This document shows positions 1 through 64,000 of a DNA stretch of 64,000 nucleotides, piece by piece. The notes beneath the pieces are model-generated. The model worked only from the letters and a program-made list of their open reading frames with translations. It made no database searches and was not told the origin of the DNA. How positions within the stretch are numbered: position 1 is the first letter of the stretch; the number at the start of each line of letters is the position of its first letter. The stretch covers positions 1 to 64,000 of the IMG/VR virus record IMGVR_UViG_3300002143_000153. One strand, given 5' to 3'. The position numbers and the translations under genes are program-made. This stretch comes from a virus.

Positions 1-929
1 AAGTAATTTCTAGTTGTTTGTTTCCTGGTATGCTAGTACCAATTTCTGAACTTTTACTAGAAGTTGAAAGAGTACTTTGTAATTTAGAAAATGCAGTAGG
101 TTCTCCGGCATTAATCTCAGCAGCTATTAATGCACAATGTATTACAAGTGCTGATACAAAATTAAACGGAACCGGTACTTATTCTTCTATACCTGGTTGG
201 GTTACTAGTCCAGAAACTTTAGCAGAATCAAATAAAAACTTATGGCTTGTTGTATGTGATATGTATGCAGCTATTGAAAATATTAAACTAACTTGTTGTC
301 CTGGAGCTTGTGATTCTATTATATATGATTTTACAGCCTCTTTAATAACAGATGCTCAAGGTATTCCTATATCAGCAAATATTGTATTTGAAACTTCTTT
401 TATACCAGTTGGTTATACTGACTGTCCTGGCTCTAGTAAGATTACTATTACAGACAAAAATAGTGTATCTACAACTACACTTTTTCCTATTGCATCAACA
501 GCAGGTTCACCTACAGGTATTATAATATCTTTGGGTGCTTTATTTAAATATGCAGATTTAACTGTATTGGTTGAATTCTGTACTACAAATGGTACGCATA
601 CTTGTAGTGAGTCTATAACTCAGATTATCCCATCTGATTTAATTTGTCCAAATGATTTAAATTTAGTTTCAGCTACAACTACTAGTTTAACAGTTACTTT
701 CACAAATGTTCTTGGAACAGCTGCTATTTATGATATTCAGCTTATTGCTGTTGGAACTGGTGTTATAGGTGGATCTGCTCTTATAACAAGTCCCGGAACG
801 ACAGTTTCTCAAGTTATAACAGGATTAACTTCTGGAACTCAATATCAAGCTGAAGTTCTTGTATCACTTGGTGGTAGTGGAAAAAATTGTGGTAATTTAG
901 GAAATCCTGAATTTACTACAGTACCATAA
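1..929 (+). CDS. Virion/structural protein, 5'-truncated, with Cys-containing region and C-terminal fibronectin type III-like domain
   Basis: The frame is open upstream of the TTG at 18 to the window edge. The C-terminal P.DL...SATTTSLTVTF...GLTSGTQYQAEV pattern is FN3-like. Confidence 0.6.
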   Translation, partial: VISSCLFPGMLVPISELLLEVERVLCNLENAVGSPALISAAINAQCITSADTKLNGTGTYSSIPGWVTSPETLAESNKNLWLVVCDMYAAIENIKLTCCPGACDSIIYDFTASLITDAQGIPISANIVFETSFIPVGYTDCPGSSKITITDKNSVSTTTLFPIASTAGSPTGIIISLGALFKYADLTVLVEFCTTNGTHTCSESITQIIPSDLICPNDLNLVSATTTSLTVTFTNVLGTAAIYDIQLIAVGTGVIGGSALITSPGTTVSQVITGLTSGTQYQAEVLVSLGGSGKNCGNLGNPEFTTVP

Positions 930-951
930 TAATATATAAATAATTAAAAAA

Positions 952-1515
952 ATGTCTTGTACTAATTGTAATAACTCTAGCCCTTGTGGCTGCAAAGATA
1001 CCTCCTTAACTACACCATGTGGTTATACTCAATGTGGTATAGGTAATGAAAGATGTGATGATGTTCAATGCGCAGAATGTGTTAGCTATTGCGGTACATC
1101 ATTTCAAGTAACTACTCCAGAAGGTGTTTTAAAAATAGACTCTGGAGAAAGATTGGATCAAATAATTCAAAAATTTGCTTTGATGATTGCAAATGGTTTA
1201 GGTGCTTGTAATGGTGACAATGTTCATCATGCACCTTATAACCTATATGCTGAAGGATCTACAAATACAACTATATCTATTATATGGAATGGTATATCAT
1301 CTTTAAGTGAAGGAGTACATATTTATTATGACACCGTTATAAGTCCATCAGGTTGGGTTCAAGCTAATACAACTTTATTGGATCCTGCTGTTTTAGATTT
1401 TACAATAATAACATTATCACCTAATACTGAGTATAAAATAAAACTAACCTCACTATATGGTATTATGGATAATGCATGTGATTCTGTGGAAATTCTTGTT
1501 ACCACATTAACGTAA
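952..1515 (+). CDS. Cys-rich N-terminus plus FN3-like domain, probable virion accessory protein
   Basis: Many Cys in the first 50 aa; AP.NL...TNTTISIIW...LSPNTEYKIKL is an FN3 signature. Confidence 0.6.
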   Translation: MSCTNCNNSSPCGCKDTSLTTPCGYTQCGIGNERCDDVQCAECVSYCGTSFQVTTPEGVLKIDSGERLDQIIQKFALMIANGLGACNGDNVHHAPYNLYAEGSTNTTISIIWNGISSLSEGVHIYYDTVISPSGWVQANTTLLDPAVLDFTIITLSPNTEYKIKLTSLYGIMDNACDSVEILVTTLT

Positions 1516-1560
1516 CAACAATAACGTGATGGTTTGTTGGTTTTCTATCACAAACGTTGG

Positions 1561-1590
1561 AAGAGGGTCCTTGCGGGGACCTTCTTTTTT
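1561..1590 (+). terminator. Rho-independent terminator
   Basis: AGAGGGTCC-TTGCGG-GGACCTTCT stem followed by a T-run, after the FN3 gene. Confidence 0.75.
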
Positions 1591-1606
1591 ATTAAAAAAT
1601 TAATTA

Positions 1607-1614
1607 TATATTTG
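1607..1614 (+). promoter_or_regulatory. Bacteroidota sigmaA-type -7 box (TAnnTTTG)
   Basis: TATATTTG about 20 nt upstream of ATG 1636, just after a terminator. Confidence 0.5.
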
Positions 1615-1635
1615 AAAAATTTATAAATCTTTATT

Positions 1636-2850
1636 ATGAGCAATTTAAAAAAAAGCATAATTGAAAGTTTACGTTGGAAAAAGTGTCCAACTTATTGTGC
1701 GGCAAGATTAGGGATAACTGAATCTCATTACATTAAATTAAAAAAAGAAGTTCTTTCAGAAAAGAAAAAAAACAGGTTTAAGTTTTTTCCTAAATCTTCA
1801 ACCAATTCACAATTAGCTGAATCAGTAAATTTAGAGAAAGGTGAAAAAACTATTTCAGGCACGTTTACAAATGAACCTAAATCTCCTGAAGAAATAATTA
1901 CACTACTTAATATAGACACAACACAATGGAAGTTGTCTCAGTATTGGAATAAACAAATGGGAGACCATTGGAGGGTATCTGCTTTAGTTACAAAACTAAA
2001 AGATTCATCTGAAACATTTATACAAGACTTATTAGAAAATTGGAAACCTAAAACATATAAGCTTCCTAAAACAAATATAAGCAAAGCAGATAAAGATATT
2101 GTTTGTGGTGTTTTGTCTTTACAGGATATACACTTTGGTAAAGAAGGTAATGAAACCGTAGACAAAGATTTTGAAGATACAATTAAAAACTTAATGAGAC
2201 GTGCTGCACCAAGTCATTATATAGAGAATCTATATTTTGTTGTAGGAGGCGATCTAATGAACATGGATACCTTTAGTGGTACAACTACTGCAGGAACACC
2301 CGTAGATAACTGTATGAGCTCTACAGAGGCTTATATACAAGCTTTCAATGCAATGCACTGGGCCATAAATTATGTTAAAGCTTTTTGTAATAAAATAACT
2401 GTGGTTTATATTCCGGGTAATCATGATAGATTATCTTCATTTCATTTGGTACACGCCTTATCAAAATCAATAGAATCAGATGAAATTGAATGGGATATTA
2501 AATATGAAGAAAGAAAAGTTCATGTTTATCATAATAACTTTAATGCATTTGAACATGGTGATAAATCTAGTAAGAACACACCTTTAATATATGCTAGTGA
2601 ATATCCTGAACAATGGGGTGCTACAAAAAACAGAACTTTGTTTAAAGGTCATATTCATACAGACAAGAAAACAGAATATTTAACTTCTAATGAGACAGCT
2701 GGTTTTATAGAAAAGAGTTTACCTAGCTTAGGTAAAACAGATTATTATCATTATTCCAATAAGTATACTTGTAATAGAAGATCTGGTAAATTAGAACTTC
2801 AAGATCCCATTATAGGTACAATAACGGAGTTAACTTATCAAGCACTATAA
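1636..2850 (+). CDS. Calcineurin-like metallophosphoesterase with N-terminal HTH-like segment
   Basis: Motifs DIHFG, GGD, GNHD, EHGD and GHIH in canonical order. Confidence 0.85.
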   Translation: MSNLKKSIIESLRWKKCPTYCAARLGITESHYIKLKKEVLSEKKKNRFKFFPKSSTNSQLAESVNLEKGEKTISGTFTNEPKSPEEIITLLNIDTTQWKLSQYWNKQMGDHWRVSALVTKLKDSSETFIQDLLENWKPKTYKLPKTNISKADKDIVCGVLSLQDIHFGKEGNETVDKDFEDTIKNLMRRAAPSHYIENLYFVVGGDLMNMDTFSGTTTAGTPVDNCMSSTEAYIQAFNAMHWAINYVKAFCNKITVVYIPGNHDRLSSFHLVHALSKSIESDEIEWDIKYEERKVHVYHNNFNAFEHGDKSSKNTPLIYASEYPEQWGATKNRTLFKGHIHTDKKTEYLTSNETAGFIEKSLPSLGKTDYYHYSNKYTCNRRSGKLELQDPIIGTITELTYQAL

Positions 2851-2889
2851 AGTTAAAAAATATAAACTTTTATAAGTGCTCTTTTTTTT

Positions 2890-2903
2890 GTAAATTAATA
2901 GTG
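2890..2903 (+). promoter_or_regulatory. Putative phage late-promoter motif GTAWATTAATAGTG
   Basis: GTAAATTAATAGTG 7 nt before ATG 2911; near-identical copies at 15980 (+) and 48194-48207 (-). Confidence 0.55.
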
Positions 2904-2910
2904 TGTATAT

Positions 2911-3477
2911 ATGATTAGTAATTTTAGAAAGCCTGATGTAAAAGCTCCTAGATACAGGAAGAAAACATTAAGTTTATTAAACAAACAAACAATTAAAGAA
3001 TTTAAAGATAAGAGACCCTTATATGCTCAAATAGACGATAACAAATTAAAGACAATAATTAAGTTATACAATAGAGCATTATGGGAAGGAGTAATAGAAC
3101 ATAGAGACGGTGTAGAACTACCTGATTCACTGGGTTATATATTTTTAGGAACATGCCCTCCAGCAAAAACTATTAATATAAATTTTTCAAAATCTAATGA
3201 ATACGGTAAAGTACTAAGGAATAAAAATTGGGATACGGATGGTAACATAGGTAAAATCTTTTACACTAACTGGTCTACAAAATACAGGTTTAAAAATAGA
3301 GAACTTTGGTCATTTGTAGCTTGCAGAGAATTTAAAAGAACAGTTGCTAAAGAGTATCCTGAGAACTGGACAAAATATATAAAGATGCAGAGTAAAATGA
3401 AAATCTCACATTTATATGATCCAGATCCTGAAACCACAAGTAAAGCACTTAAAGACTATGATGAATTTGAAACATAA
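2911..3477 (+). CDS. IHF/HU-like DNA-binding protein (crAss-like tail-module gene)
   Basis: Basic protein; LWEGVIEHRDGVELPDSLGYIF resembles the HU/IHF core; lies just before the ring/tube genes. Confidence 0.5.
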   Translation: MISNFRKPDVKAPRYRKKTLSLLNKQTIKEFKDKRPLYAQIDDNKLKTIIKLYNRALWEGVIEHRDGVELPDSLGYIFLGTCPPAKTININFSKSNEYGKVLRNKNWDTDGNIGKIFYTNWSTKYRFKNRELWSFVACREFKRTVAKEYPENWTKYIKMQSKMKISHLYDPDPETTSKALKDYDEFET

Positions 3478-3482
3478 ATATC

Positions 3483-4151
3483 ATGACAACAATAGGAGAA
3501 GTTATATCAAGAATAAGAGGTCAGGTAAAAGCAGAAGTACAAGATGCTTTTGTAACAGATAGATATATCTATAGCCTGATCCAAAAGTTTTCTCAACTAC
3601 TAATGAGAAGACAGGACAGTGCTAATAAATTAATGAAATTTAATTCTGTATGGCAAACATTACCATTTTTTGAATTAGTAGAAGTAGATAAGGTAGAAGC
3701 ATATTGTACAGGAATAAAAAGTAATTGTACAATTATGAGAACTAGAGATAAGTTACCTCATATGATTGAAGGTTACTGGGGACCATTAATTAGAACAGTG
3801 AGCTCCATTGATGGTTCTACTGAGCTACAAATAACTCAACCGGGAACATACACTTCTATGACCAATACTACATCTTTTAGATATAACAAGACTAAATACT
3901 TTTGGTATTTAAATGGTTATTTATATTTTCCAAATATAGAATGGGATGCTGTTAAAATAGAAGGTGTATTTGATGGAGATATTTCTGAGTGGACTTGTGA
4001 TAAAGATGAATGTATTCCAAGATACCAACAAAAGATAAATATACCAGAGGCATTATTTGCTGAAATAGAACAACAAGTTTTAGCTGTGATGACTAACACA
4101 TTGAGAATTCCAGCTGAAGATTCCGATAACAAAATTAATTTACATAGATAA
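3483..4151 (+). CDS. Tail ring/tubular (adaptor) protein
   Basis: MTTIGEVISRIR N-terminal helix, 222 aa, syntenic upstream of the muzzle gene as in crAss-like phages. Confidence 0.55.
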   Translation: MTTIGEVISRIRGQVKAEVQDAFVTDRYIYSLIQKFSQLLMRRQDSANKLMKFNSVWQTLPFFELVEVDKVEAYCTGIKSNCTIMRTRDKLPHMIEGYWGPLIRTVSSIDGSTELQITQPGTYTSMTNTTSFRYNKTKYFWYLNGYLYFPNIEWDAVKIEGVFDGDISEWTCDKDECIPRYQQKINIPEALFAEIEQQVLAVMTNTLRIPAEDSDNKINLHR

Positions 4152-5035
4152 TGTCCGTATCACATAAATATAGAACTTTTGATCAACTGTTAAATGACGT
4201 AGCAATTGATTTTTCCAGTTTTTCATTGGAAGGTTTCGTAGAACCCGCTCAACTTATTAAAGTTGCAACAAGAGTAAACTATGATTTAGGTTTAAAAATA
4301 CATAGAACTAAGCAACTTGTTTTAGAAATTGAACATAATAAAGCTAGACTACCTCATGATTTTGCATATTTAAACTATGCTTTTATTTGTGGTGAGTATA
4401 AGATTGAAACAGGTAGTATGCCTTCAGGTACACATACAGAAACTGTAAGTGTAAATTATGTACCGGAGCCTGGTAATACAGGACCGTGTGAAGATCCAAC
4501 TTGCAATGATGTTTGTATTGTAAAACCTTGCAAAGAAAATGACGGATATAAACTTATTCAAAGAATAAATACTAGTCAGTATAAAGAATACACTGCATTT
4601 TCTCCATTAAGAATTGGAACTGTAAATGATGCAACTTGTGATTGTCCTAATATTAATACAACTTCTTCAAACATTGGTGAAATTAAAGATGGTTTTTTAA
4701 AAACAAATTTTAAGACAGGTAAAGTTTATATAAATTTCCAAGGGGCAATGGAAGATAACGAAGGTAACTTACTTGTATTAGATCATCCTTATTGTAATGA
4801 GTATTATGAGTATGCTATTAAACAAAGGATACTTGAGAATATGATGTTTGCTGGTGAGAATGTTGGAAACCAAATGGGTTTAATTGAACAAAGACTTAGA
4901 GCTGCAAGAAACAACGCTTTAAGTTTTATGAATACACCAGACTTTGCAGAAATGAAAAAAATGTGGGAAGTAAATAGGAAAGCTCAATACCACAATTATT
5001 ATAATATGTTTAAGAGTACACCTACATTAAGATAA
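4151..5035 (+). CDS. Tail ring/tubular protein
   Basis: TAATG-coupled to the previous gene; ARLPHDF motif and helical ends typical of ring/adaptor proteins; synteny. Confidence 0.5.
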   Translation: MSVSHKYRTFDQLLNDVAIDFSSFSLEGFVEPAQLIKVATRVNYDLGLKIHRTKQLVLEIEHNKARLPHDFAYLNYAFICGEYKIETGSMPSGTHTETVSVNYVPEPGNTGPCEDPTCNDVCIVKPCKENDGYKLIQRINTSQYKEYTAFSPLRIGTVNDATCDCPNINTTSSNIGEIKDGFLKTNFKTGKVYINFQGAMEDNEGNLLVLDHPYCNEYYEYAIKQRILENMMFAGENVGNQMGLIEQRLRAARNNALSFMNTPDFAEMKKMWEVNRKAQYHNYYNMFKSTPTLR

Positions 5036-5039
5036 TACC

Positions 5040-8000
5040 ATGGCAAAGAAGAATAGTTCATCGCAAAATAACGGATCATCTTTTCAAAATACTTCTAGTG
5101 TAGATACTAGAGTGTTTTTGAAAGGTATGGTTAAGGACATGAATGCTTCTTATCAAGCAAAAGAGTCTTGGTCTCACGCGCGTAATGCTGCAAATAATTC
5201 TGTAGATGGGGATTTAGGGCTTATTGGTAATGAGCCAGCAAATTTAGCATGTGCTAAAGTACCATATACTATTATAGGCGCTATACATACGTATTCTGAT
5301 CAATGGGTTTTATATTCAACGGATGATGTAAATTCTGAGATAGGTTTATTTGATGATAGTAAATGTGAGTACATAACTCTTGTTAATGATCCCTGTTTAA
5401 ATTTTAACAAGAAACATTTAATTGTTGGTGCTGCAAAAGAAAATTTTGACTGTACTTGGCAAACATATTGGGATGATGGTAACAATCCATCTAGAACTCT
5501 TAATATAAATGATATACCTTGGAAGCAAGTTTGTACAGATGAGAATAACGTAGTTCTTCCGGGCCCACCTAATTATAATTCTGTTGGATGTATAACCTGT
5601 GTTGACACAACAGACTTAGATTGTGAAAAGATAAGAATAGCTCCATTAGTTGATACACCATGTATTACATTAAATAAAGGAGAAAGTGGAGGTCAGTTAA
5701 GAAATGGATCATATCAAGTTTTTATAGCATACACTGTAAACGAACAAAAAGTAACAGATTATATTGGTGTATCTAATATTCAACCTTTATTTGATCATAA
5801 TGATTTATCAGGATCATTAAAAATTACAGTATCAAATTTAGATAAAGAATTTGAGTACTATGAACTTGTAATTTTTTCAAATAATCAAAACCAAAGTGTA
5901 GCTAAAAGAATTGGTTTATATAGTACTGAACAAACAGATATTGAAATTGACTATATTGATCAATCATTAATTACTGTACCATTACAGCTAATACCTTTAA
6001 GATCACCGGCTTATGAGAAATCAGATTCAATGTATGTTGTAAATGATTATTTAATAAGACAAGGCCCAACAGAACAATTTGATTTTAATTACCAATCATT
6101 AGCAAATAAGATTAGAGCTAAATGGTTAGTTGCTGAATATCCTGCTGCTTATTATTACAAGGGTGGTAATAAGACAAGTTTTATGAGAGATGAACAATAC
6201 TCATTTTTTATTAGATGGATTTATAATACAGGTGAAAGATCTAGTTCATATCACATTCCAGGCAGAGCACCTAAAATAAATGGTAGAAATCAGTTTGGTA
6301 AAATTGTAGATGAAACAGCTGTTAATATTGGAACAGACTCATTAGCAAATGATGAGATGAATTTCCAAATTTATAATACAGCAACTGAGACTGCAACTGG
6401 TTTAGTTAAACCAACAGGTGATGGGGGTATTATAATTGCAAAAGGAGATATGGCTTATTGGCAATCTTCTGAAAAATATCCAGCAACAAGACCTGATATA
6501 TGGGGTAATCTTTGCGGTAAATATATTAGGCATCATAAAATGCCTACAGAAGAAATTTCAGCTAATCTTCAAATATCAACTACTAATGGTACAACAATAA
6601 GATTGTTAGGTGTTGAATTTGAAAACATAGCACCACCTCTAGATAACAATGGTGATCTTATTACTAATATTGTTGGTTATGAAATATTAAGAGGTTCAAG
6701 AGAAGGCAATAAATCTATTCTTGCAAAAGGTATATTTAGAAATATGCGTACCTATAATATACCTGATGGGGGTCAAACTCTAGGTAATACTACAGGATTA
6801 TACCCGAACTACCCTTATAATGATTTAAGACCTGATGTATATTTCCATGATGGTAATGCTGATCCAGATACACATAGAACAGATGGTTGCAATACATTTT
6901 TTGAATCTGTAAGAGATTATAAACCTTTAACTGGTTATAAAAAAGATTATTTTACATTTCACTCTCCAGAGTTAATGTTTAGAAGACCTTTTTTAAGTGC
7001 TTATGAAACTAGAATTTACGGAGAACTTGATGGGCAAAGTGTAGGTCATTTTATTAAATCAGAAAATCATCCTCAGAATAAATTACTTAGAAACTCCGCT
7101 GCTGTATTAGGTGGTGCTATTGGTATAGGTTATGCAATTAATCAAGTTCAAGGTACAAGACAATTTAATTACAATGGTCCTAAATTAGCTGCTCCATTTC
7201 CATTAGGTGTTGATCCTGTTAGTTATGGGCTTGCTTTAATTACTTTAAATGCTGTAGGTGTTGCTACTACTGTTGTAGATACGGTTTTGGATGTTTTATT
7301 AAGCGAGGCTGCAGATATAGCATCTATAGTTGATGGTGGTACTTTTGCATTTGCTTCAACTCAAGGAAAAGCCATAAGTGACTTTGCACTTGGTGGAACA
7401 CCTGGTATGATAGGTGGTAGTAAAGATGAGATATATACATTTGACAATCCTACATCTAATTTACCTAAAATATTTAAACTTATTCTTGGTGTTGCAATTG
7501 GTGCTGTTAATATTGGTATTGGCGCACAAGAAATAATAGATCTTATATATAATCAAGCTGACGAAGACGATTTTGCATTTAAATATAACTCTCATGGTTT
7601 TTATGATCAGTTTACTACTAGAGGTATTAATAAAAGATTTAGAACAAAGAATAAAAGTTCTAATTTTATAAAAAATACTTTTCAAGAATTTGAAGGTTAT
7701 AAGGTAAACAATTTGTTTAGACCTATGACTGTAGCCATAGCAACAGAACAGACATTAGAAGATCCAACAATAGTTGATAAATCTAGATATACTATAGGGG
7801 GTGATGCTGATAATGATTTTGGAAATACTTATTTGAGAAATCCAGATCAAGAACAAACAAAAAATATATCTGTAATATACGGTGCTTTAAAATATAATTT
7901 TAAAAATCAATATGGTCAGTTAGATGGCATCAAACAAATTCAAATGAGAGGTTGTGTTGAGCTGATAGATGTCAAACGTAAACAAGATAAATTTGTATCT

Positions 8001-11000
8001 TCTCCAATTTTTTCAGGTGATGTCTACATTAATAGATATACAGAAAAAACAATAATGCCAATATTTGCTGATTTTTTAAATGGTCAACCTAATCAATATG
8101 TTTATGATTATTTATCAAGAGTAAATATTCCTTATCCAAGATTTTGGATGGATACAAGAACTTTTGATGCTACAGCTTTAGGCAGAGACATTACAACTTT
8201 AGGCTTTTTTAGTGGAGGTGATTCTTTACCAAATGATTTATTTTATTTAGATAGAGGTAATACAAGTTGTAATCACAAGGTCTTAGGTAATATATTACCT
8301 AATATAGGTGATAAAACTGATTTAAATAAAATATTTTCTATGACTACAGCCTACATGTATACACATGTTAACGGTGTTCAAGATTTCTTTGTTGAATCAG
8401 AATATAATTTAGCTCATAGAGATTGGAAAGATGAACCAAAAGGTAGACATTATGATGCTTATGAATATACTAATGTTGATGATCTATTTCACGCGGATAT
8501 AATTAAAGAAGGTAATTTATATAATTATGATTTATCTTTAAGTATTACTAAAACAATATCTCAAGTAACATCTTTTGGTAATGTACAACCTAGAGACTAT
8601 GATCCTTTAGTTGCTGAAAATTGCTATCAGTATTATCCTAAAAGATTAATATACTCTTTACAGGCTCAAAAGGAAGCAAAGAAAGATTTTTGGAAAGTAT
8701 TCCTTGCTGATAATTATAAAGATTTTAAGAATAAAGTTAATGTAATTAAACCTATTAATAAAAGCGGAGCCATTATATTTTTTCCTTATCAATCTCCGCA
8801 AATGTTTCAAGGGGTTGATCAATTAGAAACAGATCTAGGAACTAAAATAACTCTTGGTGATGGTGGTTTATTTAGTCAAGCATTTCAAAATGTTGCAAAT
8901 TCAGATCTTTCAAATGAGTATGGTTCATCTGAGAGTGCGCGTTCTGTAGTTAATACTCCTGCTGGTATATTTTATTTATCACAAGCTCAAGGTAAAGTAT
9001 TTAATATGTCAAATCAGTTAGATAATATTGCTAATGCTGGGATGAAATGGTGGTTTAATAAATACTTACCATCTACATTAATTAGACAATATCCTGATTT
9101 AGAATTTAGTAAACTATCAGATAATCCAGTAATAGGTATTGGTTGTCAAACTATATATGATTCAAATGATGACATAGTTTATTTTATGAAGAAAGATTTT
9201 TCTGTTAAAGAAGAATTTAAAACTAATATTAATTTTGAAGATGATCAATTTGTTCTAAGACGTACTGTAAACTCTAGACCTATACCTTTAGTAATTGGAG
9301 ATTCTAATTACTTTGATAGTACTTCTTGGACTGTATCATATGATCCTAAAGCTAAAGCTTGGATATCATTCCATGATTGGTTTCCAGAATTGTCTTTACC
9401 AAGCATAAATCATTTCTTAACCACCAATACGGTTACAACAGATATACCTTATTGTCCTCCTGGTTATACATTTAATCCTGAGACTAAACAATGTGAAAAT
9501 ATAAAGAGAGAGATTATACCAGCTAAGACTACTGTACATGAAATATTATCTTCTATAAATGGCGATTGTCTTCTTGATATTGTAATAGCAATGGATGATT
9601 CAGCTAGTGTAAATTCAAATAATATATTTCAAGCACAGAAAGATTTTGTTCAAAGCTTTTTAACAAGTTCTGTTATAGCAAATGGTATGAGCGCTGGTGA
9701 TATACAAGTTGGCTTTACAAGATTTAATAGTCAAACTACAAGTAGCATGAATCCTAATGGATATAGCATGAGTAACACAGTTACACCTGCTCAGGTTGAT
9801 TTATATTATACTCCAGCTGGCGGTTTCTTTACCGAAATTTGTGATGGTATGACTCAAGCTGATATTAAAATAAAAGATGTAAATAATTCTCAATTACTAT
9901 CTAGAACAGGAGATCCAAATTTTAAATCTATATTAATAGTTATAACAAATGGTGACACTACTGAGTGTCAAGGTATACCTAGTGGAAGTAATCCTAGTTT
10001 TCCTACATTTGGTTGTAATCAAATACTAGGTCAACCTAATTATGAAATCTACGGTGTATTCTGTAGTCCAACAACACCAACATTAAATGCGGGTGCTTTG
10101 GATATTATGAATGCTATAACTTGTGGTACGCCAGAACGTCAATTAATAATTGTTTCAAATGGTGGTTATGCTGAAAATGATCCAGGCTTTGTTGCAAGAG
10201 AATTTTCAGAAACTATTTGCCCAGGTGATTGTAATTGTCCTGAAGGATACACATTAGTATACAAAAATCAGAATGGCTATTATACTGATAGTTACGGTCT
10301 TTGTGATCCTAATAATCCTCCTATCTGTAGAAAAGTAGAGTGTGAATGTGTTGGTAACTGTACACCCATAGAAACAAGTGGTGGGTGTGCTGGCTATACT
10401 GTTTATGATATAGGTGATCCAGCATATATAAATCCTCAACCTTTATTATGTAATTGTTTTACTGGAAAAACTACAGCTCCAAGTTATGAACTAAGTGGTT
10501 TATGGAGACATAACTACAGATGTGATTTATATAGTAACTACTATGATGTTGATTACCCATGGGAAGTTGAGATAATTGAAAACACAGGACAAGAAGTTAC
10601 AACTTTAAGAAGTGTTGAATATCAATTAGAATCTTATGTTTACAAAGGAGATTTACACCATGGATGTGCAGATGATAGATGGCATGATTTAGATTTCAAT
10701 TTTGATGAATCTATAATTCATAACTCAGAACAAGTTTCCGGCCTACTAAGATTGGAACTTAATCCTAAAGAAGATCCTTATGGTATGTTACAGTATCCAA
10801 TAATTGGAGCTGCTGATATGAGAATCCTTTATTCTAAAGAAGAACAAAAATATAGATTTAATCAATTTTGGGATGCTACAGAAGATAGAGGTGAATTTAG
10901 TGCAGCTGAAAGAAGTATATTTATTACACAACTAAATGGGTATATCAGAGATTTAAACGCTGCTAATTTAAACTATAACAAGGATCCATTCCAACATAAA

Positions 11001-11108
11001 AAGTTTAGACACTATTATAATAAAGTTCTTTTGAGAAGACATAAATCTGGAAATAGAAAAATGCTTCTTAAATTAGTAAACACAAAACTTAATTTATCAT
11101 TTAGATAA
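5040..11108 (+). CDS. Tail stabilisation/muzzle protein (P22 gp10-like) with vWA insertion
   Basis: N-terminal FLKGMVKD..SHARNA, YWDDGNNPSR and TVSYDPKAKAWISFHDW motifs resemble crAss-like muzzle proteins; vWA DDSAS at about 9595. Confidence 0.7.
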   Translation: MAKKNSSSQNNGSSFQNTSSVDTRVFLKGMVKDMNASYQAKESWSHARNAANNSVDGDLGLIGNEPANLACAKVPYTIIGAIHTYSDQWVLYSTDDVNSEIGLFDDSKCEYITLVNDPCLNFNKKHLIVGAAKENFDCTWQTYWDDGNNPSRTLNINDIPWKQVCTDENNVVLPGPPNYNSVGCITCVDTTDLDCEKIRIAPLVDTPCITLNKGESGGQLRNGSYQVFIAYTVNEQKVTDYIGVSNIQPLFDHNDLSGSLKITVSNLDKEFEYYELVIFSNNQNQSVAKRIGLYSTEQTDIEIDYIDQSLITVPLQLIPLRSPAYEKSDSMYVVNDYLIRQGPTEQFDFNYQSLANKIRAKWLVAEYPAAYYYKGGNKTSFMRDEQYSFFIRWIYNTGERSSSYHIPGRAPKINGRNQFGKIVDETAVNIGTDSLANDEMNFQIYNTATETATGLVKPTGDGGIIIAKGDMAYWQSSEKYPATRPDIWGNLCGKYIRHHKMPTEEISANLQISTTNGTTIRLLGVEFENIAPPLDNNGDLITNIVGYEILRGSREGNKSILAKGIFRNMRTYNIPDGGQTLGNTTGLYPNYPYNDLRPDVYFHDGNADPDTHRTDGCNTFFESVRDYKPLTGYKKDYFTFHSPELMFRRPFLSAYETRIYGELDGQSVGHFIKSENHPQNKLLRNSAAVLGGAIGIGYAINQVQGTRQFNYNGPKLAAPFPLGVDPVSYGLALITLNAVGVATTVVDTVLDVLLSEAADIASIVDGGTFAFASTQGKAISDFALGGTPGMIGGSKDEIYTFDNPTSNLPKIFKLILGVAIGAVNIGIGAQEIIDLIYNQADEDDFAFKYNSHGFYDQFTTRGINKRFRTKNKSSNFIKNTFQEFEGYKVNNLFRPMTVAIATEQTLEDPTIVDKSRYTIGGDADNDFGNTYLRNPDQEQTKNISVIYGALKYNFKNQYGQLDGIKQIQMRGCVELIDVKRKQDKFVSSPIFSGDVYINRYTEKTIMPIFADFLNGQPNQYVYDYLSRVNIPYPRFWMDTRTFDATALGRDITTLGFFSGGDSLPNDLFYLDRGNTSCNHKVLGNILPNIGDKTDLNKIFSMTTAYMYTHVNGVQDFFVESEYNLAHRDWKDEPKGRHYDAYEYTNVDDLFHADIIKEGNLYNYDLSLSITKTISQVTSFGNVQPRDYDPLVAENCYQYYPKRLIYSLQAQKEAKKDFWKVFLADNYKDFKNKVNVIKPINKSGAIIFFPYQSPQMFQGVDQLETDLGTKITLGDGGLFSQAFQNVANSDLSNEYGSSESARSVVNTPAGIFYLSQAQGKVFNMSNQLDNIANAGMKWWFNKYLPSTLIRQYPDLEFSKLSDNPVIGIGCQTIYDSNDDIVYFMKKDFSVKEEFKTNINFEDDQFVLRRTVNSRPIPLVIGDSNYFDSTSWTVSYDPKAKAWISFHDWFPELSLPSINHFLTTNTVTTDIPYCPPGYTFNPETKQCENIKREIIPAKTTVHEILSSINGDCLLDIVIAMDDSASVNSNNIFQAQKDFVQSFLTSSVIANGMSAGDIQVGFTRFNSQTTSSMNPNGYSMSNTVTPAQVDLYYTPAGGFFTEICDGMTQADIKIKDVNNSQLLSRTGDPNFKSILIVITNGDTTECQGIPSGSNPSFPTFGCNQILGQPNYEIYGVFCSPTTPTLNAGALDIMNAITCGTPERQLIIVSNGGYAENDPGFVAREFSETICPGDCNCPEGYTLVYKNQNGYYTDSYGLCDPNNPPICRKVECECVGNCTPIETSGGCAGYTVYDIGDPAYINPQPLLCNCFTGKTTAPSYELSGLWRHNYRCDLYSNYYDVDYPWEVEIIENTGQEVTTLRSVEYQLESYVYKGDLHHGCADDRWHDLDFNFDESIIHNSEQVSGLLRLELNPKEDPYGMLQYPIIGAADMRILYSKEEQKYRFNQFWDATEDRGEFSAAERSIFITQLNGYIRDLNAANLNYNKDPFQHKKFRHYYNKVLLRRHKSGNRKMLLKLVNTKLNLSFR

Positions 11109-14100
11109 TGTATAAAAAATTTCAACAGCAAGAATCAAGAGGTTTACCTGGGGGACCTAATGAAATGTTTAGTTATGTAACAGGTGTATTCTCTATGGAT
11201 GGCTATAAGAGTGACTCACCGGATGTAAACAATCCTTATAATATTATACCTTCTGGTAATATAACAATGAAGGGTGTAGACTTTCCTGTTCATGGTACAG
11301 ACAACTATGGAAATCAAAAGATGATGTATCCAGGAAATGATTATAAGTTTCCTGGGGACATGGTGTTTGAAACACCTATGGCTCAAAATGGTATTGAAGT
11401 ACCTAAAAGACAAGGTGCTAGAAAAAATCCAGATGGTACTGAGTCTACTCATCTTATGGCTACTGAAACTTTAGATGGTAAAAATTGGGTTTCATTTCCA
11501 ACATTATTTCAAGATCCTGATGGTACTTGGATTGATATGTCTGATAAGCCATGGGAAGAAGCTTATGAAGAAGCTAAGAAGAGAGGTGAACTTATAGATT
11601 TTGGTACAGACAAAGAAGCTGCAATTAAGTTTGGGGAAGGTTCTTGGAAACCTAAGATGAAACGTGGTGGTGCACTGTTGAATAAAACTATGAAATGTAA
11701 CAACTGCGGTTGGTCATGGAAAGCTGCTGATGGTGGAGCTGATGTTAATACTTGTCACAAATGTGGAGGTGAAGCTTTAATCAAAGCTCAACCAGGTGTA
11801 GAATTAACAAGAAACGGTAGACTTCAATACGATAAACCTGATCCAAACGCTACATACAAGTCACCTTCTTATGAAGAATATTCTAATTTAGTAAATAAAG
11901 AAAAAACCAAAAAGGTTGAAACAATTGCTGATAGACAAAAATTAGAAAAACAAATATCAAATTATAATATTAGAGGAGAAATAACAACAGATGGTTCAGG
12001 TCAAAAATTTCAAAAACAACAAAAATTAGCAAAAGATAAACAAGGTAATTTAGTTATAAATGAGTATTTAATTAAAGTTGATGATAAACCTCTTGCTTTT
12101 AATGATTCTGGAAATAGTCCTATAAATAGAGCATTAGCTTATCCCTATGTATACGCTAGTGAAAGAACAGGAACTACTGACTTTTTTAAAGGTGATCCTG
12201 CTTATGATGCAGCTAGTAAACAAGGATTAGGCGCTTCTATGATGGATGGTTTATCTTTAATGTCTCCCTATGCTTGGGATTATTCTTTAGGTAAGGTAGG
12301 AACTAATAATCAAAGTGCTTATTCAAGTGGTGATGAATTTATTACAGACATTGCTTTATCTGGTCCTGCATCATTAGCCGGTAACTTAGTTAAAAAAGGA
12401 ATTAAACCTGTAGCTAAAGAAATACCTTCGCTTATGAATAAAGGTAGAGGTATGTTAGATAATGCAGCAGAATATGTTGTTAATCAAAGACCTGCTTCTG
12501 GTAATAATTTTGATTTAGAAAAACTTAGAAACATATATCATAATTCTCAAAGATATTTAGAACCTCAAGAATCAAGATTTTTACATAAAAAAGGTTATGG
12601 TAAACAATCCCAATATAGAAATAGGTATGATGGTACCACTGTTACAGATGAACAAGTAGATGAATTCTGGAGAATTAGAGATGCTAATCAAAATCAATTA
12701 TCACAAATACAATTAGATTTAAGAAGACATGCTCAATATGATGCAGATTTATTAGCTGATGATTATCAAAATCTTATTGCTGGAAGACCTGCTGTTAACT
12801 ATCCTAATTTAGATATAACATCTAATGAATTGCAACAACATATGTTAACTCAGCGTGAACAATACCTAAATACTCAAAGAACATGGCAAACTTTACAAAA
12901 TACACCTCAAACCCCTCTTAAACCAAAAACTCCTATTAATAAATCGGGTTTAACTAAAGATGAAGTATTACAAAAAGCATCACCTAAAGATAAAGATGGT
13001 ATTTCTAAAATGTCTGAAGCTGAATTTGAAAACACTGTTCTTAAACCTAATGGAGAAATAACCCCTTATTATTCGGGTTCTTTGGAAAAACAATTTAGCG
13101 GTTCTCAAAATGTAACGGCTTTATCTCCAAAACAATATACAGATGAATTTAATTCAAGATTAGATTTATTAAATGATATTATTGCTCAAAAAAATAAATC
13201 AGGTGTAGAATATAGAGTTAAGGGTTTAGATGAAAACGGTAGATTAACTTTTTATACACCTGAGCAATCTATACCTGCAAAATTAACAAATGACCAAAAA
13301 GCAACTATTAAAGCATTTAATAAAGATCCTAAAGATTATCTTATAAATCAAGCTGGTTTAGAACAAAAAGGAAATAAATTTAGATTACCTTGGGGATCAG
13401 GAAGCTGGGGTACTGAATTTAATAGTATAGAAGAAGCTATTGAACTTGCAAGAAATGAAATGAAACCTTTTACTAAACCAAAAGTAATATCTGGAGAATC
13501 AACTTGGAGAACTACATTAAATCCTGGCCAATGGAGAGGTGACGTTGAGGATATAGCAAATACAGAATACTTTAGAAGTATTCCTGGTTTAGAAATGTAT
13601 GATACTACGCCTGGAGTATTTGCAGATAATGTAGCAAGAAAAGGTACAGGTGCTTATGAATCTATAAATGAATATCTTAAAGCATTAAATTTAGGTAGAG
13701 TAAAACCAGGATTTAATTCTCAAACTGAATTTTCAAGAGGAGCTTGGGAAAACTTTATTAAATCAGGAAGAGGTGTAGGATTTTATGCTAATCCAAGAAC
13801 TGTATATGGTACTATGAAAACGGCAATACCGTTAACAGGTGTTGGACTTGGAGCATATTCATTATCAGATCCTAATTTTAAATCACCGTTAAATCAAAAA
13901 CAATATGGTGGTGAAGAAACAAATCCATCATTTGATTCTTGGTATTCAAGATATGCTAAAGCTACAGATAATTCTACTAACCCATATGATAAAGAACATT
14001 ACTATGATTATGAATCATTCTTTAATGATAACATAAGTAAACCTGAAAATTTATATCCATTAGATACAAGGGATTGGCATCTGTCTTCTAAATATAAAAA

Positions 14101-15973
14101 AGAGGGTCACCCAAGATTATATGAATATCCTGATGGCACATATGGTGAAAACTATATAGAAGGTGCTAAAGACACAAGAGAGTTTCAAAAAGGTGGTAAT
14201 GTAAGATACACAAGTAATCCTAATGATAGAGGTATAAAAGCTTATGCTGATAGTTTAGATTTGTATAATGAGTATATGGATTTTTACAACCAAGCATTAA
14301 ATACAAATGCAGGAACAAGAGAGCAAGTAGCAAGAAGGTATGGGATTCAAGCTGTTCCTAATAGAAATAATTTATTTAATTTGACTGGATATGATCCAAA
14401 TCTAGTTTTTTCAGATAATAGTTTAACTCATGGTCCTATAGCGGCTTATCCAAATAATAATAGCGTAAACCCAAATATTTTACCCATCGCTGCTAGAAGT
14501 TATTCAGATGTAGATAACGCATTAATTTCTCCTTTTTTAGCAGAGTATAAAAAACCAGTACAACGAGTAAAATACCGTGATCCTGAAATAGTGGCAAAAC
14601 AAAAAGAACTAATTGCCGCAGGTTATGATATAGGTGCAGCAGATGGTATTTGGGGTCCTAAATCTCAAGCTGCTTGGGAACAGACACAAAAAGAAATTGT
14701 TAACTTAAAACCTAATGTTGTTGAACCTACAACTAAAAAAGAATATTCTAGATTTGTAAATATACATGGGAAAAATTATGGCTTTAATAATCAAGAAGAA
14801 TTTTTTAATATAGCAAAAAGTAAAAATATGCCTAAAGGTTGGGCAGAAGCTAATGTTCCAAAAAATTTAGAGTTTCAAAAAGGTGGTGAATATAAAGTTA
14901 AAACAGGAGATACTTTTTATGGTATTGCTAGTAAAAATAAAATAACAAAACAAGCGTTACTAAAAGCTAATCCCGGATTAGATATACAAAATCTTAAATT
15001 AAATCAATTAATTAAACTTCCTACACCACCACCTGCACCAAAACCTGTAGCAGAACCTGTAAAACCAAAACCTCAAGAAACAGCATGGAGTGATTATATC
15101 AATCCTATGAACTGGGGTGTAACTGATAGAGATGATGATGGTACTTTTAGACAAGCATTTAGAGCAGCAAGAGTTGATGGTGACGATGAGTTTATGTGGT
15201 ATGGTAAAAGATATACTACAGATCTTGTAGAAAAAGAAATTAAAAAAGAAACTACAAATGTACCTTTAAAACCAAGTAGTTTTTTACCAACATATTTTAA
15301 TGATATTAAACAAATTGAAAATGCTGAAAAGAAAGGTTGGGATTCTGAAAAACAAAAATGGTTTCCTTATGAATCTTTTGAAGATCCTAAAAGTTTTGAT
15401 ATAGGTTATGGTCATAAAATAAAAACAGGTGAAGATTATTCAAAAGGACTTACAGAAAAAGAAATTTTAGCATTAATAAAAAAAGATTTTAATGAACATG
15501 AAAAATTAGCTGCACATTATATTAATAAAACACATGGTGCTAATACTTGGGCTAATTTAAATTCTTATCAAAAAACATTATTAACAGATACACAATATAA
15601 TGTAGGAAGTCTTGGAGAATTTCCAAGTTTTTCAAAAGGTGTAGTTAATAATGATAAAGAAACTATGTTGAAAGAATACAAAAGATACACTGATGGTAAA
15701 CCATTAGGTAGAAACAAATGGATTCTAGAAACAATAAATGATTATATAGAAAGTGATCAATTCCAACCTATTAAAAAACAAGCTGGTGGTGAAACAGAAA
15801 TGCTTTCTATGTATTCAGATTACATGATGGGTAAATATGATGGCACAGACACGGAAGAAGTTGGTAAAAAGATATATGATAAAATGAATAGACTTTATTA
15901 TAAACAAGCAAAACAAGCAGGAGTAACTGTTCCTAATTATATAATGACTAATATTATTAGGCAAACAGCATAA
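11108..15973 (+). CDS. Multidomain virion cargo protein: Zn ribbon, GNAT-like, PG-binding, LysM and lysozyme-like domains
   Basis: CNNC..CHKC; QKELIAAGYDIGAADGIWGPKS (PG_binding_1); YKVKTGDTFYGIA..ANP (LysM); E..DIGYGH..YNVG (GH24-like lysozyme). Confidence 0.75.
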   Translation: MYKKFQQQESRGLPGGPNEMFSYVTGVFSMDGYKSDSPDVNNPYNIIPSGNITMKGVDFPVHGTDNYGNQKMMYPGNDYKFPGDMVFETPMAQNGIEVPKRQGARKNPDGTESTHLMATETLDGKNWVSFPTLFQDPDGTWIDMSDKPWEEAYEEAKKRGELIDFGTDKEAAIKFGEGSWKPKMKRGGALLNKTMKCNNCGWSWKAADGGADVNTCHKCGGEALIKAQPGVELTRNGRLQYDKPDPNATYKSPSYEEYSNLVNKEKTKKVETIADRQKLEKQISNYNIRGEITTDGSGQKFQKQQKLAKDKQGNLVINEYLIKVDDKPLAFNDSGNSPINRALAYPYVYASERTGTTDFFKGDPAYDAASKQGLGASMMDGLSLMSPYAWDYSLGKVGTNNQSAYSSGDEFITDIALSGPASLAGNLVKKGIKPVAKEIPSLMNKGRGMLDNAAEYVVNQRPASGNNFDLEKLRNIYHNSQRYLEPQESRFLHKKGYGKQSQYRNRYDGTTVTDEQVDEFWRIRDANQNQLSQIQLDLRRHAQYDADLLADDYQNLIAGRPAVNYPNLDITSNELQQHMLTQREQYLNTQRTWQTLQNTPQTPLKPKTPINKSGLTKDEVLQKASPKDKDGISKMSEAEFENTVLKPNGEITPYYSGSLEKQFSGSQNVTALSPKQYTDEFNSRLDLLNDIIAQKNKSGVEYRVKGLDENGRLTFYTPEQSIPAKLTNDQKATIKAFNKDPKDYLINQAGLEQKGNKFRLPWGSGSWGTEFNSIEEAIELARNEMKPFTKPKVISGESTWRTTLNPGQWRGDVEDIANTEYFRSIPGLEMYDTTPGVFADNVARKGTGAYESINEYLKALNLGRVKPGFNSQTEFSRGAWENFIKSGRGVGFYANPRTVYGTMKTAIPLTGVGLGAYSLSDPNFKSPLNQKQYGGEETNPSFDSWYSRYAKATDNSTNPYDKEHYYDYESFFNDNISKPENLYPLDTRDWHLSSKYKKEGHPRLYEYPDGTYGENYIEGAKDTREFQKGGNVRYTSNPNDRGIKAYADSLDLYNEYMDFYNQALNTNAGTREQVARRYGIQAVPNRNNLFNLTGYDPNLVFSDNSLTHGPIAAYPNNNSVNPNILPIAARSYSDVDNALISPFLAEYKKPVQRVKYRDPEIVAKQKELIAAGYDIGAADGIWGPKSQAAWEQTQKEIVNLKPNVVEPTTKKEYSRFVNIHGKNYGFNNQEEFFNIAKSKNMPKGWAEANVPKNLEFQKGGEYKVKTGDTFYGIASKNKITKQALLKANPGLDIQNLKLNQLIKLPTPPPAPKPVAEPVKPKPQETAWSDYINPMNWGVTDRDDDGTFRQAFRAARVDGDDEFMWYGKRYTTDLVEKEIKKETTNVPLKPSSFLPTYFNDIKQIENAEKKGWDSEKQKWFPYESFEDPKSFDIGYGHKIKTGEDYSKGLTEKEILALIKKDFNEHEKLAAHYINKTHGANTWANLNSYQKTLLTDTQYNVGSLGEFPSFSKGVVNNDKETMLKEYKRYTDGKPLGRNKWILETINDYIESDQFQPIKKQAGGETEMLSMYSDYMMGKYDGTDTEEVGKKIYDKMNRLYYKQAKQAGVTVPNYIMTNIIRQTA
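14179..14887 (+). repeat. Exact 19-bp direct repeat AGAGTTTCAAAAAGGTGGT (EFQKGG) at 14179-14197 and 14869-14887
   Basis: Read directly; the copies are 690 bp apart, in frame, and flank a PG-binding module. Confidence 0.9.
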
Positions 15974-15979
15974 TTTTTA

Positions 15980-15993
15980 GTATATTAATAGTG
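15980..15993 (+). promoter_or_regulatory. Putative phage late-promoter motif
   Basis: GTATATTAATAGTG 4 nt before ATG 15998. Confidence 0.55.
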
Positions 15994-15997
15994 TATC

Positions 15998-17779
15998 ATG
16001 AAGTCAAGAAAATTAAATAAAACACCAATGTATCAAGAAGGTGGCTCTTTAAATAAGGCATCTTCAAACATTGCTGTTGAAGAACTTGTACGTGAAGTAC
16101 AACAAAGAATAGAATCAGGAGAACCTCCTGAACAAGTGCTTTTATCTTTCTTACAAGAAGGTGTAGCACAAGAACAATTGGGTATTGCTTTTGAAAATCT
16201 TGGTTATGACCCAGCTGCATTTACAGATTTAATGATGGGTGCAGAACAAATGGTTCAAGCTCAACAGCAGCAACAACAACCTCAACAAAGCATGATACCT
16301 GAAAATCCTATACCACAAGGATTTGAAGCTCCTGAAGGTGAACAACCTATAATGCAAAGAGGTGGTTCTACACCTTTATATTTACCACCTATTCCAAGAA
16401 AAGGTAACATAGCAAATGCAGCTTATTGGCTTAATGATGCTATTGGAACTGGTATGGATACTGTAAATAATTGGGATACTGATAAAGCTAAGTATAAAGA
16501 AAAACAATTATCTAATAGATCTTATGAAGTTGATTTTAAAGGTAATGATTTAAAAAATTATGTACCTACTTGGGAAAATTTAGCTTCAGGTAAAATAGAT
16601 ACAAAGAAAGAATTTGAAGATAAAGTAAAGCAGTATAGCAGGCTTAGTTTTGATCCGGGTACAAATCAGTATGCAAATGATTTAATGTGGTCTGAAAACC
16701 AGGTTAAAACGCGTTCTGAAGATCAACTTAAAGGTACAACATCACTAAAAGATTTTATGTCTAATGTATCTGGTTATAGTCAAGAAGATAAAGATATATT
16801 AAGAAGTGCAACTCAGGCACCTAAAGATACAATATTAGGTTATGATGATAATGGTTATCTTGTATCAAAAGATGCAAGTAGTCTTACACCATCTCAACGT
16901 GAAGAAGAAACTAATATTTATAAGGATATACAATTAGGTAAAAGAAAAATAAATAATTCTCAAACACCAAGTCAATCTAATACACCTATATTTGAAATAC
17001 CTGAACGGAATATGCTGCAAGCACCTTCTTCAAATTATGAGTTTAGATACGGTGGTGATTTACCAAAAGCTGAATTTGGACCACCTCATTTATTTAATCA
17101 AAATCAAACTAAAAAACCTACATTTCAAGAATGGGTTTTAGAAGATCCTGTAACAAGAGGTACTGCATCAAGTAAAGATGAATATAATAAATTATATCCT
17201 GAAACTTTTGATTTTTCAGGTCCAACAGATAATTCACTTTCAATGAGTGATCCTGAAGTTACAAGAAAAAGAACTTTAGGAAATGCTTATAATCAAGTAG
17301 AAACTTTTATAAAAGATAATCCTGGAATGAAAGCTTTTGGTGATATATCAAACGGTCTTGTTATGGGTGCAAATCTTGCAAATGAATTTTTTCAACAGAA
17401 CAAGTTTGATGACTATAAAAATGATTTTAGAAATAGTACAATAGCTGATAAAACATATTCTACTAATACACCTCCAGATGCAAGAGGTAATTGGGATCAG
17501 TATGGTTTTACAAATGTTCAAAAATTTACACCTAATATGTCTCAAGCAATGTATGGTAGTGAAATGTATAAGGCTGGTGGTGCGTTTGAACCACACATGA
17601 TGTATGATCCTAGAACTAAAGAAAGTTATAATGCTAATCAAAAAGAAGATCATTTAAGAATGGCTGAGATGGGTTATTTGCATCAAAATGAAATGTATCA
17701 AGAAGGTGGTGAAATGGAAGTTGATAACGATACTCTTATGGCATTAATAGCTGCAGGAGCAGATTTAGAAATATTATAA
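15998..17779 (+). CDS. Virion cargo protein with repeated xQxGG motifs
   Basis: MYQEGG x2, MQRGG, FRYGG, KAEFG, MYKAGG; Q-rich; lies between the muzzle and RNAP genes. Confidence 0.55.
   Translation: MKSRKLNKTPMYQEGGSLNKASSNIAVEELVREVQQRIESGEPPEQVLLSFLQEGVAQEQLGIAFENLGYDPAAFTDLMMGAEQMVQAQQQQQQPQQSMIPENPIPQGFEAPEGEQPIMQRGGSTPLYLPPIPRKGNIANAAYWLNDAIGTGMDTVNNWDTDKAKYKEKQLSNRSYEVDFKGNDLKNYVPTWENLASGKIDTKKEFEDKVKQYSRLSFDPGTNQYANDLMWSENQVKTRSEDQLKGTTSLKDFMSNVSGYSQEDKDILRSATQAPKDTILGYDDNGYLVSKDASSLTPSQREEETNIYKDIQLGKRKINNSQTPSQSNTPIFEIPERNMLQAPSSNYEFRYGGDLPKAEFGPPHLFNQNQTKKPTFQEWVLEDPVTRGTASSKDEYNKLYPETFDFSGPTDNSLSMSDPEVTRKRTLGNAYNQVETFIKDNPGMKAFGDISNGLVMGANLANEFFQQNKFDDYKNDFRNSTIADKTYSTNTPPDARGNWDQYGFTNVQKFTPNMSQAMYGSEMYKAGGAFEPHMMYDPRTKESYNANQKEDHLRMAEMGYLHQNEMYQEGGEMEVDNDTLMALIAAGADLEIL
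16027..17709 (+). repeat. Exact 18-bp direct repeat AATGTATCAAGAAGGTGG (MYQEGG) at 16027-16044 and 17692-17709
   Basis: Read directly; brackets most of the 593-aa ORF. Confidence 0.85.
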
Positions 17780-17781
17780 TA

Positions 17782-20379
17782 ATGGCAAAAATTAAATTAA
17801 ATAGTTTACCACAAGGCTTTGAAATAAAAGATGGTAAAGTAATGAAAAAAATGAAGCAAGGTGGTATGACTGGTGATCAATCTGGTTATGGTTTGACCAC
17901 AACAACCTCTTCTTATGGTAGCGGTAGTTTTAATAATGCTGAGGATAATAAAAATGTTAGATATTCATTATCTTCTGTGCCTAAAGATATTGCCAATATA
18001 GAAGCTGAAGGTGGAGAAACTGTACTTACAGATCTTAATGGTGCTGGTAAGTTTGGTCTTTATGATATCAAAGGACCTAGACATTCTAAAGGTGGTGTAC
18101 CAATGTTTTTACCTACAGGTGCTTTTATTTTTTCTGATACCGATGCAATGAAATTTGATAGAAATGAACTTGCTGAATTTGGTGTTGAATCTAAAAAGAA
18201 AATAACACCAGCAAAAGTTTCTAAAAAATATCAGTTAAATGAATTTATAGGAGCACTTGCTGATGAGGATGCTGATTCTATAAAGGTGAAAAGTGCTGAG
18301 TTAATGTTAAATAAAAACATGATGGGTTTATCTAAAGTTGCATTTGCTCAAGAAGCAAAAAAACAATTTTCAGATGGTTTACCTAAAGCTGCATATCCTT
18401 ATATAGTATCTAAAGGTCAAGATCCTGAGCAGATGTCTCAACAAATTGAGGCAAGGAAAAATGAACAAAATGTAATGAATGCTATTGGAGCATTACCACC
18501 TGAACAACAAGCTAAAGCTATGGCTTTAAGACAAATGATGGGTGATCAAAATTCACAGGGTATGGAGCAACCTATGGCTCGTGATGGTTATGAATTACCA
18601 AAAGCTCAACTTGGTCTTGGCAATCCATTGGATATTTTTAATTATGGTAGAAACGTTTGGAACCAAAACAAACAGGGGTTAGTGAATGAATTATATAAAG
18701 ATAAAAGTAAACAAATTGATCCAAAAACATATAATCCAAGTTCAAGTTACGGTTCTAGTTTTTTAGAGGCAAATAAAGCTTTGTCAACAAATAAAGGTTT
18801 TATACCTTATAGATTAGATGACAATGGTGATTATCCAGTTTATGCTCAACAAGCTATTCAAAATGAAAATGCAGCAGCAAGTTCAAAAGCTAATGCAGAA
18901 CAAAATATGAATGCTGCAAATGCAGCAACTACAAAAAGACCTGTAGTAACAGCAACTAGTTCAGACGATAAATCAAACATAGCTTATAGTCCTAAAGTCA
19001 AAGATTTTTATAATAGATTTAATATAAATGTAAATGATGTAGGTGTAAATGCAACTACTTATAAAGACGTACAAGGTTATCAAGGTGAAGGTTTGTATGG
19101 TGATGCCGCTTCAAATTTAGAAGGTTGGAAAAAATCATGGTCCCCTTTATATCCAGATGCAGATAAATTAATACAGTCTTTACCTAAGTATGGAAAAGGT
19201 GAAAAAAATCCTGAAGTAGTAAAGTTTCAAAAATGGCAAGATGAAAATTATATACCTGAAGAAATGGCTAGGATTAAAAAAACCTGGGAAGATGAAGGTA
19301 ATATTTGGACACCTGAATTACAAGGTTCTTTAGAAAAAGCATTTAAGAAAGATTTTGGATTTGATCCAAATGCAACAGGTAAAGACTATGATGGTTTTAT
19401 GGGTACATTTACATCAAGTAGAAGACCATGGGATACTCAAGGTAATCCAAAAACACAAAATACTCCTGATGATTCAAACATAAATATAACACCTGAAGAT
19501 CCTAATTATTCATATGTTGATCCAGCAAAAGATTTCTGGATGCAAGATTATATTAAAATGGGAGCACAAGCTCAAAGAGATAGAGCTTTGTTTACACCAT
19601 GGCAACCCAATGTAGAGATACCTCAAATTGATTATATTCTTGAAGATCCTACAAGAGCTCTTGCTGATACTAACGAACAACTAAATATAGCAGGTCAAGC
19701 ACTAGGTGCTTTTGCTGGACCTCAATCATTAAGTGCAAGATTATCACAGGCTCAAGGTAATGCTTTTAAACAAAACGCTAATACTTTTGCTCAAGTACAT
19801 AATAGAAATGTAGGTACTGTTAATCAAGCTTTGGGTCAAAATGCTCAGTTAAGAGCTGTTGCTCAAAGAGAAAACAGAGATAGACAGGTTAAACAGTATG
19901 ATGATACAATGCTAACTTTTCAAAACTACTTAGATGAAAAAAATGTAGATAGAGAACAAATGGCTGATCTTAGTGCTAATGCTTATACAAATATGGCTAA
20001 TACTTATAATATGAATACATTGTATCCTTATTATAATATTAATCCTAATACAGGTGGTACAGTTGATTGGAATGGTGGTGCACCTCCAATGATTGCTAAT
20101 AACCAAGCAGGTAACCAAATGGATTTATATGATCAGATGACTCAAAGAGCTATTGATTTAAAATCTAAAAATTTAGATGCGGGTACTATAAATTTAATAT
20201 TGAATAATACTTATGGTACACCAGCACAGGCACCAACTCAAAAGTCTGCTTATCCAAATGCGGATAGTCTTAGAGCACATAGACAACAAGGTATGTCTGG
20301 TGGTTATGGTATTAGTAAATCAGGTAAAGAAATAAAACCTTATGCTACACCATTTTATATAGGAAAAACATTTTTTTAA
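17782..20379 (+). CDS. Virion cargo/ejection protein
   Basis: IEAEGGE...HSKGGV domain, MKQGG/MARDG/KAQLG motifs, N/Q/A-rich helical C-terminal half. Confidence 0.55.
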   Translation: MAKIKLNSLPQGFEIKDGKVMKKMKQGGMTGDQSGYGLTTTTSSYGSGSFNNAEDNKNVRYSLSSVPKDIANIEAEGGETVLTDLNGAGKFGLYDIKGPRHSKGGVPMFLPTGAFIFSDTDAMKFDRNELAEFGVESKKKITPAKVSKKYQLNEFIGALADEDADSIKVKSAELMLNKNMMGLSKVAFAQEAKKQFSDGLPKAAYPYIVSKGQDPEQMSQQIEARKNEQNVMNAIGALPPEQQAKAMALRQMMGDQNSQGMEQPMARDGYELPKAQLGLGNPLDIFNYGRNVWNQNKQGLVNELYKDKSKQIDPKTYNPSSSYGSSFLEANKALSTNKGFIPYRLDDNGDYPVYAQQAIQNENAAASSKANAEQNMNAANAATTKRPVVTATSSDDKSNIAYSPKVKDFYNRFNINVNDVGVNATTYKDVQGYQGEGLYGDAASNLEGWKKSWSPLYPDADKLIQSLPKYGKGEKNPEVVKFQKWQDENYIPEEMARIKKTWEDEGNIWTPELQGSLEKAFKKDFGFDPNATGKDYDGFMGTFTSSRRPWDTQGNPKTQNTPDDSNINITPEDPNYSYVDPAKDFWMQDYIKMGAQAQRDRALFTPWQPNVEIPQIDYILEDPTRALADTNEQLNIAGQALGAFAGPQSLSARLSQAQGNAFKQNANTFAQVHNRNVGTVNQALGQNAQLRAVAQRENRDRQVKQYDDTMLTFQNYLDEKNVDREQMADLSANAYTNMANTYNMNTLYPYYNINPNTGGTVDWNGGAPPMIANNQAGNQMDLYDQMTQRAIDLKSKNLDAGTINLILNNTYGTPAQAPTQKSAYPNADSLRAHRQQGMSGGYGISKSGKEIKPYATPFYIGKTFF

Positions 20380-20437
20380 ATTTAAAAAGTGTAATAATAA
20401 AGTTTTAAAACTTAATAAATTTTAGTAAATTTACATT

Positions 20438-23400
20438 ATGGCAACATACGTACCAGGATACCAAAGATATGAAAGAGAAACAAAACCGTTTACTCCAGAT
20501 TATAAATTTCTATCTGCAGTCCTAGACACTAGACAAGACCGTTTTGATACTAACTATAAACAACTGAATGATCAATACAGTAAAGTTGTTTATGCGGATA
20601 TGTCAAGAGAAGATACAACAAACGCAAGAGATCAATATACTCAACAGCTTATACCGAGGATGGAAAAACTATCAGGTATGGATTTGTCTATACGTCAAAA
20701 TGTAGATTCTGCAAAAAGTTTATTTAAACCTTTTTATGAAGATGATCTTATTGTAAAAGACTTGGTGTTTACATCGCAGTATAAAAAAAATATGCAGCTT
20801 GCAACAATACTTAAGGATTCTGATAGTGCTGATGAAAGAAAAAAATACTGGACAACAGGAATACAAGCTTTAAATTATCAGATGAAAGACTTTATGTCAG
20901 CTGATAGAGACACAGCTTTAAAGTCAGGTTTACCTTCTTATGTAGAGAATGTAGATCTTGAAGCAATGTCAATGAAGATTTTAACAGATGCTGGTTTTAA
21001 AGATGTTATAATGGATTTACCCGTTAAGGAAGGTGATCCTTTTGTTATTAGACAAAAAAATGGATCTCTTCAAGTACCTGGCGCATATAACTATTTAATG
21101 AAAACTCTTATGGAAGATCCAAGAGTTATAGAAGCTTATAGAACAAGTGGTTTAGTTCAAGCTAGAGGTCATGCAGAAACAGGTGTAGAAAACGGATTAT
21201 ATTCTAATATAGCTGAAGGAAAAAATGCATGGGCCCAAAATACACTTAATGAATTAAGAAATAGAAATGCTATAGCAAATCCAATATTAAAACAACAATT
21301 TGAAAAAGCTTTAGAAGCAAAACAAAATTGGGAACGTTATGAAAAAGAGGAAGGTATTATACCTGATAGTGATGAACATAAAGATTTATTAGAAGCTTTT
21401 GAAAAATTTGATAATGCCGAAGGTATTTTAAAAAGAAATGAAGAAGCTTTGCAAAGAATGGATTCTGTTGATGAAAATACAGATTCTTTAAATTTTGCAT
21501 ATAATATGCTTATGAATTATAATCTAAGTAGTGATATTTTAGGTGCTGCAACTTCATATAGTAAAAGAGATTATTCTCAAACTATAGCTATGGAAAATCC
21601 ATACACTAAAATGAAAATTCAACATCAGTATGATATTGCTAGAGATAATAATGCCAGTGCTAATAAAAAAAGTGAAGCTATATTACAAGGTAAGATTGAT
21701 GGTAATGTAAATAAAAAAGGTGAAATAATTAATCCTGCTTATTTAGCAGCTGAAATATTTAATGATGATGCAGGTCCTGATGATTTTAGTACTGAGTATG
21801 AAGATGTTGAATTAATAAAAGATCCTTATAAAAGAAATTTAGAAGATGTTGATACTAATGCAAAAGTTATAGCTGGACAACAAGCAGATTGGATTAATAA
21901 TTTTCTTACTTTAAAAAATTCAAGTAAACGTGTAGGTGACCAAAATGGTAATATGACAATTACTTTAGCTAATAATAAAAAGTTTACTGGTAACACACAA
22001 CAAATAAAACAAGAGTTAATAAAACCAGAAAATGTAAATGTATTAGCTAAACTTTATTCTGAGTCTTTTAAAGAATTTACAGAGTTACCTAAAACTAATA
22101 GACAAGCTCTTAAAAGTATAGAATATGTTACTTTAGCTGCAGATGCTAGTGAGATTGCAGGTAGGACAGATCAAATACTTGCCTGGAATTCTATAAGTAA
22201 ACAGCAAGTTAAAAAAAATTGGGAAGCTGCTAAAAGTATAGGTGCTTTACCTTTAGGTAGAGCTTTAGAAAAAGGCGTACCATCTATAGTAGATGATAAA
22301 GGTGAGGTATCAGATGAAAATGAATACGTTACAAATTATGTTAATTCTGCAAAAGAAGGTAAAATAAAAGGGGCTAATTACATGGTCGGTAGAGGTGGTA
22401 GAATGGATGATGGTTCAATGCGCTATGAAGGTGCTTTATCAATCGGTGAAGCAGTCAGTAGACGTATTGATAAATACACGGGTGATGTAATTTTTGATAA
22501 AACAAACGCTACAAATGATGCTAAACAAGCATATAAAGATCAGTATAAAATATTAAATAATACTTTAAATGAAAACTATACTGCAAGATATGATACAAAA
22601 AATACAGGTTTATTTCAAGCTTTATCTGCAGATGCTTATTTTAGAAATGTACCATTAGATGAAATGAATGCCGCCAATCTTTATACTTATGGTGGTACAA
22701 AAACAACATTTAATGTTGCTACTATTACTAGTGATGAAAAAGCATTTAAACAATTAAAAGCATTTAGGAATCAATTTATTAATACGCCTAGTGCTGATAA
22801 AATAATTATACCTACAGGTGTATCTTCCGCAAACCCTGATAAAGAAACAGATCCTACTGCTGATTATATTTTACGTCAAACTTTAAATGATATACAAAGA
22901 GCAATGCTTCAATCAAAAAGTGAAGCAAGTAAAAAATTATTAGTTGGTATTGAATATAGACCTGTTGCCGGAGTAAGTGAAGATGGTACTAAGTATGCTG
23001 GTTTTAAAATTAGTTTAACTGATGATCAATTAAAAGCTTTTACATCTGATGCGGCTAAGACACCAGCGGGTAAATTGAATAATGATGCTATTAAAGACTA
23101 TAGTGAAATAACCATGTTGTATAAACAAGAATTAGATACTAATCCTTTAAGAGCTGGTCAATACAATTTTTCTAGTACTCAAACAAAAATACAATTATCA
23201 GAAGATAATACTTATCATTATGATATGTTTAAAGAAACAGCTGGTTCTTTTAGAATCTTTAATAAAGATGATGTTTATTATAGATCAATGGAAATGTTGC
23301 AAGTTGATCCAAAAACAGGTAACTTTGTATTAGCGGGCCAACAAGCTATACAACCTATATTAAATCAAAATAATCAACCTGTTACTATTAATGAACTAGA

Positions 23401-23497
23401 TAGATATATTGCAAACTTTGAAGCAAGTTTTGCTGATTTACATACAAAAAATATGGTTGATGTTACCAGAATAAAAAAACAACTTGGAATAAAATAA
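20438..23497 (+). CDS. Large virion cargo protein preceding the RNAP
   Basis: 1019-aa helical ORF; position matches the first of the large ejected proteins of crAss-like phages. Confidence 0.5.
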   Translation: MATYVPGYQRYERETKPFTPDYKFLSAVLDTRQDRFDTNYKQLNDQYSKVVYADMSREDTTNARDQYTQQLIPRMEKLSGMDLSIRQNVDSAKSLFKPFYEDDLIVKDLVFTSQYKKNMQLATILKDSDSADERKKYWTTGIQALNYQMKDFMSADRDTALKSGLPSYVENVDLEAMSMKILTDAGFKDVIMDLPVKEGDPFVIRQKNGSLQVPGAYNYLMKTLMEDPRVIEAYRTSGLVQARGHAETGVENGLYSNIAEGKNAWAQNTLNELRNRNAIANPILKQQFEKALEAKQNWERYEKEEGIIPDSDEHKDLLEAFEKFDNAEGILKRNEEALQRMDSVDENTDSLNFAYNMLMNYNLSSDILGAATSYSKRDYSQTIAMENPYTKMKIQHQYDIARDNNASANKKSEAILQGKIDGNVNKKGEIINPAYLAAEIFNDDAGPDDFSTEYEDVELIKDPYKRNLEDVDTNAKVIAGQQADWINNFLTLKNSSKRVGDQNGNMTITLANNKKFTGNTQQIKQELIKPENVNVLAKLYSESFKEFTELPKTNRQALKSIEYVTLAADASEIAGRTDQILAWNSISKQQVKKNWEAAKSIGALPLGRALEKGVPSIVDDKGEVSDENEYVTNYVNSAKEGKIKGANYMVGRGGRMDDGSMRYEGALSIGEAVSRRIDKYTGDVIFDKTNATNDAKQAYKDQYKILNNTLNENYTARYDTKNTGLFQALSADAYFRNVPLDEMNAANLYTYGGTKTTFNVATITSDEKAFKQLKAFRNQFINTPSADKIIIPTGVSSANPDKETDPTADYILRQTLNDIQRAMLQSKSEASKKLLVGIEYRPVAGVSEDGTKYAGFKISLTDDQLKAFTSDAAKTPAGKLNNDAIKDYSEITMLYKQELDTNPLRAGQYNFSSTQTKIQLSEDNTYHYDMFKETAGSFRIFNKDDVYYRSMEMLQVDPKTGNFVLAGQQAIQPILNQNNQPVTINELDRYIANFEASFADLHTKNMVDVTRIKKQLGIK

Positions 23498-23501
23498 AAA
23501 C

Positions 23502-26500
23502 ATGGATTTAAAAAATCAAAATACTGTAACACCAGAAGGTGTTGAAAATTCTTTACCAATTAATACATCTATAAGTCAAGCATGGAATCCTGATGGTTTT
23601 GAATTTAAACCAATGAATGAAATATTTGATTTTGGTCCCAATACTGATGACCAAGTTGCTGAAGAATTTAGAAGAACTATAAATGAAATAGTTCCTAAAG
23701 TAAATGAAATAATTCCTTCATCAAATCTTGAATACAAAAAAGGTGCTCCAGGTTTAAATTCTTTTGAGGGTTTTAGTAAAGTTTTTGATAATCCTAATAG
23801 TTATATGGCTGGTGTAAAGGATGATCCTTTATATTTAAAACCTATGATATCTGGTGCTAGAAGTTCTGGTTTTGATAGAATAGCCGATCACCATAATTTT
23901 AAAGAATTAGGATGGAATCCTTTAAGAGATAATGAAAAATATTATAATGATAATTCTTCTGCTTTTTGGGATTTAACAAGAGCTACTAAATATTGGGCTG
24001 AATCTTTAGGTACAGGTTTTATGTCAAGTTATAGATCTTTTGGTGATTTTATAGATGATGATTCTTATTGGTTATCAGCAGATTATGAATCTTCCGATGA
24101 GTTTGAAGAAGCTACAAGATTAGGTAGTAGTACAAGAGGTGGTTTTGCAGGCTTTTCTACTAATTTATTTTTACAAACAGGTTATACTGTTGGTATACTT
24201 AGTTCTATTGCAGCAGAAGAACTTGCATTAGCTGCAGCAACTACTGCATCAGAAGGTATTGCTGCACCTGCCTTTTTATCAAGAACAATGGTTAATTTTG
24301 GTAGAAGTATTAAAAATATGGCCAATCTATTTGATGTTGGTAAAGCTTTAAAAGGAAGTAAATCTATTTTAGATTCCATAAGAAGTGTAGAAAATGCAAA
24401 AGATTTATGGGATGCAAGTAGAACTATTGGTGCAGCTCCTGTAAAATTTTTAGGAAATGTTTTTACACCTGAAACAATGGCTGTTATAAAATCCATGAAA
24501 TCAGCTGAAAATACAGCTCAAGGAATGACAGCTGCTGCAAAATTTGGAAAAGGTTTTGGTGCTTTTTATAAAGATATGAGAAGTATAAACTATGCAATGA
24601 GTGAAGGTAAAATGGAAGCAGGTTTTGTTTTCAATGAAGTTTTCTCAGAAGGTTTAGCAATTAAAAAAAGAGAAAACGGTGGATTTGATTTATCTCAAGA
24701 ACAATTAAAAACTTTAAATGAAGATGCTTTAAAAGCAGCAACAGAAACACTTTGGTTTAATGCACCTGCAATTTTTTTAACTAATCAATTAGTTTTAGGT
24801 ACAGCATTAAGAGGTTTTTCTCCAACAATGAGAAGAATCTTTAGTGATAAACTCCCAGGCTTTGCTAAAAATATAATCAGAAGTAAACCTGTTAGAGATA
24901 AAGCAACTGGTGTATTAAATAAAGGTTTATACGTAGACGTTAGTCCTAAAAATTTTAGAGCTAACTTTATTAATCTAAAAAAACTTAAAAGTGTTGGCGC
25001 TAAAGGAACTTTAATAAATACAGCTCATGGTCTATTAAGATATTCTGCGGCAAGTATAGGTGAAGGTTTACAAGAGGTGTATCAAGAAGGAGTTCAAGTA
25101 GGTGTAGTAGATTACCACAGAGCTTTGATGGAAAATCCAATGGCACCTGCAACAAACTTAATGCAGCAATCATTTAAAGAAGCTGTAAATAGTCAAATGT
25201 CTGGTCAAGGATTAGAAGTTTTTGCTTCTGGTTTTTTAATGGGTGGGTTAGTACAAGGACCACAAAAATTATTTTTTGAAATAGCCCCTGAAATATATCA
25301 GAATAAAAAGAATCCAGAAAAATTTGCTGAATATGAAAAAAATAAAATAGAATTTCTTAAAGTAGCAAATGAAGTTGGAGATAAAATTCAAGAAAACCCT
25401 TTTGATTTTTGGAATAACTCTAAATTACATTTGTTTTCTGCAAAAGAAGGTGATGATGAAACTAAAAAAGCTTTATATGAAGATGATAACTTAGGTTTTA
25501 GAGATGCAAAAGATGATGCTACTTTTATGCATTATCATTTTCTTATGACATCTGAAGCTGATGGTTTATTTAGAGAGCAATTTCAAGATCTTCTAAATCT
25601 AAATGATGAAGATTTAAAAGCTTTATATCCTGATTCAAATAAACCAATAGAGGATGTAAGAAATAAAATACAAAAATCAATAGATGGTATTAAAGAGTAC
25701 AAAAAGAAATATAATGATTCTTTTGATATTATTCAAAATCCTATAAACTATAACCAATATGAAAAACGTAAAAGAAAGTATAATGATGAAAGAATAAAGC
25801 ATGCTGCTATAGAACATGCTAGAATGCTTTATTTATTTGCAAATGATGCTTTTGAACAAGCTAACAAAAGAAGATATAATATTGAAAATACATTAATAAC
25901 GTCTCCTGTTATGAATGATCTTGCTTCTAATGATTTAACTGTTTTACTAAGTGTTGACTCTATAAATTTAGAGAATAATATGTTAATCAGGGAAATTTCA
26001 AATTTACAAAAAGCTGAAAAACCTGATTCAAAACTAATAAAAGAAAAACAAGCTAAACTAAAAAGCTTAATTGAGTATAGAGTAATTCTAGAAAGCATCT
26101 ATGATGAAGAATCTAAAACATATGATAGAGATAAAAGCAGTAAACTAAAAGATCCTTTAGTTAAGTATCTTAAAACTCTTGGTGCAATTAATAAAAAAGG
26201 TTATATAAAAAGAGATGAAATCAATGGTGTTATTGCAATGCTTGTTGATCATAATAATCTAGATACAAGAGCTCAGTTATTTGATAGAACTGTAGCCTTG
26301 TTTAGTGATCCTAATAAAATATTAAATCTGGTTGATAGAATATCAGATAACTTGGGTGTTCTATTTAGTAATACTAAAAAGATATATGTAAAGAGTGTGG
26401 AACAAGCCGTTATGAATGAAGAGATGAAACAATTAACATCTCAACTAGAATCAATAGGTGTTGTTCCAGATCCTGATCAATTTGATGCTTTTTTAAAATC

Positions 26501-29500
26501 AGGAAATGCAAATCTACTTACAAAATTCCATACAGAAAAAGGAATATTAGATCGTACTATAGATAAAGAAATTTATGATGTAATTCAATCAGAAATTAAT
26601 GTATATAATACAGCATCAAATTATAAGCCTGAAATAACAGAAGCAGAAGAGGTAGATGAGTTTGGTAACATTGCAGATGAGTCTCCTGCAAATAAAAGTA
26701 TTGATGAAAGTAAATTTGATAATATAATAAGTGAAGAACTGGGTGATGATGTCTTATCTGAAATACAGGAAGAAACACCTGATAATGATTTAACTATACC
26801 TGGGGATGCTTTTTTTACACTACAGGTTTTAAATAATATTTACAATGATTATAAAATTAAGAATATTAATAAAGAATCTGCGTTATTAACATTTCAGGAA
26901 TGGGTTAATACTAATGCGGGTAATAATGTTGTAAGAGGTTTAGACAAACTAAAAGCTTTATGGTTTAATTCATTAAAAGCATCAGATAAAACAGAAGAAG
27001 AAAACACAACTTTATATAAATCTGAAGAAGGTTTTCAAGATTGGATTCTTGAAAATAAAAATGATAGAGTTGTAAGTCTAATAATGATAATGGCAGGTTT
27101 TAATATAAAATCTATTGAATCAGAAAAAACTGAAACAGACTTAGAAAGTATTGTAGATACAGCAACAGAAGAAGTTATACAGATAGGACCCAATGTAAAC
27201 ATTGTAAAAAGAAAAGTAATTAATCCTGAAGACACAACAGATTTTAATTATATATATGAATTAGTAGATAATAATAATATTTCAATTGAAGCACAATTTT
27301 TAAAAGAAGCTGGTGTTGATGGTATTTATTTAGAAGAAAATAAAGCAGGTGCTTGGGCCGCTTATACAGCACTGTTAAAAGTTGTTCCAAAAACAGATGT
27401 TTATTCATACGATGGTATAGATGTAAAATACGGAGATGAATTAGAAAATGTTAACGGTGATAAATTTATTGTACTAGGTGCAGATACATCACCAAGTATG
27501 GGTCAATATTTAAAGTTGATACCTTTTGATAAAGTTGGATTATCCAATGAACAAAAAAAGGCAGCTATGATTTATGTTAAAGAAAAAGGATTTAGTGATT
27601 TATATTCTAAACCAGAAAATAAAATAACTAGTATTACTTATTCTACAAATATGACTAAATTAGATCACCGTGATATTAACGGTGTATATGCTATACAGTT
27701 AACTAGTAGAACAACAACTTCAGGTAAAGAAACTATAAAGGATGCTGAAGAAAGATTACAAAAAACTTTATCTCTTTTATCAGCTGAAGATTTAGAATCA
27801 GCTACTGTAACAATTAGAGAAAATGTAAGACAAGCGCCTAAAGCTTTTCAAACCGGAACTACACCTGAAAACAACCTTATTCAAAATAAGGGTGATAAAT
27901 ATACTGTGCTAATTACTTTGTCACCAGGGTCTATAGACAAAGTTAAATCTTTGTATGGTGAAAACTTTAATGGTGATATTGCTTTTATTAGAAATGACCG
28001 TTACGGTTTTGTTGGAAGATCAGGTAATCAAGTAAGTGTAGACGCTTTTACAGATGGTAATTTAAAAAAATATATCTTAGGTAATAATACTGATGCGTCA
28101 GATCTTAAGAATCAAATGCTTAGACAAAGTGAATTAACTGAAAAGTTAGATGAATTAGTCAAAGACAATGTTTCTATGAGTCTTAAGGACTTTCAAGATA
28201 CAACCAAAATTAACTTAAAAATAAGCGATGGTATAGTTACTTGGGATGATGTTACTAAAAGCTTAAATGACTTAGCTTATAGTACATATGATGGTGTTAA
28301 AGTTGTAATGATAAACACTAAAGACGGTGTATCATATGTTACAGATATAAAGAACCCTACAGAAGAAGTAGCTTTTATAAATAAGTTAGAAGAAGATTTA
28401 GAAAAAACACCAAAGCCAGAAAAGTATGGTAATATGCTAAACATGGCGCTTGATTCTGGTAGATATGTAGCTATTGTTAAAGATGCTAATGGTGTAGTAA
28501 CAGCGGTACAGTTAAGACAAAAATCTTATAGCAAAGAAGAACGTACTGAATTTTATAAAGAACTTTTAGATAGAGCAAAAGAGACAGCTGATAATAATGT
28601 TAAAGAGGGAAATGTTTCAAATAAAACAATTAATAATGATTGGAATGATAACTTTAATAAAAGGTTTTATTTAAAAGCAACAGCAGGTACTTTTATTGAT
28701 TTTAAAGTTTGGCCTGATGGTAATATAACTTTGAGTATACATAATAAAGCTAAAGGATTAGAAAAGCAACTTGAAAGAATTAGAGTTGCTGATTTAAATG
28801 AATATATAAAAGATCCTATAAAGGTGGAATCATTATATGAAGTTTTAAATAATAATGATGTTGTTGTTAAATTTAATAAATATCAATCTGAAAAAATAAA
28901 TTTATCAGGAGAATCAGTAACACGAGTTTTTGCTACTACAGCAGGTGTTAGTGAGATCATTGAAAAGACAGTTACTGATATAAATCCAAACGTTAGAATA
29001 AATAAAAAACTGTATCTAGAATACACTTCAGATTTAATAGAAGCAGAAAAAATTATACCTGGTGTAGAATTAGAAGATCAAAAAGGTGAAGTATTAACAC
29101 CACAAGAAACGGCTATAGCCACAGATAAAGTATCTGATATAAATCAAATACAAGCTGCTAGAGAAAGTCAAGAAGAATTAAATAGTGATGAAATAACAGC
29201 TGAAGCTGATATAGAAAGAGAATTATTCACAACCCCTATTAGCTTAAACAACTGGACTTCTGTAGAGCATGGTAAGTATATAAAATTACTTACACTAAGA
29301 GGAGATTTAGAAAAAAGAGATTTATTGAGAAATCTTGACCCTAAAAGTAGTTGGCAACTTTATGCAGTTGAAAATCTTTCAGAAGAAGAAGCTGGTGATA
29401 TTTTATCTATCATAAAAGAAGCTAAAAAAGCTGATATAGAAATAAGAAAAAATAAATCAAGAACTATTGATTCACAACCTTTTCAAAGAAACAATACTAC

Positions 29501-32500
29501 AGGAGCTAATTCAAATTTTGAAAGAAATTCTACAGATGTAAAAAGAATAGGATTAAGCATTGATAAAAAAATCAATGATGGTAAAACATCTAATGAGATT
29601 ATACAAGAATTAGCAGCTCAAGGAATTGTGGCTATGACTAACACACTTGATAGATTTAGGGAGTTTATATCAGATAGACAATCTGGTAAAACTACACAGA
29701 CTTTTGAAGAGTGGTATAATGAAACAGTTTCTGAACTTGATGCAGAACTTGATGCAGAACTTGATGCTTTAAATACTAATACAGAACAAACTTCTGAAAC
29801 ATTAAGTTTAGAAGATCAAATTAAAAAGCTTGAGGGTAGAAAAAGTATTTTAGATAAGCAGATTAATGATGAAGCAAAAGCACAAGGTGTTAATAGATAT
29901 AATTTAAAACAAGGCTCTGAGGAATATCAACAACTTGATTCTGAAATTAAAAATTTAAAATCTCAACGTAAAAATGCTTTCAAAATAGTTAATACACCAG
30001 AAGCATTAGCTGAAGATTTAAAAATTGATGACTTTATTAATTGGGCTAAAAGAAACTTACCTGATTTTATTCAAATAGTTGATATAGCTGAATTAAAAAA
30101 TAAACTAAAAGCTAATGGTTATACTGCAGGTCAGTTTACAATGGCTTTAAGAAATATTGCTGGTGGTGTAGAAGTAAGCGGTACTATATACACAGGTCCT
30201 TCAAGTATGATTGCTTACCATGAAGCTTTTCATAGTGTCTTTAGAATGCTGCTTACAGATGAAGAACAAACTAAATTATTAAAAATTGCTAAAGATGAAG
30301 TAAGAGCTAAGTTTAAAACACCAGAAGCTTTAATGGAAGACATGTTGCAATTTCAAACTCTTAGCCCTTTATATAAAAGCATGAGTCTTAAAAGACTTGA
30401 GCGTGAATATCTAGAGGAATATATGGCTGATGAGTTTGCTAAGTTTAAACAAAATCCTAGAAGTACAAAAACATCTTCTATAATTAAATCCCTATTTAAT
30501 AGAATAATAGAATGGATTAAAGCAGCATTAAAACGTTATAGTAAAAATGAACTTATCAATGTGTTTGAAAACATTGATGCTGGTAAATACAAAGGTGGTG
30601 CTGTAGCAGATAACTTTTATACTAAAGATTTAGATGGTGATATTACTATTGAAGCCTATAAAGCAATTCCATATGAATCAATTAATGGTGAGCTATTTGC
30701 TTCTGAATTATTTTTAGATCCTGCAACATCTGATTTATTAATAAGAATGATTGCTAATACATATCTAGAAAGAGTTAGTAAAGCAAAGACTAATATTGAA
30801 GAAAACAAAGTTAAAGATCAACTTTCAAATTTATTAAGCAAGTATAGCAAATTAAATGATGAAGATCAAACTGAAGAGATTACATCTGAAAAAGTTTATA
30901 TAGGCGCTGTTATAGCAGATTATGCTGATTTGTATTATCCGGGTAGAGATATCTATAATGGAGATAAATTTAGTGATTCTCAAGCTGAAAAATTAGAACA
31001 AATTTATAAAGCTTTAACTTTAGATGATGGAGAAAAAGTTGCTGATGAAGTAGCAGATTATATTTCTTTATTTGATATGAAGTTTGAAGAAATAAATAAT
31101 GAAATAGATTATCTTGAAAATTCAATTGGTAGTAGAAGTGTAGACCAATATGGTAGAGAAAATCAAGAGATAGGTATTCAACCCAGTAAAAAAATTAGAC
31201 TATATATTGCATCAACAATAGTAACTTCAAAAGACATGTTTGGTAATACTGAATTGCTTAATGGTGAACCCATAAAAGTAGCTGTTAAATACCAAGATGT
31301 ACACAATGGTTTAATGCTTGCTGCAATGAATGAGATAGATCCTTTTAAAATGATTACAAGAATGTATTACCATTCAAGAAGATCTTTAAATACAGCAGCT
31401 GTACTTGATAGATTTTTAAATGATGTTGGTATCATAAATGGGTCAAGATCTATGAGTGATGTTATTGATTCAGGTGAATTACCTACGGATATTAAAGATA
31501 CTTTATTATATCATGAGTTTATAAAAACTTATAAAAATAGTAGATTTGATTATGCATTTCATTTAAAAGATAAAAAATTAGGTAAAGCAATTATTATTTC
31601 AGCATCTCAATCAGATGCTGCTACTGCGCAAATAGATTCTTGGAAAAAATTCCATGGAGATAAGTTTGAATTATTTAAACAAAATGATAAAGCCTTGAAC
31701 CAAGCTGTTTCATCTTTAACTTTACTATCTAAAACATTAGGTAAAAATAAGATTACTAATAAGGAGTTATCTGCATTAGCTGATTCTTTATCAAAGAATA
31801 TTTTTGAAGACCTTGGTATAAGTTTTAGCCGTGGTTTCTTAGAGGTAAGCATTTCTTCTTCTATTGTTAACAAGAAAAAATATCAAAAAAACTTAACGGA
31901 AGTTGGTGAAAACATAAGACTTATTACTAAAGAAGATGCTTTGCAAATGTTACTTGCCTTACGTGTAAAAGTAACATCAGACGTAGGTTCAAAAATTGTT
32001 AAATTTAGACCTGAAAATTTATTTGTAGATGTTGAAGGTAAAGGAGTAAGTTCTAGATTAATGTCTTTAGCTTTAGGTAACGCTCATTTTGATGAAGCGA
32101 TTGGAGCTACTGTATTTACAGATGTTAATGATAAACTTATATACGCACACCAACATCAAACATATCATTCAAGAAGAATAGCTCAGTTAAATAGTGAAAC
32201 TTTTTTAACTGAATTAGTTGAAGAAAATGCATTTCTAGAAAAAAATATTCTTACTGATAACTTGGCTTTTAGACAAATGGCCAAAGATAAAATGCTTGCA
32301 ATTACTAGAGTTTCTGGTACTAAAAATGCAGATCTTTCAAATAGTCAAATTGATAATTTATCAGATGCAGCATTAAAAGAAGAAGGTGTTACTTATGGTG
32401 ATATGAGTTCTGCTGAATTTATAAATACACTTGTTGATTTATATGTACAATCTTTTAATACTAAAAGTGAAACTAATGAAAAAATAACTTATAAGAATGA

Positions 32501-35500
32501 AGAGGGTTTTACAGAAACTATTGCAAAAGCACCTGTTCTTTTAAGAATTATGGAAGCATCTAATACAAATGATTTAGTTTCTTTACCTGTTATTAAAACT
32601 GTAAGTATGACTGATAATAATGAATGGTCTATAACAGATAATGCATTACAGTTATTTGCTAATGAAATTGAAAGGGAATATAATGCAATAAAAGAAAACT
32701 TTAAAAAAGGAATTCAAGGCTTTGATGGTATTGACGGATACAATGATATGCAATCAGACAGAAGTGATAAAGGAAGAGGTTTTAAATTCTTTAAAATGGA
32801 TGTTTTATTAAATGATGAAAACAAAAAAGTTTATCTAGAAGCAGCTGAAGCAGGTTTGAATTTTACTGAAGCTTATCCTATAAATAGTTTAAAGAATGAT
32901 TTAAATAAAGAATTGCAATCTTTATTAGATTCATTTGATATAATGCTAAAAGATGAAAAATTAGCTACTCTTCAAAACAATAATAAAATTAAATTTAATT
33001 TTTCAAGTTTAGTTACCGGTTCATTCCCAAAAACAGAAAAAGGTAAAAGAGCAATGGAAGAATTAAATCTTTCTGAGAATGATCAGTCATTTAACATAGC
33101 TCAAATATTTTTAAATAACTTTTTAAATACCATGGCAATTAATCAATTAATACTTGGTGAAGAAGCTAGACTATTTAAAGATCCTTTTATTGATGCAATC
33201 AAAAGAGCTAAAATGCAAAATACAGCACCTATCTCTGTAGAGAGTTATGCTATTGATAAAGCTAAAGGGATTAATCATACATTAGGTGACGACTCTATTT
33301 CATTGATTACAATGGAAGATGCTTTATACGATCAAGTATTTACAGACAAATCTGTAAGAGGTAAAGGAGAAAAAACAGATGCACAAACATATATAACATC
33401 AAAAGGCTCTAGATATTTTAATTATGGTTTAGGGCAATTAACTGACGCAATGGTTCAGCTTCATAATAAAATTGATGCCGGTGAAATAATTACTTCAGAA
33501 GATTGGTATGGTAATAAAAACAATATAGGATTTTTAAAAGCAGGTGCTATATTAAATTCTCAAAAGTATGTGTATGGAGACGGGCAATCTTTTATAAAAA
33601 TGTCTACTGTTACATTAACTAAGGAAGAAACATCTGATTTGGTTAATGGTGTGTGGGTTGCTAAAATTGGTATGGAAGAGTTACATAATACCAGGGAAAT
33701 GATGGAGGAGTATGAAAAAACAAATCCTACAAAAGTTGCTTTTTTAGCGCCTAGATCTGCAGTTAAAATGTTAAAAAGTAGAGTGCATTCACTTTCAAGA
33801 ATAACAGATAATAAATCACCTTTAAAAACAACTGATGTAACACCTATAAATGCAAAAGATTTTGGTTTACAACAAGTTAATCCTTCTAATAAACTAGAAG
33901 TTACTTTACCTAACCAGATTAAATCTTTAATTACCAGTGAACAAAAAGATTCTGAAATAGTAATTATAAACGGTATGCCTCTAGAAATAGGTGCTATTAA
34001 AAAAGCATACCACAAGCTTACAAAAGAAGGTGTTAAATTTGAATTCAGACAAAAGAAAAATCTAATGTTTGATTTGTTGCCTGTACTAGATTTAGATATT
34101 TTATCCTCAATGGAAAAAGATAGTACAATAGATGCAAATTTGGCAACATTCTTACGTGCGGCAAATAACTATTTAAAGTCTTCTGCTGCAGGTAGTAATA
34201 TGGTTGAGTTCTTTAAAACTAATAAAGGTTATGCTAAATATGAATTAAATAATCCTATAACTATTAAAAAGTTTGAACAATTCTTTTTAGCTTATTTTAG
34301 TAAAAAAGTTTTAGCTGAAAAAGTAACAGGTCATGCTTTTGCATTAAAATCTGGTTTTGGAAAATCCATAATTAGAAAAGTATATAGTTTAGATTCAGAA
34401 GGTAATATTGATAAGCAAGATGTTATTAGAAGAAAAGTTCATCAACAAAATGGTAATAAAGAAGTTACTATAGATTTAAGAACAGAAAATGGTTTTGAAC
34501 AACTTAAAGAAGCTTTAAAAAATAATTCTGAAGGTGTTACAGTTATTGATAGACTTAGAATAAACTTACCTAAATATAATAAGATAGGAGCTGTTAAAGA
34601 TTGGGTTGCAACAGGTGAAAGAATAGCTGAAACTATTGTACCTGCTCACTACAAAGAAGTAATGGATCTGATTGAAAATTGGAATTATAATAAGTATGGA
34701 AGAATACCAGATGTAATTGCTAGAATGTTTGTTGTTAGGATTCCATCTCAAGATAAACATTCAGCTTTAAGTGTAGAGGTTGTAGATTTTGATCCTGTAT
34801 TCTTAGGATCAACTGCTGTATTCCCTGATGAACTTATTGAAGTATCGGGTGCAGATTTTGATATTGATAAAGTATTTGCTCATATTAAAGAATGGTATAT
34901 AAAAAAAGGTGAGTTTATTGAATATGGTAGATCTAATGCTACAGAAGAAGAAAAGTATGATGACTATATTTATAATTCAAATAAGTTAATTAATAAAAAA
35001 GATTCTTATTTATATGATGCTCTATATAAATATAATACCATAGGTGGTTCTAAGATTAATGCATTAAAACCAAAGCAAAGAAAAGAACTTCTTAAAGATA
35101 AAAACTTTAAAGAAGAAACTTTAGATGCTTTATCAATGCTTAATTTACCAAGAACTTTTAAGGAATACACAGTCTATAAAGAAAAATATGGTGTTGAACC
35201 ATACAAGGCTGCTATAAATAATCAATTACTTGATTTAAAAATGGCTCTTGTAAGTAATAAAGCTATGACAGAATCTATTAATGGTGATACACCTTTAGCT
35301 TTTCAACCTGCAGATATAGAAGCTTTAAAAGCTGAAAAGACACGTTTATTTAATGAATTCCCTCAATTAAAAGCATTATCAAAAGATGATTTTCCTATTG
35401 ATAGTTTAATAGGTCAATACTATAGTCATCTTAATGTTAAACAAAATGCTAATCTAATTGGCGCTGTTGTGCCTAGAAACGTAGTTATAAATTTCTTAAA

Positions 35501-38465
35501 GGAAATAGATGTAACTTTAAATAGCAAATGGGGTGAAATAAATGTTAATGACCAACCGCTTACTAAATTTGAAAACTTTACTAAAGATTCTTCCGGTGTA
35601 AGATCTCAATATTTGTTATCTAATCTTATAAGTGCTGCTACAGATGATGCTAAAGAAAGAATATTATCTGCACTTGGTTTTAATAAAGATGCTATAGGTA
35701 TTGTAGAAACAATGCTGGCCATGGGGTTATCTGTACATACAGCTACAATGTTTGTTAATGTTCCTGTTATAAGGAATGCTATGAAAGAAAGTGATCCATC
35801 TATAATTAAAACAGCAATATCAAATGTAGGTACAGATAAAGATGTAAATGTTACAGATTTAATTTTATCAAATGCTATTAATAAGACAGCTACTCCAGAA
35901 GAGTTATTAGGTATATATAAAACTTTTAATAAATTTAAAAATATAAAAGTGTTCATAGATAACTTAATACCTATTTTTAATTTAAATACGGGATTTGGTA
36001 AAGATTTTACCAGCTTAGAAGAGGTTCAACAAGGAATTGATGAATTGGGTATATATCTATCAGATGTAGAATTTAATAAAAACAAGTTACCTTTTGATAT
36101 AAGAAATGGTATTAAAAACCATTATATTTCAGGTTACTTAGAAATTTTTAATGAGTTTACAGAAGCAGTTCTACCTAGAGTTTTCTTAACGCAAACTGCT
36201 AAGTTTAAGGAATTAACTTCTGGTATATTTGGTTATAGTAGTTTTTCTGCAAGCAAAAAAGTAAAAGGTAAAGATCAAATTTCTAAAAATGTTTTAGCTT
36301 ATGTAACAATAAAAGCTTACATGAATCAGCTCTTTAAAAATGAAGAAGCTGCAAGTGCAATTGGTGGTTCATTAAACAATGACTTTATTTATGGTAATGG
36401 TAATTCAAACTATAACATTAATACAGTATTTAATAATTTAAGAGAAAACAATAAAGGTAAATCTAATTATTTTTTAGACTATTATGCGTCTACTCAAAAA
36501 GCTTCTGATAAAATTAATACTACAGGTTTAAATCTACTTAACTCAAACAGTTTTGGTAAACTAAGTGATAATGAAAAAGTACGTATTCAAAATGGTTTTC
36601 ATCAATTGTATGGTGAGAAAGAAACAAGAGCTGATGCTGTTAATATAATACACTATGTAATGATTAAAGACGGTCTTCAGTATGCAAATGGAAGTATACT
36701 TGATGCATTGGTTCCTTTTACTATGGAGAATTACTTAAGCGCATCTACAAAAGCATTTAATGTTTTTAAAGGTAATGATAATTTTGAAGACGTTTTTGGT
36801 GTATCATTTGAAGAATTAAAAGATGAAGTAATAACTAAATATGGTAGAGCTACATCATATGCATCAAACATATATAAACTTTCTCCTGAATATTTATTTA
36901 AAGGAAAAGATTCTCCGTTTGCTTATGAAGAAATAAAACTTGATGATACTCTAACATACACTAGAGTCATGTCTAATGATAAGTCTAAACCTAGTAAACC
37001 TTTATTTAAATTTCCTTTATTCATAAATAGAAGAGTAAAAGATCCAATAAATGGTAATTCAGAAGGTTACATAAATAATTATTATGTACTAACAAATGCA
37101 ACTTTAAATGGTGAAGATGTAATGTGGAAGAGAGGTGCTGGTGCCATAGATTCTGATAAAGTAACTTATGTTAAATATGAATTAGAAGGTGCTTATAAAC
37201 AAAACATTATTGGTTTTATGTTTGATAATGAAAACTACAAAAGACCTACAATCAAAGAACTAATAGCGTATAGACAAAGTCTTAATGACTTTTCTTCATA
37301 TAGAGATGACTTTGATGATATTGATTTTGATGATATTGATTTTGAGGATATTTTAATGGAAGAAGCTGAATCTAACAAGTTTACATTTTCTTCAGTTGAT
37401 GAAAGTAGTGTAGTAGCAAATGAAAAAGGAATTGCTATTGATGATATAAATATTTCAGATTACAAACGACCTGAAGGTGTTGAAGATGCGGAGAATAAAT
37501 TGCTTAAGTTTATGGCAAACAAATCAAATCCAGCACAACCAGCTACTGGTGCTGAAGAAGTGTTATCTATACAAGATGTTTTAAAAGAATATACCTTAGA
37601 AGAATTAAAACAAGGAGTTAATCTTAGGTCATTACAGGATAAAGTATTAAAAGGTGATGAAGAAACTATTAAAACTGCATATAACTACTTAAAAGCATAT
37701 GAAAAGGTAGAGTTATTAAAAAAAGAGTATGATAATACAGTAGAAAAAAATAAGGAAATTACTACAAAGATTAATAGTCTAACTCAAAGAATTAATGATA
37801 CTATACCAACAAAAGTTGGAGATGTGCTTGATATATCTAATGATGAAAATATGTCTGATTATAAGGCTAGATTATTAGAGATAACAAGAAATGAAAAAGG
37901 TGCTGTATTAAAAATTATAACAGCAAAGAAAAAAGAATATACACTTGTAGTTACTAAGGAAGGAGAAACTAAAACAGGATATGTAACTAATTTTGTATTT
38001 GAATCAAGCAAAGAAGATGTTGGAACATTAAGAGCGGATAAAGAAAATCTAAAAAGTCAATTAGTTTCTGTTAAAGATTACTTTGATTATGATAATGCAT
38101 TTTCAAAAATATGGAAAGATTATTTTATACCCACTCAACCATCTACTAGTGTTGAACCAGGAGTACAAGAACTATTTGATTCTAATCCTAAATTAGCTAA
38201 TGCTGTATATGGAGCTTTAGGGTTTCCTATCATTAATGAATCAGAAATAACTTATACAGATGAAAACGGTAATCCTTGTGCTAAAATAGGATTAACTAAT
38301 ACTACTAAAGGAACAGGTTGGAAAATAGTTAAAGATTTTAAAGGACAACCTAAACATAGTCAAGGTGGTGTAGATATTATTATTTCTGATAAAGGAATAA
38401 GTATGAGAAAAAGCGGTAAAGATATAAAAGCTAAGTTTGGATTATTAATATCTAATAATAATTAA
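23502..38465 (+). CDS. Virion-packaged single-chain double-psi beta-barrel RNA polymerase polyprotein with zincin metallopeptidase domain
   Basis: RIPSQ (about 34738) and GADFDIDK (DFDID at 34854-34868), the crAss-like RNAP catalytic motif; YHEAFH (30219-30233) followed by EEYMADEF. Confidence 0.9.
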   Translation: MDLKNQNTVTPEGVENSLPINTSISQAWNPDGFEFKPMNEIFDFGPNTDDQVAEEFRRTINEIVPKVNEIIPSSNLEYKKGAPGLNSFEGFSKVFDNPNSYMAGVKDDPLYLKPMISGARSSGFDRIADHHNFKELGWNPLRDNEKYYNDNSSAFWDLTRATKYWAESLGTGFMSSYRSFGDFIDDDSYWLSADYESSDEFEEATRLGSSTRGGFAGFSTNLFLQTGYTVGILSSIAAEELALAAATTASEGIAAPAFLSRTMVNFGRSIKNMANLFDVGKALKGSKSILDSIRSVENAKDLWDASRTIGAAPVKFLGNVFTPETMAVIKSMKSAENTAQGMTAAAKFGKGFGAFYKDMRSINYAMSEGKMEAGFVFNEVFSEGLAIKKRENGGFDLSQEQLKTLNEDALKAATETLWFNAPAIFLTNQLVLGTALRGFSPTMRRIFSDKLPGFAKNIIRSKPVRDKATGVLNKGLYVDVSPKNFRANFINLKKLKSVGAKGTLINTAHGLLRYSAASIGEGLQEVYQEGVQVGVVDYHRALMENPMAPATNLMQQSFKEAVNSQMSGQGLEVFASGFLMGGLVQGPQKLFFEIAPEIYQNKKNPEKFAEYEKNKIEFLKVANEVGDKIQENPFDFWNNSKLHLFSAKEGDDETKKALYEDDNLGFRDAKDDATFMHYHFLMTSEADGLFREQFQDLLNLNDEDLKALYPDSNKPIEDVRNKIQKSIDGIKEYKKKYNDSFDIIQNPINYNQYEKRKRKYNDERIKHAAIEHARMLYLFANDAFEQANKRRYNIENTLITSPVMNDLASNDLTVLLSVDSINLENNMLIREISNLQKAEKPDSKLIKEKQAKLKSLIEYRVILESIYDEESKTYDRDKSSKLKDPLVKYLKTLGAINKKGYIKRDEINGVIAMLVDHNNLDTRAQLFDRTVALFSDPNKILNLVDRISDNLGVLFSNTKKIYVKSVEQAVMNEEMKQLTSQLESIGVVPDPDQFDAFLKSGNANLLTKFHTEKGILDRTIDKEIYDVIQSEINVYNTASNYKPEITEAEEVDEFGNIADESPANKSIDESKFDNIISEELGDDVLSEIQEETPDNDLTIPGDAFFTLQVLNNIYNDYKIKNINKESALLTFQEWVNTNAGNNVVRGLDKLKALWFNSLKASDKTEEENTTLYKSEEGFQDWILENKNDRVVSLIMIMAGFNIKSIESEKTETDLESIVDTATEEVIQIGPNVNIVKRKVINPEDTTDFNYIYELVDNNNISIEAQFLKEAGVDGIYLEENKAGAWAAYTALLKVVPKTDVYSYDGIDVKYGDELENVNGDKFIVLGADTSPSMGQYLKLIPFDKVGLSNEQKKAAMIYVKEKGFSDLYSKPENKITSITYSTNMTKLDHRDINGVYAIQLTSRTTTSGKETIKDAEERLQKTLSLLSAEDLESATVTIRENVRQAPKAFQTGTTPENNLIQNKGDKYTVLITLSPGSIDKVKSLYGENFNGDIAFIRNDRYGFVGRSGNQVSVDAFTDGNLKKYILGNNTDASDLKNQMLRQSELTEKLDELVKDNVSMSLKDFQDTTKINLKISDGIVTWDDVTKSLNDLAYSTYDGVKVVMINTKDGVSYVTDIKNPTEEVAFINKLEEDLEKTPKPEKYGNMLNMALDSGRYVAIVKDANGVVTAVQLRQKSYSKEERTEFYKELLDRAKETADNNVKEGNVSNKTINNDWNDNFNKRFYLKATAGTFIDFKVWPDGNITLSIHNKAKGLEKQLERIRVADLNEYIKDPIKVESLYEVLNNNDVVVKFNKYQSEKINLSGESVTRVFATTAGVSEIIEKTVTDINPNVRINKKLYLEYTSDLIEAEKIIPGVELEDQKGEVLTPQETAIATDKVSDINQIQAARESQEELNSDEITAEADIERELFTTPISLNNWTSVEHGKYIKLLTLRGDLEKRDLLRNLDPKSSWQLYAVENLSEEEAGDILSIIKEAKKADIEIRKNKSRTIDSQPFQRNNTTGANSNFERNSTDVKRIGLSIDKKINDGKTSNEIIQELAAQGIVAMTNTLDRFREFISDRQSGKTTQTFEEWYNETVSELDAELDAELDALNTNTEQTSETLSLEDQIKKLEGRKSILDKQINDEAKAQGVNRYNLKQGSEEYQQLDSEIKNLKSQRKNAFKIVNTPEALAEDLKIDDFINWAKRNLPDFIQIVDIAELKNKLKANGYTAGQFTMALRNIAGGVEVSGTIYTGPSSMIAYHEAFHSVFRMLLTDEEQTKLLKIAKDEVRAKFKTPEALMEDMLQFQTLSPLYKSMSLKRLEREYLEEYMADEFAKFKQNPRSTKTSSIIKSLFNRIIEWIKAALKRYSKNELINVFENIDAGKYKGGAVADNFYTKDLDGDITIEAYKAIPYESINGELFASELFLDPATSDLLIRMIANTYLERVSKAKTNIEENKVKDQLSNLLSKYSKLNDEDQTEEITSEKVYIGAVIADYADLYYPGRDIYNGDKFSDSQAEKLEQIYKALTLDDGEKVADEVADYISLFDMKFEEINNEIDYLENSIGSRSVDQYGRENQEIGIQPSKKIRLYIASTIVTSKDMFGNTELLNGEPIKVAVKYQDVHNGLMLAAMNEIDPFKMITRMYYHSRRSLNTAAVLDRFLNDVGIINGSRSMSDVIDSGELPTDIKDTLLYHEFIKTYKNSRFDYAFHLKDKKLGKAIIISASQSDAATAQIDSWKKFHGDKFELFKQNDKALNQAVSSLTLLSKTLGKNKITNKELSALADSLSKNIFEDLGISFSRGFLEVSISSSIVNKKKYQKNLTEVGENIRLITKEDALQMLLALRVKVTSDVGSKIVKFRPENLFVDVEGKGVSSRLMSLALGNAHFDEAIGATVFTDVNDKLIYAHQHQTYHSRRIAQLNSETFLTELVEENAFLEKNILTDNLAFRQMAKDKMLAITRVSGTKNADLSNSQIDNLSDAALKEEGVTYGDMSSAEFINTLVDLYVQSFNTKSETNEKITYKNEEGFTETIAKAPVLLRIMEASNTNDLVSLPVIKTVSMTDNNEWSITDNALQLFANEIEREYNAIKENFKKGIQGFDGIDGYNDMQSDRSDKGRGFKFFKMDVLLNDENKKVYLEAAEAGLNFTEAYPINSLKNDLNKELQSLLDSFDIMLKDEKLATLQNNNKIKFNFSSLVTGSFPKTEKGKRAMEELNLSENDQSFNIAQIFLNNFLNTMAINQLILGEEARLFKDPFIDAIKRAKMQNTAPISVESYAIDKAKGINHTLGDDSISLITMEDALYDQVFTDKSVRGKGEKTDAQTYITSKGSRYFNYGLGQLTDAMVQLHNKIDAGEIITSEDWYGNKNNIGFLKAGAILNSQKYVYGDGQSFIKMSTVTLTKEETSDLVNGVWVAKIGMEELHNTREMMEEYEKTNPTKVAFLAPRSAVKMLKSRVHSLSRITDNKSPLKTTDVTPINAKDFGLQQVNPSNKLEVTLPNQIKSLITSEQKDSEIVIINGMPLEIGAIKKAYHKLTKEGVKFEFRQKKNLMFDLLPVLDLDILSSMEKDSTIDANLATFLRAANNYLKSSAAGSNMVEFFKTNKGYAKYELNNPITIKKFEQFFLAYFSKKVLAEKVTGHAFALKSGFGKSIIRKVYSLDSEGNIDKQDVIRRKVHQQNGNKEVTIDLRTENGFEQLKEALKNNSEGVTVIDRLRINLPKYNKIGAVKDWVATGERIAETIVPAHYKEVMDLIENWNYNKYGRIPDVIARMFVVRIPSQDKHSALSVEVVDFDPVFLGSTAVFPDELIEVSGADFDIDKVFAHIKEWYIKKGEFIEYGRSNATEEEKYDDYIYNSNKLINKKDSYLYDALYKYNTIGGSKINALKPKQRKELLKDKNFKEETLDALSMLNLPRTFKEYTVYKEKYGVEPYKAAINNQLLDLKMALVSNKAMTESINGDTPLAFQPADIEALKAEKTRLFNEFPQLKALSKDDFPIDSLIGQYYSHLNVKQNANLIGAVVPRNVVINFLKEIDVTLNSKWGEINVNDQPLTKFENFTKDSSGVRSQYLLSNLISAATDDAKERILSALGFNKDAIGIVETMLAMGLSVHTATMFVNVPVIRNAMKESDPSIIKTAISNVGTDKDVNVTDLILSNAINKTATPEELLGIYKTFNKFKNIKVFIDNLIPIFNLNTGFGKDFTSLEEVQQGIDELGIYLSDVEFNKNKLPFDIRNGIKNHYISGYLEIFNEFTEAVLPRVFLTQTAKFKELTSGIFGYSSFSASKKVKGKDQISKNVLAYVTIKAYMNQLFKNEEAASAIGGSLNNDFIYGNGNSNYNINTVFNNLRENNKGKSNYFLDYYASTQKASDKINTTGLNLLNSNSFGKLSDNEKVRIQNGFHQLYGEKETRADAVNIIHYVMIKDGLQYANGSILDALVPFTMENYLSASTKAFNVFKGNDNFEDVFGVSFEELKDEVITKYGRATSYASNIYKLSPEYLFKGKDSPFAYEEIKLDDTLTYTRVMSNDKSKPSKPLFKFPLFINRRVKDPINGNSEGYINNYYVLTNATLNGEDVMWKRGAGAIDSDKVTYVKYELEGAYKQNIIGFMFDNENYKRPTIKELIAYRQSLNDFSSYRDDFDDIDFDDIDFEDILMEEAESNKFTFSSVDESSVVANEKGIAIDDINISDYKRPEGVEDAENKLLKFMANKSNPAQPATGAEEVLSIQDVLKEYTLEELKQGVNLRSLQDKVLKGDEETIKTAYNYLKAYEKVELLKKEYDNTVEKNKEITTKINSLTQRINDTIPTKVGDVLDISNDENMSDYKARLLEITRNEKGAVLKIITAKKKEYTLVVTKEGETKTGYVTNFVFESSKEDVGTLRADKENLKSQLVSVKDYFDYDNAFSKIWKDYFIPTQPSTSVEPGVQELFDSNPKLANAVYGALGFPIINESEITYTDENGNPCAKIGLTNTTKGTGWKIVKDFKGQPKHSQGGVDIIISDKGISMRKSGKDIKAKFGLLISNNN
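29733..29767 (+). repeat. Tandem 12-bp repeat GAACTTGATGCA x3 (ELDA)
   Basis: Read directly; the third copy lacks the last base. Confidence 0.9.
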
Positions 38466-38466
38466 C

Positions 38467-40296
38467 ATGAAAAAACAAAATATTGAAGTTGAAGGTGGAG
38501 AATTATTAATAATGTCAAAAGAAGGACATTATGCAGTAATACCAGCTAAACATAGACAAGAAGTAATGGATATTATTAAAGATGGTTGTGATAATTGTAT
38601 TAATAATTATATACAAACATTACCTAAAGATAGTGATTATGCAGAAGATGGTACAGTTATATCTGAATTATATAAACAAAAAACTGGTAAAGATTGGAGT
38701 ACAGCTAAACAAGAAGGATTAACTACTGGTAGTTATGATGATAACATGAAATTAAGAGATAGATTAGTAAAAGGTGAATTTGATAATAAACAAATGAACA
38801 GTAATAATTCTAAACAAATTATCAATAATACCACTCAAAATCAGGATTATACAAAAGCTAAAGATTTTAATGAGGCTTTTAAAATAGCAAGAAACCAATT
38901 AGGAACTAATCAAATATTTGAATATCAAGGTAGAAAATATGGAACTAATATATTAGGTGAGAAGTTTGAACCTTCTGAAGAAGTATTAATAAAAGCTAAT
39001 ATGAATAAACCAGAAGTAAAACAAAGATTAAACAAACAAAATAATATGGTATCTTCTGTTTATTCAGATAAGAAAACAACTAAAGTTGTACCAGAATACC
39101 AGGATTGGGATAAGGTAAAAAAGAGAACTAAAGAATTAAATAAAATGAGCCAAGCTGATATAATAACAGGTTATCATAAAGATTCAGAAGAACAGTACCT
39201 AGTATTAGACAAAAAGAGGGGAAAGATGCATTTATATAAAGGAGATAAAGAAATATCTTCATATAACGTAGGAACTGGAGCTAATGTTGGAGATGAGCAG
39301 ACAAAAACAGTAGTTAAAAACGGTAAAGTTGATTGGGATGCCGGAAATAAGATGACAGGAGCTGGTATATATACAGTATCAGGAGTAAATCCTAAGAATA
39401 GTCATTATTCTGATGCACCTACTTGGAATTTTAAAAATGAACAAGGTATTGAAGTTCCTATGGCTATTCACAGTAGTTTTGGGGATAGAACAGCTAAACT
39501 AAAAGATAATGATGAAACTAATAATAGGCTCTCTAATGGTTGTATAAATGGTATTTGTTACAATCTTAAAGAACTTTATAAAAATGGATACAAAGAAGGA
39601 CAAAAGTTGTATGTACTTCCTGATGACGAAAGCAATTCATACACATTGAGTAACGGAAAGTTAATTCTAAAATCAAATGATAACAATGTAAATAAAACAG
39701 TTAATACACTAAATTACAAACCAATTAAAATAGTATACCCTAAAGATTACAGTCCTGAAATTCCTAAAATGGCAAGTAGTATAGTAAATAACAAACAAAA
39801 CCTAATGAAAGATTTAAAAATAAATGGAGATATCTATAATGACATAGCAGAACTTACTCTTGGTGTAGCTGGTCAAGAAACTGACTATGGAAATTCTGTA
39901 AAATATAAATTAAAAACAGAATTAGTACAAGACGCATTAAAAACAGTTACAGGAAATAACAGTTATAATAGTAAGGGGATAACCCAAATTAAATATGATG
40001 CTCAAATTAAAAATGAAGAAGTAGCTAAATTATTTAATAAATATGGAATTACTAAAGATAACTTAGAAAGCGGGGATAAAGCTGCTATTGCTCAATTAAT
40101 ACTCTTTGCTACAATGTATAAATATGAACTTCCTAACTATAAAGATGTAAATATAGATGATATGGATAAACTGCTGTATTTAAATCAAGGTAAGTCAAGT
40201 GAATTAAAAAATAAAACAGCAACACCCAATGAAAATATTTATATAAGAAATGTAAAAGAATATAAAAATAAATTTAAACTTAAAGAACTTAATTAG
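38467..40296 (+). CDS. L,D-transpeptidase (YkuD-like) fused to a lytic-transglycosylase/lysozyme-like domain
   Basis: LVLDK..MHLY..VGTG..TGAGIYTV..AIH..SNGCIN; C-terminal QETDYG..KGITQIK..LNQG..YIRNV. Confidence 0.7.
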   Translation: MKKQNIEVEGGELLIMSKEGHYAVIPAKHRQEVMDIIKDGCDNCINNYIQTLPKDSDYAEDGTVISELYKQKTGKDWSTAKQEGLTTGSYDDNMKLRDRLVKGEFDNKQMNSNNSKQIINNTTQNQDYTKAKDFNEAFKIARNQLGTNQIFEYQGRKYGTNILGEKFEPSEEVLIKANMNKPEVKQRLNKQNNMVSSVYSDKKTTKVVPEYQDWDKVKKRTKELNKMSQADIITGYHKDSEEQYLVLDKKRGKMHLYKGDKEISSYNVGTGANVGDEQTKTVVKNGKVDWDAGNKMTGAGIYTVSGVNPKNSHYSDAPTWNFKNEQGIEVPMAIHSSFGDRTAKLKDNDETNNRLSNGCINGICYNLKELYKNGYKEGQKLYVLPDDESNSYTLSNGKLILKSNDNNVNKTVNTLNYKPIKIVYPKDYSPEIPKMASSIVNNKQNLMKDLKINGDIYNDIAELTLGVAGQETDYGNSVKYKLKTELVQDALKTVTGNNSYNSKGITQIKYDAQIKNEEVAKLFNKYGITKDNLESGDKAAIAQLILFATMYKYELPNYKDVNIDDMDKLLYLNQGKSSELKNKTATPNENIYIRNVKEYKNKFKLKELN

Positions 40297-40297
40297 T

Positions 40298-40744
40298 ATG
40301 AGCTGCAACCCAACATATAAAGGAAAAAGATATAACTCTTTAGAGGAGTTATATAAAGTTAATGGAATTAATCCACAACAAAAACAACAAGCTCAACAAC
40401 AATATTCTCATGCAGGTGTACCTGCAATACAAGCTAATGAAGTTGAAGAACAAACTGATGATTTTGATGAAATAGATGTTGAAGATATACTTGATAATGA
40501 TACCTTTGATGAACTAAATGATTTAGGAATGGAATTTAAAAATAAGTTTTCATCTGTAGAAAATATAGATATCAAAATTAGTAACTTTTATGATGAGTAT
40601 ATTGATGGTAAGAAAGAAGCACAAGAATCTTTAAAGGCTGCTAGAATAGGAACAACACTAGAAGGTTTCTCTGAATCATTTAAAAAGAGCGGGTTTACAA
40701 AAATTGAAGAGTACCTAGATGATCAAAAATGCCATATAAAATAA
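40298..40744 (+). CDS. Chimeric acidic protein, probably carrying the displaced C-terminus of the RNAP
   Basis: DDFDEIDVEDIL..NKFSSV..IDIKISN resembles RNAP DDFDDIDFEDIL..NKFTFSSV..IDDINISD. Confidence 0.45.
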   Translation: MSCNPTYKGKRYNSLEELYKVNGINPQQKQQAQQQYSHAGVPAIQANEVEEQTDDFDEIDVEDILDNDTFDELNDLGMEFKNKFSSVENIDIKISNFYDEYIDGKKEAQESLKAARIGTTLEGFSESFKKSGFTKIEEYLDDQKCHIK

Positions 40745-40750
40745 TATAAA

Positions 40751-43700
40751 ATGAGTAAATGTTATAATAAAAATACCGCGGAGTATAAAGCTTTACAAAC
40801 AGCATTTCCAAATGATGCTGCTGTAAATAACGTAATTTCACAATGGCAAAACCTAACAAAACTGGATGAGTTTCCAACTGTTATACAAGCTAAAAAAATA
40901 ATTAAGGATGGTAAAGTTGCATTTTCTTTAAAGCAAAGAAGTTTTGCTGAGTCTTTACTAGGTAATTTAAGCCGTTTGAAAATGGCAAGTAAATCCAATA
41001 AGCATGGTGGGTATTACTATGTTAACAATACTCTGGAAAATCAAAGAGTATATGATAAAGATGCTTTAGAAAACAATAGAAAAAGAATAGTAAGATACCT
41101 TAGCATCAATAATATTCCTGAAGGTACTGTTACTTTAGCAAAAACAAAAAGATCTTATAGGGTAACTATAAATGAAGATATGTTTACTGCTAAAGATATA
41201 TTACCTAAAACTAGAAATAATACAGGCACACATACCACCGATGTTTTAAGTCACTTAAAAAGAATATTTCCAGATTTAAGTATATACATACCATCAGTAG
41301 AAAAAGCTGAAGCTTATTATAATAGTTTAGATCCATCTGTAAAAAGCGGAGTTCCTTTTTCTGAAGTTAAATCTTTTTATTATGATGGTAATGTAATTCT
41401 TATAAAAGGACGTGTTGATAATGAAACAGCAATTGAAGAAGTACTGCATGCATTTACAGATACTTTAGCTTATGTAAAGCCTGATTTATTTAAAAGTCTT
41501 TTGGAAGAAGCTAAAAAAACATTTCCTGTATTAAGTCAAGAGATAGAAGATGCTTATACTAAAAGAAGAAAGTTTACTCAAAAACAAAGAGATCTAGAGT
41601 TAGTAACACAAGCTTTAACAAGACACTTTGCTAAAGAGTATGAAACAGAACCTACTAAATCTTTTTTAGCAAGAGTTGCTGACATGCTTAAATGGTTTGC
41701 TAGTGTCATTAAAGACTTACATAAATTTATTACAGTCAATGGTATAATCAAATTAAAAGTTGAAGATATTAAATCAACAACTAAAATGTCTGATATTGCT
41801 AAATTATTAAATACTAGTGAAATACAATTTGAGTTAACTAAACCTAAACAGTCACAAGTAAGATATGCATTATCAGATGAGAAAGCTGAATACTTAAAAA
41901 GAATTCTTAAGCCTGCTAATCCAGTGCAAACTCAGATGGCTAATAAGTTATTAAGTGTTGTGCAAAATACAGATAGCGTTGAAGATTCTTATTCTGTAAG
42001 CAAAGCTAATTTAAATGAAGGTGATGATATTGTAATTTTAAATGAAGCTGATCATACTTATTATAATCTTTTTGATCTAAAAAAAGAATATACTTCTGCT
42101 ACAACAGCAATTAATGGTAAGATGAGTAATGTAGAACAAGACAATGTTAAACTCAATCTTGAAATTGGAAATGATTTTGATAGCATTGCTGAAGGTATTG
42201 CAGCATGGAAAACTTTTGATGAAATAAAAGGTAGCATTAAAAAGTTAAGTGAAGAGCAAGCAGTGAAAGCTTACTCTGAACTATATGATTATATTAATAA
42301 TTCAATAAGAAAACCGGGTGATATAATAATTCCTCAAGTTGTTGTGCATGATGATAAAACAGGTCTTGCTGGAACTATTGACTTTTTATTAATAACACCT
42401 CAAGGTAAATTAAAAATCATTGACATTAAAACAAGTAAATACAAGTACGCTACAACAGAAAATACTAAGTATGATGAACCTTGGGATATAAAGCCTGACT
42501 CTAGACTTTATCCTTATAATGTAAAACGTCTTTCAGCAAAACAAAAACATAATCTTCAAGTAAACTTGTATAGAAGAATGCTTGAAAATATGGGTTATGA
42601 AATTGAAGATTCTGATCAAGCTACAAGTACTTATCATATTTGGGTTGATATTACAGGTTCCAAAAAAGATCAAGTATGGGCTGGTAATTTTGAATTAGAA
42701 CAACCTTATTTTCATCCCATTACAGAAAATGAATTTTATGTTAATGCACTTATACCTAAAAATGTAAATACCATTTCAAAGAATAAGATTGATAATGCAC
42801 GTAAAGAGTCTGATGATTATCCATTAATGAATGATGAAGATTTTGCTGATATAAGTTCTGATATGGGTATGACAGATGATGCTGGTGGTATTGAATTTGA
42901 ACTTCTATTTCAAGGATTAGAAAATTACAGAACAAAGTTAATTCAAAGAATTGAAGTTTTAAAAACGGTAAAAGGAGCCATATTCACAGACCTAAGTAAA
43001 GAACAAACAATTAAAAGATTAAACCTAGCTATAACAAATGTTACACTAGCTTTAACTTCAGGTAATGGTCAAAAAGCTTCTGATATATATACAAAGTTTC
43101 TTACAGATTCAATAAGGGAAGTAGAAACTTTAGAAAAATATTTGATAGATGAAAATAATATAGCTAACTCTGATTACATTTCAAAAGCTAGAAACGCTAA
43201 ATCATTTGCAGAATCTTTTGAAGGTTTGACAAGTATTTCTTCTACTTATGGTAATCTTAATTCAACACAAACTAAATTAAAAGATAATTTAATTAATAGT
43301 TTAAATAGACTTGCTGGGTCTACAATAAATCAAAGAATAAGTATTGCTGATAAAGCTATATTAAAGCATGTTCAAAAACTAACAAAAGACACAAGTACAA
43401 AAGAGATGTCAGATGAAGAATTTGAATTGTTATTTAAAGAAGCTGAAAAAATAACAGGAGCAACATTAAATTTTACAGATATAACTACATCTAGTGATAC
43501 TCTTTTAGCTGTAATGAAAAAAATATGGCATCAAAAAAGAGAAGAAGCTTTAGATAAAATTGGTGAAAGAGAGCAAGCAATTGTAGCTGCAGGGTCTTAT
43601 CTTAGAAAACTTTCTCCTGGATCAACAGATAAAGAAGTTTTTGAATTTATAATTGAAACAGATGATAAAGGAAATCACACAGGTCGTTATGTTGTTGAAA

Positions 43701-46477
43701 TAGGTGAGCAATATTGGAATATATATGATGAACTTGAAAAACAAATAAATGATACAGATGGCACAAGATTACAGTATAGAGAAATACTTGATTTAGAAAA
43801 TGCAAATCCTAAAGATATAGAATTCAATAAAGATTTATATCATAAGAAAAAAGCTTGGAATAAGTTTTTAAATCCTGAAACTAGAAATGGTTCTGATTAT
43901 TCAGATGGTGATTATCATTACTATACTGAAGAATTTAAAACAATAAGATCTGAATATAAAGAATTTATACCCGTTGGTGAAAATGGTTATTGGCAATTTA
44001 AAAGCAACATTTCAGCAGATGAACAATCTTATTATAATTTAACGTACACAAATGCGGTTGAATACTATAAATCTCAAAATATTGAGGATATACCTACAGG
44101 TATGGTTATTAAAACTTTTGGTAATTTTCCTTTAAAGAAATATATAAAGATAAGAGACTTCAGCAGTGCTGGTAAAGACATGCGTAGTACTAAGTATAAA
44201 ACTATTATGGATGCTGCTTCTGGGGATGCTTTAGGGCAAGCCAGAAAATCTTTTTATATGGTTGTAAAGAAGTATTATGAGGATGGTATGCTAAAACAAA
44301 TTCCTGAGAACGTTAGAGATTATATGTTAGGTAAAACACCTAGAATACAAGCTAATCTTGCAAATCAACTTGCTAAAAGTCCTGCTCCAGTAACTAGTTT
44401 TTTAGCTAGAACTAAGGAAAATATAAAAGATTTCTTTACAGAAACAACACGTTTAAGTAGAGTTAACGTAGATGAAAAAGGTGAAATTGTAGATTCATTA
44501 CCAATTATGTTTGTTGGTACACTAAAAGATGATGAATCAATAAAAAAACTTCAAGATGAAATTGAAGAGCTTAAACAAAAATATGCTAACTCTGAAATAA
44601 CTTCTACCTTTTATGATATAAAAATAAAAGAACTACAATCTAAAGAAATAAGTTTAAGAAGTAAACCAAGAGCTGAAGAGTTAAGTTGGGATGTTGTTTC
44701 AACGTTACTTACATTTAGTGTAATGGCTCAGACATATGAGACAATGTCATCAATAGAAGATACACTATTATCTTTTGTTAAAGTTATAGAAGATAGAAAG
44801 TATAAAGAACCCTCTTCTTCTAAAGCAAAAAAAATGATATCTGCAAAATTTTCTAGTACATTCAATAGAAAAGGTGGTGATGTAGAAGCTTTAGCAGAAG
44901 GTAGAGATTCTAATAATGCTAAACACGCAAGAGCATTTATGAATATGGTATTCTATGATAATGCTGAAGTTACTAAAGGTATGGCTGAAAAAGCTGTAGA
45001 TAAAGTTATACAATACAGTTCATTAGCTTATGTAGGCTTTAACGTTTTTGGTAACTTTAATAACTATGTTTTAGGTAGAATAAATAATGGTATAGAAAGC
45101 ATGGGTCAAAGATTTGTTTCTAGAGAAGCTTATGTAAGAGCGTCTAAAGAATTTAATAAAAGAGCTATTGCCGATCTAATTCATAGAACATCATACCTAG
45201 CCATCAAAAAAACAACTGGTGCAAAATATGATCCTTATAAAGCAATAAGTAAATATGAAGCTTTTGTTGACTTATATAGAATGATGGATCAAAAGTCTGA
45301 TCTTAGAGAAGTTGGTAGAAATTATGATGAAAAAAGTTTTTATCAAAAGTATGTTGCAGGCATAGGTTATATATTCCAAGATGCAGCTGAGTATAATGTT
45401 CAGACTAAAATGGGTATGGCTATAGTAATGGATACATATATACTTAATGAATCAACCGGGCAAATTTTAAGTTTGTACGATGCATTTGATTTTAATGGTG
45501 AACAAGAATTACAACTTAAAGAAGGGTTTACTAAAATGGTAAAACCTAAAAAAGATATACCAACATTTAAAACAATGCTTCAAGGGAATGTTTATCAAAA
45601 AGATGCTTCTGGTAATTTAATTTATGATATACAAGGTGACTATAATGAAAAGTTTAGATATGATCTTAGGATGAAAATTCGTGAGGTTAATAAACAAATC
45701 CATGGTAACTATGCTTATGAAGATAGAATGGTTATTCAAGTTCATACTTGGGGTAAACTACTAGCTCAATTTCATAAATGGGTTGTTCCTGCAATTAGGG
45801 CTAGATTTCAAAAAAAGTATTTTGATGAAAATTTAGGCTGGTTGGAAGGACGTTATAACTCTTATGCTAACTTTATGGTTTATTTGTTTAAGAATATTGC
45901 AAAAACAAAAGATACTGAAAAAAGCATAATAGAAAACTGGATGATAGATACAGGTTTTAAAAATAATAATTCTCAGAAAGATGAACAGTTTATAAATGCT
46001 GCTTTAAATGTACATAGAACAAATGCGGAACTTGCAATTTTAATAGCTACTATAATAACTCTAAATTTATTAAAAGGTATATGGGCTGATGATGATGATG
46101 ATGAAACAGTTAAAAGACTTAAAAATTTATCATTGTATCAATTAAGTAGAGTAAGATCTGAGATGCAATTATTTTTACCTTTACTTGGTGTATCAGATGC
46201 CTTACAGTTTTTTGAAAGTCCTTTTGCAACAACTAAAGTTTTAGGCGAATTTGGTGATGTAATGGATAAATCTTGGGATTTAATGGCTGGTGGTGCAAGA
46301 TATTATATTACAGGTAATGATGAAGATTGGTATGGGAATAAAAATGTTTATTACCAAAGAGGTAGAAGAGCTGGTCAAAAGAAAATTACCAAAGAAATAA
46401 TTGATTTAGGACCAGGATTGTTAGTTTGGAAGAAATGGGATGATGCTATTCAGAATAACACTTTTTATATTGATTAA
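40751..46477 (+). CDS. Large virion protein with degenerate zincin motif, PD-(D/E)xK nuclease domain and C-terminal hydrophobic helix
   Basis: AIEEVLH; AGTIDFL..KIIDIKTS..QVNLY; ELAILIATIITLNLL. Confidence 0.7.
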   Translation: MSKCYNKNTAEYKALQTAFPNDAAVNNVISQWQNLTKLDEFPTVIQAKKIIKDGKVAFSLKQRSFAESLLGNLSRLKMASKSNKHGGYYYVNNTLENQRVYDKDALENNRKRIVRYLSINNIPEGTVTLAKTKRSYRVTINEDMFTAKDILPKTRNNTGTHTTDVLSHLKRIFPDLSIYIPSVEKAEAYYNSLDPSVKSGVPFSEVKSFYYDGNVILIKGRVDNETAIEEVLHAFTDTLAYVKPDLFKSLLEEAKKTFPVLSQEIEDAYTKRRKFTQKQRDLELVTQALTRHFAKEYETEPTKSFLARVADMLKWFASVIKDLHKFITVNGIIKLKVEDIKSTTKMSDIAKLLNTSEIQFELTKPKQSQVRYALSDEKAEYLKRILKPANPVQTQMANKLLSVVQNTDSVEDSYSVSKANLNEGDDIVILNEADHTYYNLFDLKKEYTSATTAINGKMSNVEQDNVKLNLEIGNDFDSIAEGIAAWKTFDEIKGSIKKLSEEQAVKAYSELYDYINNSIRKPGDIIIPQVVVHDDKTGLAGTIDFLLITPQGKLKIIDIKTSKYKYATTENTKYDEPWDIKPDSRLYPYNVKRLSAKQKHNLQVNLYRRMLENMGYEIEDSDQATSTYHIWVDITGSKKDQVWAGNFELEQPYFHPITENEFYVNALIPKNVNTISKNKIDNARKESDDYPLMNDEDFADISSDMGMTDDAGGIEFELLFQGLENYRTKLIQRIEVLKTVKGAIFTDLSKEQTIKRLNLAITNVTLALTSGNGQKASDIYTKFLTDSIREVETLEKYLIDENNIANSDYISKARNAKSFAESFEGLTSISSTYGNLNSTQTKLKDNLINSLNRLAGSTINQRISIADKAILKHVQKLTKDTSTKEMSDEEFELLFKEAEKITGATLNFTDITTSSDTLLAVMKKIWHQKREEALDKIGEREQAIVAAGSYLRKLSPGSTDKEVFEFIIETDDKGNHTGRYVVEIGEQYWNIYDELEKQINDTDGTRLQYREILDLENANPKDIEFNKDLYHKKKAWNKFLNPETRNGSDYSDGDYHYYTEEFKTIRSEYKEFIPVGENGYWQFKSNISADEQSYYNLTYTNAVEYYKSQNIEDIPTGMVIKTFGNFPLKKYIKIRDFSSAGKDMRSTKYKTIMDAASGDALGQARKSFYMVVKKYYEDGMLKQIPENVRDYMLGKTPRIQANLANQLAKSPAPVTSFLARTKENIKDFFTETTRLSRVNVDEKGEIVDSLPIMFVGTLKDDESIKKLQDEIEELKQKYANSEITSTFYDIKIKELQSKEISLRSKPRAEELSWDVVSTLLTFSVMAQTYETMSSIEDTLLSFVKVIEDRKYKEPSSSKAKKMISAKFSSTFNRKGGDVEALAEGRDSNNAKHARAFMNMVFYDNAEVTKGMAEKAVDKVIQYSSLAYVGFNVFGNFNNYVLGRINNGIESMGQRFVSREAYVRASKEFNKRAIADLIHRTSYLAIKKTTGAKYDPYKAISKYEAFVDLYRMMDQKSDLREVGRNYDEKSFYQKYVAGIGYIFQDAAEYNVQTKMGMAIVMDTYILNESTGQILSLYDAFDFNGEQELQLKEGFTKMVKPKKDIPTFKTMLQGNVYQKDASGNLIYDIQGDYNEKFRYDLRMKIREVNKQIHGNYAYEDRMVIQVHTWGKLLAQFHKWVVPAIRARFQKKYFDENLGWLEGRYNSYANFMVYLFKNIAKTKDTEKSIIENWMIDTGFKNNNSQKDEQFINAALNVHRTNAELAILIATIITLNLLKGIWADDDDDETVKRLKNLSLYQLSRVRSEMQLFLPLLGVSDALQFFESPFATTKVLGEFGDVMDKSWDLMAGGARYYITGNDEDWYGNKNVYYQRGRRAGQKKITKEIIDLGPGLLVWKKWDDAIQNNTFYID

Positions 46478-46484
46478 ATAATAG

Positions 46485-46517
46485 AAAAGGGAGACTTAAA
46501 AAATCTCCCTTTTTTTT
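46485..46517. terminator. Bidirectional intrinsic terminator between convergent modules
   Basis: AAAAGGGAGA-CTTAAAAA-TCTCCCTTTTTTT. Confidence 0.85.
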
Positions 46518-47091
46518 ATTTGCCAATTTTCCAATACAACCCACCAGATAGGACAGGTTGTAATTCTTGATTAATACCTATACCGAGGCCGTACAGATGT
46601 TTCTTTTTGTTTTTGTACATTACTTGACCTCCAATGTAATTTAATTGCTTAGAAGAGCCCTGAAGACCTAATCCTATATACAATTCATTATTATTAACAT
46701 AAACTGTATTTGTTATTCTGGTTGTAGGATAAATCAACTCATATCTAATAGAACGTGAACTAATTTTATTCTGAGATATTGAATCTCTAATTGTTAGATT
46801 TAAGCTATCTAATTTTTGTATATCTTCATATACATATGTACTAAAGTAATCATTCAACACATATACTGTGTCTATAACAAGAGTGCTATCATATTGTTTT
46901 TGAATCACATTAATGTACTTTGGTTTGTAACGGGTTACTTCTTTTACAATAGTATCATAAGTAACTTCAATTTTAGTAATTGTAATTGGTCCAGCAGGTA
47001 TAGATTCTTTATTACAATTTCTCATTAAAATAATGGCAACTACTAATACTATAATTAGTATTGACTGAATATTACTAAAATACTTTTTCAT
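46516..47091 (-). CDS. Membrane-anchored protein with C-terminal beta-strands, possibly spanin-like
   Basis: N-terminal TM/lipobox-like IILMRNC; alternating beta-strands ending in GGLYWKIGK. Confidence 0.45.
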   Translation of the reverse strand: MKKYFSNIQSILIIVLVVAIILMRNCNKESIPAGPITITKIEVTYDTIVKEVTRYKPKYINVIQKQYDSTLVIDTVYVLNDYFSTYVYEDIQKLDSLNLTIRDSISQNKISSRSIRYELIYPTTRITNTVYVNNNELYIGLGLQGSSKQLNYIGGQVMYKNKKKHLYGLGIGINQELQPVLSGGLYWKIGK

Positions 47092-47943
47092 TTAGAACCA
47101 GTTTTTTGGATTAGCTTTCTTACCAGCTTTTTTTAAAGCATCTGCTGCATCTTGTAATCTTAAAGCTTCTGCGGCATTGTCTGCTTGTTTTTTTGTTTCT
47201 GCAGCTGTATCGTCCAATACTTTTTGTGCTGCTTTAGCATTTTCTTCTAATCTAAGTTTTTCTGCAGTTTCTTCTGCTAGTTTCTGAGCTGCTTCTTGTG
47301 CTGGTTTAGTATCTACACTTACTGAAAGGTCTACATCAACTCCAACTAAGAGGGCAAGTTTACCATCAACTCCAACGGTTGCAACACCATCATCCATTGT
47401 TGCACCACCACCAACACTACCGCCAGCTTGTACTCCAACTGATACACCTGCGCCTGCTTCTGCACCATTTCCACTTTCATCATATGTTCCAGTTGATGCA
47501 CCTACACCTACCGATGCTCCAGCTACTGCTCCCGCGTGTCCTTCTGCTCCATCCATTCCAACTTGTCCACCAACGGATACTCCAGCATTTGCTTGTGCTC
47601 CGGCATGAACTTCGGTTGTGTTTGTTACACCACCATATTCTACTGAGTTAGATACTCCAACTTCCACTGATGTTCCAACTTCTGCTCCGGCTTCTACTTT
47701 AGCATTTCTACCATCAAAGCCTGCTTCTGCTCCTGCTTCGGCATGAACTTCTGCTTCAGCATGCGCTTCTTGAGAGATAGTTACATCTCCAACTTTGTTA
47801 GTGTTTTCTACACCTGCGTGTACTTCTACATTAGCTTCAGCTCCTGCTGCTACTGATGTATCTGTAATTTCAGTTCCAGCACTTGCGTTTGCAGATGCTC
47901 CTAGGTTTTCATTACCTACTGTTTTATTTACTTCTTCTGACAT
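47092..47943 (-). CDS. Gly/Ala/Val-rich beta-repeat protein with C-terminal helical tail
   Basis: Repeated GAEAGA/VGVS strands; A/E/K-rich helix; ends NPKNWF. Confidence 0.6.
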   Translation of the reverse strand: MSEEVNKTVGNENLGASANASAGTEITDTSVAAGAEANVEVHAGVENTNKVGDVTISQEAHAEAEVHAEAGAEAGFDGRNAKVEAGAEVGTSVEVGVSNSVEYGGVTNTTEVHAGAQANAGVSVGGQVGMDGAEGHAGAVAGASVGVGASTGTYDESGNGAEAGAGVSVGVQAGGSVGGGATMDDGVATVGVDGKLALLVGVDVDLSVSVDTKPAQEAAQKLAEETAEKLRLEENAKAAQKVLDDTAAETKKQADNAAEALRLQDAADALKKAGKKANPKNWF

Positions 47944-47945
47944 AA

Positions 47946-48194
47946 TTATTTATTTGTTTTAAGTTCTAAAATTCTTTCAATATACAAGTTTTTCTGTTCT
48001 TCATATAATTTTTCTATTAATAGTTCTTGTTTTGCTTCAATATTTTCATGTCTAATGATTCTTTCTCTGAACATTTTATTTTGAAAATATATAACACCAA
48101 GCATTAAAACTATTGTAAAAGATTGCTCTTTTAATTTAGACAAAAATACTTCTAAAAAACTTGAAGGTATAGCATTTGATTCTTGTTCTTTCAC
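47946..48194 (-). CDS. Small single-TM plus coiled-coil protein (holin-like)
   Basis: FTIVLMLGVIYF hydrophobic segment followed by a charged helix. Confidence 0.45.
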   Translation of the reverse strand: MKEQESNAIPSSFLEVFLSKLKEQSFTIVLMLGVIYFQNKMFRERIIRHENIEAKQELLIEKLYEEQKNLYIERILELKTNK

Positions 48195-48207
48195 ACTATT
48201 AATATAC
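48194..48207 (-). promoter_or_regulatory. Putative phage late-promoter motif
   Basis: Reverse complement GTATATTAATAGTG, identical to the 15980 copy, abutting the GTG start. Confidence 0.55.
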
Positions 48208-48223
48208 GAATAATTAATTAAAC

Positions 48224-48252
48224 AAAAAAGGTTGATCCTTAGACCAACCTTT
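48224..48252 (-). terminator. Intrinsic terminator after nrdA
   Basis: Minus strand AAAGGTTG-GTCTAAGGAT-CAACCTTTTTT. Confidence 0.7.
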
Positions 48253-48300
48253 GATGCATAAATCTATCATTAATCACAAAAAATAGCTTTAATGTATGAA

Positions 48301-49926
48301 TTAACCCTCACAACTTGCACATTCAAGTATGTTTCTTGAGAATGCTTGAGCTGAACTTACACTAAATTGATAGTATAAAGTTTTTACTCCTGATTCATGG
48401 GCAAACAAATATAATTGATTAATATCTTTTGCTGGAACACTAGGATGAATCATTAAGTTTAATGACTGTGATTGATCAATAAACTTCTGTCTTTGTCCTG
48501 CTTGAATAATAATCTCTTTAGGACTAATTTCAATAAATGATTTAAATACTGCTTTAGTAGGAAAATCAAGGTGTTGTACAGACCCATCTTTCTTTAAAAT
48601 ACTATCCCAGGTTTTATCATTATTTAAACCATATTTATCTAATTCAGATTCTAAGAAAGGATTTTTGTATACAGTTTTAGACTTGGCTAAATCTTTTACA
48701 AAATAATTAGATTTAATAGGTTCAATACCCATGGATACTTGACCATGTATAAATGACGAAGATTTAGTTGGAGCAATAGCAACCAACGTAGTATTAGCGT
48801 AACCATTTCTTATAGATTTTACATTACCAATTTCACAGAGTTCTCTTGAGGCTGCCTCAGATTTATCTTTAATTGTTTTAAATATTTGTGTGTTTAATAA
48901 TTTAGCTTCCATTGACTCAAACTCAATGAGTTCGGATTGTAAATATGAATGCCATCCAAGTACACCTAAACCAATTGCTCTATGTTCTTTTGCAAAATTA
49001 TATGCTCTAGCCATTCCGGGCATTGTTTTAGATTTAGTAATAAATTCATCTATAACAGCATTCAAAAATAACGTATAAGTTTCAATAGCATCTGTTTTAA
49101 CAAGCTCATCCCAATGTAAAAGATTGATGGATCCTAAACAACAAACAAATGAATTAAATGAATCAGTTGGTAATTGAATTTCAGAACATAAATTAGATGC
49201 AGTGATCTCAAGACCTAGTTCTTTATAAGGTGAATTGTTATTTGTGTTGTCCTTAAACATAATATAAGGAAAACCAAATTCATTACGTCTTTGAATAACT
49301 TTAGCCCAGATTTTACGTTTATCAGCATCTCCTGCTTTCATTTCAGCAATCCAAGCATCGGTAACAGTAACTCCGTACTGTAGGTTTTGAATTGGATTAC
49401 CCTCAGTTCCCATATCTAAGAACTCTAAAATATCATTGTGTTCTACTGGTAACCATGCAGCGCATGCTCCACGTCTTGCTTCTGATTGTTTACATACATC
49501 CACAACTGTATCATAAATTCTAGCATAATGTACGGGACCATCTGCAGTTCCTCCAGTTGTTATTGCTGTACCTCTTGATCTAATATTTCCTAAGTATACA
49601 GAAGTTCCTCCTCCATACTTAGACATCATACCAATTTCACGGCCTGCGTTTAATATGCTATCTAGATTATCATCTACGTTACTTCCGTAGCAACTTATAG
49701 GTAAACCTTTTTGTTTACCAAAGTTAATCCATACAGGGGTAGATAAACTATAAAAACCTCTAGCCATATAGTCTTCAAACTTTTTAGCAAAACCATTAAC
49801 CTTAAGATACTTTTCAGCTATTACTGCAATATCATGTATACGTTGTTCAGGGCTCTCATTAATGTAACCTCTTGATAAAAATGTGCGGCTATCTTCATTA
49901 AGCCAATAATACTTTTTTCTTTCCAT
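48301..49926 (-). CDS. nrdA: Ribonucleotide reductase class Ia alpha subunit (short, no ATP cone)
   Basis: SCYG, NLCSEI, APT and C-terminal CASC motifs; likely start MERKK at 49926. Confidence 0.93.
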   Translation of the reverse strand: MERKKYYWLNEDSRTFLSRGYINESPEQRIHDIAVIAEKYLKVNGFAKKFEDYMARGFYSLSTPVWINFGKQKGLPISCYGSNVDDNLDSILNAGREIGMMSKYGGGTSVYLGNIRSRGTAITTGGTADGPVHYARIYDTVVDVCKQSEARRGACAAWLPVEHNDILEFLDMGTEGNPIQNLQYGVTVTDAWIAEMKAGDADKRKIWAKVIQRRNEFGFPYIMFKDNTNNNSPYKELGLEITASNLCSEIQLPTDSFNSFVCCLGSINLLHWDELVKTDAIETYTLFLNAVIDEFITKSKTMPGMARAYNFAKEHRAIGLGVLGWHSYLQSELIEFESMEAKLLNTQIFKTIKDKSEAASRELCEIGNVKSIRNGYANTTLVAIAPTKSSSFIHGQVSMGIEPIKSNYFVKDLAKSKTVYKNPFLESELDKYGLNNDKTWDSILKKDGSVQHLDFPTKAVFKSFIEISPKEIIIQAGQRQKFIDQSQSLNLMIHPSVPAKDINQLYLFAHESGVKTLYYQFSVSSAQAFSRNILECASCEG

Positions 49927-49930
49927 AATT

Positions 49931-50911
49931 TTAAAATAAGTCATCAGCTGTTATAGCTTTTGATTTTTTGTTGTAATCTATTTGTTTTTTGTAAAAGAAG
50001 TCTCCTTCTTTAGTTGCTGTAATTTCTACATCAAACCATTTAGTTGATGCTAATAATACAGGGTCTGGTGTGAATATAGGATTCATTCCAATTTTCATTA
50101 ATGAATTATTAAATCTGTTTTGAATAAATTGCTTAATAGTTTCCAAAGATAGAAACTCTAATTCACCTTTTTCAAATATCCAATCTAGTATTCCACACTC
50201 TGCAACATAAGCTTTTTTGCATGCTGAATAAACCAACTCTTCAAATTCTTCATCAAACCACTCAGGGTTTTCTTCTTTGATTATATTAATTATTTCAACA
50301 CCAAAGTTACCATGGATATCTTCTTCTTTACTTGTTGCTTCAACTACATTAGAGATTCCTTTAAATAAGTTCTTCTCCTTGTTAAAAGACATCATAATTA
50401 AGAATTGGCTAAATAAACTAACATGCTCTATAAACAAAGAGAATAGTAGTACAGACTTAGTATACATTTTATTGTCTTTACTACGAGAGCCATCTAAGTA
50501 CTTTTTTAAGTACTTAATCCTGTCTTTAATAGCCGGGATTTCTACTACAGTTCTAAACTCTTCTTCTAGCCCAAGGATTCTTAAAAGTCTAGCATAAGCA
50601 TCTTTGTGTCTTACCTCAGATTCTGCAAAGGTCATTCCTACATCACCTACTTCTGTGATTGGCATTCTCTTATAAAGATCAGCCCAAAATGTTTTAACAT
50701 TAACTTCTATTTGCGCAATTGCAAGCATTGTTTTTTTAATTACTTCACGCTCTTGATCATTAACTTTAACCTTATAATCATCAATGTCTGTTGTAAAATT
50801 GTATTCAGTATCTATCCAATATGAATGTCTAATAGCGTCTTTGTATTCTAGTAGTGATGGGTATTCATAAGGTAGAATATTTTCCCTAGGCATAAAAATG
50901 TTTTTTGTCAT
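49931..50911 (-). CDS. nrdB: Ribonucleotide reductase class Ia beta subunit
   Basis: EVRHKDAY and EEDIH di-iron/tyrosyl motifs; DFF..Y tail. Confidence 0.93.
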   Translation of the reverse strand: MTKNIFMPRENILPYEYPSLLEYKDAIRHSYWIDTEYNFTTDIDDYKVKVNDQEREVIKKTMLAIAQIEVNVKTFWADLYKRMPITEVGDVGMTFAESEVRHKDAYARLLRILGLEEEFRTVVEIPAIKDRIKYLKKYLDGSRSKDNKMYTKSVLLFSLFIEHVSLFSQFLIMMSFNKEKNLFKGISNVVEATSKEEDIHGNFGVEIINIIKEENPEWFDEEFEELVYSACKKAYVAECGILDWIFEKGELEFLSLETIKQFIQNRFNNSLMKIGMNPIFTPDPVLLASTKWFDVEITATKEGDFFYKKQIDYNKKSKAITADDLF

Positions 50912-50938
50912 AAGTGTTTAATTATTAATTGGTTGTAG

Positions 50939-50983
50939 AAAAAAATAGCTATAAAGCAAGTTGAGTAACAAGCTTTATAGCTA
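50939..50983 (-). terminator. Hairpin plus T-run upstream of nrdB
   Basis: Perfect 12-bp inverted repeat TAGCTATAAAGC/GCTTTATAGCTA (50946-50983) followed by a T-run on the minus strand. Confidence 0.6.
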
Positions 50984-51037
50984 ATAGTGTATAGTCAATT
51001 TACAAAAAATTGAACAGTGTTCCTAGAGGAACTTTAA

Positions 51038-51274
51038 TTATTTCCAAAAAATATGGGAATAACTAAATGTTAAAAATAAAAAACCTAACTCAATACTTAT
51101 TAGGGGTCTAAATTCATCGTCCTCACATTTTGCGTGTGTGTTGTGTAATTTGATACCTAACAAAGGTTCTTGAGGTAATAATACTAAATAAAACTTATGA
51201 TTAAAAGTTTCTTGTTTTATATCTGACATAATTATTAATTTTTTTGATTTAAACTTTTTAAATGTCATAGACAT
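51038..51274 (-). CDS. Small hypothetical protein, beta-rich hydrophobic C-terminus
   Basis: ORF; the real start may be the internal MSDIK. Confidence 0.5.
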   Translation of the reverse strand: MSMTFKKFKSKKLIIMSDIKQETFNHKFYLVLLPQEPLLGIKLHNTHAKCEDDEFRPLISIELGFLFLTFSYSHIFWK

Positions 51275-51303
51275 TTTGTATATTGTATCTATGGATGTAT
51301 AAG

Positions 51304-51311
51304 CAAAGATA
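51304..51311 (-). promoter_or_regulatory. TAnnTTTG -7 box facing the RNR operon
   Basis: Minus strand TATCTTTG in the divergent intergenic region. Confidence 0.45.
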
Positions 51312-51357
51312 AATGTTTTGCTATATAATCCTTTTTATTTATAAAATATTTTAAAAA

Positions 51358-51666
51358 ATGGAGTGGACTCAAATTATTATTACCGTTATTACTGTAGCTG
51401 GATCTACGGGAATATGGAAATTTTTAGAAACCAAGTACATTGCAATGCAAGAAGAAAAAAGATTGGATTTAGAAAATAGTGACGGAATGCAATTTAGAGA
51501 TGATTTAAAATCAAGAGTTAGAAATCTTGAAACTTTATTGGCTGGTTCAGCAGATCAAAAAGATCAATTAAGAAATCAAGTTTTATTATTAACTGCAGAA
51601 GTACATGCTTTGAGGGTTAAAGTTGAATATCTTGAGAAAGAAAATGAAAGACTTAAAAATATATGA
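51358..51666 (+). CDS. N-terminal TM plus coiled-coil protein (holin/chaperone-like)
   Basis: WTQIIITVITVAGSTGIW followed by heptad repeats. Confidence 0.55.
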   Translation: MEWTQIIITVITVAGSTGIWKFLETKYIAMQEEKRLDLENSDGMQFRDDLKSRVRNLETLLAGSADQKDQLRNQVLLLTAEVHALRVKVEYLEKENERLKNI

Positions 51667-51721
51667 TTTTGAAAGTATATAATTTTGTAGTATATTGATA
51701 GAGTATAGATATATAATTAAA

Positions 51722-51940
51722 ATGATTAATAAATTATTAAATAAAATTTGGAATTGGGCTTGGTTCAAAACCAATATTAATGAAAAGGTTATTGAGGTTG
51801 TTACAGAAACTAAACCAAAAGTAAAAGTAGTTAAAAAAGAATTGCAAGATGTTAAAGAAACATCTGAAGAACTTTTATCTAAAGTTAAAAAAGTAGATAA
51901 AACTATTAAACCTAAACCAAGAGTTAAAAAAGTTAAATAA
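51722..51940 (+). CDS. Small Lys-rich hypothetical protein
   Basis: ORF; ATG at 51722 (MINKLLNKIW) is more plausible than the TTG at 51695. Confidence 0.5.
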   Translation: MINKLLNKIWNWAWFKTNINEKVIEVVTETKPKVKVVKKELQDVKETSEELLSKVKKVDKTIKPKPRVKKVK

Positions 51941-51941
51941 A

Positions 51942-52187
51942 ATGAAAGTTATAAATTGGATTACAGGATTACTTAAAGATGAAAAAGGTTCACCTTCTTC
52001 AAAAAGATTTATAGGTATTATTGCAGGTCTTACTTTATGTGCTACTTTATTTGTTAATCAATATACAGACGAAGCAATTGCTCCATCTCCTGTATTAATA
52101 AATGCAGTAGCAGCTTTAGCATTTGGTGCTTTAGGATTAGCATCAGTAGATAAGATCTGGGGTAAAAAAGATAATAAAGAAGACTAA
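51942..52187 (+). CDS. Two-TM small membrane protein, holin-like
   Basis: SSKRFIG followed by two hydrophobic helices and a charged tail. Confidence 0.6.
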   Translation: MKVINWITGLLKDEKGSPSSKRFIGIIAGLTLCATLFVNQYTDEAIAPSPVLINAVAALAFGALGLASVDKIWGKKDNKED

Positions 52188-52189
52188 CA

Positions 52190-52327
52190 ATGGCTAAAAT
52201 TAATGTAGGTGGTACATTCCAGAAAAAAACAAAAGTTAAAAGACCTGGTGTGCATGCTAAAACTAAAACTAGCAATAACAAAAATAGTGCAAACTATAAA
52301 AAGAAATATATAGGGCAAGGTAAATGA
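52190..52327 (+). CDS. 45-aa highly basic microprotein (not in ORF track)
   Basis: MAKINVGG...KRPGVHAK...YKKKYIGQGK; ATGA overlap with the next ORF. Confidence 0.7.
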   Translation: MAKINVGGTFQKKTKVKRPGVHAKTKTSNNKNSANYKKKYIGQGK

Positions 52328-52470
52328 AGGATTGGAGTTTATTAATAGCTTTTCACTGGCCTCATGATAGATTTATATTTGGTTGGGAAATAATACATCC
52401 TGATAAAGAATTTAATACATATAATTTTACATTATATTTGTTGATAGTAACGTTAACTTTAGAAATTTAA
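52324..52470 (+). CDS. 48-aa hydrophobic beta-type microprotein (not in ORF track)
   Basis: MKDWSLLIAFHWPHDRFIFGWEII...LYLLIVTLTLEI; translationally coupled. Confidence 0.65.
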   Translation: MKDWSLLIAFHWPHDRFIFGWEIIHPDKEFNTYNFTLYLLIVTLTLEI

Positions 52471-52474
52471 AAAG

Positions 52475-52630
52475 ATGAAAAATATAAAATATAAAATAGG
52501 TGGTGAAACATTACTATCTAAATTAACTTATGGTGGTTCATCAATTGATATGTCTGAACCTATGGTTAAAAGAATGCAAATGGGAGGAAGTACTGCTAAT
52601 ACACATAATAGTCCCAAAAAGAAAAAGTAA
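52475..52630 (+). CDS. 51-aa microprotein with three xxxGG cargo-type motifs (not in ORF track)
   Basis: MKNIKYKIGGETLLSKLTYGGSSIDMSEPMVKRMQMGGSTANTHNSPKKKK; TAATG overlap with the next gene. Confidence 0.7.
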   Translation: MKNIKYKIGGETLLSKLTYGGSSIDMSEPMVKRMQMGGSTANTHNSPKKKK

Positions 52631-53208
52631 TGAATATTCTTACAGACATATTAAGTTTATTTAAAAGAAAACAAGTTGTAGATCAGGTTACACCTGAAGA
52701 TCTTATAGTTGTTGGTAGACATGAGAAACCTGATATGTTAGGTATAGCATCTCCAATTCCTTATAAAAGTGTTAAGCTTGTTAAGGTAAAGGATTTATTG
52801 TCTATAGATGATTGTGCTCATACTAATGTTAATAATGGTACAGGCACTAACCCGGTTGGTATATTTCATAACAAAACTTCAGAACCTTGTTCTATAAATC
52901 TTAGAAGTATATCTGGTATAGGAAACAATATTAGTGTTGTTCAAAATGATAAAGAAATTGAAATTTCTACAACAGGAGAACCTAATACAGGAATTAATTT
53001 AGGTATTGGTGCTAAAGTATTTAAAACTAAAGTTGCTGAAGTATTAAATTTCAGAACATTAATTTCAAATAATGGATCTATTCTTATTATAGAAGACACA
53101 GATCAAATAGACATAAAACTAAATAGAGTTATTATAAATTCTCCTAATGGTGCAGCCTGGGAAATAACAATAGATAATTCAGGTAACTTAACAACAACAC
53201 AACTATAA
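52630..53208 (+). CDS. Short tail-fibre/spike-like protein
   Basis: Two repeats of (N/G).G.G..vF..K....(l)N(l/F)R(S/T); SPNG.W.I.IDN.G.L end; N-terminus paralogous to the next gene. Confidence 0.55.
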   Translation: MNILTDILSLFKRKQVVDQVTPEDLIVVGRHEKPDMLGIASPIPYKSVKLVKVKDLLSIDDCAHTNVNNGTGTNPVGIFHNKTSEPCSINLRSISGIGNNISVVQNDKEIEISTTGEPNTGINLGIGAKVFKTKVAEVLNFRTLISNNGSILIIEDTDQIDIKLNRVIINSPNGAAWEITIDNSGNLTTTQL

Positions 53209-53220
53209 AAATAAAAAATT

Positions 53221-54447
53221 ATGAGTAATATATTACAAGACATAATGGGTATACTTTCTAGAAAAAAGAGAGTAACACCAAAATTAGATGATTCAATTTT
53301 AATAGCTAGACCAGTTTTTAAAACGGATACATTAAAACCTCAACCTGGTTACAATACAGAATTAATTTCTATATCTTCATTAACAACTCTTGTTAATGCA
53401 AATGATCTAAAAGGATCAGGTACAGCTAATAAAGTTACAAAATGGCTTAATGCTAATACAATTTCAAGCAGTTTATTAAATGATAATGGTACAAGTGTAT
53501 GGAATGCAGGTGCGGGTGCTGAAGATTCAAATATAGCCTTTGGGTTATATGCCCTTATGTCTAATACCACAGGGTATCATAACACTGCACTTGGTTATGA
53601 AGCATTAAATAAAAACACCACAGGTTTTGGTAATGTAGCAAATGGTAAAGGTGCTCTTTTTTCCAACATTATAGGGAGAGAAAACACCGCAATAGGTGTT
53701 AACGCCCTTACTTTCAACACCACGGGAGATGAAAACACCGCAACGGGTAATCAATCCCTTTATTCCAACACCACAGGGTATAAAAACACCGCAAATGGTT
53801 ATTTAGCCCTTTCTTTAAACACTATAGGTCACGACAATGTGGCAATAGGACATACAACATTACGTTCTAATACAAGTGGTAATTTTAATACTGCACTAGG
53901 AAATATTACTTTATATTCAAATACAACAGGTATAGATAATACAGCTATTGGACATTCTGCACTTACAAGTAATACAACAGGAAGTCAAAACGTAGCAACA
54001 GGTTTATTTGCACTTAAAACAAATACAACAGGCATAGGAAATACAGCTACCGGGTTTTTCTCATTGTATTTTAACAATGGAGGTTATAATACGGCAGTAG
54101 GGAATAAAGCACTCTATAATAATCAAACAGCAGGTAGTAATGTATCAATGGGTTATCAATCAATGTATTTTAATACAATAGGAGCAAACAATACAGCGAT
54201 TGGCACAAACGGACTCTTAAGTAATACAACAGGGAGTAATAATTCCTCTTTAGGTTATTATACTCAAAGTGGTAATTTTAGTGGTTCTGTTATTTTAGGT
54301 TCAACAGCAGCAGCAACAGCAAATAATCAATTTGTAGTAGGTTCTGCAGTTACAAATGCTGGTGCAGTAACAGCGGAAACACCCACACAAGCAAATGTAT
54401 GGAACGTAGTAATTAACGGAGTAGCAAGAAAAATACTTTTAGCATAA
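53221..54447 (+). CDS. Tail fibre / receptor-binding protein with 14-aa beta-roll (autotransporter-head-like) repeats
   Basis: Roughly 17 tandem NTTG.xNTA.G..AL repeats. Confidence 0.8.
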   Translation: MSNILQDIMGILSRKKRVTPKLDDSILIARPVFKTDTLKPQPGYNTELISISSLTTLVNANDLKGSGTANKVTKWLNANTISSSLLNDNGTSVWNAGAGAEDSNIAFGLYALMSNTTGYHNTALGYEALNKNTTGFGNVANGKGALFSNIIGRENTAIGVNALTFNTTGDENTATGNQSLYSNTTGYKNTANGYLALSLNTIGHDNVAIGHTTLRSNTSGNFNTALGNITLYSNTTGIDNTAIGHSALTSNTTGSQNVATGLFALKTNTTGIGNTATGFFSLYFNNGGYNTAVGNKALYNNQTAGSNVSMGYQSMYFNTIGANNTAIGTNGLLSNTTGSNNSSLGYYTQSGNFSGSVILGSTAAATANNQFVVGSAVTNAGAVTAETPTQANVWNVVINGVARKILLA

Positions 54448-54454
54448 AAATAAT

Positions 54455-54796
54455 ATGAACTATAATTGGACAGTAACAAATCTTTATACGATTGACGCAA
54501 ACACAGAGGTGAACTATGTCGTTAATGCGTTGTATAATGTAACAGCAATGGAGCAGATTGAGGATGAGGTGTACACAGCTACACTATCTAACTCAGCTCA
54601 GTTTGAAGTAAAAGAAGGTGACTCTTTTGTTCCTTACGTTGATTTAACTAATGACTTAGTTATTGAGTGGATTCAAACAGGACTAGGTCAAGATGGAGTT
54701 TACAATATTGAGGCATCAGTAGAAGGAATGGTTAATAGCCAAATAAATCCTTCTGTAAATCCTGAAAATACACCACTCCCCGAAAACTTTAATTAA
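54455..54796 (+). CDS. Probable tail-fibre assembly chaperone
   Basis: Acidic; NYNWTV..FVPY.DLT...VIEWI pattern commonly found downstream of fibre genes. Confidence 0.5.
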   Translation: MNYNWTVTNLYTIDANTEVNYVVNALYNVTAMEQIEDEVYTATLSNSAQFEVKEGDSFVPYVDLTNDLVIEWIQTGLGQDGVYNIEASVEGMVNSQINPSVNPENTPLPENFN

Positions 54797-54816
54797 ACCT
54801 AAACATACATAACCAA

Positions 54817-54963
54817 ATGACAGAAGCACAAGCAAAAGAAGTACTTTACAATGCAGTTAACATAGCAACCTCTAAAGGTTGTTATAATTTAGATCAAACT
54901 ATTAATATAGTAGATGCATTAAGAATTGTTTTAGTAAAAGAAGAAGAAACTGTAAGTTTGTAA
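54817..54963 (+). CDS. 48-aa helical microprotein (not in ORF track)
   Basis: MTEAQAKEVLYNAVNIATSKGCYNLDQTINIVDAL...; ends just before the terminator. Confidence 0.6.
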   Translation: MTEAQAKEVLYNAVNIATSKGCYNLDQTINIVDALRIVLVKEEETVSL

Positions 54964-54983
54964 GGTTACTAATCAGTGAAAAT

Positions 54984-55013
54984 AAAAAGGGAGCCATTGA
55001 AGCTCCCTTTTTT
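54984..55013. terminator. Bidirectional intrinsic terminator
   Basis: AAAAAGGGAGC-CATTGAA-GCTCCCTTTTTT between convergent genes. Confidence 0.85.
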
Positions 55014-55036
55014 ATTATAAACTTTTTTTAAGTTAT

Positions 55037-55126
55037 TTAATCTTGAGATTTATTTTTTCCAAATATTAAAATAGATAAAATAAATAATACTATAGTTATT
55101 ATTACTTCAATAATACCCTTAAGCAT
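55037..55126 (-). CDS. 29-aa single-TM microprotein (not in ORF track)
   Basis: MLKGIIEVIITIVLFILSILIFGKNKSQD; TAATG-coupled to the DUF932 gene. Confidence 0.45.
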   Translation of the reverse strand: MLKGIIEVIITIVLFILSILIFGKNKSQD

Positions 55127-55971
55127 TATAAAATAAATGCTTCATTAGTAATTTCTATGTCTTCAATAGCATTAAAATTATCAGTTGCTGCATTAGCAAT
55201 AACAGAATCTTTTTGTTGAATTCCCATTTGACCCAGCAAGTCAGCAACAATAAAGTCATGAAACTTTTGACTATCACTTAACCAAGTTCTTGGATGTGAT
55301 TTTTTTAAAGCATGTGTAACATGGTTGTAAAAAGTCCATGCATTGTCTTTATCAGCATTATAATCATATGATGCCTTTGTCATCTCATTTTTAATAACAG
55401 CTACCTGACTGGTGTCAATTATTTCTTTTTCTGCATATAATCTACCTAGTAATTCTGACTGTGCTTTTATATCTAAAGTAACATTTCTTAGATTATTTTT
55501 ATCATCAATGATACGTCTGTAATATTTCTCAGCATTTTTGATTTGATTTGATATTTGCATTAAAATATCATAATCTGCAGATCCTGTATGTTTTCTTCTG
55601 AAATTCATCATATCACCTGCAACCATACCATTATAACATACCATTACGTATGCGCCAATAGCACACTGAAAAACTGTACTTTTATCATATGAATTTGTCC
55701 AGGCAAACATCATCCCAAGTTCTGATTCAGTTTTTACTAAATTATCTAGCGGGTTTCTAGGTACAATATGATATATACCTTGAGCTACATTTGCGTTCAT
55801 GTTAGCTCTATAAAGTTCTCTAGTAACATGGAAACCACTGGCATTCAGCATGTTGAGAGTATTGTGTATAACCTCTTTATGAGGAATTACGGTGTAAGAT
55901 TGACCGTGGGTTGGTAATGAGGCAGCCTCTAAATAGGCTCTCGTTGTGTCTTTTGGTTTTGTATATCCCAT
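55126..55971 (-). CDS. DUF932/DUF945-like protein
   Basis: NSYDKS...VCYNG...RKH and W..YN.VT motifs. Confidence 0.7.
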   Translation of the reverse strand: MGYTKPKDTTRAYLEAASLPTHGQSYTVIPHKEVIHNTLNMLNASGFHVTRELYRANMNANVAQGIYHIVPRNPLDNLVKTESELGMMFAWTNSYDKSTVFQCAIGAYVMVCYNGMVAGDMMNFRRKHTGSADYDILMQISNQIKNAEKYYRRIIDDKNNLRNVTLDIKAQSELLGRLYAEKEIIDTSQVAVIKNEMTKASYDYNADKDNAWTFYNHVTHALKKSHPRTWLSDSQKFHDFIVADLLGQMGIQQKDSVIANAATDNFNAIEDIEITNEAFIL

Positions 55972-55996
55972 TTATTTATATTTATTATTCTTGTAA

Positions 55997-56266
55997 TAAA
56001 GTGCGGTAAAACGCTCTTTTGATATGTATTTATGCGGTATTATACGTATTTGCAGCATAAAGTGCAGTATAAGGTACTTTTATATGCTTTAATGTAGTAT
56101 ATATGACGCATTAAGGGTGTTAATTCGGATAATGTCCGAGTTATGCAACATAATTTTGCATAATAAACCTTACAGATATATTGTGCATTTTTTAACAAAT
56201 TGGTTTACTTATTGGTTTGTATTTATACTTTATATGCTTGTCACAAATTTACAAATAATTGTGACA
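55997..56266. repeat. Non-coding array of diverse ~21-28 bp palindromes
   Basis: Inverted repeats at 55998-56019, 56059-56080, 56089-56114, 56122-56142, 56141-56163 and 56239-56266. Confidence 0.8.
56244..56251 (-). promoter_or_regulatory. TAnnTTTG -7 box embedded in the TGTCACAA/TTGTGACA palindrome
   Basis: Minus strand TAAATTTG, facing the array and the DUF932 gene. Confidence 0.45.
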
Positions 56267-56288
56267 CAATAAGATCAAAATTTAATAT

Positions 56289-56486
56289 TTATTTAACTAT
56301 TTCAACTTCAGTCCATCCAGCAAGATGAACAATTTCACCTTTTAAATTAATGCAGTATGAATACATGCCATCAAGATGGTCAAATATTAATATATCTTCT
56401 TGATTTAATTTAGGACTTTCTGGTGGAGTATCTGCATCAGATATTATTCTGATTTTAGATCCTTTTGGTATGTCGTATAATTTCAT
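56289..56486 (-). CDS. Small hypothetical protein
   Basis: 65-aa ORF with FDHLDGMYSYC. Confidence 0.6.
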   Translation of the reverse strand: MKLYDIPKGSKIRIISDADTPPESPKLNQEDILIFDHLDGMYSYCINLKGEIVHLAGWTEVEIVK

Positions 56487-56647
56487 AAACTTTTGATTTT
56501 ATCAATACCTAATTCATAATGAATAGCCTGTGTGTTAACGTCAGTATTAGATATTGTTGAATAATATAAATTAGAAATTTCCTTTTTTTTATGAAGTTGT
56601 TCTAATATGTTTTGATTAGCTACTTTGTATAGTTCTTTTTTATTCAT
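56483..56647 (-). CDS. 54-aa hypothetical protein (not in ORF track)
   Basis: MNKKELYKV...; overlaps the mazG-like stop and is ATGA-coupled to the next ORF. Confidence 0.45.
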   Translation of the reverse strand: MNKKELYKVANQNILEQLHKKKEISNLYYSTISNTDVNTQAIHYELGIDKIKSL

Positions 56648-56942
56648 CTTTTACAAATTGACCGGCTACCATTTTACCAGTTCTTTTACTAATCACATTG
56701 TATGCTGATTCTAAGCATTCTTCAAGACTTAGTCCTTGCATCTTAGCTTGAATAATCAAGGTAACCATAATGTCACCCATAGCATCAATGATCTCAGGAA
56801 CATCATTTTTATTTACTGCTGTACAGAACTCTGTACATTCTTCTAATGTTTTTAGTGCTTGAGCCATTGGTGTAGCTTTCTCTAAAATACCTTTTTCTTC
56901 CGCCCATGTTTCTACTGCGCATTCTAATTCAAAATAATCCAT
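56640..56942 (-). CDS. mazG: MazG-like nucleotide pyrophosphohydrolase
   Basis: KTLEECTE...DAMGDIMVTL...AYNVISKRTG. Confidence 0.8.
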   Translation of the reverse strand: MDYFELECAVETWAEEKGILEKATPMAQALKTLEECTEFCTAVNKNDVPEIIDAMGDIMVTLIIQAKMQGLSLEECLESAYNVISKRTGKMVAGQFVKDE

Positions 56943-56956
56943 TTGGTTTTAATTGT

Positions 56957-57616
56957 TTAATTGTTTGCTAATAAGTCTAATACTTCTATTAATGATTCAT
57001 GTCTATGGTTATCTTTTAAAATAACTTTGCTGACATATTTAGAGCCAACTATTTTTGCAACTTCATGAATTGCTGAATAATTTTTATCTTTTAAATCAAT
57101 TTGTTGGCTATCTCCACAAAGAATCATTATTGAATCTTTACCAAGTCTACCCAACACCATTGCTAGTTGAGATCTAGTTAAGTTTTGAAATTCATCTATA
57201 ATAACTACAGAATGATCAAAAGTTCTTCCTCTAAAATGTGCTAAAGACACTAATTCAATTGCTTCTTCTTTCTCCATTTTCTCTAATAAAGCAGGTTTAT
57301 TGTAAACCTTTCTCATATTAGATCTAATAGGTACAAGCCATGGTTCCATTTTTTCTTTTTCTGAACCAGGTAAAAAACCATTATCTTCTGTTGAGACTGT
57401 TGGTCTTGTGATAATAATTTTATTATACTGTCTCTTGAAAAATTGATCCAATGCAATTTGTACTGCAAGTAATGTTTTACCACTACCTGCATTACCCATT
57501 ACAAAATTAAATGGATGGTACAATATTGTGTCTTTAGCTAATTTTTGTTCTTCAGATAATTGAATTGTAAATCTGATGGCTCCCTTGGGAGATTCTTTTT
57601 CTTTGTTTTGTGCCAT
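56957..57616 (-). CDS. phoH: PhoH-like ATPase
   Basis: GNAGSGKT, RP..E..GFLPG, RGRTF, IIDEFQN, GD..Q.D and HR motifs. Confidence 0.92.
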   Translation of the reverse strand: MAQNKEKESPKGAIRFTIQLSEEQKLAKDTILYHPFNFVMGNAGSGKTLLAVQIALDQFFKRQYNKIIITRPTVSTEDNGFLPGSEKEKMEPWLVPIRSNMRKVYNKPALLEKMEKEEAIELVSLAHFRGRTFDHSVVIIDEFQNLTRSQLAMVLGRLGKDSIMILCGDSQQIDLKDKNYSAIHEVAKIVGSKYVSKVILKDNHRHESLIEVLDLLANN

Positions 57617-59614
57617 TTAAAATAAAGTTAGTTGATTACTAGGGGATTTTAATATGTTATCTATCTCTTGTTCTATAGCTTCAAGATAATATCCTTTGTT
57701 GATATTATAACTATCCCACTTAGGTTTAATTTCCATTTTATTGAAAACTGTTTGTAACCATTTTCCTGCTTCTAATTGAATTTCTCTTTTATCTGTTTTA
57801 TTTACTTTAATAATCTTAACTCCAGTTTTAGATATGTAATATCTATTAATTTTCTGAAGAGGTTCTTCCATGTATTCACCTTCTTTTATATAACGCGCAA
57901 CCTGTTTCCAATCACCTTTTGATTTACCACCAATACAATAATCTAATATATTTTTATTCTGCTCTAAATACTCAGTTGGCATAATATTATGTATAAAATA
58001 ATTGTATATTGCTTTTGGTATAATCAACTTAGATTTATTCTTATGCAATGCTAAGTTATAAAAGTCAAATCTACCCTTCATTTTTGCTGGAGCATAATAA
58101 AATTTATCATTAACCACTTTAAATTTATAATGAGGGTTCTTTTTCTTTATATCTCTATAATCTGTAATGTCAATTTGTTTGAAATCATTAAGACCAATAT
58201 AGTTATTTACATCACCAAGTACCAATTTTTGGTATTTATCATGTTCAAGCTCTAAATTGGTTAACTCTTCCCATTCTTTACAAATTTCCATATAAGCATC
58301 TACTGAGTCTTTAGGGATAATAGTTTCTAAACCGTCAGTATTTTGCATTAAAGCTTTAGCATTTGGAATTCTTTCCATAATCATCTCATATAACATTATC
58401 AAACTTAGTTGACCGTTAATTGTGATTCTCATAGTTAACTCAGGATCATAAAAGAAGCTATTTACATCGTTGCTAAGACCGAAAGTAGAATTAAGTATAA
58501 TCTTATATACATAGTTCATTGGATTGCTCTTAGGGATCTTCTTACGCTCTTCAAAGAACCATTCATATTGGTCACAGAATTCTTGTGCTGGAAAATGACC
58601 CGGGGCCCATTTATTTCTAATAACTAGATTAGGATAAAATGAAGTAACATCTGAAGACATAATAACGTATTCATCTGTTGATTTATATATCCCACCTATT
58701 GTTGCACCATGTACACCGCCTACACCAAAATCTGTTTTAACACCTTTATAAGTAACAGAATATTTAAATGCTCCTTTAAGATTATCTGGATTTAATTCAA
58801 CAGAGTTAAATCTATCCAGTAGTTGTTTAAATTCAGGCGATGTAAACTTTATGTACGGTAATATAATGTCCTTAAACTTAATAACATTTCTGTGAGTTCT
58901 CATTGTCTTGAGCACTCTTTTATTTATGTTTAGTTTTTTAGACATATAGTAAGCAAACAGTTCTTTACTTATACGTGGTTCTGAAGCACTATAAAGATTA
59001 ATATCATATTCATCAGTTAATTCTTTTCTGAGTTTTATAAGATCTTTTGATCTGTTAAAAATCTCTTTGGTTGACCTAACATCATTAATATTATAACCTA
59101 TTATAGTATCTATCTCCTGTAGAGTTTTAATTTCAGTTTCATGGTGAATTGGCATATCTAATATGTTATCCCAGTCCATGCTATATTGTATCCACTTTAA
59201 ACTTGAACGTTTAGCAGGGTTATCCCAATGATGCATTTTATATAGATCAATCTGACCTATAGACATTTTCCATTGAGGATAATCACTAAATTGTTTTGAA
59301 TCACTTTTTGATATGCATTTTGCAGCATATTCATATATGATAGCTGCTATTTCGCAGCCACCTAGATTTAACCAAGCAGCATGTTTCTCTATAATGTATT
59401 GTGTGATTTGACTGTCAAATGCCAAACCATTATATGAAATATGCCACTCTTTATTATCTGTATTTTGTTTTAAGAATTCTATAAACTCTACAAAATCATT
59501 TCTCAGGTCATGAACAACAAAGATTTTAATTTCCTTTGTTTTATAATCTTCAAATACCCCTGTGAAACAATTGGATAACGTTTCATAGTCGTGAACCCAG
59601 TGTTTTTTACTCAT
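57617..59614 (-). CDS. polB: Family B DNA polymerase with 3'-5' exonuclease
   Basis: Exonuclease motifs DYE, YN..FD, YN..D; polymerase motifs DVTSFYPN, KIILNSTFG, NTDG; likely start MSKKH at 59614. Confidence 0.9.
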   Translation of the reverse strand: MSKKHWVHDYETLSNCFTGVFEDYKTKEIKIFVVHDLRNDFVEFIEFLKQNTDNKEWHISYNGLAFDSQITQYIIEKHAAWLNLGGCEIAAIIYEYAAKCISKSDSKQFSDYPQWKMSIGQIDLYKMHHWDNPAKRSSLKWIQYSMDWDNILDMPIHHETEIKTLQEIDTIIGYNINDVRSTKEIFNRSKDLIKLRKELTDEYDINLYSASEPRISKELFAYYMSKKLNINKRVLKTMRTHRNVIKFKDIILPYIKFTSPEFKQLLDRFNSVELNPDNLKGAFKYSVTYKGVKTDFGVGGVHGATIGGIYKSTDEYVIMSSDVTSFYPNLVIRNKWAPGHFPAQEFCDQYEWFFEERKKIPKSNPMNYVYKIILNSTFGLSNDVNSFFYDPELTMRITINGQLSLIMLYEMIMERIPNAKALMQNTDGLETIIPKDSVDAYMEICKEWEELTNLELEHDKYQKLVLGDVNNYIGLNDFKQIDITDYRDIKKKNPHYKFKVVNDKFYYAPAKMKGRFDFYNLALHKNKSKLIIPKAIYNYFIHNIMPTEYLEQNKNILDYCIGGKSKGDWKQVARYIKEGEYMEEPLQKINRYYISKTGVKIIKVNKTDKREIQLEAGKWLQTVFNKMEIKPKWDSYNINKGYYLEAIEQEIDNILKSPSNQLTLF

Positions 59615-59639
59615 ATTTCTATTTTTATTTATTAGAGCC

Positions 59640-59663
59640 AAAAAAGCCCAAATCAATGGGCTT
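59640..59663 (-). terminator. Intrinsic terminator-like hairpin upstream of polB
   Basis: Minus strand AAGCCCA-TTGATT-TGGGCTT followed by TTTT. Confidence 0.6.
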
Positions 59664-59719
59664 CTTTATACCTGTCAATAAACTAAAGACCTGGAAGGAT
59701 CTTTAATCTCCGTGAGTAT

Positions 59720-60142
59720 TTACTGACCTGGCATTATTATACTAGACTTTTTGGTCTCTTTAACATCAACATTTAATAACTCTTTATAATTGAATGCCGT
59801 AGCATTAATTGCAAATAGTTCTATGAAAGTTTCAATATCAGCTTTATCACTGATATAAAATTCATTAAATGTTTCAAGCATTACTCTATGCTCTTTAACA
59901 GTCTTACCTGTTTGCATATTTGGTGCTTTTAATCTTTGTGGTTCACCGTTATCATCAAGACGTGGCATCATATGAAATGATTCCTTTTTATCTTTACTGA
60001 TTACAGCTAATATCCCGGAACTGGGATCAAACATTGCTTCTACATATGGGGAGTCACTGCTCACCGGAATTAAACTAAAAGATCTTGCATTTCTAAAAAC
60101 AGAATTTACAAGCATCATGTTGTTACCTAAATTATTTACCAT
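59720..60142 (-). CDS. Hypothetical protein
   Basis: 140-aa ORF; TATCTTTG box at 60160-60167 upstream. Confidence 0.7.
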   Translation of the reverse strand: MVNNLGNNMMLVNSVFRNARSFSLIPVSSDSPYVEAMFDPSSGILAVISKDKKESFHMMPRLDDNGEPQRLKAPNMQTGKTVKEHRVMLETFNEFYISDKADIETFIELFAINATAFNYKELLNVDVKETKKSSIIMPGQ

Positions 60143-60147
60143 TGGTT

Positions 60148-60732
60148 TTAAATTTTGTCCAAAGATATAGAAATATTTTTAAAGATTTCTAATTCTTCAG
60201 GTATTTTGTTAAAAAGTGTTTCTTTTTTAAGATCTGGGGATGAACACAACTCCCATACAGTCTCTATAATATTTAGTTCTACATCTAAAGCTTCAGCATA
60301 TTCTTCATGATAAGCTTTAGGATCTAGAAAACTTTTGACATAACTAGCTATATTTCCTACTGAGCCAAAGAAGTTTAAAATTATTATTTTTGTATCTTTT
60401 TTAAATTTAGAATACTCCCCTTTTACAAAAGATTTATGATCATGTCTAAATGAATTATAATCAAATATGTAAATATGAGTATTATCATCTAATTTAAGAT
60501 ATGTTTCAAGTAAAGGATGAAATTTAAGATGTTTATTTTGAAAATCTATAAATTTCTTATCTGTTTTTTTAGCAGTATACAAACACAAAAATTTTAAATC
60601 AGAAGAATGATATAGTTTGTCCCAAGCAATATAAGTTTGCTCAGGGACATAATCTATACCTTTTTGTAAGTTTAAAAGTGGGTATAAAAATACCTTACTT
60701 TTTTGAAAATATTGTGCATAAACACCTGTCAT
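60148..60732 (-). CDS. Hypothetical protein
   Basis: 194-aa ORF in the replication operon. Confidence 0.7.
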   Translation of the reverse strand: MTGVYAQYFQKSKVFLYPLLNLQKGIDYVPEQTYIAWDKLYHSSDLKFLCLYTAKKTDKKFIDFQNKHLKFHPLLETYLKLDDNTHIYIFDYNSFRHDHKSFVKGEYSKFKKDTKIIILNFFGSVGNIASYVKSFLDPKAYHEEYAEALDVELNIIETVWELCSSPDLKKETLFNKIPEELEIFKNISISLDKI

Positions 60733-60733
60733 A

Positions 60734-61738
60734 CTACAAGATAACTTTTTCTATAAGAAACTCATAGGGTAAAGAATAATCTTTTTTTATATAATGGTAT
60801 TCAGCCACTTTTAAAACATCTGATAAAGCATTTGTCCACATTGCTATTGATTCTGCTGATACATCAAACACATAAACTTGTTTGTAGTTATCAATTACAA
60901 CAAATTTATAAATAATTTCATATTCTTGTTGTGTTTTGTCCAGATTTTCAAAAACTAATTTGCAATATATTGCAGCTTGTAACCAATACTTATAAAAATT
61001 AACTGTTTCTTTAAACTCAGCTATACTTTTACTAGTTGTTTTAAGGTCACAAATTGTAACTAATTGTTTCTCTTCATCAACTTTGTAAAAATCCAATATA
61101 CCCTTTAAACCAAAAGGTTTATCTTTCAAATTACAATCTAATGGTTTCTCTGCATGTATAGACACAGGATCCAAAACAAAATCAGTTTGCTTACCAGAAA
61201 ATAATTCCATTACATCTGGATTGACTTTAATTATTTCAACATATGTTTTACATTTTTCATATGTGTCATTATCAATAATATCAATTGATGAATTGTTTAA
61301 GAAATTCCAATACTCTTTAGCATCATCTGTTTGAACTTTTTCAAGTCTAGCAGAATCTAGTTTTAAAGATTGAAATAGATTTTCCTCTTTTAAAGCTTCT
61401 AACATTAGATTGGTCCATTCCGGTACATCTGACATAAAATCATAATCTATACTATTTACTTTACAAAAATCTTTAAACTTACGCAAAACTTTAATAATAC
61501 CATCAGATGGTGTTTTACCTGGCACCAGATTAAACTTTTTTGAAAAGTTCTCAGGTTCAAATAATAAACAGTGCACTACAGAACCTTCAATTAAATACTT
61601 TTCAGTTTTAATTTCTCTATCTTTTAAAATATAATCCTTATAGAATAAGGACGGTGAAAATAATAACTTGTTTAGTGATGAATAACTAAACTTGAATTCT
61701 TTACTGTAGAATTCTTCTTCTTTTTGATAATCTCTCAT
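60734..61738 (-). CDS. PD-(D/E)xK exonuclease (RecE/DUF3799-like)
   Basis: SYSSL, GS.VH..L.EP, E..KG.LD, DLKTT and Y.LQAA.Y motifs. Confidence 0.8.
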   Translation of the reverse strand: MRDYQKEEEFYSKEFKFSYSSLNKLLFSPSLFYKDYILKDREIKTEKYLIEGSVVHCLLFEPENFSKKFNLVPGKTPSDGIIKVLRKFKDFCKVNSIDYDFMSDVPEWTNLMLEALKEENLFQSLKLDSARLEKVQTDDAKEYWNFLNNSSIDIIDNDTYEKCKTYVEIIKVNPDVMELFSGKQTDFVLDPVSIHAEKPLDCNLKDKPFGLKGILDFYKVDEEKQLVTICDLKTTSKSIAEFKETVNFYKYWLQAAIYCKLVFENLDKTQQEYEIIYKFVVIDNYKQVYVFDVSAESIAMWTNALSDVLKVAEYHYIKKDYSLPYEFLIEKVIL

Positions 61739-61761
61739 TTTTTTATTTTATTAATAAGGAA

Positions 61762-61794
61762 GGGAAATCCCTAATGTAACACTAAGAATTTCCC
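61762..61794 (-). other. 15-bp RNA hairpin (terminator or processing site)
   Basis: GGGAAATTCTTAGTG-TTA-CATTAGGGATTTCCC pairs fully only on the minus strand, via three G-U pairs. Confidence 0.55.
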
Positions 61795-61814
61795 ACAATT
61801 ATGGCTAATTGTCC

Positions 61815-62948
61815 TTAAAAGCTTACAAATTCCTCTCTGGGAGAAATCAAAAATAGTTTATTTTTATTTAAAGCATCAATATAATCAGGATTAATTTGAA
61901 GGGCATTAATATCAATTTTAAAAACACTTTCATCTGTTAAATTCATTGTCTTTTTTACTACATTATGAAATGCATAACGCGCAGTTTCTTTAAAAGCAAA
62001 TTCTGTTAATTGATTATTTTTAATTAACATCTTTAAATACTTGTCATAGAAAAAACCAGCACTAGTATTATTATAAGGAACAAAATCTGATAAAGAGGAT
62101 CTTAAGGTTTTAACATTAATATTATTCCAGTTAGAGGCAATTTTTAATTTATCATTCATGTAATAAAATAGCATACTTATAAAATCAAAAGATTCATTTA
62201 AATTACAATTTGCCATTAATTCTAGAGTCAAACTTAGATTAGACGGATCATTAGATTTAATCATCTTTTTGCAATTCTCATATTCTTCTTTTGTCATTAC
62301 GTGTAAACCTTCATATATGATGTTATTTAAAGCATCATCATATATTAAATTTGTAGAATTAATAAGCTGATCTACAATTGGTTGGTTTGCTGGACTAATA
62401 TATCTATAACTACCAAATTTTACAGAATCCCTTAGTTGATCCATAAACAAATTAAGACTATTATAATGATGTCTATTTATTATACTTATATAATCTTCAT
62501 CATTAATATTATCAAGTATATTACAAAAATCTAAATAAGCATCATTATTAAAAGTAGCTTTGTTAATTTCAAGATATTTAACAACATCTTCTTTTGAGTA
62601 TAAATTATTCCATGAATAATCACTTAAACTTTTAATATAGTTTTGAGAAATAATTTGATAGTCTGCTTTTTTAATATCACGTGTAATTTTAATATTAAAA
62701 TTTTCTTTTAATAACTCCATTTTTTGTCTTGGTAAAGATAAATTAGGATGTCTATAAAATAGTTTGTCTTTAATATCATCAACTTTATCTTTTACATTTA
62801 AAATGCTAAAAGATACATCTTCAGAACCTGCTTTTGCATATGCAGAAGAATTCAAAAGGGTATGAGATTGTTCAAGAATTACTGTATTTATATATAATGT
62901 TGACTTAGGGTCAATAGTAATTTTTATATTATGAGCTAATTTTGTCAT
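61815..62948 (-). CDS. Hypothetical protein with BRCT-like N-terminal domain
   Basis: P.L.LPRQKMELLKENFNIKITRDIKKADYQI; paralogue of the next ORF. Confidence 0.55.
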   Translation of the reverse strand: MTKLAHNIKITIDPKSTLYINTVILEQSHTLLNSSAYAKAGSEDVSFSILNVKDKVDDIKDKLFYRHPNLSLPRQKMELLKENFNIKITRDIKKADYQIISQNYIKSLSDYSWNNLYSKEDVVKYLEINKATFNNDAYLDFCNILDNINDEDYISIINRHHYNSLNLFMDQLRDSVKFGSYRYISPANQPIVDQLINSTNLIYDDALNNIIYEGLHVMTKEEYENCKKMIKSNDPSNLSLTLELMANCNLNESFDFISMLFYYMNDKLKIASNWNNINVKTLRSSLSDFVPYNNTSAGFFYDKYLKMLIKNNQLTEFAFKETARYAFHNVVKKTMNLTDESVFKIDINALQINPDYIDALNKNKLFLISPREEFVSF

Positions 62949-64000
62949 TTGGTATTTGTTTTAAATATTTTCTATACTCTGGTTTTACCTCTACTTTAAA
63001 TACATATAGATCTCTATTGTGAATTTTTATTTCTTTTCTAACAATAACTTCTAGGTATCTAAAGTTTACAGAATTTAGTTCTTCACTTTTTTCTAAAGCA
63101 AGAATCATATCCTGTGCACTGTAGTTATATAATGTGTTAAATTTTGACATTTCTTTCCAGTAATGTATATCTTTGTTTCTATTAAACTTGTATATATGAC
63201 TTGAAATATTTTGTGCTAATTCCCACAATAAATGTTTATTATTGACATAATCAATAGTTGGTAATATCATAGCTGCTAAAGCTTGATCTTCTTCATTATA
63301 ACTTGTAACTTGTCTGATTAAATCTTTTAACAATTGTTGATTTAACACTTGTTTTGTAGCAGATTCATTAGCAACAATATTTACATCAATTACATCTAAT
63401 TCTCCAATAGCAATTTTATAAGCTATGTTTACAGCCATACCTGTTAAATACCAACCGTCATAAATATTAGTTGTATCATTAACTTGCCATGATGATAAAT
63501 TTGCTTTATTACAATTTTCATCATAAATCATGGAGTAACCTGTGGTATTACACCATTCATCTATTTCACTACCTCTAAAAGCACTTGTATTGGATTCTTT
63601 GAATGTTGTATAATTCCATAATTTACATATTAATTTATTAGATTTTATTTGATTACCATTGCTAAAACTATCCCTAAAGTCAGGGTGTGTTATTATAAAA
63701 TCAGCAGCTTCATAATCATTTGTTAATGTAATTTTATGCTCTTTACATGCTGCTTTTACTCTGTCAGCAGATATAGGTGATGATGGTAATAAGAAACCTT
63801 TCTTCTTTGTCTTAAATTGTACAGAATCTATGGTGTCTTTACCTAATATAATTTTAATATTGTCATACGTGATTTCAGAATCTGTAACCATAACTTTACT
63901 TATATCTTGGTTAGTAAGCACCCCATGTATAGGGGCGCTTTCTAAACCAAAATGTTTTAAAGCCAGAGGATCAAATTCTTGATAAACTGATTTACTTGCC
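62929..64000 (-). CDS. BRCT-like paralogue, start just outside the window
   Basis: The frame is open to the edge (ASKSVYQEFDP...GVLTNQD); RVKAACKEHKITLTNDYEAADFII. Confidence 0.55.
   Translation of the reverse strand, partial: ASKSVYQEFDPLALKHFGLESAPIHGVLTNQDISKVMVTDSEITYDNIKIILGKDTIDSVQFKTKKKGFLLPSSPISADRVKAACKEHKITLTNDYEAADFIITHPDFRDSFSNGNQIKSNKLICKLWNYTTFKESNTSAFRGSEIDEWCNTTGYSMIYDENCNKANLSSWQVNDTTNIYDGWYLTGMAVNIAYKIAIGELDVIDVNIVANESATKQVLNQQLLKDLIRQVTSYNEEDQALAAMILPTIDYVNNKHLLWELAQNISSHIYKFNRNKDIHYWKEMSKFNTLYNYSAQDMILALEKSEELNSVNFRYLEVIVRKEIKIHNRDLYVFKVEVKPEYRKYLKQIPNDKISS

Follow-up and report, generated by a model that had tools for sequence, protein, structure and literature searches.

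A recurrent Gly-Gly peptide at the borders of exchangeable modules in the probable cargo proteins of a marine crAss-like phage

Polymorphic toxins reportedly carry junction motifs, among them VENN of CdiA and DPxGL of Rhs. There, a short conserved peptide stands at the border of exchangeable modules and the cassettes are swapped by recombination; the Rhs motif doubles as an autoproteolytic site. Among virion proteins, the tail-lumen class (lambda gpH, T5 pb2 and T4 gp5) resides in the lumen of the tail and leaves it before the DNA does. Some of its members have muralytic modules and undergo a cut where one module meets the next, within or close to a stretch rich in Gly. The cut that turns lambda gpH into gpH* and gpHC falls in the Gly-rich C-terminal region of the protein, neither its exact site nor the protease being known (PMC12617516), and T5 pb2 is cut to pb2* and pb2C between a hydrophobic stretch and a muralytic motif by an unknown enzyme. 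The paper on polyvalent proteins, found in phages and conjugative elements (Iyer, Burroughs, Anand, de Souza, Aravind 2017; PMC5512222), has 0 occurrences each of the terms linkers, glycine and crAss and so describes no junction motif. Finally, gp45 of the Bacteroides phage ΦcrAss001 is the cargo protein C1 (Bayfield et al. 2023; PMC10172136; Pfam PF25725, crAss_CARG1). It is thought to be ejected first, and the text of PMC10172136 makes no mention of the Gly-Gly motif treated here.

We analyzed a window of 64,000 nucleotides (positions 1 to 64,000 of the IMG/VR virus record IMGVR_UViG_3300002143_000153), whose own genome record is 82% complete. Three ORFs at 11108-20379, contiguous and with no small gene in between, are probably the cargo of a marine crAss-like phage, carried in the particle and injected. 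All three are on the plus strand: c1621 (1621 aa; 11108..15973), directly after a muzzle-like gene (5040-11108); c593 (593 aa; 15998..17779), with five Gly-Gly sites; and c865 (865 aa; 17782..20379), whose family counts at least 1349 proteins, all unnamed. They are followed by a 1019-aa ORF and a giant RNAP protein with DFDID, and thus lie between the muzzle gene and the C2-like and RNAP genes, the same genome position as that of ΦcrAss001 gp45 (after the muzzle, before C2 and the RNAP-associated genes). Only ESM features placed the 1019-aa ORF closest to crAss_CARGO2 clusters; its HMM search against crAss_CARGO2 was negative.

Despite the shared position, gp45 and the three proteins had no detectable sequence or profile similarity. 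A PF25725 search of the window's genome gave no match at E ≤ 10, a Pfam scan of the three cargo ORFs gave no PF25725 match, and when the profile of the c865 family was aligned to gp45 423-556 with hhalign, the probability was 0.4. Furthermore, gp45 is a single 842-aa protein, whereas the three ORFs total 3079 aa, and unlike them it has no detected cell-wall enzyme modules.

A short peptide, here called the seam, recurs through the three ORFs. Its Gly-Gly form consists of a hydrophobic residue or Lys, then Gln, Lys, Arg or Tyr, any residue, and Gly-Gly; a second half-motif, x-LPKAQ-x-G, often continues it. The instances listed by an earlier, sequence-only reading all lie where it had placed them, and the count against shuffled sequences that it had suggested as a check bore out the Gly-Gly form: 11 sites were found (5 in c1621, 5 in c593, 1 in c865) against a shuffled expectation of 0.85-0.92, and 0 of 5000 shuffles reached 11. 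The rest of the window's ORFs (16,905 aa) gave 1-3 matches. Since the GG dipeptide total of the cargo ORFs was ordinary (19 versus 18.2 expected), the context of the motif is its special part. The loose single-Gly pattern, in contrast, was weakly enriched (19 versus 12.0; 178 of 5000 shuffles) and is common by chance, with 37 matches in the window's other ORFs; the outlying matches near 38430 and 38640, which had been counted with the motif, look like such chance hits. Six single-Gly instances are nevertheless real, being degenerate copies of the half-motifs PMAxxG and x-LPKAQ-x-G, and these half-motifs are also kept across the c865 family.

In six relatives, the Gly-Gly form occurred 43 times (7.2 expected), with almost none in flanking virion proteins. 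The two half-motifs occurred 28 times (0.2 expected) and the bipartite form, Gly-Gly followed by LPKAQ, 20 times (0.0 expected); neither had a match among flanking virion ORFs, which amount to 15,634 aa. The seam is a short linear peptide, in our reading one peculiar to the cargo proteins that marine crAss-like phages encode between the muzzle gene and the C2-like and RNAP genes. It was not described in the literature searched for it.

Along c1621, an N-terminal module is followed by the 96-188 module, the Zn ribbon, a long central part, the small 936-1030 module and then the PG-binding, LysM and lysozyme-like modules and the C-terminal helices. The N-terminal block is ended by a bipartite single-Gly seam, PMAxxG plus x-VPKRQG (aa 90-103; 11375..11416; this and all following seams on the plus strand). 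The homology block 1-95 stops at this seam, and the close relative P0124 is without the next module. The seam at aa 183-188 (11654..11671) directly precedes the Zn-ribbon module (aa 189-230; nt 11672-11797), which has four Cys between two seams and is closed by the half-motif LIKAQPG. About 700 aa (231-929) are then without any seam. The seam at aa 930-935 (13895..13912) marks the start of the 936-1030 module, a block boundary and a junction in P0124; that at aa 1025-1030 (14180..14197) lies between this module and the PG-binding module, and its DNA is a 19-nt exact repeat of 14869-14887. The seam at aa 1255-1260 (14870..14887) precedes LysM (Pfam 1262-1305), which begins one residue past it, and a different module follows this seam in P0125 and P0126. 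The last seam, aa 1556-1561 (15773..15790), stands before the conserved C-terminal helical module (nt 15791-15970).

The five seams of c593 lie at aa 11-16 (nt 16028-16045), 118-123 (16349-16366), 348-353 (17039-17056, then LPKAEFG at 17060-17080), 523-528 (17564-17581) and 566-571 (17693-17710). In c865, one seam follows the N-terminal hairpin (aa 23-28; nt 17848-17865) and a bipartite one ends the first folded domain (aa 264-278; nt 18571-18615).

That the motif falls exactly between self-contained modules, as first proposed, agrees with the calls for the Zn ribbon, PG-binding, LysM, lysozyme-like and C-terminal helical parts, the T4-lysozyme-like fold having a weak E value; it does not extend to the seamless stretch 231-929. 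The label "GNAT-like" for one c1621 module had to be dropped, with no Pfam match and no PDB sequence match. Structure predictions suggest that the seams occupy short disordered linkers at the edges of independently folding modules: pLDDT dips in c1621 exactly at 1255-1259 and 1556-1560, and the AF2 low-confidence stretches of c865 start at aa 24 and 256.

Orthologue alignments, proposed earlier as a check, indeed showed gain and loss of whole modules at the motif, and the idea of expandable module strings is borne out. Comparison of c593 with L001 and L002 revealed two large indels, both seam-bounded. Relatives that are 84-98% identical are mosaics breaking at the motif, and the modules absent from a 98%-identical relative are exactly the seam-bounded ones. 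Furthermore, BLAST block ends cluster at the motif (148 within 5 aa versus 42.7 expected), and relatives swap in SLT or YkuD. Thus, modules are inserted, deleted and exchanged precisely at seams. A mini-module with FEPH (c593 aa 529-571; 17582..17710, plus strand) is bracketed by two seams. The same module of ~35 aa recurs almost unchanged in many marine phage proteins that are unrelated to one another. Seams flank it in 11-12 of 12 motif-rich cargo ORFs versus 1-2 of 34 other phage ORFs. Therefore, the seam belongs to the cargo system and not to the module that it carries.

These properties relate the locus to each of the systems introduced above. c1621 unites several unrelated domains in one polypeptide (LysM, PG-binding region, lysozyme-like fold, Zn ribbon), much as polyvalent proteins do: these large phage products string together enzymatic and binding domains of unrelated kinds and are delivered along with the DNA. 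Extensive mosaicism is likewise common to both. With VENN and DPxGL, the seam shares a conserved peptide at the borders of modules that differ between close relatives. Those systems, however, have one variable C-terminal toxin and an immunity gene, whereas the window has many internal seams, no immunity genes, and modules that are mostly cell-wall enzymes and small unknown domains. Tail-lumen proteins have one cut per protein and a tape-measure function instead of a repeated seam, and no module shuffling at the cut site is described for them.

Our preferred reading, held tentatively and at somewhat below an even chance, is that the seams are a system-specific junction tag that would be read by a virion partner or the channel and would mostly stay uncut in the virion. 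Cargo would be stored partly unfolded in capsid and tail and extruded linearly, and the seam would be read by a common virion partner or by the channel itself. Gly-Gly could act as a hinge, allowing each module to unfold and refold alone, and the conserved flanks could provide a uniform handle. Cell-wall enzymes, binding domains and small effectors would be the modules placed between two seams. With such a hinge and handle, we propose, any module between two seams would stay packageable and ejectable. Recombinants joined at seams would survive because a break inside a seam gives an in-frame functional chimera, and their survival would turn the cargo genes into expandable cassettes. That most seams are left intact in the virion seems to us likelier than their being constitutive protease sites. 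The earlier reading took the motif for a protease cleavage site or a capsid-loading tag, and both stay candidates.

A serious rival, although rather unlikely in our estimate, holds that cleavage takes place at the seams, for which the processing of tape-measure proteins in lambda and T5 is a precedent. A virion-associated protease would cut at or next to Gly-Gly while the particle assembles, within the capsid or once the cargo has been ejected, freeing modules such as LysM-lysozyme, PG-binding and small effectors as separate proteins and removing short N-terminal leaders and C-terminal docking helices. The seam has the look of such a site, being a short linear motif in exposed linkers that directly abuts the next module. 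Conservation is mostly N-terminal of Gly-Gly, the residues that follow being small or acidic, and two N-terminal pieces that resemble leaders, 16 and 28 aa long, have a seam at their end; these features are as in a protease site and count against an uncut tag. In addition, Gly-Gly with a conserved hydrophobic residue upstream, a feature of adenain/Ulp1-type clan CE and C39 leader sites, is present in the seam. Relative to the adenain consensus, its hydrophobic residue is shifted upstream by one position. The conserved unit nevertheless spans up to ~15 residues on both sides of Gly-Gly, exceeding most protease sites, and co-packaged proteins do not avoid the motif (5 matches versus 4.0 expected, in a low-powered test).

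The enzyme could be a HExxH domain of the giant RNAP protein, an unrecognized protease of the phage or one from the host. Cleavage of crAss RNAP polyproteins is expected in the literature, which points to the zincin, and polyvalent proteins are predicted to be zincin-processed (PMC5512222). The zincin-type HExxH site of the co-packaged 4987-aa virion RNAP protein (aa 2240; 30219..30233, plus strand) was the only protease-like candidate. Its region was nearest by ESM features to clusters with polyvalent-protein LPD domains, which we regard as a lead, but it matched no Pfam peptidase, and MPTase-PolyVal (PF18818) had no match in the genome. In five relatives that are 94-100% complete, neither Peptidase_C39 nor Peptidase_C48 (Ulp1-type) was matched. 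Of the capsid-maturation proteases (T4 gp21, phiKZ gp175 and HK97 gp4 type), the search of the same five covered the HK97-type prohead protease (Peptidase_S78) and ClpP and gave no match to either.

Lambda gpH and T5 pb2 are each cut at a module boundary, and the likeness to lambda-type tape measures noted earlier holds as a sequence fact: gpH has two aromatic-Ala-Thr-Gly-Gly sites (731-737 and 776-782). The last 92 aa of T5 pb2 (length from PMC12617516) start two residues before a Gly-Gly. A relationship of the N-terminal part of c1621 to T5 pb2C was considered and rejected as not significant (E 0.12 in a tiny search). In ΦcrAss001, gp45 has seven aromatic-x-x-Gly-Gly sites, a flavor that differs from the window seam and lacks the LPKAQ half, while gp46, gp47, gp49 and gp50 are without any of that kind. 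The gp45 sites bracket both virion-resolved cryo-EM segments, 214-245 (tail barrel) and 425-552 (portal). Cleavage would simply account for gp45 segments on both sides of the portal, and a cut just upstream of the seam would fit the model, which begins at 425. However, the gp45 seam 425-428 lies inside PF25725 and is continuous with 429-552 in the modelled segment 425-552, which argues against a cut after Gly-Gly 425-428. This structural argument applies to the window only by analogy, because the motif flavor differs and there is no detectable homology. In ΦcrAss001 virion gels, bands stand at 85 and 100 kDa and small bands are scarce, none of them being assigned to gp45 here; the large RNAP-associated proteins run at full size. 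More doubtful still is the wider proposal of a Crassvirales processing code, in which a virion-borne protease, the conserved RNAP-protein zincin or a new kind, cuts C1-type cargo polyproteins at hydrophobic-x-x-Gly-Gly seams, in assembling particles or following ejection, and in which the tape-measure cuts of lambda-like phages near aromatic-Ala-x-Gly-Gly are of the same chemistry. If true, each phage would inject a customizable set of separate effectors.

It is improbable that the seam is a passive flexible linker, uncut and with no partner, kept by recombination and filtering. Seams would then look conserved because modules arrive via recombination between seam-coding stretches, which copies the seams. 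This would fit the exact DNA repeats of 18-19 nt at two seam pairs, one of which flanks a whole module, the precise loss of seam-bounded modules in the 98%-identical relative, and the use of GGT for 21 of the 22 seam Gly codons in the window, compared with 71% elsewhere. Among relatives, however, codon choice for the seam Gly residues is free, yet the peptide is unchanged; the seam is conserved at the protein level, not at the DNA level. Of 120 homologues, reaching down to ~40% identity, 119 retain the c865 seam at aa 23-28. Moreover, the hydrophobic, Gln/Lys and LPKAQ positions are conserved, although a mere hinge does not need them, and FEPH gains seams only in the cargo context. An artefact of chance or composition, in which a loose pattern would fit any Gly- and Lys-rich protein, is hardly conceivable: the weak enrichment of the loosest pattern and the loose outlying matches near 38430-38650 would suit it, but the motif positions are conserved in alignments, and the shuffles together with the bipartite counts in relatives rule out a chance origin of the Gly-Gly and LPKAQ forms.

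Few known viruses are as abundant as crAss-like phages, and the seam may bear on how they load and inject megadaltons of protein. If seams are cut, they would belong to a new virion processing system, which might explain the long-unknown tape-measure cleavage. A uniform seam would give a simple rule for cargo, by which unannotated modules between seams could be read as injected effectors. It would also offer an experimental handle and may be a route to phages engineered to deliver chosen proteins.

Every motif instance listed in the sequence-only reading was recovered at its position in the three consecutive cargo ORFs, named by length in amino acids c1621 (11108-15973, plus strand), c593 (15998-17779, plus strand) and c865 (17782-20379, plus strand). 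The two-glycine form of this junction peptide, the seam (hydrophobic or Lys; Gln, Lys, Arg or Tyr; any residue; Gly-Gly), occurred 11 times in their 3079 aa. Shuffles gave 0.85-0.92 sites, with 0 of 5000 reaching 11, and the window's other 30 ORFs (16,905 aa) contained 1-3, so that the Gly-Gly form is enriched. Gly-Gly dipeptides as such were at a normal level in the cargo ORFs (19 versus 18.2); the unusual part is the upstream context common to 11 of the 19. The looser single-Gly pattern first proposed was only weakly enriched (19 versus 12.0; 178 of 5000 shuffles), but some of its sites are real, being degenerate copies of a second half-motif, LPKAQ-x-G (c1621 aa 90-103 and 224-230, c593 aa 355-361, c865 aa 264-278). 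Three positions of this second half are at least 90% conserved in the c865 family. The motif had also been placed near 38430 and 38640; these matches have no support of the LPKAQ-half kind and are best read as chance. Pieces of a conserved beta-rich element of the c865 family (EAEGGE turn, then GPRHSxGGVP; c865 aa 60-116, window 17959-18130) recur at 38380-38520, where the giant ORF ends and a 609-aa YkuD ORF starts. A conserved GLPGGPNE element lies among the first 20 residues of nearly all c1621-family proteins (P0124-P0159; window 11108-11160), in a Gly-Gly context that differs from the seams.

For further counts, six relatives from viral contigs were used (L001-L005 and L014), in which x-LPKAQ-x-G very frequently comes after Gly-Gly. 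Their cargo ORFs contained the Gly-Gly pattern 43 times versus 7.2 expected, an LPKAQ-like pentapeptide 28 times versus 0.2 expected, and both together 20 times versus 0.0; the respective numbers in their flanking muzzle, C2-like and RNAP ORFs (15,634 aa) were 3, 0 and 0.

The virus record, of which the window is a part, comprises 93,957 bp (~82% complete) of a low-GC crAss-like phage. Upstream of the cargo genes lies the gene of a muzzle-like virion protein of 2022 aa with a VWA insert (5040-11108, plus strand), and 3' of them a 1019-aa ORF (20438-23497, plus strand) from which the seam motif is absent. Also on the plus strand is the gene of a giant protein (4987 aa), in which an HExxH site lies at aa 2240 and the RNAP motif, DFDID, at aa 3785. 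From this gene order, we conclude that the three ORFs hold the position of crAss cargo protein 1 (C1), gp45 of ΦcrAss001. The ESM clusters nearest to the 1019-aa ORF include crassvirus cargo protein 2 (score 0.91); since this ORF did not match Pfam PF25712, the kinship, seen in language-model features only, is a lead. Pfam models of other crAss or N4 families (PF25710, PF25711 and PF25713) gave no match, BLASTP of the window proteins against ΦcrAss001 gp45 and gp46 returned nothing significant, and c593 and c865 had no tblastn match in 50,697 phage records.

Indels in orthologs bore out the proposal that modules are gained or lost at the motif. A module of ~225 aa that lies exactly between two seams in L001 and L002 is missing from c593, as is a second insert, which has a bipartite seam (two half-motifs together) at its start and, in L002, also at its end. 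L001 has a single seam at the place where c1621 has two with the Zn ribbon inserted between them. Close relatives from the protein database provide the strongest evidence for module exchange at seams. P0124, ~98% identical to c1621 in the shared parts, lacks the 96-188, 936-1030 and PG-binding modules and has the flanking seams joined up, three residues apart. In P0125 and P0126, the 936-1030 and PG-binding modules are almost the same as in c1621, residue for residue, but the seam at 1255-1260 is followed by another module in place of LysM. The homology blocks between c1621 and the JGI contig L084 (1-95, 182-223, 928-1055 and 1156-1618) likewise start or stop at seams. In 38 members of the family, collapsed BLAST block ends numbered 2031, of which 148 fell within 5 aa of a seam versus 42.7 expected, a comparison that is descriptive only because block ends are not independent. 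At the level of aligned proteins, these data show that the seam marks exchangeable modules.

Seam positions were also compared with predicted folds. The LysM domain (Pfam; c1621 aa 1262-1305) starts one residue past the seam at 1255-1260. AlphaFold modeled c1621 aa 880-1621 with only two short dips of pLDDT below 50 in the better-predicted part (1255-1259 and 1556-1560), which coincide exactly with two seams; the first 167 residues of the model were too poor to judge the seams at 930-935 and 1025-1030. For c865 (model from a 72-sequence alignment; mean pLDDT 67.6), a hairpin at 13-22 precedes the seam at 23-28, where a low-confidence stretch (24-59) begins, and a first folded domain (60-255) precedes the bipartite seam at 264-278, with which a second such stretch (256-394) opens. 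Foldseek and VIA-align returned generic helical matches only for this model. The module labels Zn ribbon, PG-binding region, LysM and T4-lysozyme-like fold stood, the last with a probability of 0.92-0.99 to GH24 endolysins at weak E-values, but "GNAT-like" was not upheld (no Pfam hit, no PDB sequence match); phmmer found nothing in the PDB sequences for either the lysozyme-like or the "GNAT-like" part. Nor does the motif separate every module, as had been claimed, since ~700 aa of c1621 are without any seam. The catalytic wall-degrading module behind LysM varies among relatives: it is lysozyme-like in the window (15098-15790), an SLT transglycosylase in L001 (4873-9960) and a YkuD-type domain in L002 (1801-7974), L004 (100-6018), L005 (3-4454) and L014 (1-5094).

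A role of the seams as cleavage sites is a reading that we regard as less likely than uncut seams, but as a serious alternative. There are earlier examples of tail-lumen proteins that are cut where modules meet. In lambda gpH, an unknown enzyme removes ~14 kDa from the C-terminal, Gly-rich region at an unknown site (PMC12617516); the protein has aromatic-Ala-Thr-Gly-Gly at aa 731-737 and 776-782 (L088, gene H). These two sites directly follow the Gly-rich tract where the cut is placed. T5 pb2 (L089:12122-15781) is cut between a hydrophobic stretch and a muralytic motif; if pb2C consists of the C-terminal 92 residues (PMC12617516), the cut lies two residues before Gly-Gly, the only C-terminal Gly-Gly of pb2. 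A resemblance of the N-terminal part of c1621 to T5 pb2C was not significant.

Structural data on related seams come from ΦcrAss001 only. Its gp45 (L081:11988-14516) has seven aromatic-x-x-Gly-Gly sites, and such sites are absent from gp46, gp47, gp49 and gp50; phi14:2 gp080 and gp081 have a few similar sites. Cryo-EM resolves two gp45 segments, and the motif goes unmentioned in the structural paper (PMC10172136). The sites at 204-210 and 258-264 bracket the tail-barrel helix (214-245), and those at 422-428 and 556-563 bracket the portal-bound domain (425-552). The Pfam crAss_CARG1 domain (PF25725; gp45 424-555) also begins on a seam. With both the model and the domain starting on a seam, the chain is uncut after Gly428; cleavage immediately ahead of this seam is conceivable. 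Virion gels gave bands of 85, 100, 150, 270 and >300 kDa and only two small bands.

Both the paper on the crAss RNAP and the one on polyvalent proteins (PMC5512222) expect a zincin to do the processing, and neither names a site. The HExxH region of the giant protein had no Pfam peptidase match, and Peptidase_S78, C39, C48 and ClpP models found none in five relatives that are 94-100% complete. The ESM clusters nearest to this region (window 29949-30701, aa 2150-2400) carry the large polyvalent protein-associated domains LPD23 and LPD1. A motif-like site at aa 2365, ~125 aa past HExxH, is a single site compatible with chance, and the alignment to phi14:2 is so weak that no fusion junction can be assigned to this point. 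Copackaged noncargo proteins do not avoid the motif (5 versus 4.0 expected in 25,570 aa, a count of low power). In the c865 family (P0061-P0123), 19 of 120 homologs end exactly in Gly-Gly behind a conserved PF-aromatic-x-GK tail, and the end of the window copy differs. This Gly-Gly was not taken as a sign of cutting because the tail is not a seam, its hydrophobic residue lying one position further upstream.

Exact DNA repeats at seams are 18-19 nt long at most. The seam Gly codons in the window are GGT in 21 of 22 cases versus 71% elsewhere, but those of the six relatives are a background mix, which excludes a DNA-level constraint as a general explanation. The c865 seam at aa 23-28 is kept in 119 of 120 homologs, down to ~40% identity. 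Furthermore, a mini-module of ~35 aa (c593 aa 529-563) varies hardly at all among dozens of marine phage proteins that are otherwise unrelated and is seam-flanked in 11-12 of 12 motif-rich cargo host ORFs, but in only 1-2 of 34 other host ORFs, one of them a truncated cargo ORF. Thus, the seam is a requirement of the cargo context and is not carried along by the module, and the idea of a passive linker propagated by recombination, although seams do lie where modules are exchanged, is improbable. The mini-module (window 17582-17686; L006-L080) is His- and Met-rich, starts with FEPHMMYDP and ends with GY-T/L-H; it occurs almost unchanged on marine viral contigs, mostly not crAss-like, in >40 distinct proteins that vary greatly in length and architecture. 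Its conservation suggests a strongly constrained partner or a metal site.

Because the flanks are conserved and the mini-module gains seams in the cargo context, we infer that the seam is recognized by something. Tentatively, we favor an uncut handle or hinge that would be read in the partly unfolded stored state. Modular injected proteins are a known concept, from polyvalent proteins and crassvirus cargo, and the searchable literature yielded no description of the seam peptide, the LPKAQ string or crAss cargo cleavage. We read the seam as a junction tag that is conserved in the cargo proteins encoded at the C1 position.

Follow-up and report, generated by a model that had tools for sequence, protein, structure and literature searches.

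Exact DNA repeats in two predicted cargo genes of a crAss-like phage as codings of a short Gly-Gly peptide between modules

Results

The window analysed here is a 64,000-nt stretch of viral DNA (IMG/VR record IMGVR_UViG_3300002143_000153, positions 1 to 64,000). CrAss_Ring_2 and CrAss_Ring_1 lie upstream at 3483-5035; next come an ORF of 2022 aa, the 1621-aa ORF of P0001, a 593-aa ORF (15998-17779) and other ORFs, with a 4987-aa ORF of weak similarity to gp47 closing the series. This gene order matches crAss001 gp39-gp47, and P0001 shares its gene position with the crAss001 cargo proteins C1 and C2 (gp45 and gp46; Bayfield et al. 2023, PMC10172136), whose genes come past the ring and muzzle genes and ahead of the virion RNA polymerase genes (PMC10172136). 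No match to crAss_CARG1 (PF25725) was obtained in P0001; in the homologue P0025 this domain occupies 1164-1288 and starts at one of the Gly-Gly peptides, here called seams, that are described below. We regard P0001 as a member of a wider mosaic family and not as a demonstrated C1 orthologue, and its role as virion cargo is a prediction from sequence. The features of the two genes are listed in Table 1.

Table 1. Coordinates of the parts of the predicted cargo genes within the window
Feature	Coordinates	Strand	Remark
1621-aa modular cargo gene P0001 (predicted)	11108..15973	+	placed where crassviruses have cargo protein C1
Module between the MAQNG and KMKRGG seams	11379..11665	+	missing from the P0003-type variant, elsewhere in L011
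29-nt island coding QKQYGGEET, seam before module A	13895..13923	+	kept in the P0003-type variant
Module A (aa 936-1023)	13913..14178	+	97-99% identical in P0004, P0005 and P0006
Repeat copy 1, EFQKGG seam closing module A C-terminally	14179..14197	+	P0006 homology stops inside
Module B, probable PG_binding_1-like helix region at aa 1158-1194 of P0001	14198..14868	+	
Repeat copy 2, EFQKGG seam closing module B C-terminally, directly before LysM	14869..14887	+	
LysM domain (aa 1262-1305)	14891..15022	+	Pfam LysM, E 2.5e-10
Pair 2 copy 1, MYQEGG close to the N-terminal end of the 593-aa cargo gene (predicted)	16027..16044	+	LYQEGG in orthologues
Pair 2 copy 2, MYQEGG 24 residues before the 593-aa C-terminus	17692..17709	+	EMQKGG/EMQGGG in orthologues

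The initial annotation had pointed to exact in-frame repeats 690 nt apart in P0001 and to a second recurrence in the following gene, and our analysis confirmed both. The 19-nt sequence AGAGTTTCAAAAAGGTGGT is present in exactly two copies in the window, an outcome that was seen in 0/100 shuffles, and the spacing of 690 nt (230 codons) keeps both copies in frame within the P0001 ORF, where each reads A, then GAG TTT CAA AAA GGT GGT, to give EFQKGG. The 18-nt sequence AATGTATCAAGAAGGTGG, also with two exact copies in the window, encodes MYQEGG at aa 11-16 and 566-571 of the 593-aa protein. No other dispersed exact direct repeats in the whole window are as long as these two pairs; as raw DNA they are above chance, but not once the shared peptides and the codon bias are counted. 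Comparison of the flanks of both EFQKGG copies revealed no larger hidden duplication, in either DNA or protein. Two other candidate functions of the repeat were dropped, a slippery site since the heptamer lacks the X XXY YYZ form, and a Shine-Dalgarno-like pause signal since GGUGG pairs poorly with the anti-SD sequence.

Identity at synonymous positions had been taken as a sign of a recombination junction, a reading that codon usage did not support. With a genome GC content of 30%, the probability of identical DNA given the peptide was 0.08 for EFQKGG and 0.20 for MYQEG, falling to 0.046 (19-mer) and 0.057 (18-mer) when the extra upstream base was added, and GAG was the sole minor codon among the shared codons; overall, an identical hexapeptide would share its DNA in roughly 5-8% of cases. 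Genome-wide, 1/28 pairs of identical hexapeptides were also identical in DNA, against 1.2 expected; since identical hexapeptides are often coded alike under such strong bias, the DNA identity adds no extra information. GGTGGT is not commoner at seams (10/14) than at other GG dipeptides (30/61; p = 0.15). The 18-mer GAGTTTCAAAAAGGTGGT also encodes EFQKGG, in frame, in a further 8 IMG/VR contigs whose flanks are unrelated, the seam peptides and their codons vary among relatives, and the motif DNA is not conserved beyond what protein constraint and codon bias account for. On statistical grounds the narrower claim that a recombination site shows itself in exact DNA repeats fails, and the case calls for caution in AT-rich phage genomes generally, where short identical peptides often share identical coding DNA.

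The modules around the first pair differ in how far they can be assigned. Module A matched no Pfam family and is carried beside different neighbours in P0004, P0005 and P0006. Module B gave a sub-threshold match to Pfam PG_binding_1 (E 0.0025, 18.4 bits, cut-off 23) and weak PDB matches to the peptidoglycan-binding parts of a lytic transglycosylase and an L,D-transpeptidase, and contains a divergent inner patch at 14341-14465; the peptidoglycan-binding domain reported earlier between the repeats is on this score probable rather than established. The LysM domain begins two residues past the copy-2 seam. The copies of the second pair bracket nearly the whole 593-aa protein, which makes them implausible as a module excision pair, and the two sites are unlike each other in orthologues (Table 1).

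Each of the two DNA repeats encodes a version of the same short Gly-Gly seam peptide, which links cargo modules. The seam is best explained as a degenerate peptide (aromatic/Met/Lys, then Gln/Lys/Ala, then any residue, then Gly-Gly) that ends each module. P0001 itself also has the unlike seams KMKRGG, KQYGG and KQAGG; in different relatives the seam before LysM is EFQKGG, KLQEGG, KYQTGG, KAQDGNG or MAQTGNG, with differing Gly codons, and dozens of seam variants occur after a conserved central module. Across relatives the seam acts as the tail of its upstream module, with KAQxG after a zinc-ribbon, DTR-EFQxGG in A and NLE..FQxGG in B. Its third residue covaries within a lineage (K,K here and T,T in P0006), and in different relatives A- or B-related modules carry matching variants on both flanks (FQKGG/FQKGG, FQTGG/FQTGG, YQTGG/YQTGG and TFQNGG/TFQNGG). 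Many proteins reuse a single variant three to four times (for example KKYGG four times and YQKGG three times), and identical seam variants within one protein numbered 38 versus the 13.8 expected from between-protein comparison, an excess of about 2.8-fold in which the cases are not independent.

P0001 has more than 170 mosaic homologues with changing sets of LysM, PG_binding_1, YkuD, SLT, SET, ART-PolyVal and lysozyme domains. Homology-block ends cluster at the seams, with 21% of 367 internal ends lying no more than 5 aa from five seams versus 3.4% expected, and differences between close relatives start and end at the motif. P0003, which is 95-98% identical to P0001, differs in three blocks, and 5/6 of the borders fall within 6 aa of a seam. 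In the P0003-type variant modules A and B are both missing (13924-14868) and one EFQKGG is left; the corresponding joint of 13923 to 14869 was found in runs X1 and X3, from two studies, where it comes with an unlike loose end of 251 nt before 13895. Where the module at 11379-11665 is missing, P0003 reads PMARSGG-ALL, and a joint of 11355 to 11666 occurs in metagenome runs X3 and X9. The same module is missing from loci L005 and L006, and in locus L011 it lies 2.3 kb further into the gene.

Borders with other relatives are sharp. Homology to P0006 runs from KQYGG to EFQ and stops inside copy 1, between EFQ and GG at the K/T residue, while P0004 and P0005 are identical through EFQKGGE at copy 2 and unrelated beyond it. 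A contig from run X9 ends at 14187, inside copy 1, and DNA homology blocks of more distant loci begin at 14871-14884. Other junctions lie off the seams, namely one at 12472 and one in P0005 between NKQP and KQYGG, which is mid-module on the other parent's side, and the borders of the 945-nt indel do not coincide with the repeats. For the closest relatives these crossovers are placed to residue level or by contig joints.

A relative lacking 14198-14887 with one repeat copy left, as predicted in the initial annotation, was not encountered, the nearest being the variant without 13924-14868. The joint of 14197 to 14888 was absent from the contigs of four runs, although contigs drop rare variants, so that the deletion may still occur, and a degenerate search of IMG/VR for the predicted post-excision junction DTREFQKGGEYK gave no match. 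No match was found by blastn and tblastn in the GenBank phage collection; querying IMG/VR with P0001 or parts of it yielded distant loci only, and the relatives from one metagenome scan, at 58-74% identity, all lacked modules A and B. The proposal that seams serve as in-frame junctions is supported for module gain, loss and replacement, as seen in relatives and metagenome contigs, and not for clean loss of module B.

Discussion

Our preferred reading, to which we assign a probability of about 0.68, is that recombination is filtered by selection and that the repeats are coincidental, identical seam hexapeptides being coded alike under codon bias. We take the window to be part of a marine crAss-like phage, in which the genes of 1621 aa and 593 aa are predicted to specify virion cargo proteins composed of modules in series. 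Co-infecting relatives would recombine in the ordinary way at many junctions, some of them illegitimate or aided by microhomology, and only junctions that stay in frame and leave intact modules with a seam between them would survive. A 19-nt direct repeat with a spacing of 690 nt should, from what is known of phage genetics, also give rare in-frame deletions of module B. Against this reading stand the P0006 breakpoint inside the seam, which hints at a DNA-level or concerted process, and the 29-nt seam island left between two independent differences; the matching of seam variants within proteins and around the A- and B-related modules gives the same hint.

It is unlikely, in our estimate, that recombination acts on the seam-coding DNA itself, with some 15-30 nt of identity promoting homologous or microhomology crossovers and perhaps gene conversion, and with in-frame insertion, excision or replacement of modules as the outcome. 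Breakpoints at or inside seams, the retention of the QKQYGGEET island between two events and the within-protein matching of variants are what such a process would leave, and there is precedent in the glycine-rich motifs that flank exchangeable hypervariable segments of T-even gp38 (PMC3157838). At the copy-2 junction, moreover, what P0004-like and P0003-like parents have in common is limited to about 21 nt coding for EFQKGG(E), so that a crossover between them would have to fall there. However, the DNA identity does not exceed the codon-bias prediction, peptides and codons are heterogeneous among relatives, most seam pairs share little beyond GGNGGN, some junctions are off-seam, the 945-nt indel is not bounded by the repeats, and clean loss of 14198-14887 appears in neither the four-run contigs nor IMG/VR. 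A fuller version, in which the seams form a set of in-frame microhomology crossover sites whose variants are kept alike by gene conversion and the 19-nt pair is a live excision/insertion site, strikes us as a little less probable again; if true, marine crassviruses would own a built-in cassette exchange for injected effector modules.

The flanking hexapeptides could alternatively be the footprint of an insertion of module B plus its seam beside a seam of the same variant, or of later selection by a shared partner or protease. The way each seam goes with the module upstream of it, as its C-terminal tail, the covariation of the third residue and the repeated use of one variant in many proteins agree with this, but just two independent lineages have the A/B pair, unlike seams coexist in P0001, and neither a partner protein nor a protease was found in the ORFs scanned, and we hold this origin to be improbable. 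That a chimeric metagenome assembly joined at shared k-mers created the repeats or the module order is very improbable indeed: the source record is an uncultured viral contig and graph assemblies do break at seams, as the contig ends show, yet a 6758-nt X15 contig, which may come from the source sample, spans 11852-18000 with zero differences, P0004 and P0005 from other data sets share the order A, EFQKGG, B, EFQKGG, and usual assembly k-mers are longer than 19 nt.

Under selection-filtered recombination the seam is most likely a protein-level feature. A putative role as an uncut hinge or docking handle has about an even chance, and a putative processing site perhaps half that standing. Like P0001, crAss001 gp45 has recurring aromatic-x-x-GG peptides (SAYGG, AFAEGG, KAFGG, NAFGG and FAYGG), and its portal-bound modelled segment, residues 425-552, passes through the GG at 427-428 (PMC10172136), which argues against cleavage there. 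P0001 differs from gp45 in having no detectable sequence similarity to it, in its cell-wall modules (LysM and PG-binding-like) and in being far more mosaic; the crAss001 cargo paper describes neither the motif nor module exchange (PMC10172136). No peptidase family was detected in P0001, its segments or the neighbouring large ORFs, and no cognate cysteine protease of the adenain or ASFV pS273R type, known from viral polyproteins that are cleaved behind Gly-Gly, was detected in the scanned ORFs of this roughly 82% complete record, which is without head genes and has some small ORFs outside the scan.

Crassviruses are among the most abundant phages, and injected proteins decide the first minutes of infection. 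Module-wise re-assortment at a recognisable peptide seam offers a simple rule by which cargo proteins can be parsed and compared, and the seams locate natural gain and loss of cell-wall-active and other effector modules.

Several known systems are comparable. Polyvalent proteins are likewise large, virion-delivered and multidomain, with domain sets that vary among relatives (Iyer, Burroughs, Anand, de Souza and Aravind 2017, PMC5512222), and the P0001 homologues similarly combine several unrelated domains per polypeptide in varying architectures with mosaic homology blocks. For polyvalent proteins recombinational variability has been suggested and processing by embedded zincin-like peptidases predicted, with no mention of a glycine seam or linker (PMC5512222); unlike them, P0001 contains no detected embedded processing peptidase (MPTase or another). 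In the T-even gp38 adhesins, short conserved glycine-rich motifs likewise lie between exchangeable segments, and related phages have exchanged segments at these motifs or close to them (Trojet et al. 2011, PMC3157838). The gp38 motifs are strictly conserved in sequence and order, belong to a structural core and separate loops, whereas the P0001 seams are degenerate, vary among relatives and separate whole independently folding modules. Tetart et al. 1998 reportedly also dealt with glycine-rich motifs flanking hypervariable segments of T-even gp38.

In polymorphic toxins, too, a short conserved peptide borders variable cargo domains that recombination swaps (CdiA VENN, Rhs DPxGL; PMC3482391). 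There a single C-terminal toxin is swapped via long upstream homology and orphan cassettes, whereas exchange in P0001 concerns many internal modules, and no store of cassettes was observed. The VENN or DPxGL junction peptide also has a protein-level role.

Gene content and cargo modules

Downstream of the two ring genes come ORFs of 2022, 1621, 593, 865, 1019 and 4987 aa, a gene order shared with crAss001, in which ring, muzzle, cargo C1, cargo C2 and RNA polymerase succeed one another (PMC10172136). The sequencing runs holding the stretch were marine, aquatic and sediment metagenomes. For the 1621-aa cargo protein P0001 more than 170 homologues of 900–2800 aa were found, and their domain sets vary freely (LysM, PG_binding_1, YkuD, SLT, SET, ART-PolyVal and lysozyme, with crAss_CARG1 in one, P0025), and the family fits the 'polyvalent protein' theme of PMC5512222, a paper with no mention of linkers or of a glycine seam. 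The module between the EFQKGG copies (module B) had been taken in the initial annotation to carry a peptidoglycan-binding domain; a PG_binding_1 match exists but is sub-threshold (E 0.0025), and PDB matches were weak.

Domain matches and exact direct repeats
Feature	Position	Gene	Details
CrAss_Ring_2	3483-4151	ORF 3483-4151	Pfam match; PHROGs virion protein
CrAss_Ring_1	4151-5035	ORF 4151-5035	Pfam match; PHROGs virion protein
LysM	residues 1262-1305	P0001	begins two residues past copy 2 of pair 1
Pair 1, 19-mer	14179-14197; 14869-14887	ORF 11108-15973 (P0001)	codes EFQKGG twice
Pair 2, 18-mer	16027-16044; 17692-17709	ORF 15998-17779 (P0002)	codes MYQEGG, residues 11-16 and 566-571

The Pro-rich linker repeat after LysM varies in length: an additional PAPK unit (12 bases) was present at 15030 in contigs of runs X1 and X3 and in the homologue P0003. 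A Gly/Ala-rich hydrophobic stretch (e.g. IPLTGVGLGA) ends the conserved central module, immediately before its seam, at P0001 residues ~905–920 (window ~13820-13870) and in nearly all relatives; by analogy with the segment predicted in crAss001 gp45, it may be membrane-inserting.

Exact repeats and codon bias

The sequence positions bore out an exact 19-mer recurring in frame 690 nt (230 codons) apart, each copy opening with the third base of the preceding codon and continuing GAG TTT CAA AAA GGT GGT, and likewise the second repeat, an exact 18-mer pair enclosing almost the entire 593-aa protein P0002. Within the window no exact direct repeats are longer than these, two tandem arrays excepted; no third copy of either was found with up to three mismatches allowed, and none of 100 shuffled sequences held two matches to either. 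Neither DNA nor protein shows any relation between the sequences flanking the copies, so a larger duplication, with the repeats as its recognisable part, could be rejected. In P0002 orthologues the pair-2 sites differ (LYQEGG versus EMQKGG or EMQGGG).

Identity at synonymous positions had been read as the sign of a recombination junction, a reading that calculation with the phage's own codon usage did not sustain. The genome (a 93,957-nt IMG/VR virus record, 30% GC, of which the window covers bases 1-64000) is heavily skewed (GAA 0.83, TTT 0.90, CAA 0.86, AAA 0.83, GGT 0.67), and given the peptide, two EFQKGG sites would be DNA-identical with a probability of 0.08, or 0.046 with the extra upstream A; the corresponding values were 0.20 for MYQEG and 0.057 for the entire 18-mer. 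GAG is the sole minor codon among those shared, and pair 2 already differs (GGC versus GGT) at the first synonymous site past the repeat. Genome-wide, one of 28 identical-hexapeptide pairs, the EFQKGG pair itself, was DNA-identical against 1.2 expected, and GGTGGT at seams was not significantly more frequent than at other Gly-Gly dipeptides (10/14 versus 30/61, p = 0.15). The DNA identity of the repeats is thus the codon-bias expectation and nothing beyond it; as raw DNA they exceed chance only because the peptides are identical. The 18-mer GAGTTTCAAAAAGGTGGT occurred in 8 other IMG/VR contigs, encoding EFQKGG in frame every time between unrelated flanks, and in one of these it again immediately precedes a LysM domain.

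Module differences between relatives

Where close relatives differ in their modules, the borders fall preferentially at seams, at the resolution available. On P0001, 21% of 367 internal BLASTP block ends, which are non-independent events, had one of five seams no more than 5 residues away (3.4% expected), with pile-ups at residues ~95, 185, 230, 935, 1255 and 1550. P0003, 95–98% identical where alignable, differs from P0001 in three places: it lacks residues 96–181 (PMARSGG-ALL, versus PMAQNG, module, KMKRGG-ALL in the window), carries unrelated sequence where P0001 has residues 456–927, and reads KQYGG-EET-K-EFQKGG-EYKV, with a single EFQKGG left and modules A and B (13924-14868, 945 nt) missing. 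A seam lies no more than 6 residues from five of these six borders, the exception being 12472, and a 29-nt island (13895-13923, coding QKQYGGEET) is retained between two unrelated differences. The P0003-type variant was also found as contigs in runs from two studies, with joints 11355->11666 (X3, X9) and 13923->14869 (X1, X3). For more distant loci, the ends of DNA homology blocks fall at 11380/11381, 11660/11672 and 14871-14884.

In P0006 module A is 97% identical, and the match runs from KQYGG to inside copy 1 (EFQ, then T for K), beyond which the sequence is unrelated. P0004 and P0005 stay near-identical to P0001 over a stretch that opens ahead of module A, takes in copy 1 and most of B, and ends at EFQKGGE; past this an unrelated module replaces LysM. 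Two comparisons thus place a sharp junction at copy 2, and one places it at copy 1. Relatives and contigs differ at the seams as in-frame module junctions, as had been proposed; the premise drawn from identity of the seam DNA was not supported.

Not every junction falls on a seam. The left junction of P0005, NKQP|KQYGG, is mid-module on the side shared with P0003 and looks like illegitimate joining. Within module B, 14341-14465 is a divergent patch, where P0004 and P0005 match P0001 nearly identically on either side but bear no relation to it over residues 1102–1160, and contigs from three studies (X1, X3, X9) carry a joint skipping 123 nt; judged by sequence, this is a small within-module exchange distant from any seam.

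Mechanism of module exchange

The initial annotation suggested that seam-coding DNA is itself the junction through which modules are inserted or excised, and it foresaw relatives lacking 14198-14887 with one repeat copy left. None with this clean loss was found among relatives, the contigs of four runs or IMG/VR, though contigs can miss rare variants; the nearest lacks 13924-14868. That 945-nt indel is not repeat-bounded: on the left it begins nine bases past another seam, on the right it stops where copy 2 starts, and one base of microhomology is present. It may alternatively have arisen in two steps, with A lost via an ACAA microhomology, B deleted between the two repeats and a single substitution besides, which is the less parsimonious reading. 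Within-protein identical seam variants did occur at ~2.8 times the between-protein level (38 versus 13.8, cases being non-independent), and modules related to A or B carry matching flanks in different lineages (FQKGG/FQKGG, FQTGG/FQTGG, YQTGG/YQTGG, TFQNGG/TFQNGG). Such matching could stem from gene conversion or within-seam crossovers; co-evolution with a single partner protein could explain it equally well. We regard the DNA-level model as unlikely; the repeat observation is confirmed and its interpretation partly supported.

We propose instead that co-infecting relatives would recombine mostly without guidance from seam DNA, and that selection would keep in-frame products in which whole modules are parted by a working seam; the yield may be raised where like seams offer microhomology. 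Deletions between short direct repeats are known in T7 and T4, and from phage genetics a 19-nt repeat 690 nt apart would be expected to give rare in-frame loss of module B, whatever the origin of the repeat.

Exchange at junction motifs is known in polymorphic toxins (PMC3482391). Segment exchange at conserved glycine-rich motifs is known in T-even gp38 (PMC3157838). Mosaic polyvalent proteins are also known (PMC5512222). No description of the crassvirus seam was found in the literature searched; what is added here is a negative result on DNA repeats and population-level junction data for this phage.

The seam motif

Eleven Gly-Gly in three consecutive cargo genes are preceded by an aromatic residue, Met or Lys, then Gln, Lys, Arg or Ala, then any residue, and the same profile was recovered over 1188 Gly-Gly contexts in P0001 homologues. 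The seam behaves as a C-terminal tail to the module upstream of it, with KAQxG closing the zinc-ribbon module, DTR-EFQxGG module A and NLE..FQxGG module B. Seams are degenerate: the same LysM module is preceded variously by EFQKGG, KLQEGG, KYQTGG, KAQDGNG and MAQTGNG with differing Gly codons, and dozens of seam variants follow the conserved central module.

Similar peptides occur in crAss001 gp45, whose cryo-EM model covers residues 425–552 (PMC10172136) and runs through the GG at 427–428, which argues against cleavage at that site; no protease was found among the scanned ORFs of this record, which is without head genes. Gly-Gly also lies 10–28 residues from the start of several cargo ORFs (window 11150, 16040, 17860, 38494), as GLPGG in nearly all P0001 homologues and at 16–21 in crAss001 gp45 and gp47, and may be a leader or packaging tag. 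Many seams (homologues P0018, P0036, P0057, P0026) continue as GG-WLD-x-Y, several homologues terminate 10–17 residues past such a seam, and NAFGG-WLN opens the portal-bound domain of gp45; the seam may form the leading portion of a longer docking element.

Other repeated patterns

A paired pattern, IE(A/V)EGGE with (R/K)HS(K/Q)GG, was present at 18010-18100, near the start of the 865-aa ORF, and at 38364-38500, from the end of the 4987-aa ORF into the start of a 609-aa YkuD ORF. It is similar both to the CARG1 region of P0025 and to the 'EGGSHE' stretch in crAss001 gp45, and may be a diverged cargo-1 portal-binding domain below Pfam detection. ORF 53221-54447 contains six diverged copies (60–70% identity) of a ~51/102-nt unit at 53552-54148, coding for N-T-T-G-rich repeats that are probably of fibre or adhesin type.

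Follow-up and report, generated by a model that had tools for sequence, protein, structure and literature searches.

The genes of crAss-like phages, those for RNA polymerase among them, are known to be interrupted by introns and inteins (PMC7886860). The DNA analysed here (hereafter the window, 64,000 nucleotides of IMG/VR record IMGVR_UViG_3300002143_000153) is from the genome of a marine crAss-like phage, and here the interruption takes a different form. In all probability, a foreign block replaced a spacer inside the tail of the giant RNA-polymerase gene, splitting off its C-terminal domain.

Judged from sequence and predicted structure, the giant protein comprises a crAss-type RNA polymerase module together with other parts. 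The label "RNAP" is based on a motif and a predicted fold rather than on sequence-family membership: the DFDID motif is invariant in alignments A1 and A2, and the predicted model of aa 3400-4120 resembles PDB 6VR4_A (Foldseek E 1.9e-10, prob 1.00, TMq 0.47). The gene is related to 55 IMG/VR loci, and the closest orthologue, P0001, is 98-99% identical (99.4% over giant aa 1-1906, 97.8% over aa 2072-4706). Of 52 related IMG/VR loci, 50 have the giant ORF abutting a homologue of the 1908-aa ORF, with a gap of 2-15 nt or, in one locus, a short overlap; the other two have breaks inside the conserved body. No gene lies between the two in any of the 52, none of which conserves the three-gene layout of the window. 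By these sequence comparisons the layout is unique to the window genome among the relatives examined.

The initial annotation described the ORFs accurately: a giant frame stopping at 38465, TQPSTSVE (here placed at 38133-38156), a 148-aa ORF running from MSC to QKCHIK, and MSKC at 40751 (Table 1). Its statement that the frame switches after TQPSTSVE needs correction: the same frame continues, and only the origin of the sequence changes. The giant ORF is native to about 38156, and its final ~100 codons are donor-like.

Table 1. Features of the interrupted locus (window coordinates)
Feature	Position	Strand	Source or remark
Giant virion-protein gene, 4987 aa	23502..38465	+	ORF list; TAA stop 38463-38465
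DFDID motif, aa 3785-3789, putative catalytic metal-binding site of a two-barrel RNA polymerase	34854..34868	+	
AQPATGAE linker, left border of swappable tail module	37533..37556	+	
Tail module A, 192 aa, LSIQDVLKEYTLEELKQG..., exchangeable	37557..38132	+	
TQPSTSVE linker, aa 4878, native, last residues before shared arm	38133..38156	+	
Left homology arm, motif PGVQELFDSNPKLANAVYGALGF	38157..38225	+	alignment
Gene end of donor origin, PIINESEITYTDENG...GLLISNNN, followed by the stop	38226..38465	+	
Complete 609-aa gene: EVEGGE N-terminal module, YkuD (L,D-transpeptidase fold), C-terminal region with lysozyme-like motifs	38467..40296	+	
YkuD domain, residues 243-373, His335, SNGCIN motif (Cys359)	39193..39585	+	
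148-aa ORF, starts MSCNPTY, ends QKCHIK	40298-40744	+	ORF list
Donor-derived start of 148-aa ORF, MSCNPTYKGKRYNSLEELYKVN	40298..40360	+	
Right homology arm, GINPQQKQQAQQQYS	40361..40410	+	alignment
Native giant-protein C-terminus, now body of 148-aa ORF: acidic disordered stretch, then 4-helix domain (residues ~88-148), invariant Cys145	40411..40744	+	
1908-aa ORF, starts MSKC, invariant Cys4	40751..46477	+	directly after giant ORF in relatives

The block itself (2,135 nt, 38226-40360) holds the end of one gene, all of a cell-wall-enzyme gene and the start of another gene. Positions 38152-40410 are 81-89% identical at the nucleotide level to an otherwise unrelated phage contig, IMGVR_UViG_3300038674_000325. 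This contig gives four collinear nucleotide matches (73-89%) and none in the window outside the block, the flanks being unmatched. Such comparisons show the block to be of foreign origin and bear out the initial proposal of a gene-end/gene/gene-start block from another phage within the RNAP tail. The three-part layout (gene end, EGGE/YkuD-type gene, MSC gene start) is kept in at least four such unrelated contigs, and the same gene-boundary block is present in L002, L062 and L063. The donor search returned nothing closer than 81-89% nucleotide identity, or 73% for the enzyme protein. Codon usage is uninformative on the origin of the block, since GC is 0.275-0.298 throughout.

The tail module at giant aa 4878-4987 is 79% identical in protein to a 596-aa ORF of L003 and 75% identical to the native C-terminus of giant protein P0029; this gene-end form is also seen in L062 and L063. 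The middle gene, correctly recognized at the outset as a complete L,D-transpeptidase gene, encodes a predicted peptidoglycan-acting enzyme that matches Pfam PF03734 YkuD (25.9 bits against a cut-off of 23.4), is 66-70% identical to a 631-aa ORF of L003 and has 213 homologues. The gene is absent from the records of four relatives, two 100%-complete relatives among those that lack it, and is not native to this genome. At the right-hand end, 40272-40410 is 88.6% identical in nucleotides to the start of a 347-aa ORF of L003, and gene starts of this type also occur in L002, L062, L063 and P0153-P0155.

The native C-terminus has been displaced to the chimeric mini-ORF, as was originally suggested and as protein comparisons show. 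Mini-ORF residues 39-148 share 94.5% identity with the final 110 residues of P0001 (5145-5254; E 1.3e-67), whose C-terminus matches ~40412-40744, close to the 40410-40744 anticipated in the initial annotation. The full-length orthologues share a C-terminal helical domain of ~65 aa whose Cys is invariant; it was seen in all of P0001-P0016 in full, in most of the longer set from their last residues, and in ~35 distinct locus sequences (alignment A5). An HMM of this domain built without the window matches the mini-ORF at E 1e-27, and the split-off domain is predicted to be folded (pLDDT 92-95 over residues 90-140, 89 over 141-148). The chimeric ORF has no counterpart among 5.8 billion proteins. 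Relative to the X1 contig, all 7 differences across 40426-42000 lie within the mini-ORF (7 in 319 nt vs 0 in the next 1,256 nt), changing only 3 codons; this cluster could reflect relaxed constraint on the split-off domain.

The acidic stretch of the mini-ORF does resemble 37305-37460, as had been noted, but the likeness is weak (27.7 bits, E 0.001, without composition correction; 84% over 32 nt). As proof of displacement it was rejected: both stretches also occur in the intact P0001 and constitute an internal repeat of the native protein. Small MSC...Cys proteins also occur free-standing, and the chimera retains the N-terminal MSC and C-terminal Cys architecture of such donor-type proteins, by chance or selection.

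An uninterrupted allele exists. In X3 record 25, 38133-38225 is followed by 207 nt and then by 40361-40455, so that 207 nt stand in place of the window's 2,135; X1 contigs join 38225 to 40372-40375. Both junctions of the block fall in short conserved motifs, ELFDSNPxLA..GF and PQQKQQAQQ, with donor similarity starting at ~38152-38157 and ending at 40410. The left-arm motif is common to the uninterrupted allele, P0001 (aa 4872) and donor-type phages, and is found alone in ~20 other phage contigs; the right-arm motif is common to donor-type genes and the uninterrupted allele, and lies at aa 4964 in P0001. Both breakpoints are placed by alignment, on the native side against the P0001 protein and short contigs from metagenomes (403 bp, depth 7). 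Rather than being simply inserted, the block took the place of a spacer of ~207 nt flanked by two conserved motifs.

The tail is also variable upstream of the block. Runs X1 and X3, like a minor X15 contig, carry 261 other letters in place of 37557-38132, and a minor X16 contig departs from the window sequence at 37556. The match to the window begins at the TQPSTSVE linker (38133) in the uninterrupted metagenome contig and in X15 and X16 contigs. Tail module A is missing in P0001, and copies 86-88% identical occur in unrelated 2.8-3.1-kaa proteins (P0021, P0022).

In the proposed scheme, the ancestor would have carried a ~207-nt spacer between the in-frame motifs ELFDSNPxLAxxVYxALGF and I(T/N)PQQKQQAQQQYS. 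The donor would have been an otherwise unrelated phage with the same two motifs in two different genes, at most three genes apart. Double crossover during co-infection, through motif arms of ~70 nt and ~50 nt, is the most likely way in which the 2,135-nt block took the spacer's place. Since the incoming block brought a stop codon, a complete gene and a start codon with it, the single gene would have become three.

Could the arrangement be an artefact, the block having been joined to the giant gene at short motifs of co-occurring phages? The arms are short repeats common to phages of the same habitat, X15 and X16 contain a mixture of tail variants, and breaks in Logan contigs occur at 37556 and 38158. 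That said, 38133-42000 is spanned without a break, at flank depth and with 2-5 differences, by a 27.9-kb contig of X15, which runs on upstream into the giant gene, and by a 9.4-kb contig of X16. A single study supplied the high-share runs X15-X18, which may hold the source sample and so are not fully independent. These separate Logan assemblies, from two runs labelled with different organisms, cross both arms and all three gene boundaries, and no other contig found comes closer to the donor-like block than 81-89% identity. Contigs from two other sequencing runs having crossed the junctions, the check called for initially, mis-assembly is very improbable. Still harder to credit is an ancestral split, with the relatives' single giant gene arising through loss of the middle gene and fusion. 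Domain-boundary motifs permit fusion as easily as fission, and free-standing small MSC...Cys proteins are known, but the fused form is found in 50 of 52 related loci (27-58% identity), in all 16 closest orthologues and in the nearest relative (98-99% identical); moreover, the block, and not the rest of the genome, is similar in nucleotides to a different phage lineage.

No more plausible is a self-splicing or self-mobile element (group I/II intron, intein or homing cassette) whose removal would still allow one giant protein to be made. The precedent in crAss-like phage genes (PMC7886860) is set against a lack of any Rfam match at E<=1 in 37000-41500, of endonuclease or Hint domains in domain searches and of terminal repeats other than the two motif arms; in-frame stops and starts rule out intein splicing, and the block is an ordinary three-gene layout in donor-type phages. 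A less remote, if still unlikely, reading accepts the event as real but takes it as damage: a required C-terminal domain lost, the 148-aa ORF an unused remnant, the variant defective or transient. The invariance of the domain at the C-terminus in all relatives, the uniqueness of the chimeric ORF and the clustering of differences from X1 within it all point this way. Against it, the mini-ORF is intact, with a donor-supplied start codon, 1-nt spacing and MSC...Cys architecture, and differs from X1 by only 3 codons while staying 94.5% identical to the fused form. The cassette is at full depth in runs with at least two different upstream tail variants, and it therefore persisted through further recombination.

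Replacement by a foreign block thus remains the favoured reading, and its products would be a giant protein whose last ~100 aa are foreign, a cell-wall enzyme with a YkuD domain gained with the block, and a chimeric protein of 148 aa that joins 38 donor residues at the N-terminus to the native C-terminal domain. The three ORFs, tightly packed with 1-nt gaps, are probably co-expressed. Modelling hints that the 148-aa protein may dock on the N-terminal part of the 1908-aa protein. Mini-ORF residues 75-148 and the first 200 aa of that protein give an ipSAE of 0.59 (best control 0.00), with runs agreeing in at least 66% of contacts and partner pLDDT at least 74; of 80 solved complexes 58 reach the ipSAE mark, as do 2 of 110 mismatched pairs, and values of 0.60 or below occur in only 7 of the 80 and in both passing mismatched pairs. 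The domain's Cys145 and the next protein's Cys4 are both invariant. The 148-aa protein would supply the C-terminal domain in trans, and the acquired enzyme would be a virion-associated peptidoglycan-acting protein. Across this phage family, exchangeable modules follow one another along the giant protein's tail, which closes with a fixed helical domain at the C-terminus.

The domain that closes the giant proteins of this family is carried in the window by the 148-aa mini-ORF (40298-40744), and the 4987-aa giant ORF (23502-38465) ends in about 100 foreign residues, without the family C-terminal domain and its cysteine. A search with the last 1388 residues of the giant protein recovered 31 giant proteins, the closest of which, P0001 (5254 aa), is 99.4% identical over residues 1-1906 and 97.8% identical over residues 2072-4706. 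As the initial annotation had expected of orthologue C-termini, the last 110 residues of P0001 align with residues 39-148 of the mini-ORF at 94.5% identity (E 1.3e-67). A homologous domain, with one invariant Cys near its end, closes P0002-P0016 and about 35 distinct IMG/VR giant ORFs, and an HMM of the domain, built with the window left out, found the mini-ORF (E 1e-27) and nothing else in the 94-kb genome. The domain is modeled as a compact four-helix unit (pLDDT 92-95), and fold searches with the mini-ORF gave a best Foldseek E of 9.4 and, in a wide VIA-align search, a best Z of 5.2, to generic helical bundles only.

The 148-aa protein is chimeric: its N-terminus, which includes Cys3, comes from the donor side, and Cys145 belongs to the native domain. 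It is unique in a collection of 5.8 billion proteins, and its design, an MSC start with a Cys at the end, is shared by free-standing donor-type proteins. When window positions 40426-42000 were compared with a contig from sequencing run X1, all seven differences fell within 319 nt of the mini-ORF and none in the next 1,256 nt, a clustering with a chance of about 1e-5 by our own arithmetic if differences were evenly spread. Three codons are changed (D55A, F56Y, N96E) and two changes are silent; the pattern suggests that the mini-ORF either has its own history of recombination or has evolved faster since the split.

The genes around the cassette are tightly packed. A frame switch had been proposed after the TQPSTSVE linker, yet the giant ORF simply continues in the same frame for 103 codons to its stop. 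The complete YkuD gene reported to follow is indeed there, as a 609-aa ORF (38467-40296) that starts one base later and scores above the Pfam cut-off, and so is the 148-aa ORF (MSCNPTY...QKCHIK), which starts one base after the stop of the 609-aa ORF; the 1908-aa ORF (MSKC..., 40751-46477) begins six bases beyond the mini-ORF stop. The likeness once noted between an acidic mini-ORF stretch and positions 37305-37460 is present but weak, and since both stretches occur in intact orthologues it is a native internal repeat and no proof of displacement. Stop-codon read-through from the mini-ORF into the 1908-aa ORF, which share a frame, was considered and rejected: the stop is TAA, a normal start follows it, and homologues begin at the same Met. 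Promoter and terminator scans stayed at chance level.

An alignment-based scan yielded 55 related loci. A homologue of the 1908-aa ORF is present in 52 of them; it sits next to the giant ORF in 50, across a gap of 2-15 nt or with a short overlap, and in the remaining two the conserved body itself is frameshifted or broken. No gene lies between the giant and 1908-aa homologues in any of the 52, and the three-gene layout, whose conservation in relatives would have spoken against capture, is absent from these loci. No homologue of the 609-aa protein was found in the complete records of two relatives or in the relatives' loci. Locus L004 has a separate 204-aa ORF with the C-terminal domain, a candidate second cassette event that proved to be a frameshift inside the conserved body.

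A separate search of the block for another donor lineage, as the initial annotation had advised, gave a clear answer. Nucleotide similarity between the window and IMGVR_UViG_3300038674_000325, a 79-kb contig, is limited to four collinear pieces, all in and around the block and none elsewhere in the window. In that contig the pieces span three successive ORFs, of 596, 631 and 347 aa; they fall within the first, run along the second, a YkuD ORF, and cover the start of the third. Loci L002, L062 and L063 show the same order of parts: the first gene ends in a module ...QGGVDI...GL(L/I/V)I..NN, the second starts ..(I/V)E(V/A)E(G/S)GE, and the third starts MSC.PTYKG.RYNSLEEL...QQK. The YkuD protein has 213 homologues, the best of them only 73% identical, and the true donor is therefore unsampled. 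Composition gave no mark of foreign origin: GC is 0.275-0.298 and GC3 0.07-0.18 with no contrast, and the codon-usage scan proposed for the block was uninformative.

Features of the exchanged region and its matches to the donor-type contig
Feature	Position	Strand	Nucleotide identity	Matched record	Remark
Linker-bracketed tail module	37533-38156				In-frame AQPATGAE and TQPSTSVE around a 576-nt module
TQPSTSVE linker	38133-38156	+			Followed by 103 more codons in the same frame; stop 38463-38465
Donor match 1	38152-38453		84%	IMGVR_UViG_3300038674_000325	
Donor match 2	38443-39731		81%	IMGVR_UViG_3300038674_000325	
Donor match 3	39788-39891		73%	IMGVR_UViG_3300038674_000325	
Donor match 4	40272-40410		89%	IMGVR_UViG_3300038674_000325	

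The limits of the block are marked by two short motifs. Donor-type similarity starts at the PGVQELF codons (~38155) and ends after QQYS (40410), and both arm motifs (38157-38225 and 40361-40410) lie inside the tails of P0001, P0002, P0003 and P0007, 92-205 residues apart, as well as inside single ORFs of many other phages. The uninterrupted allele was recovered when contigs of public runs were aligned to window positions 36500-42000. A 403-bp contig of run X3 reads 38133-38225, then 207 other letters, then 40361-40455, and is an allele with a short spacer between the motifs and a frame continuing into the native C-terminus. Contigs of run X1 join 38225 to 40372-40375, and one of them has 519 extra letters between 40410 and 40426, the form seen in P0001. 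From these contigs it follows that some 207 nt of a natural uninterrupted form have given way to 2,135 nt in the window (38226-40360), flanked by arms of ~70 nt and ~50 nt. A homologous (homeologous) double crossover at the two shared motifs during co-infection is the simplest account.

Other routes to the same arrangement fare less well. Self-splicing elements have a precedent in RNAP genes of related phages; here there is no Rfam match at E<=1 in 37000-41500, and the block contains two stop and two start codons, which speaks against an intron or intein. Domain, Rfam and repeat searches found no recombinase, endonuclease, ribozyme or terminal repeat with the block. The donor-type contig carries 1,073 nt after the tail module (the donor-like last ~100 residues of the giant ORF) that could have been deleted in the window; the first genes of L062 and L063 stop directly after that module, as in the window, and the module, at 75% identity, is the native end of P0029, a distantly related 4060-aa giant protein, so no deletion need be assumed. 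That the join is an assembly chimera, the artifact raised at the outset, is countered by other assemblies. In four runs of a single 2024 study, 89-96% of sampled words are present, and Logan contigs of two of these (X15 and X16, with different organism labels; 27.9 kb and 9.4 kb) cover 38133-42000 unbroken with two and five differences, which places the cassette in physical linkage with the giant gene; the support is strong and, as the four runs may include the source sample, not fully independent. On its upstream side the X15 contig extends into the giant gene by way of an additional 442-nt module flanked by two TQPSTSVE copies, and the one cassette contig of X16 (depth 29.9) is entered from upstream by two variants (depth 9.6 and 19.9).

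Exchange is not confined to the double crossover proposed for the cassette. In X1, X3 and a minor X15 contig, a 261-nt module (the P0001 form) stands in place of 37557-38132, and a minor X16 contig also diverges at 37556, indicating that module exchange is ongoing upstream beside the cassette. The 576-nt module is found at 86-88% identity in P0021 and P0022, unrelated proteins of 2.8-3.1 kaa. A second internal difference from P0001 lies at giant residues 1907-2071 (window 29220-29714), wholly different in sequence and 165 aa long here against 55 aa in P0001; in proteins otherwise 98-99% identical, this extends module exchange beyond the tail.

The virus record is a single contig of 93,957 bp, of which the window covers the first 64 kb; GC content is ~0.28 throughout. 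Very large ORFs follow one another on the same strand (2022, 1621, 593, 865, 1019, 4987, 609, 148 and 1908 aa) and presumably encode virion or ejected proteins. The label of crAss-type virion RNAP gene for the 4987-aa ORF appears justified by a motif and a predicted fold. DFDID at residues 3785-3789 is a DFDxD metal-binding motif, invariant in 13 and 20 aligned relatives (alignments A1 and A2), and the AlphaFold model of residues 3400-4120 (pLDDT 74.9, pTM 0.74) has 6VR4_A as its top Foldseek match (E 1.9e-10, probability 1.00, 691 columns, TMq 0.47), followed by other RNAPs and QDE-1 at E 0.005 or weaker. Sequence searches with the giant protein, as a single sequence or as the 20-sequence core profile A2, gave no PHROG or PDB match and one sub-threshold, unrelated Pfam match; PHROGs and NCBIfam gave no match for the giant, YkuD, mini or 1908-aa proteins. 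The phage GenBank collection gave no match to 36500-41500 (blastn) or to the mini-ORF (tblastn), and single-query IMG/VR searches returned no loci from giant residues 4250-4600 or from P0029. A HEAFH zincin-like motif at giant residue 2240 (window 30219-30233) is invariant in the 13-sequence alignment A1, has no Pfam match, and is a candidate site for a protease that processes the modular giant protein. Upstream, the 1621-aa ORF (11108-15973) has a LysM domain (E 2.5e-10) and the 2022-aa ORF (5040-11108) a VWA domain (E 1.9e-6), so that cell-wall-binding cargo was already present before the YkuD gene was gained.

The 609-aa ORF would add a peptidoglycan-acting enzyme to this cargo, as predicted from its motifs. 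Residues 243-373 match Pfam YkuD PF03734 at 25.9 bits against a cut-off of 23.4, and the homologue on the donor-type contig scores 27.0 bits. The YkuD signature places a catalytic Cys in (S/T)xGC(I/V)(R/N), with a His upstream; His335 and SNGCIN at residues 356-361 fit it, with Asn where many members have His before Gly-Cys. Residues ~440-600 include GQETDYG and GITQIK, suggestive of a lysozyme-like region, and gave no match to SLT (PF01464) at E<=1; in the homologue P0131 the SLT match lies outside the part aligning with the window protein. Residues ~70-120 of the 865-aa ORF (17782-20379) read NIEAEGGE...KGPRHSKGGV...FIFSD in one stretch. The cassette has similar pieces on two genes, at the giant ORF's end (KGQPKHSQGGVDI) and where the YkuD ORF starts (NIEVEGGE); they may represent a small domain or interaction motif across the gene boundary. 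About ten otherwise different proteins of 368-679 aa (P0142-P0151) resemble the YkuD protein over its first ~70 residues alone (73-88% identity), which suggests that the N-terminal EGGE/DGCxxC module is itself a shuffled adaptor.

Cysteines recur at the ends of these proteins. In the giant C-terminal domain an invariant Cys stands 2-5 residues before the end (window 40730-40741; loci L004-L057), the 1908-aa protein always starts M-x-(x)-C-x-N-x-N (window 40751-40762) and its Cys4 is invariant in all homologues, and donor-type proteins start MSC or MAC, many with a Cys near the end (P0153-P0155; L066, L073, L076, L078). Such terminal residues may form a head-to-tail connector between cargo proteins. 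If this is so, the split-off domain has kept both connectors, and fission would still yield a working chain. The predicted complex of the mini-ORF C-terminal domain (residues 75-148) with the first 200 residues of the 1908-aa protein gave an ipSAE of 0.59 against 0.00 for the best control, with runs agreeing in at least 66% of contacts and a partner pLDDT of at least 74. Of 80 solved complexes 58 passed the ipSAE mark, as did 2 of 110 mismatched pairs; only seven of the 80 solved complexes, and both passing mismatched pairs, scored 0.60 or less. Since 0.59 gives weak support, docking of the split-off domain on the N-terminal 200 residues is a tentative reading, with an appreciable chance but less likely than not.

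Phages of the crAss-like group characteristically carry large virion proteins with DFDxD (10.1101/2020.03.07.982082; PMC7886860), and the window resembles phage phi14:2, whose virion-packaged RNAP (gp66, PDB 6VR4; 10.1101/2020.03.07.982082) likewise has DFDxD in a very large virion-protein gene. In both phages the gene belongs to a block of giant genes, here in a ~94-kb phage; the window protein differs in its modular effector-like tail, its C-terminal domain on a separate ORF and the lack of a detectable Pfam or PDB sequence match. At 4987 aa it is also more than twice the length of phi14:2 gp66 (2180 aa). Introns, inteins and recoded stops interrupt crAss-like RNAP genes (PMC7886860), and the window block is none of these. 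Polyvalent proteins of phages and conjugative elements are giant, packaged and multidomain; their effector-like domains vary and they have a peptidase-like HExxH site (Iyer et al. 2017, PMC5512222), and cassette-style recombinational variability has been raised for their loci (PMC5512222). In the same way, the tail modules of the giant proteins vary between the window, P0001-P0016 and sequencing runs. Here exchange is seen directly, between near-identical genomes and between unrelated phages; it takes place at defined in-frame motifs, and what the cassette brings is more than a domain, namely a whole gene together with gene boundaries.

Polymorphic toxin loci (CDI/Rhs) combine a constant body with a variable C-terminal part behind a short conserved peptide motif, where recombination occurs. 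In contrast, the window has no toxin/immunity pair, two motifs bracket the exchanged part, and the constant element is the extreme C-terminal domain, cut off by the exchange. In phage mosaicism, as reportedly described by Hendrix and colleagues and for the lambdoid 'boundary sequences', unrelated phages recombine at short shared sequences to give novel joints; here the joints lie inside a coding region, one essential-looking gene becomes three, and filled and empty alleles are both recoverable from public data. The N4 virion RNAP gp50, a giant polymerase that is injected, requires its C-terminal domain for encapsidation. Its terminal domains serve packaging or ejection and not catalysis, as may apply to the giant protein here, although gp50 has a T7-like polymerase fold and no sequence relation; a packaging role for the window domain is only an analogy.

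The new element is direct documentation that unrelated phages exchange DNA at defined in-frame motifs; the cassette brings gene boundaries with it, splits a conserved gene and leaves the invariant terminal domain on a new small ORF. It is conceivable, though unlikely, that across unrelated lineages of marine Bacteroidota phages the in-frame junction peptides (ELFxSNPELAxxVYxALGF, ITPQQKQQAQQxYSQYL and QP(S/A)T..E linkers) serve as universal arms for exchanging cargo modules, including whole genes with their stops and starts, and that terminal docking domains with an invariant Cys (the giant C-terminal Cys, Cys3/4 of the next protein, MSC...C) may link the cargo proteins head-to-tail. With the filled allele, the uninterrupted allele and the donor-type architecture all in public data, the path from one gene to three by cassette capture, a natural gene fission, can be read base by base. 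The ~65-aa C-terminal domain, invariant across the family and already on a separate ORF in nature, is easy to test for packaging, docking or ejection. In crAss-like phages the tails of giant ejected proteins serve as platforms for exchange, delimited by short conserved peptides; modules traded at these peptides pass between phage lineages and can bring enzymes with them, such as the predicted peptidoglycan-acting YkuD protein.

Follow-up and report, generated by a model that had tools for sequence, protein, structure and literature searches.

At 55998-56266, the window, as we call the whole 64,000-nt stretch of viral DNA analysed here, contains one copy of a DNA cassette that is non-coding, modular and conserved. 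Other viral and metagenome contigs carry at least 28 distinct copies of this cassette with unrelated flanks, and the usual carriers are ca. 30-kb marine phages with a single copy each. From this distribution, we infer that the lineage of the window phage acquired the cassette horizontally, since its usual carriers are ca. 30-kb phages, it is absent from five relatives of the window phage and from 80 loci of the adjoining gene, and the cognate neighbour proteins are absent from the window genome. Ca. 270 bp of purely non-coding sequence thus appears to cross between ca. 30-kb Erf/DnaA_C phages and a ca. 100-kb crAss-like phage. If this reading holds, the cassettes form a previously undescribed conserved non-coding DNA family in uncultured marine phages, with no entry in Rfam. 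As for function, we tentatively favour a protein-recognition cassette of the origin or operator type that is read at the DNA level. An earlier note on this DNA had described the region as a compact array of different palindromes and proposed that it is a DNA sponge titrating several host or defence-system regulators, with a replication origin or a hairpin-rich RNA or ssDNA element as alternatives.

Genomic setting of the cassette

The window derives from a 93,957-bp IMG/VR virus record with an estimated completeness of 82%. The record has a G+C content of ca. 30% and contains a 4,987-aa ORF, which is typical of crAss-like phages; the window phage is a crAss-like phage of ca. 100 kb. The cassette occupies most of the gap at 55972-56288 (317 bp), which separates the minus-strand genes g65 and DUF932 and is among the longest gaps in the window. 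The features of this part of the genome are listed below.

54984-55013: intrinsic terminator of the window genome at a convergent junction, folding energy -16.8 kcal/mol
55126-55971, minus strand: DUF932 gene, 281 aa (Pfam PF06067, E = 4.8e-18), adjoining the cassette and downstream of it on the transcribed strand
55972-55997, minus strand: native 26-nt leader, directly 5' of the DUF932 ATG (55971-55969)
55998-56266: cassette, window copy, modular and non-coding
56239-56266, strand given as '.': palindrome C, TGTCACAA-N12-TTGTGACA, with the core GTCAC-N16-GTGAC
56289-56486, minus strand: g65, a 65-aa gene of the ORF list, upstream of the cassette on the transcribed strand

The stop codon of g65 lies 22 nt from palindrome C, and the g65 homologues of relatives adjoin DUF932 or a gene for a 278-aa protein. 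Upstream of g65, a 54-aa ORF, MazG, PhoH and a 679-aa gene (g679, 57617-59656) follow on the same strand. The GC skew in the window tracks gene orientation only, and ARAGORN detected no tRNA or tmRNA in the window.

The DUF932 gene has 157 relatives in viral contigs. We compared 80 DUF932 loci, which have 56-77% amino-acid identity and belong mostly to ca. 115-kb genomes. The space upstream of the gene in the relatives is usually only ca. 50 nt and carries a promoter-like block, TTTG...TATATTTACACTTTAAAAGTTTA-N5-7-ATG, with only ca. 25 nt between the conserved promoter-like box and the DUF932 ATG. Neither blastn nor tblastx gave a match to the 317 bp in the 80 loci, and the cassette profile had no match in these loci nor in five complete ca. 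115-kb crAss-like relatives. The stretch from g679 to DUF932 is a variable slot that contains differing sets of PhoH, MazG, g65, the 54-aa ORF and the 278-aa gene. A remnant of the 278-aa gene, which relatives carry in this slot, was considered as the source of the gap sequence and rejected, as no similarity was found by blastn or tblastx.

Inverted-repeat density of the gap

The earlier note had claimed at least six inverted repeats in a region outside the coding ORFs. The six that it listed are all present where it had placed them, and the region is non-coding. Inverted repeats were counted in the 317-bp gap and in 1000 dinucleotide shuffles of it, with an arm length of 8, a loop length of 0-14 and no more than one mismatch allowed. 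The gap contains 12 clusters, compared with 4.4 ± 1.9 in the shuffles, and only 0.2% of the shuffles reach 12. When the count was restricted to arms with at least three G/C, the gap contained 5 clusters and the shuffles 0.45, and no shuffle reached 5. Besides, the gap has the top inverted-repeat score among all intervals of 317 bp in the 64 kb. The palindrome density thus exceeds that of the shuffles, a comparison that the earlier note had named as a possible refutation. A MITE or an insertion element was rejected as its origin, since inspection revealed no terminal inverted repeats or duplications at 55997/56266 and the element is present in a single copy per genome.

Modules of the cassette

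The window copy consists of the following parts, to the left of palindrome C.

55998-56057, plus strand: unit 1, an imperfect dyad AAAGTGCG-N6-CGCTCTTT (55998-56019) followed by TTTTGATAYG...TATTATACGTAWTTGCA
56058-56121, plus strand: unit 2, whose first ca. 45 nt are paralogous to unit 1, with the dyad AAAGTGCA-N6-GGTACTTT (56059-56080)
56094-56124, plus strand: optional 31-nt block containing the 20-nt ATATATGACGCATTAAGGGT
56122-56163, plus strand: module B, TCGGATAATGTCSGAGTTATGCWAC.TAATTTTGCA, with palindromes at 56122-56142 and 56141-56163
56158-56193, plus strand: conserved inverted repeat GCA(C/T)AATA-N13-TATTGTGC followed by a T run, in 23 of 28 copies
56194-56238, plus strand: two-ATTGGTTT module plus GTATTTATAC, with ATTGGTTT at 56199 and 56211

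The left junction of the cassette is at 55997/55998, and the homology to all other copies begins at 55997-56000. No module is universal, each being absent from some copy. Unit 1 was found in most copies. A T·T mismatch within its dyad is retained by 21 of 24 copies, the 'loop' GCAGTAAAA is more conserved than the arms, and the hairpin would fold at -6.9 kcal/mol. Units 1 and 2 form an imperfect direct repeat with a spacing of 61 nt, the first ca. 45 nt of which are ca. 75% identical by alignment; Tandem Repeats Finder did not call this 61-nt repeat. The two similar palindromes with which the array of the earlier note began are therefore present but not independent units, as they are the heads of this direct repeat. 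Both dyads have A-tract/stem/T-tract symmetry. Within the optional block, ATATATGACGCATTAAGGGT is invariant in the first eight copies found, and at least seven copies (L245, L228, L093, L224, L230, L219 and L220) have lost the block as a whole, a deletion that breaks any reading frame.

In module B, the sequence is conserved and the pairing is not. In 22 of 27 copies, the AATTCGGA/TCCGAGTT palindrome has G·G as its central pair; the TTATGCAA/TTGCATAA palindrome is interrupted by A·C in 21 and by T·T in 20 of the 27. These mismatches indicate that the two elements are palindromic essentially only in the window, which weakens the idea of an operator set since two of its six members are good in the window copy alone. 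A striking 'array of palindromes' can thus be partly incidental. Nor are the units several unrelated operators, as had been claimed; they are parts of one conserved cassette that was inherited or transferred as a block.

An additional conserved inverted repeat, GCATAATA-N13-TATTGTGC followed by TTTTTT (56158-56193), had been missed in the earlier note; it overlaps the 'perfect' TTATGCAA/TTGCATAA palindrome. The spacer of the GCACAATA/TATTGTGC repeat is 13 nt long in all 23 copies having it (23/23), while its sequence is replaced or flipped. Four copies have the 13-nt spacer inverted, and that of L095 is the exact reverse complement of that of L218. The GCACAATA arm of the window copy has a C-to-T change, and the folding energy of GCATAATA-N13-TATTGTGC is -7.1 kcal/mol, as against -16.8 kcal/mol for the true terminator of the window genome. 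The region to the right of 56194 is also family material, as seen from a 19-nt exact match to L213. The two occurrences of ATTGGTTT reported in the earlier note were found here; similar ATTGGTTT-type repeats are present in L232, L239, L243 and L213, and the minus-strand 17-mer CAAACCAATAAGTAAAC is identical in the 30-kb phage G006.

Distribution of the cassette family

Copies of the cassette were searched for by exact-pattern scans with short conserved stretches, and then with nhmmer and a sequence-only Infernal model. In the copies from the exact-pattern scans, the match to the window covers ca. 160-205 nt (55997-56194 and beyond), and the homology stops sharply. The copies are ca. 68-89% identical to the window copy over the aligned ca. 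160-206 nt, with local BLAST identities of 83-92% for the closest ones. In most carrier contigs found by the scans, the stop codon of a 126/127-aa ORF marks the start of the cassette. When the protein of this ORF was used as bait, 45 more loci were obtained, and the cassette is present in most of them. No cassette was detected among the cultured phages of the INPHARED collection. Host copies were rejected: the 18-mer matches in bacterial genomes and other contigs fall within genes and are due to chance, and two 20-bit matches among 151 sampled genomes are spurious. One bacterial-genome scan and the 151 sampled genomes thus yielded no copy of the cassette; the earlier note had proposed to look for each palindrome in Bacteroidota genomes.

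The window genome has one copy of the cassette, which is inverted relative to the local genes and lies between palindrome C and the DUF932 start codon. At the left junction, the short homology CACTTTA is shared with the native promoter block, and at the right junction, a ATATTTGTGAC-type homology, ATATT(T)GTGAC, is shared with the -7 box of L002, the closest relative. These homologies may have mediated recombination.

Sequence constraint, coding capacity and RNA structure

Within the native family, the mean nucleotide identity is 79% for the cassette and 81% for the adjacent 127-aa gene, and the statement that the cassette is more conserved than its flanks was therefore rejected for this family. 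The identities of the cassette and the 127-aa gene are uncorrelated between pairs, suggesting mosaic evolution. In the columns that hardly vary within the family, the window copy shows no change of its own. It carries a few changes at positions constant among the copies with the respective module, of which the C-to-T change in the GCACAATA arm is an example.

A coding function was rejected as well. A 52-aa minus-strand frame is open in seven of the first eight copies, but the variable columns are distributed 14/11/11 by codon position, no start codon is shared, and other copies contain 1-nt indels and the 31-nt deletion. No conserved coding frame was thus found in the relatives, in line with the earlier note.

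No match to Rfam 15 was obtained at E values up to 1-5 with the window element and four other copies, and no known RNA, tRNA or ribozyme was found in the element. In a 34-row alignment, 83.6% of the cells are paired, compared with 83.6% in shuffles, and the covariation score is 0.055, compared with 0.057. All measures of covariation, an analysis that the earlier note had proposed, thus lie within the shuffles in these 34 rows, a test whose power is limited on highly similar sequences. RNAalifold gave no consensus pairs for the full 34-row set; for the first eight copies, it gave a long-range model of 47 pairs with a negligible covariation term (-0.14). The hairpins of the cassette fold at -5.5 to -7.9 kcal/mol, palindrome C at -7.8 to -8.8 kcal/mol and the window-specific AATTCGGA/TCCGAGTT hairpin at -10.5 kcal/mol. 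A terminator scan found none in the element. Three terminator candidates, each followed by a T run, have energies of -5.5 to -7.1 kcal/mol, as against -16.8 kcal/mol at 54984-55013. The G-T-compatible arm mismatches on the plus strand, to which the earlier note had drawn attention, are real, with 62 G·T and 28 A·C cells in the cassette family as a whole, but their excess is that expected from base composition (ratio 1.95). The G·U strand bias was accordingly discarded as evidence for a plus-strand RNA. Taken together, these results give no support to a folded RNA or an ssDNA hairpin element, and an RNA is disfavoured rather than excluded; if the cassette does encode an RNA, it would represent a new phage RNA class.

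Palindrome C as a candidate operator

Palindrome C is unique in the 94-kb genome. As the earlier note had stated for the last of its palindromes, it overlaps a TAnnTTTG box: TAAATTTG in its spacer (minus strand, 56251-56244) fits the Bacteroidota -7 box, a consensus match only. L002 has GTCAC-N17-GTGAC located 21 nt before the DUF932 ATG and overlapping a TATATTTG box, and palindrome C is homologous to this site. Since the L002 site overlaps a -7 box upstream of DUF932, palindrome C is regarded as a candidate operator overlapping a predicted promoter toward DUF932.

The palindrome also follows the cassette in 13 other copies, with N16-18 between the core arms. Its symmetry is kept in L232, L239 and L243, in which the central arm pair is changed from C-G to A-T, and two other copies have unmatched changes at this pair. 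In the donors, the dyad is situated at a convergent junction with no gene downstream. A degenerate palindrome C scan of viral contigs gave mostly chance matches, and no other motif of the region recurs convincingly elsewhere in the 94-kb genome. A scan for Bacteroidota promoters (TTTG-N19-21-TAnnTTTG) was uninformative genome-wide, and sigma-70-like matches were not above shuffles. Of all parts of the cassette, palindrome C is the likeliest to be active in the window phage. There, it would function as an operator overlapping the promoter that reads toward DUF932, and the remaining ca. 200 bp may be functional or may merely be tolerated as a long leader.

Native context in ca. 30-kb phages

The phages G006 (29.6 kb, 95% complete) and G007 (30.9 kb, 99% complete) carry one cassette copy each. 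In G006, the cassette is located at the junction of a long plus-strand block, presumably of structural genes, and a minus-strand operon that encodes a RusA-like resolvase, Erf, an exonuclease, a protein with a DnaA C-terminal HTH (PF08299, E = 3e-24) and four small proteins. The cassette is thus at the 3' end of the early recombination/replication operon, where the early and late operons converge. The DnaA_C gene lies at most 2 kb from the cassette in most, though not all, carrier loci. In L203 and L204, the DnaA_C gene is followed by a 56-aa gene and then by a strong intrinsic terminator, the stem of which is 14 bp long; next come the cassette, a second hairpin and the end of a convergent exonuclease gene. 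Since the terminator lies between the upstream gene and the cassette, the cassette is not simply a 3' UTR in these two loci, where it is insulated from read-through on both sides.

The 82% of the window genome that is estimated to be present encodes neither a DnaA_C protein nor homologues of the 126/127-, 88/89- and 129-aa proteins that neighbour the cassette in the carriers. The only proteins common to the window genome and the carriers are a distant exonuclease and a 48-aa ORF.

Possible roles of the cassette

Based on these observations, it was hypothesised that the cassette acts as double-stranded DNA that sequence-specific proteins recognise. Its iterons and inverted repeats would then make up an array such as the replication origin of a phage or a regulatory landing pad, and would not serve as a folded RNA or as separate hairpins. 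Several features point to recognition of double-stranded DNA: the primary sequence is conserved, including loops and mismatches; the spacer length is fixed while replacement and inversion of its sequence are tolerated; direct repeats are present; each genome has a single copy; and one native context has the cassette insulated between terminators. DNA is preferred to RNA since covariation, a consensus structure in the 34 rows and an Rfam match were all lacking, the G·U excess reflects composition, and the hairpins are weak. The presence of a DnaA_C-HTH gene within 2 kb in most native loci also argues for reading at the DNA level.

Other observations count against this hypothesis. Most native cassettes start at a stop codon and end with a hairpin and T run on the same strand, which suits an RNA that is independent or derived from a 3' UTR; and the cognate proteins are absent from the window genome, and every module is missing somewhere. 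With regard to an origin, 20 of 28 copies have a match to the DnaA-box consensus TTWTNCACA in TTTTGCACA, which comprises the left arm of the conserved repeat and its flank. DnaA-box-like 9-mers never exceed one per cassette, so a cluster of DnaA boxes was rejected. No DnaA box was found in the whole genome of G006 or in the window copy, which has lost it. Candidates for the replication loader and helicase of G006 are encoded ca. 5 kb from the cassette. With at most one DnaA box and the loader and helicase candidates 5 kb away, a replication origin is regarded as no more than possible. Should the cassette prove to be an origin or a regulatory landing pad, it would provide a handle on replication or on early/late control in phages without a cultured representative.

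Among the alternatives, a neutral by-product is a possible though rather unlikely explanation. Here, illegitimate or microhomology-mediated recombination with a co-infecting 30-kb phage would have left a tolerated 240-nt insertion in the DUF932 leader. The high variability of the g679-DUF932 slot among relatives, the absence of the cognate neighbour genes from the window genome, the inverted orientation compared with native contexts, the short homologies at both junctions and the changes of the window copy at otherwise constant positions, such as that in the GCACAATA arm (C-to-T), are consistent with such a scar. However, phage genomes are compact, and yet this gap is among the longest in the window. 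Besides, the window copy differs by 11-20% from the closer sampled relatives (up to ca. 32% from the most divergent), and yet no private change falls in the near-invariant columns; L002 also keeps palindrome C at the same place, suggesting that the acquisition was not very recent. A small non-coding RNA on the plus strand is unlikely. Such an RNA would come from an independent gene or a processed 3' UTR, would end at the GCAYAATA/TATTGTGC hairpin and U run, and would have been captured as a non-coding 'moron'. It would account for the start of most native cassettes at the last stop codon of an operon with a hairpin and T run on the same strand, for the swapping of the terminal hairpin for a different hairpin at the same place in L082 and L206, for plus-strand folding slightly better than that of shuffles (z = -2.3) and for a constraint close to that of the neighbouring coding gene (79% vs 81% nucleotide identity). 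The non-coding RNAs of the crAss-like phage phi14:2 provide a precedent (bioRxiv 10.1101/2020.03.07.982082). On the other hand, the cassette has no homology to the phi14:2 non-coding region, and the RNA analyses found no covariation or consensus fold in the 34-row set, no Rfam match and a purely compositional G·U bias. The conservation of mismatches and the 13-nt 'loop', which is fixed in length and can be inverted, are also at odds with an RNA, as are the lack of a conserved promoter upstream of the left edge, the lack of a plus-strand gene feeding the cassette in the window and the terminator preceding the cassette in L203.

An expression element acting at the RNA level is clearly less probable. 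In the donors, it would be a cluster of terminators and 3'-end-protecting hairpins. In the window, it would form a long 5' leader whose structure attenuates or tunes the translation of DUF932, and this leader may include a 28-codon upstream ORF with a stop that abuts the DUF932 ATG. The location at operon ends, the A-tract/stem/T-tract symmetry of the first two dyads and the place of the window copy, between palindrome C and the ATG, agree with this role, but the hairpins are weak, the terminator scan was empty, and the donors carry separate strong terminators beside the cassette; the frame-breaking indels across the family exclude a conserved upstream ORF. The crAss-like phage might also keep the origin or operator cassette of a competitor ~30-kb phage family without its cognate proteins, as a decoy that titrates the DnaA_C-HTH protein or the palindrome C binder during co-infection, on the assumption that both phages share a host. 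We give this only a slim chance. It is a narrower version of the sponge idea and, by analogy, might be a phage-borne counterpart of origin-derived 'Per' interference, a parallel to which we assign the same slim chance. The sponge of the earlier note itself, made up of several unrelated operators, is very improbable. The palindrome density is significantly high and the DNA-level features would also fit it, but the units belong to one inherited cassette and not to an assembled collection, two of the palindromes are specific to the window copy and two form a direct repeat, the cassette is single-copy, and no host-genome match was found in the scans run. We retain, as a tentative preference, the recognition of double-stranded DNA by proteins; if the captured copy is active, it could cause cross-talk or interference between co-infecting phages.

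Comparison with known systems

Phi14:2, a marine crAss-like phage, produces abundant non-coding RNAs from long intergenic regions (bioRxiv 10.1101/2020.03.07.982082). The cassette likewise lies in a long intergenic stretch in the non-structural part of the genome. It has no sequence similarity to the phi14:2 region, part of which is a tmRNA gene and which serves as a conceptual precedent only. Phage morons are self-contained units of promoter, gene and terminator inserted between genes. The cassette resembles them as a discrete foreign unit with sharp homology boundaries between two operon genes; unlike morons, which carry a protein gene, it has no coding capacity.

The non-coding replication origins of small tailed phages lie where the early region ends and contain direct and inverted repeats; such origins can act as decoys, as in 'Per', the origin-derived phage-encoded resistance in Lactococcus. 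The cassette is similar to these origins in being single-copy, AT-rich and non-coding, in having direct and inverted repeats, and in its place at the end of an early replication/recombination operon, close to which most native loci have a DnaA-type HTH gene. It differs from them in having at most one DnaA-box-like site, and the window phage differs in lacking candidate binding proteins.

The nearest concept described so far is that of the PeSL (promoter-early stem-loop) cassettes of T4-like phages, which are short conserved non-coding cassettes of the promoter/terminator type, present in many copies within one genome and acting within one phage group (PMC2839356; PMC4122927). Unlike PeSLs, the present cassette is single-copy in the window genome, G006 and G007, is ca. 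200-270 bp long with several optional modules, and is common to unrelated phage types; its hairpins are weak, and its promoter or terminator activity is putative. Like PeSLs, the window cassette has edges that coincide with recombination junctions in a variable slot.

Sequences surrounding the DUF932 gene

A conserved block, TTTGCTGAGTCA-N-TTATTATATTTACACTTTAAAAGTTTA-N5-7-ATG, was found upstream of the DUF932 gene and was common to dozens of diverged crAss-like relatives. The block looks like a gene-specific promoter with its leader. The TATATTTACAC form of this block was absent from the window and from its closest relative (L002). The leader of DUF932 in the window also contains a small ORF, the terminal TAA of which directly abuts the DUF932 start codon (TAAATG); frame-breaking indels mean that this ORF is not conserved among the copies of the cassette.

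L009-L081, locus positions ~2950-3000: conserved block, ~50 nt before the start codon of DUF932
Window 56053-55969 (-): 28-codon ATG ORF in the DUF932 leader

On the other side of DUF932, the convergent junction (54963-55126) contains a strong terminator and gave weak Rfam matches to sraA and STnc250, which probably represent just the terminator hairpin.

Window 54984-55013: intrinsic terminator AAAAAGGGAGC-N7-GCTCCCTTTTTT, apparently bidirectional, about -17 kcal/mol

The stretch from the conserved 679-aa gene to DUF932 (window 56289-59656, and its counterpart in L002-L041) forms a hypervariable slot for cargo genes: PhoH, MazG, a 54-aa ORF, a 65-aa ORF and a 278-aa gene occur there in differing combinations, and the last of these is missing from the window.

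Cassette-like sequences and shared proteins in ~30-kb phages

At the protein level, the window phage and the ~30-kb phages share only a distant exonuclease and a 48-aa ORF, for which 26 matches (47-55% identical) were obtained in cassette-bearing phages of this size.

Window 52324-52470 (+): 48-aa ORF with homologues in ~30-kb cassette-bearing phages

Motifs resembling those of the cassette were also present elsewhere in the ~30-kb phages. In the 29.6-kb genome G006, TT(A/T)ATTCGG occurs just twice, once in the cassette and once in the divergent early promoter region, where TATATTTGCAA comes directly after it; this following sequence is similar to TATTCGG...CGTATTTGCAA in unit 1 of the cassette. 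One subfamily among the 30-kb phages has, inside a membrane protein gene, a dyad (GTCAC-N16-GTGAC) similar to palindrome C, the last palindrome of the cassette region; 24 of its 29 nt are identical to the window's palindrome. In this subfamily the cassette is not followed by the dyad.

L271 12300-12500 (record 27,324-27,489): G006 region with the TT(A/T)ATTCGG motif
L082 3371-3404; L224, L228, L231, L242 and L245 at ~2338-2411: palindrome-C-like dyad within the coding sequence for an 88-aa membrane protein

Comparison with Cellulophaga phage phi14:2

In phi14:2 (L263, NC_021806), ARAGORN detected a tmRNA gene with the tag peptide GSSVQKLAMVA at 4031-4500, within the long non-coding segment that separates g004 from g006. 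Drobysheva et al. (bioRxiv 10.1101/2020.03.07.982082) reported high transcription of two intergenic regions of this phage, g004-g005 and g005-g006.
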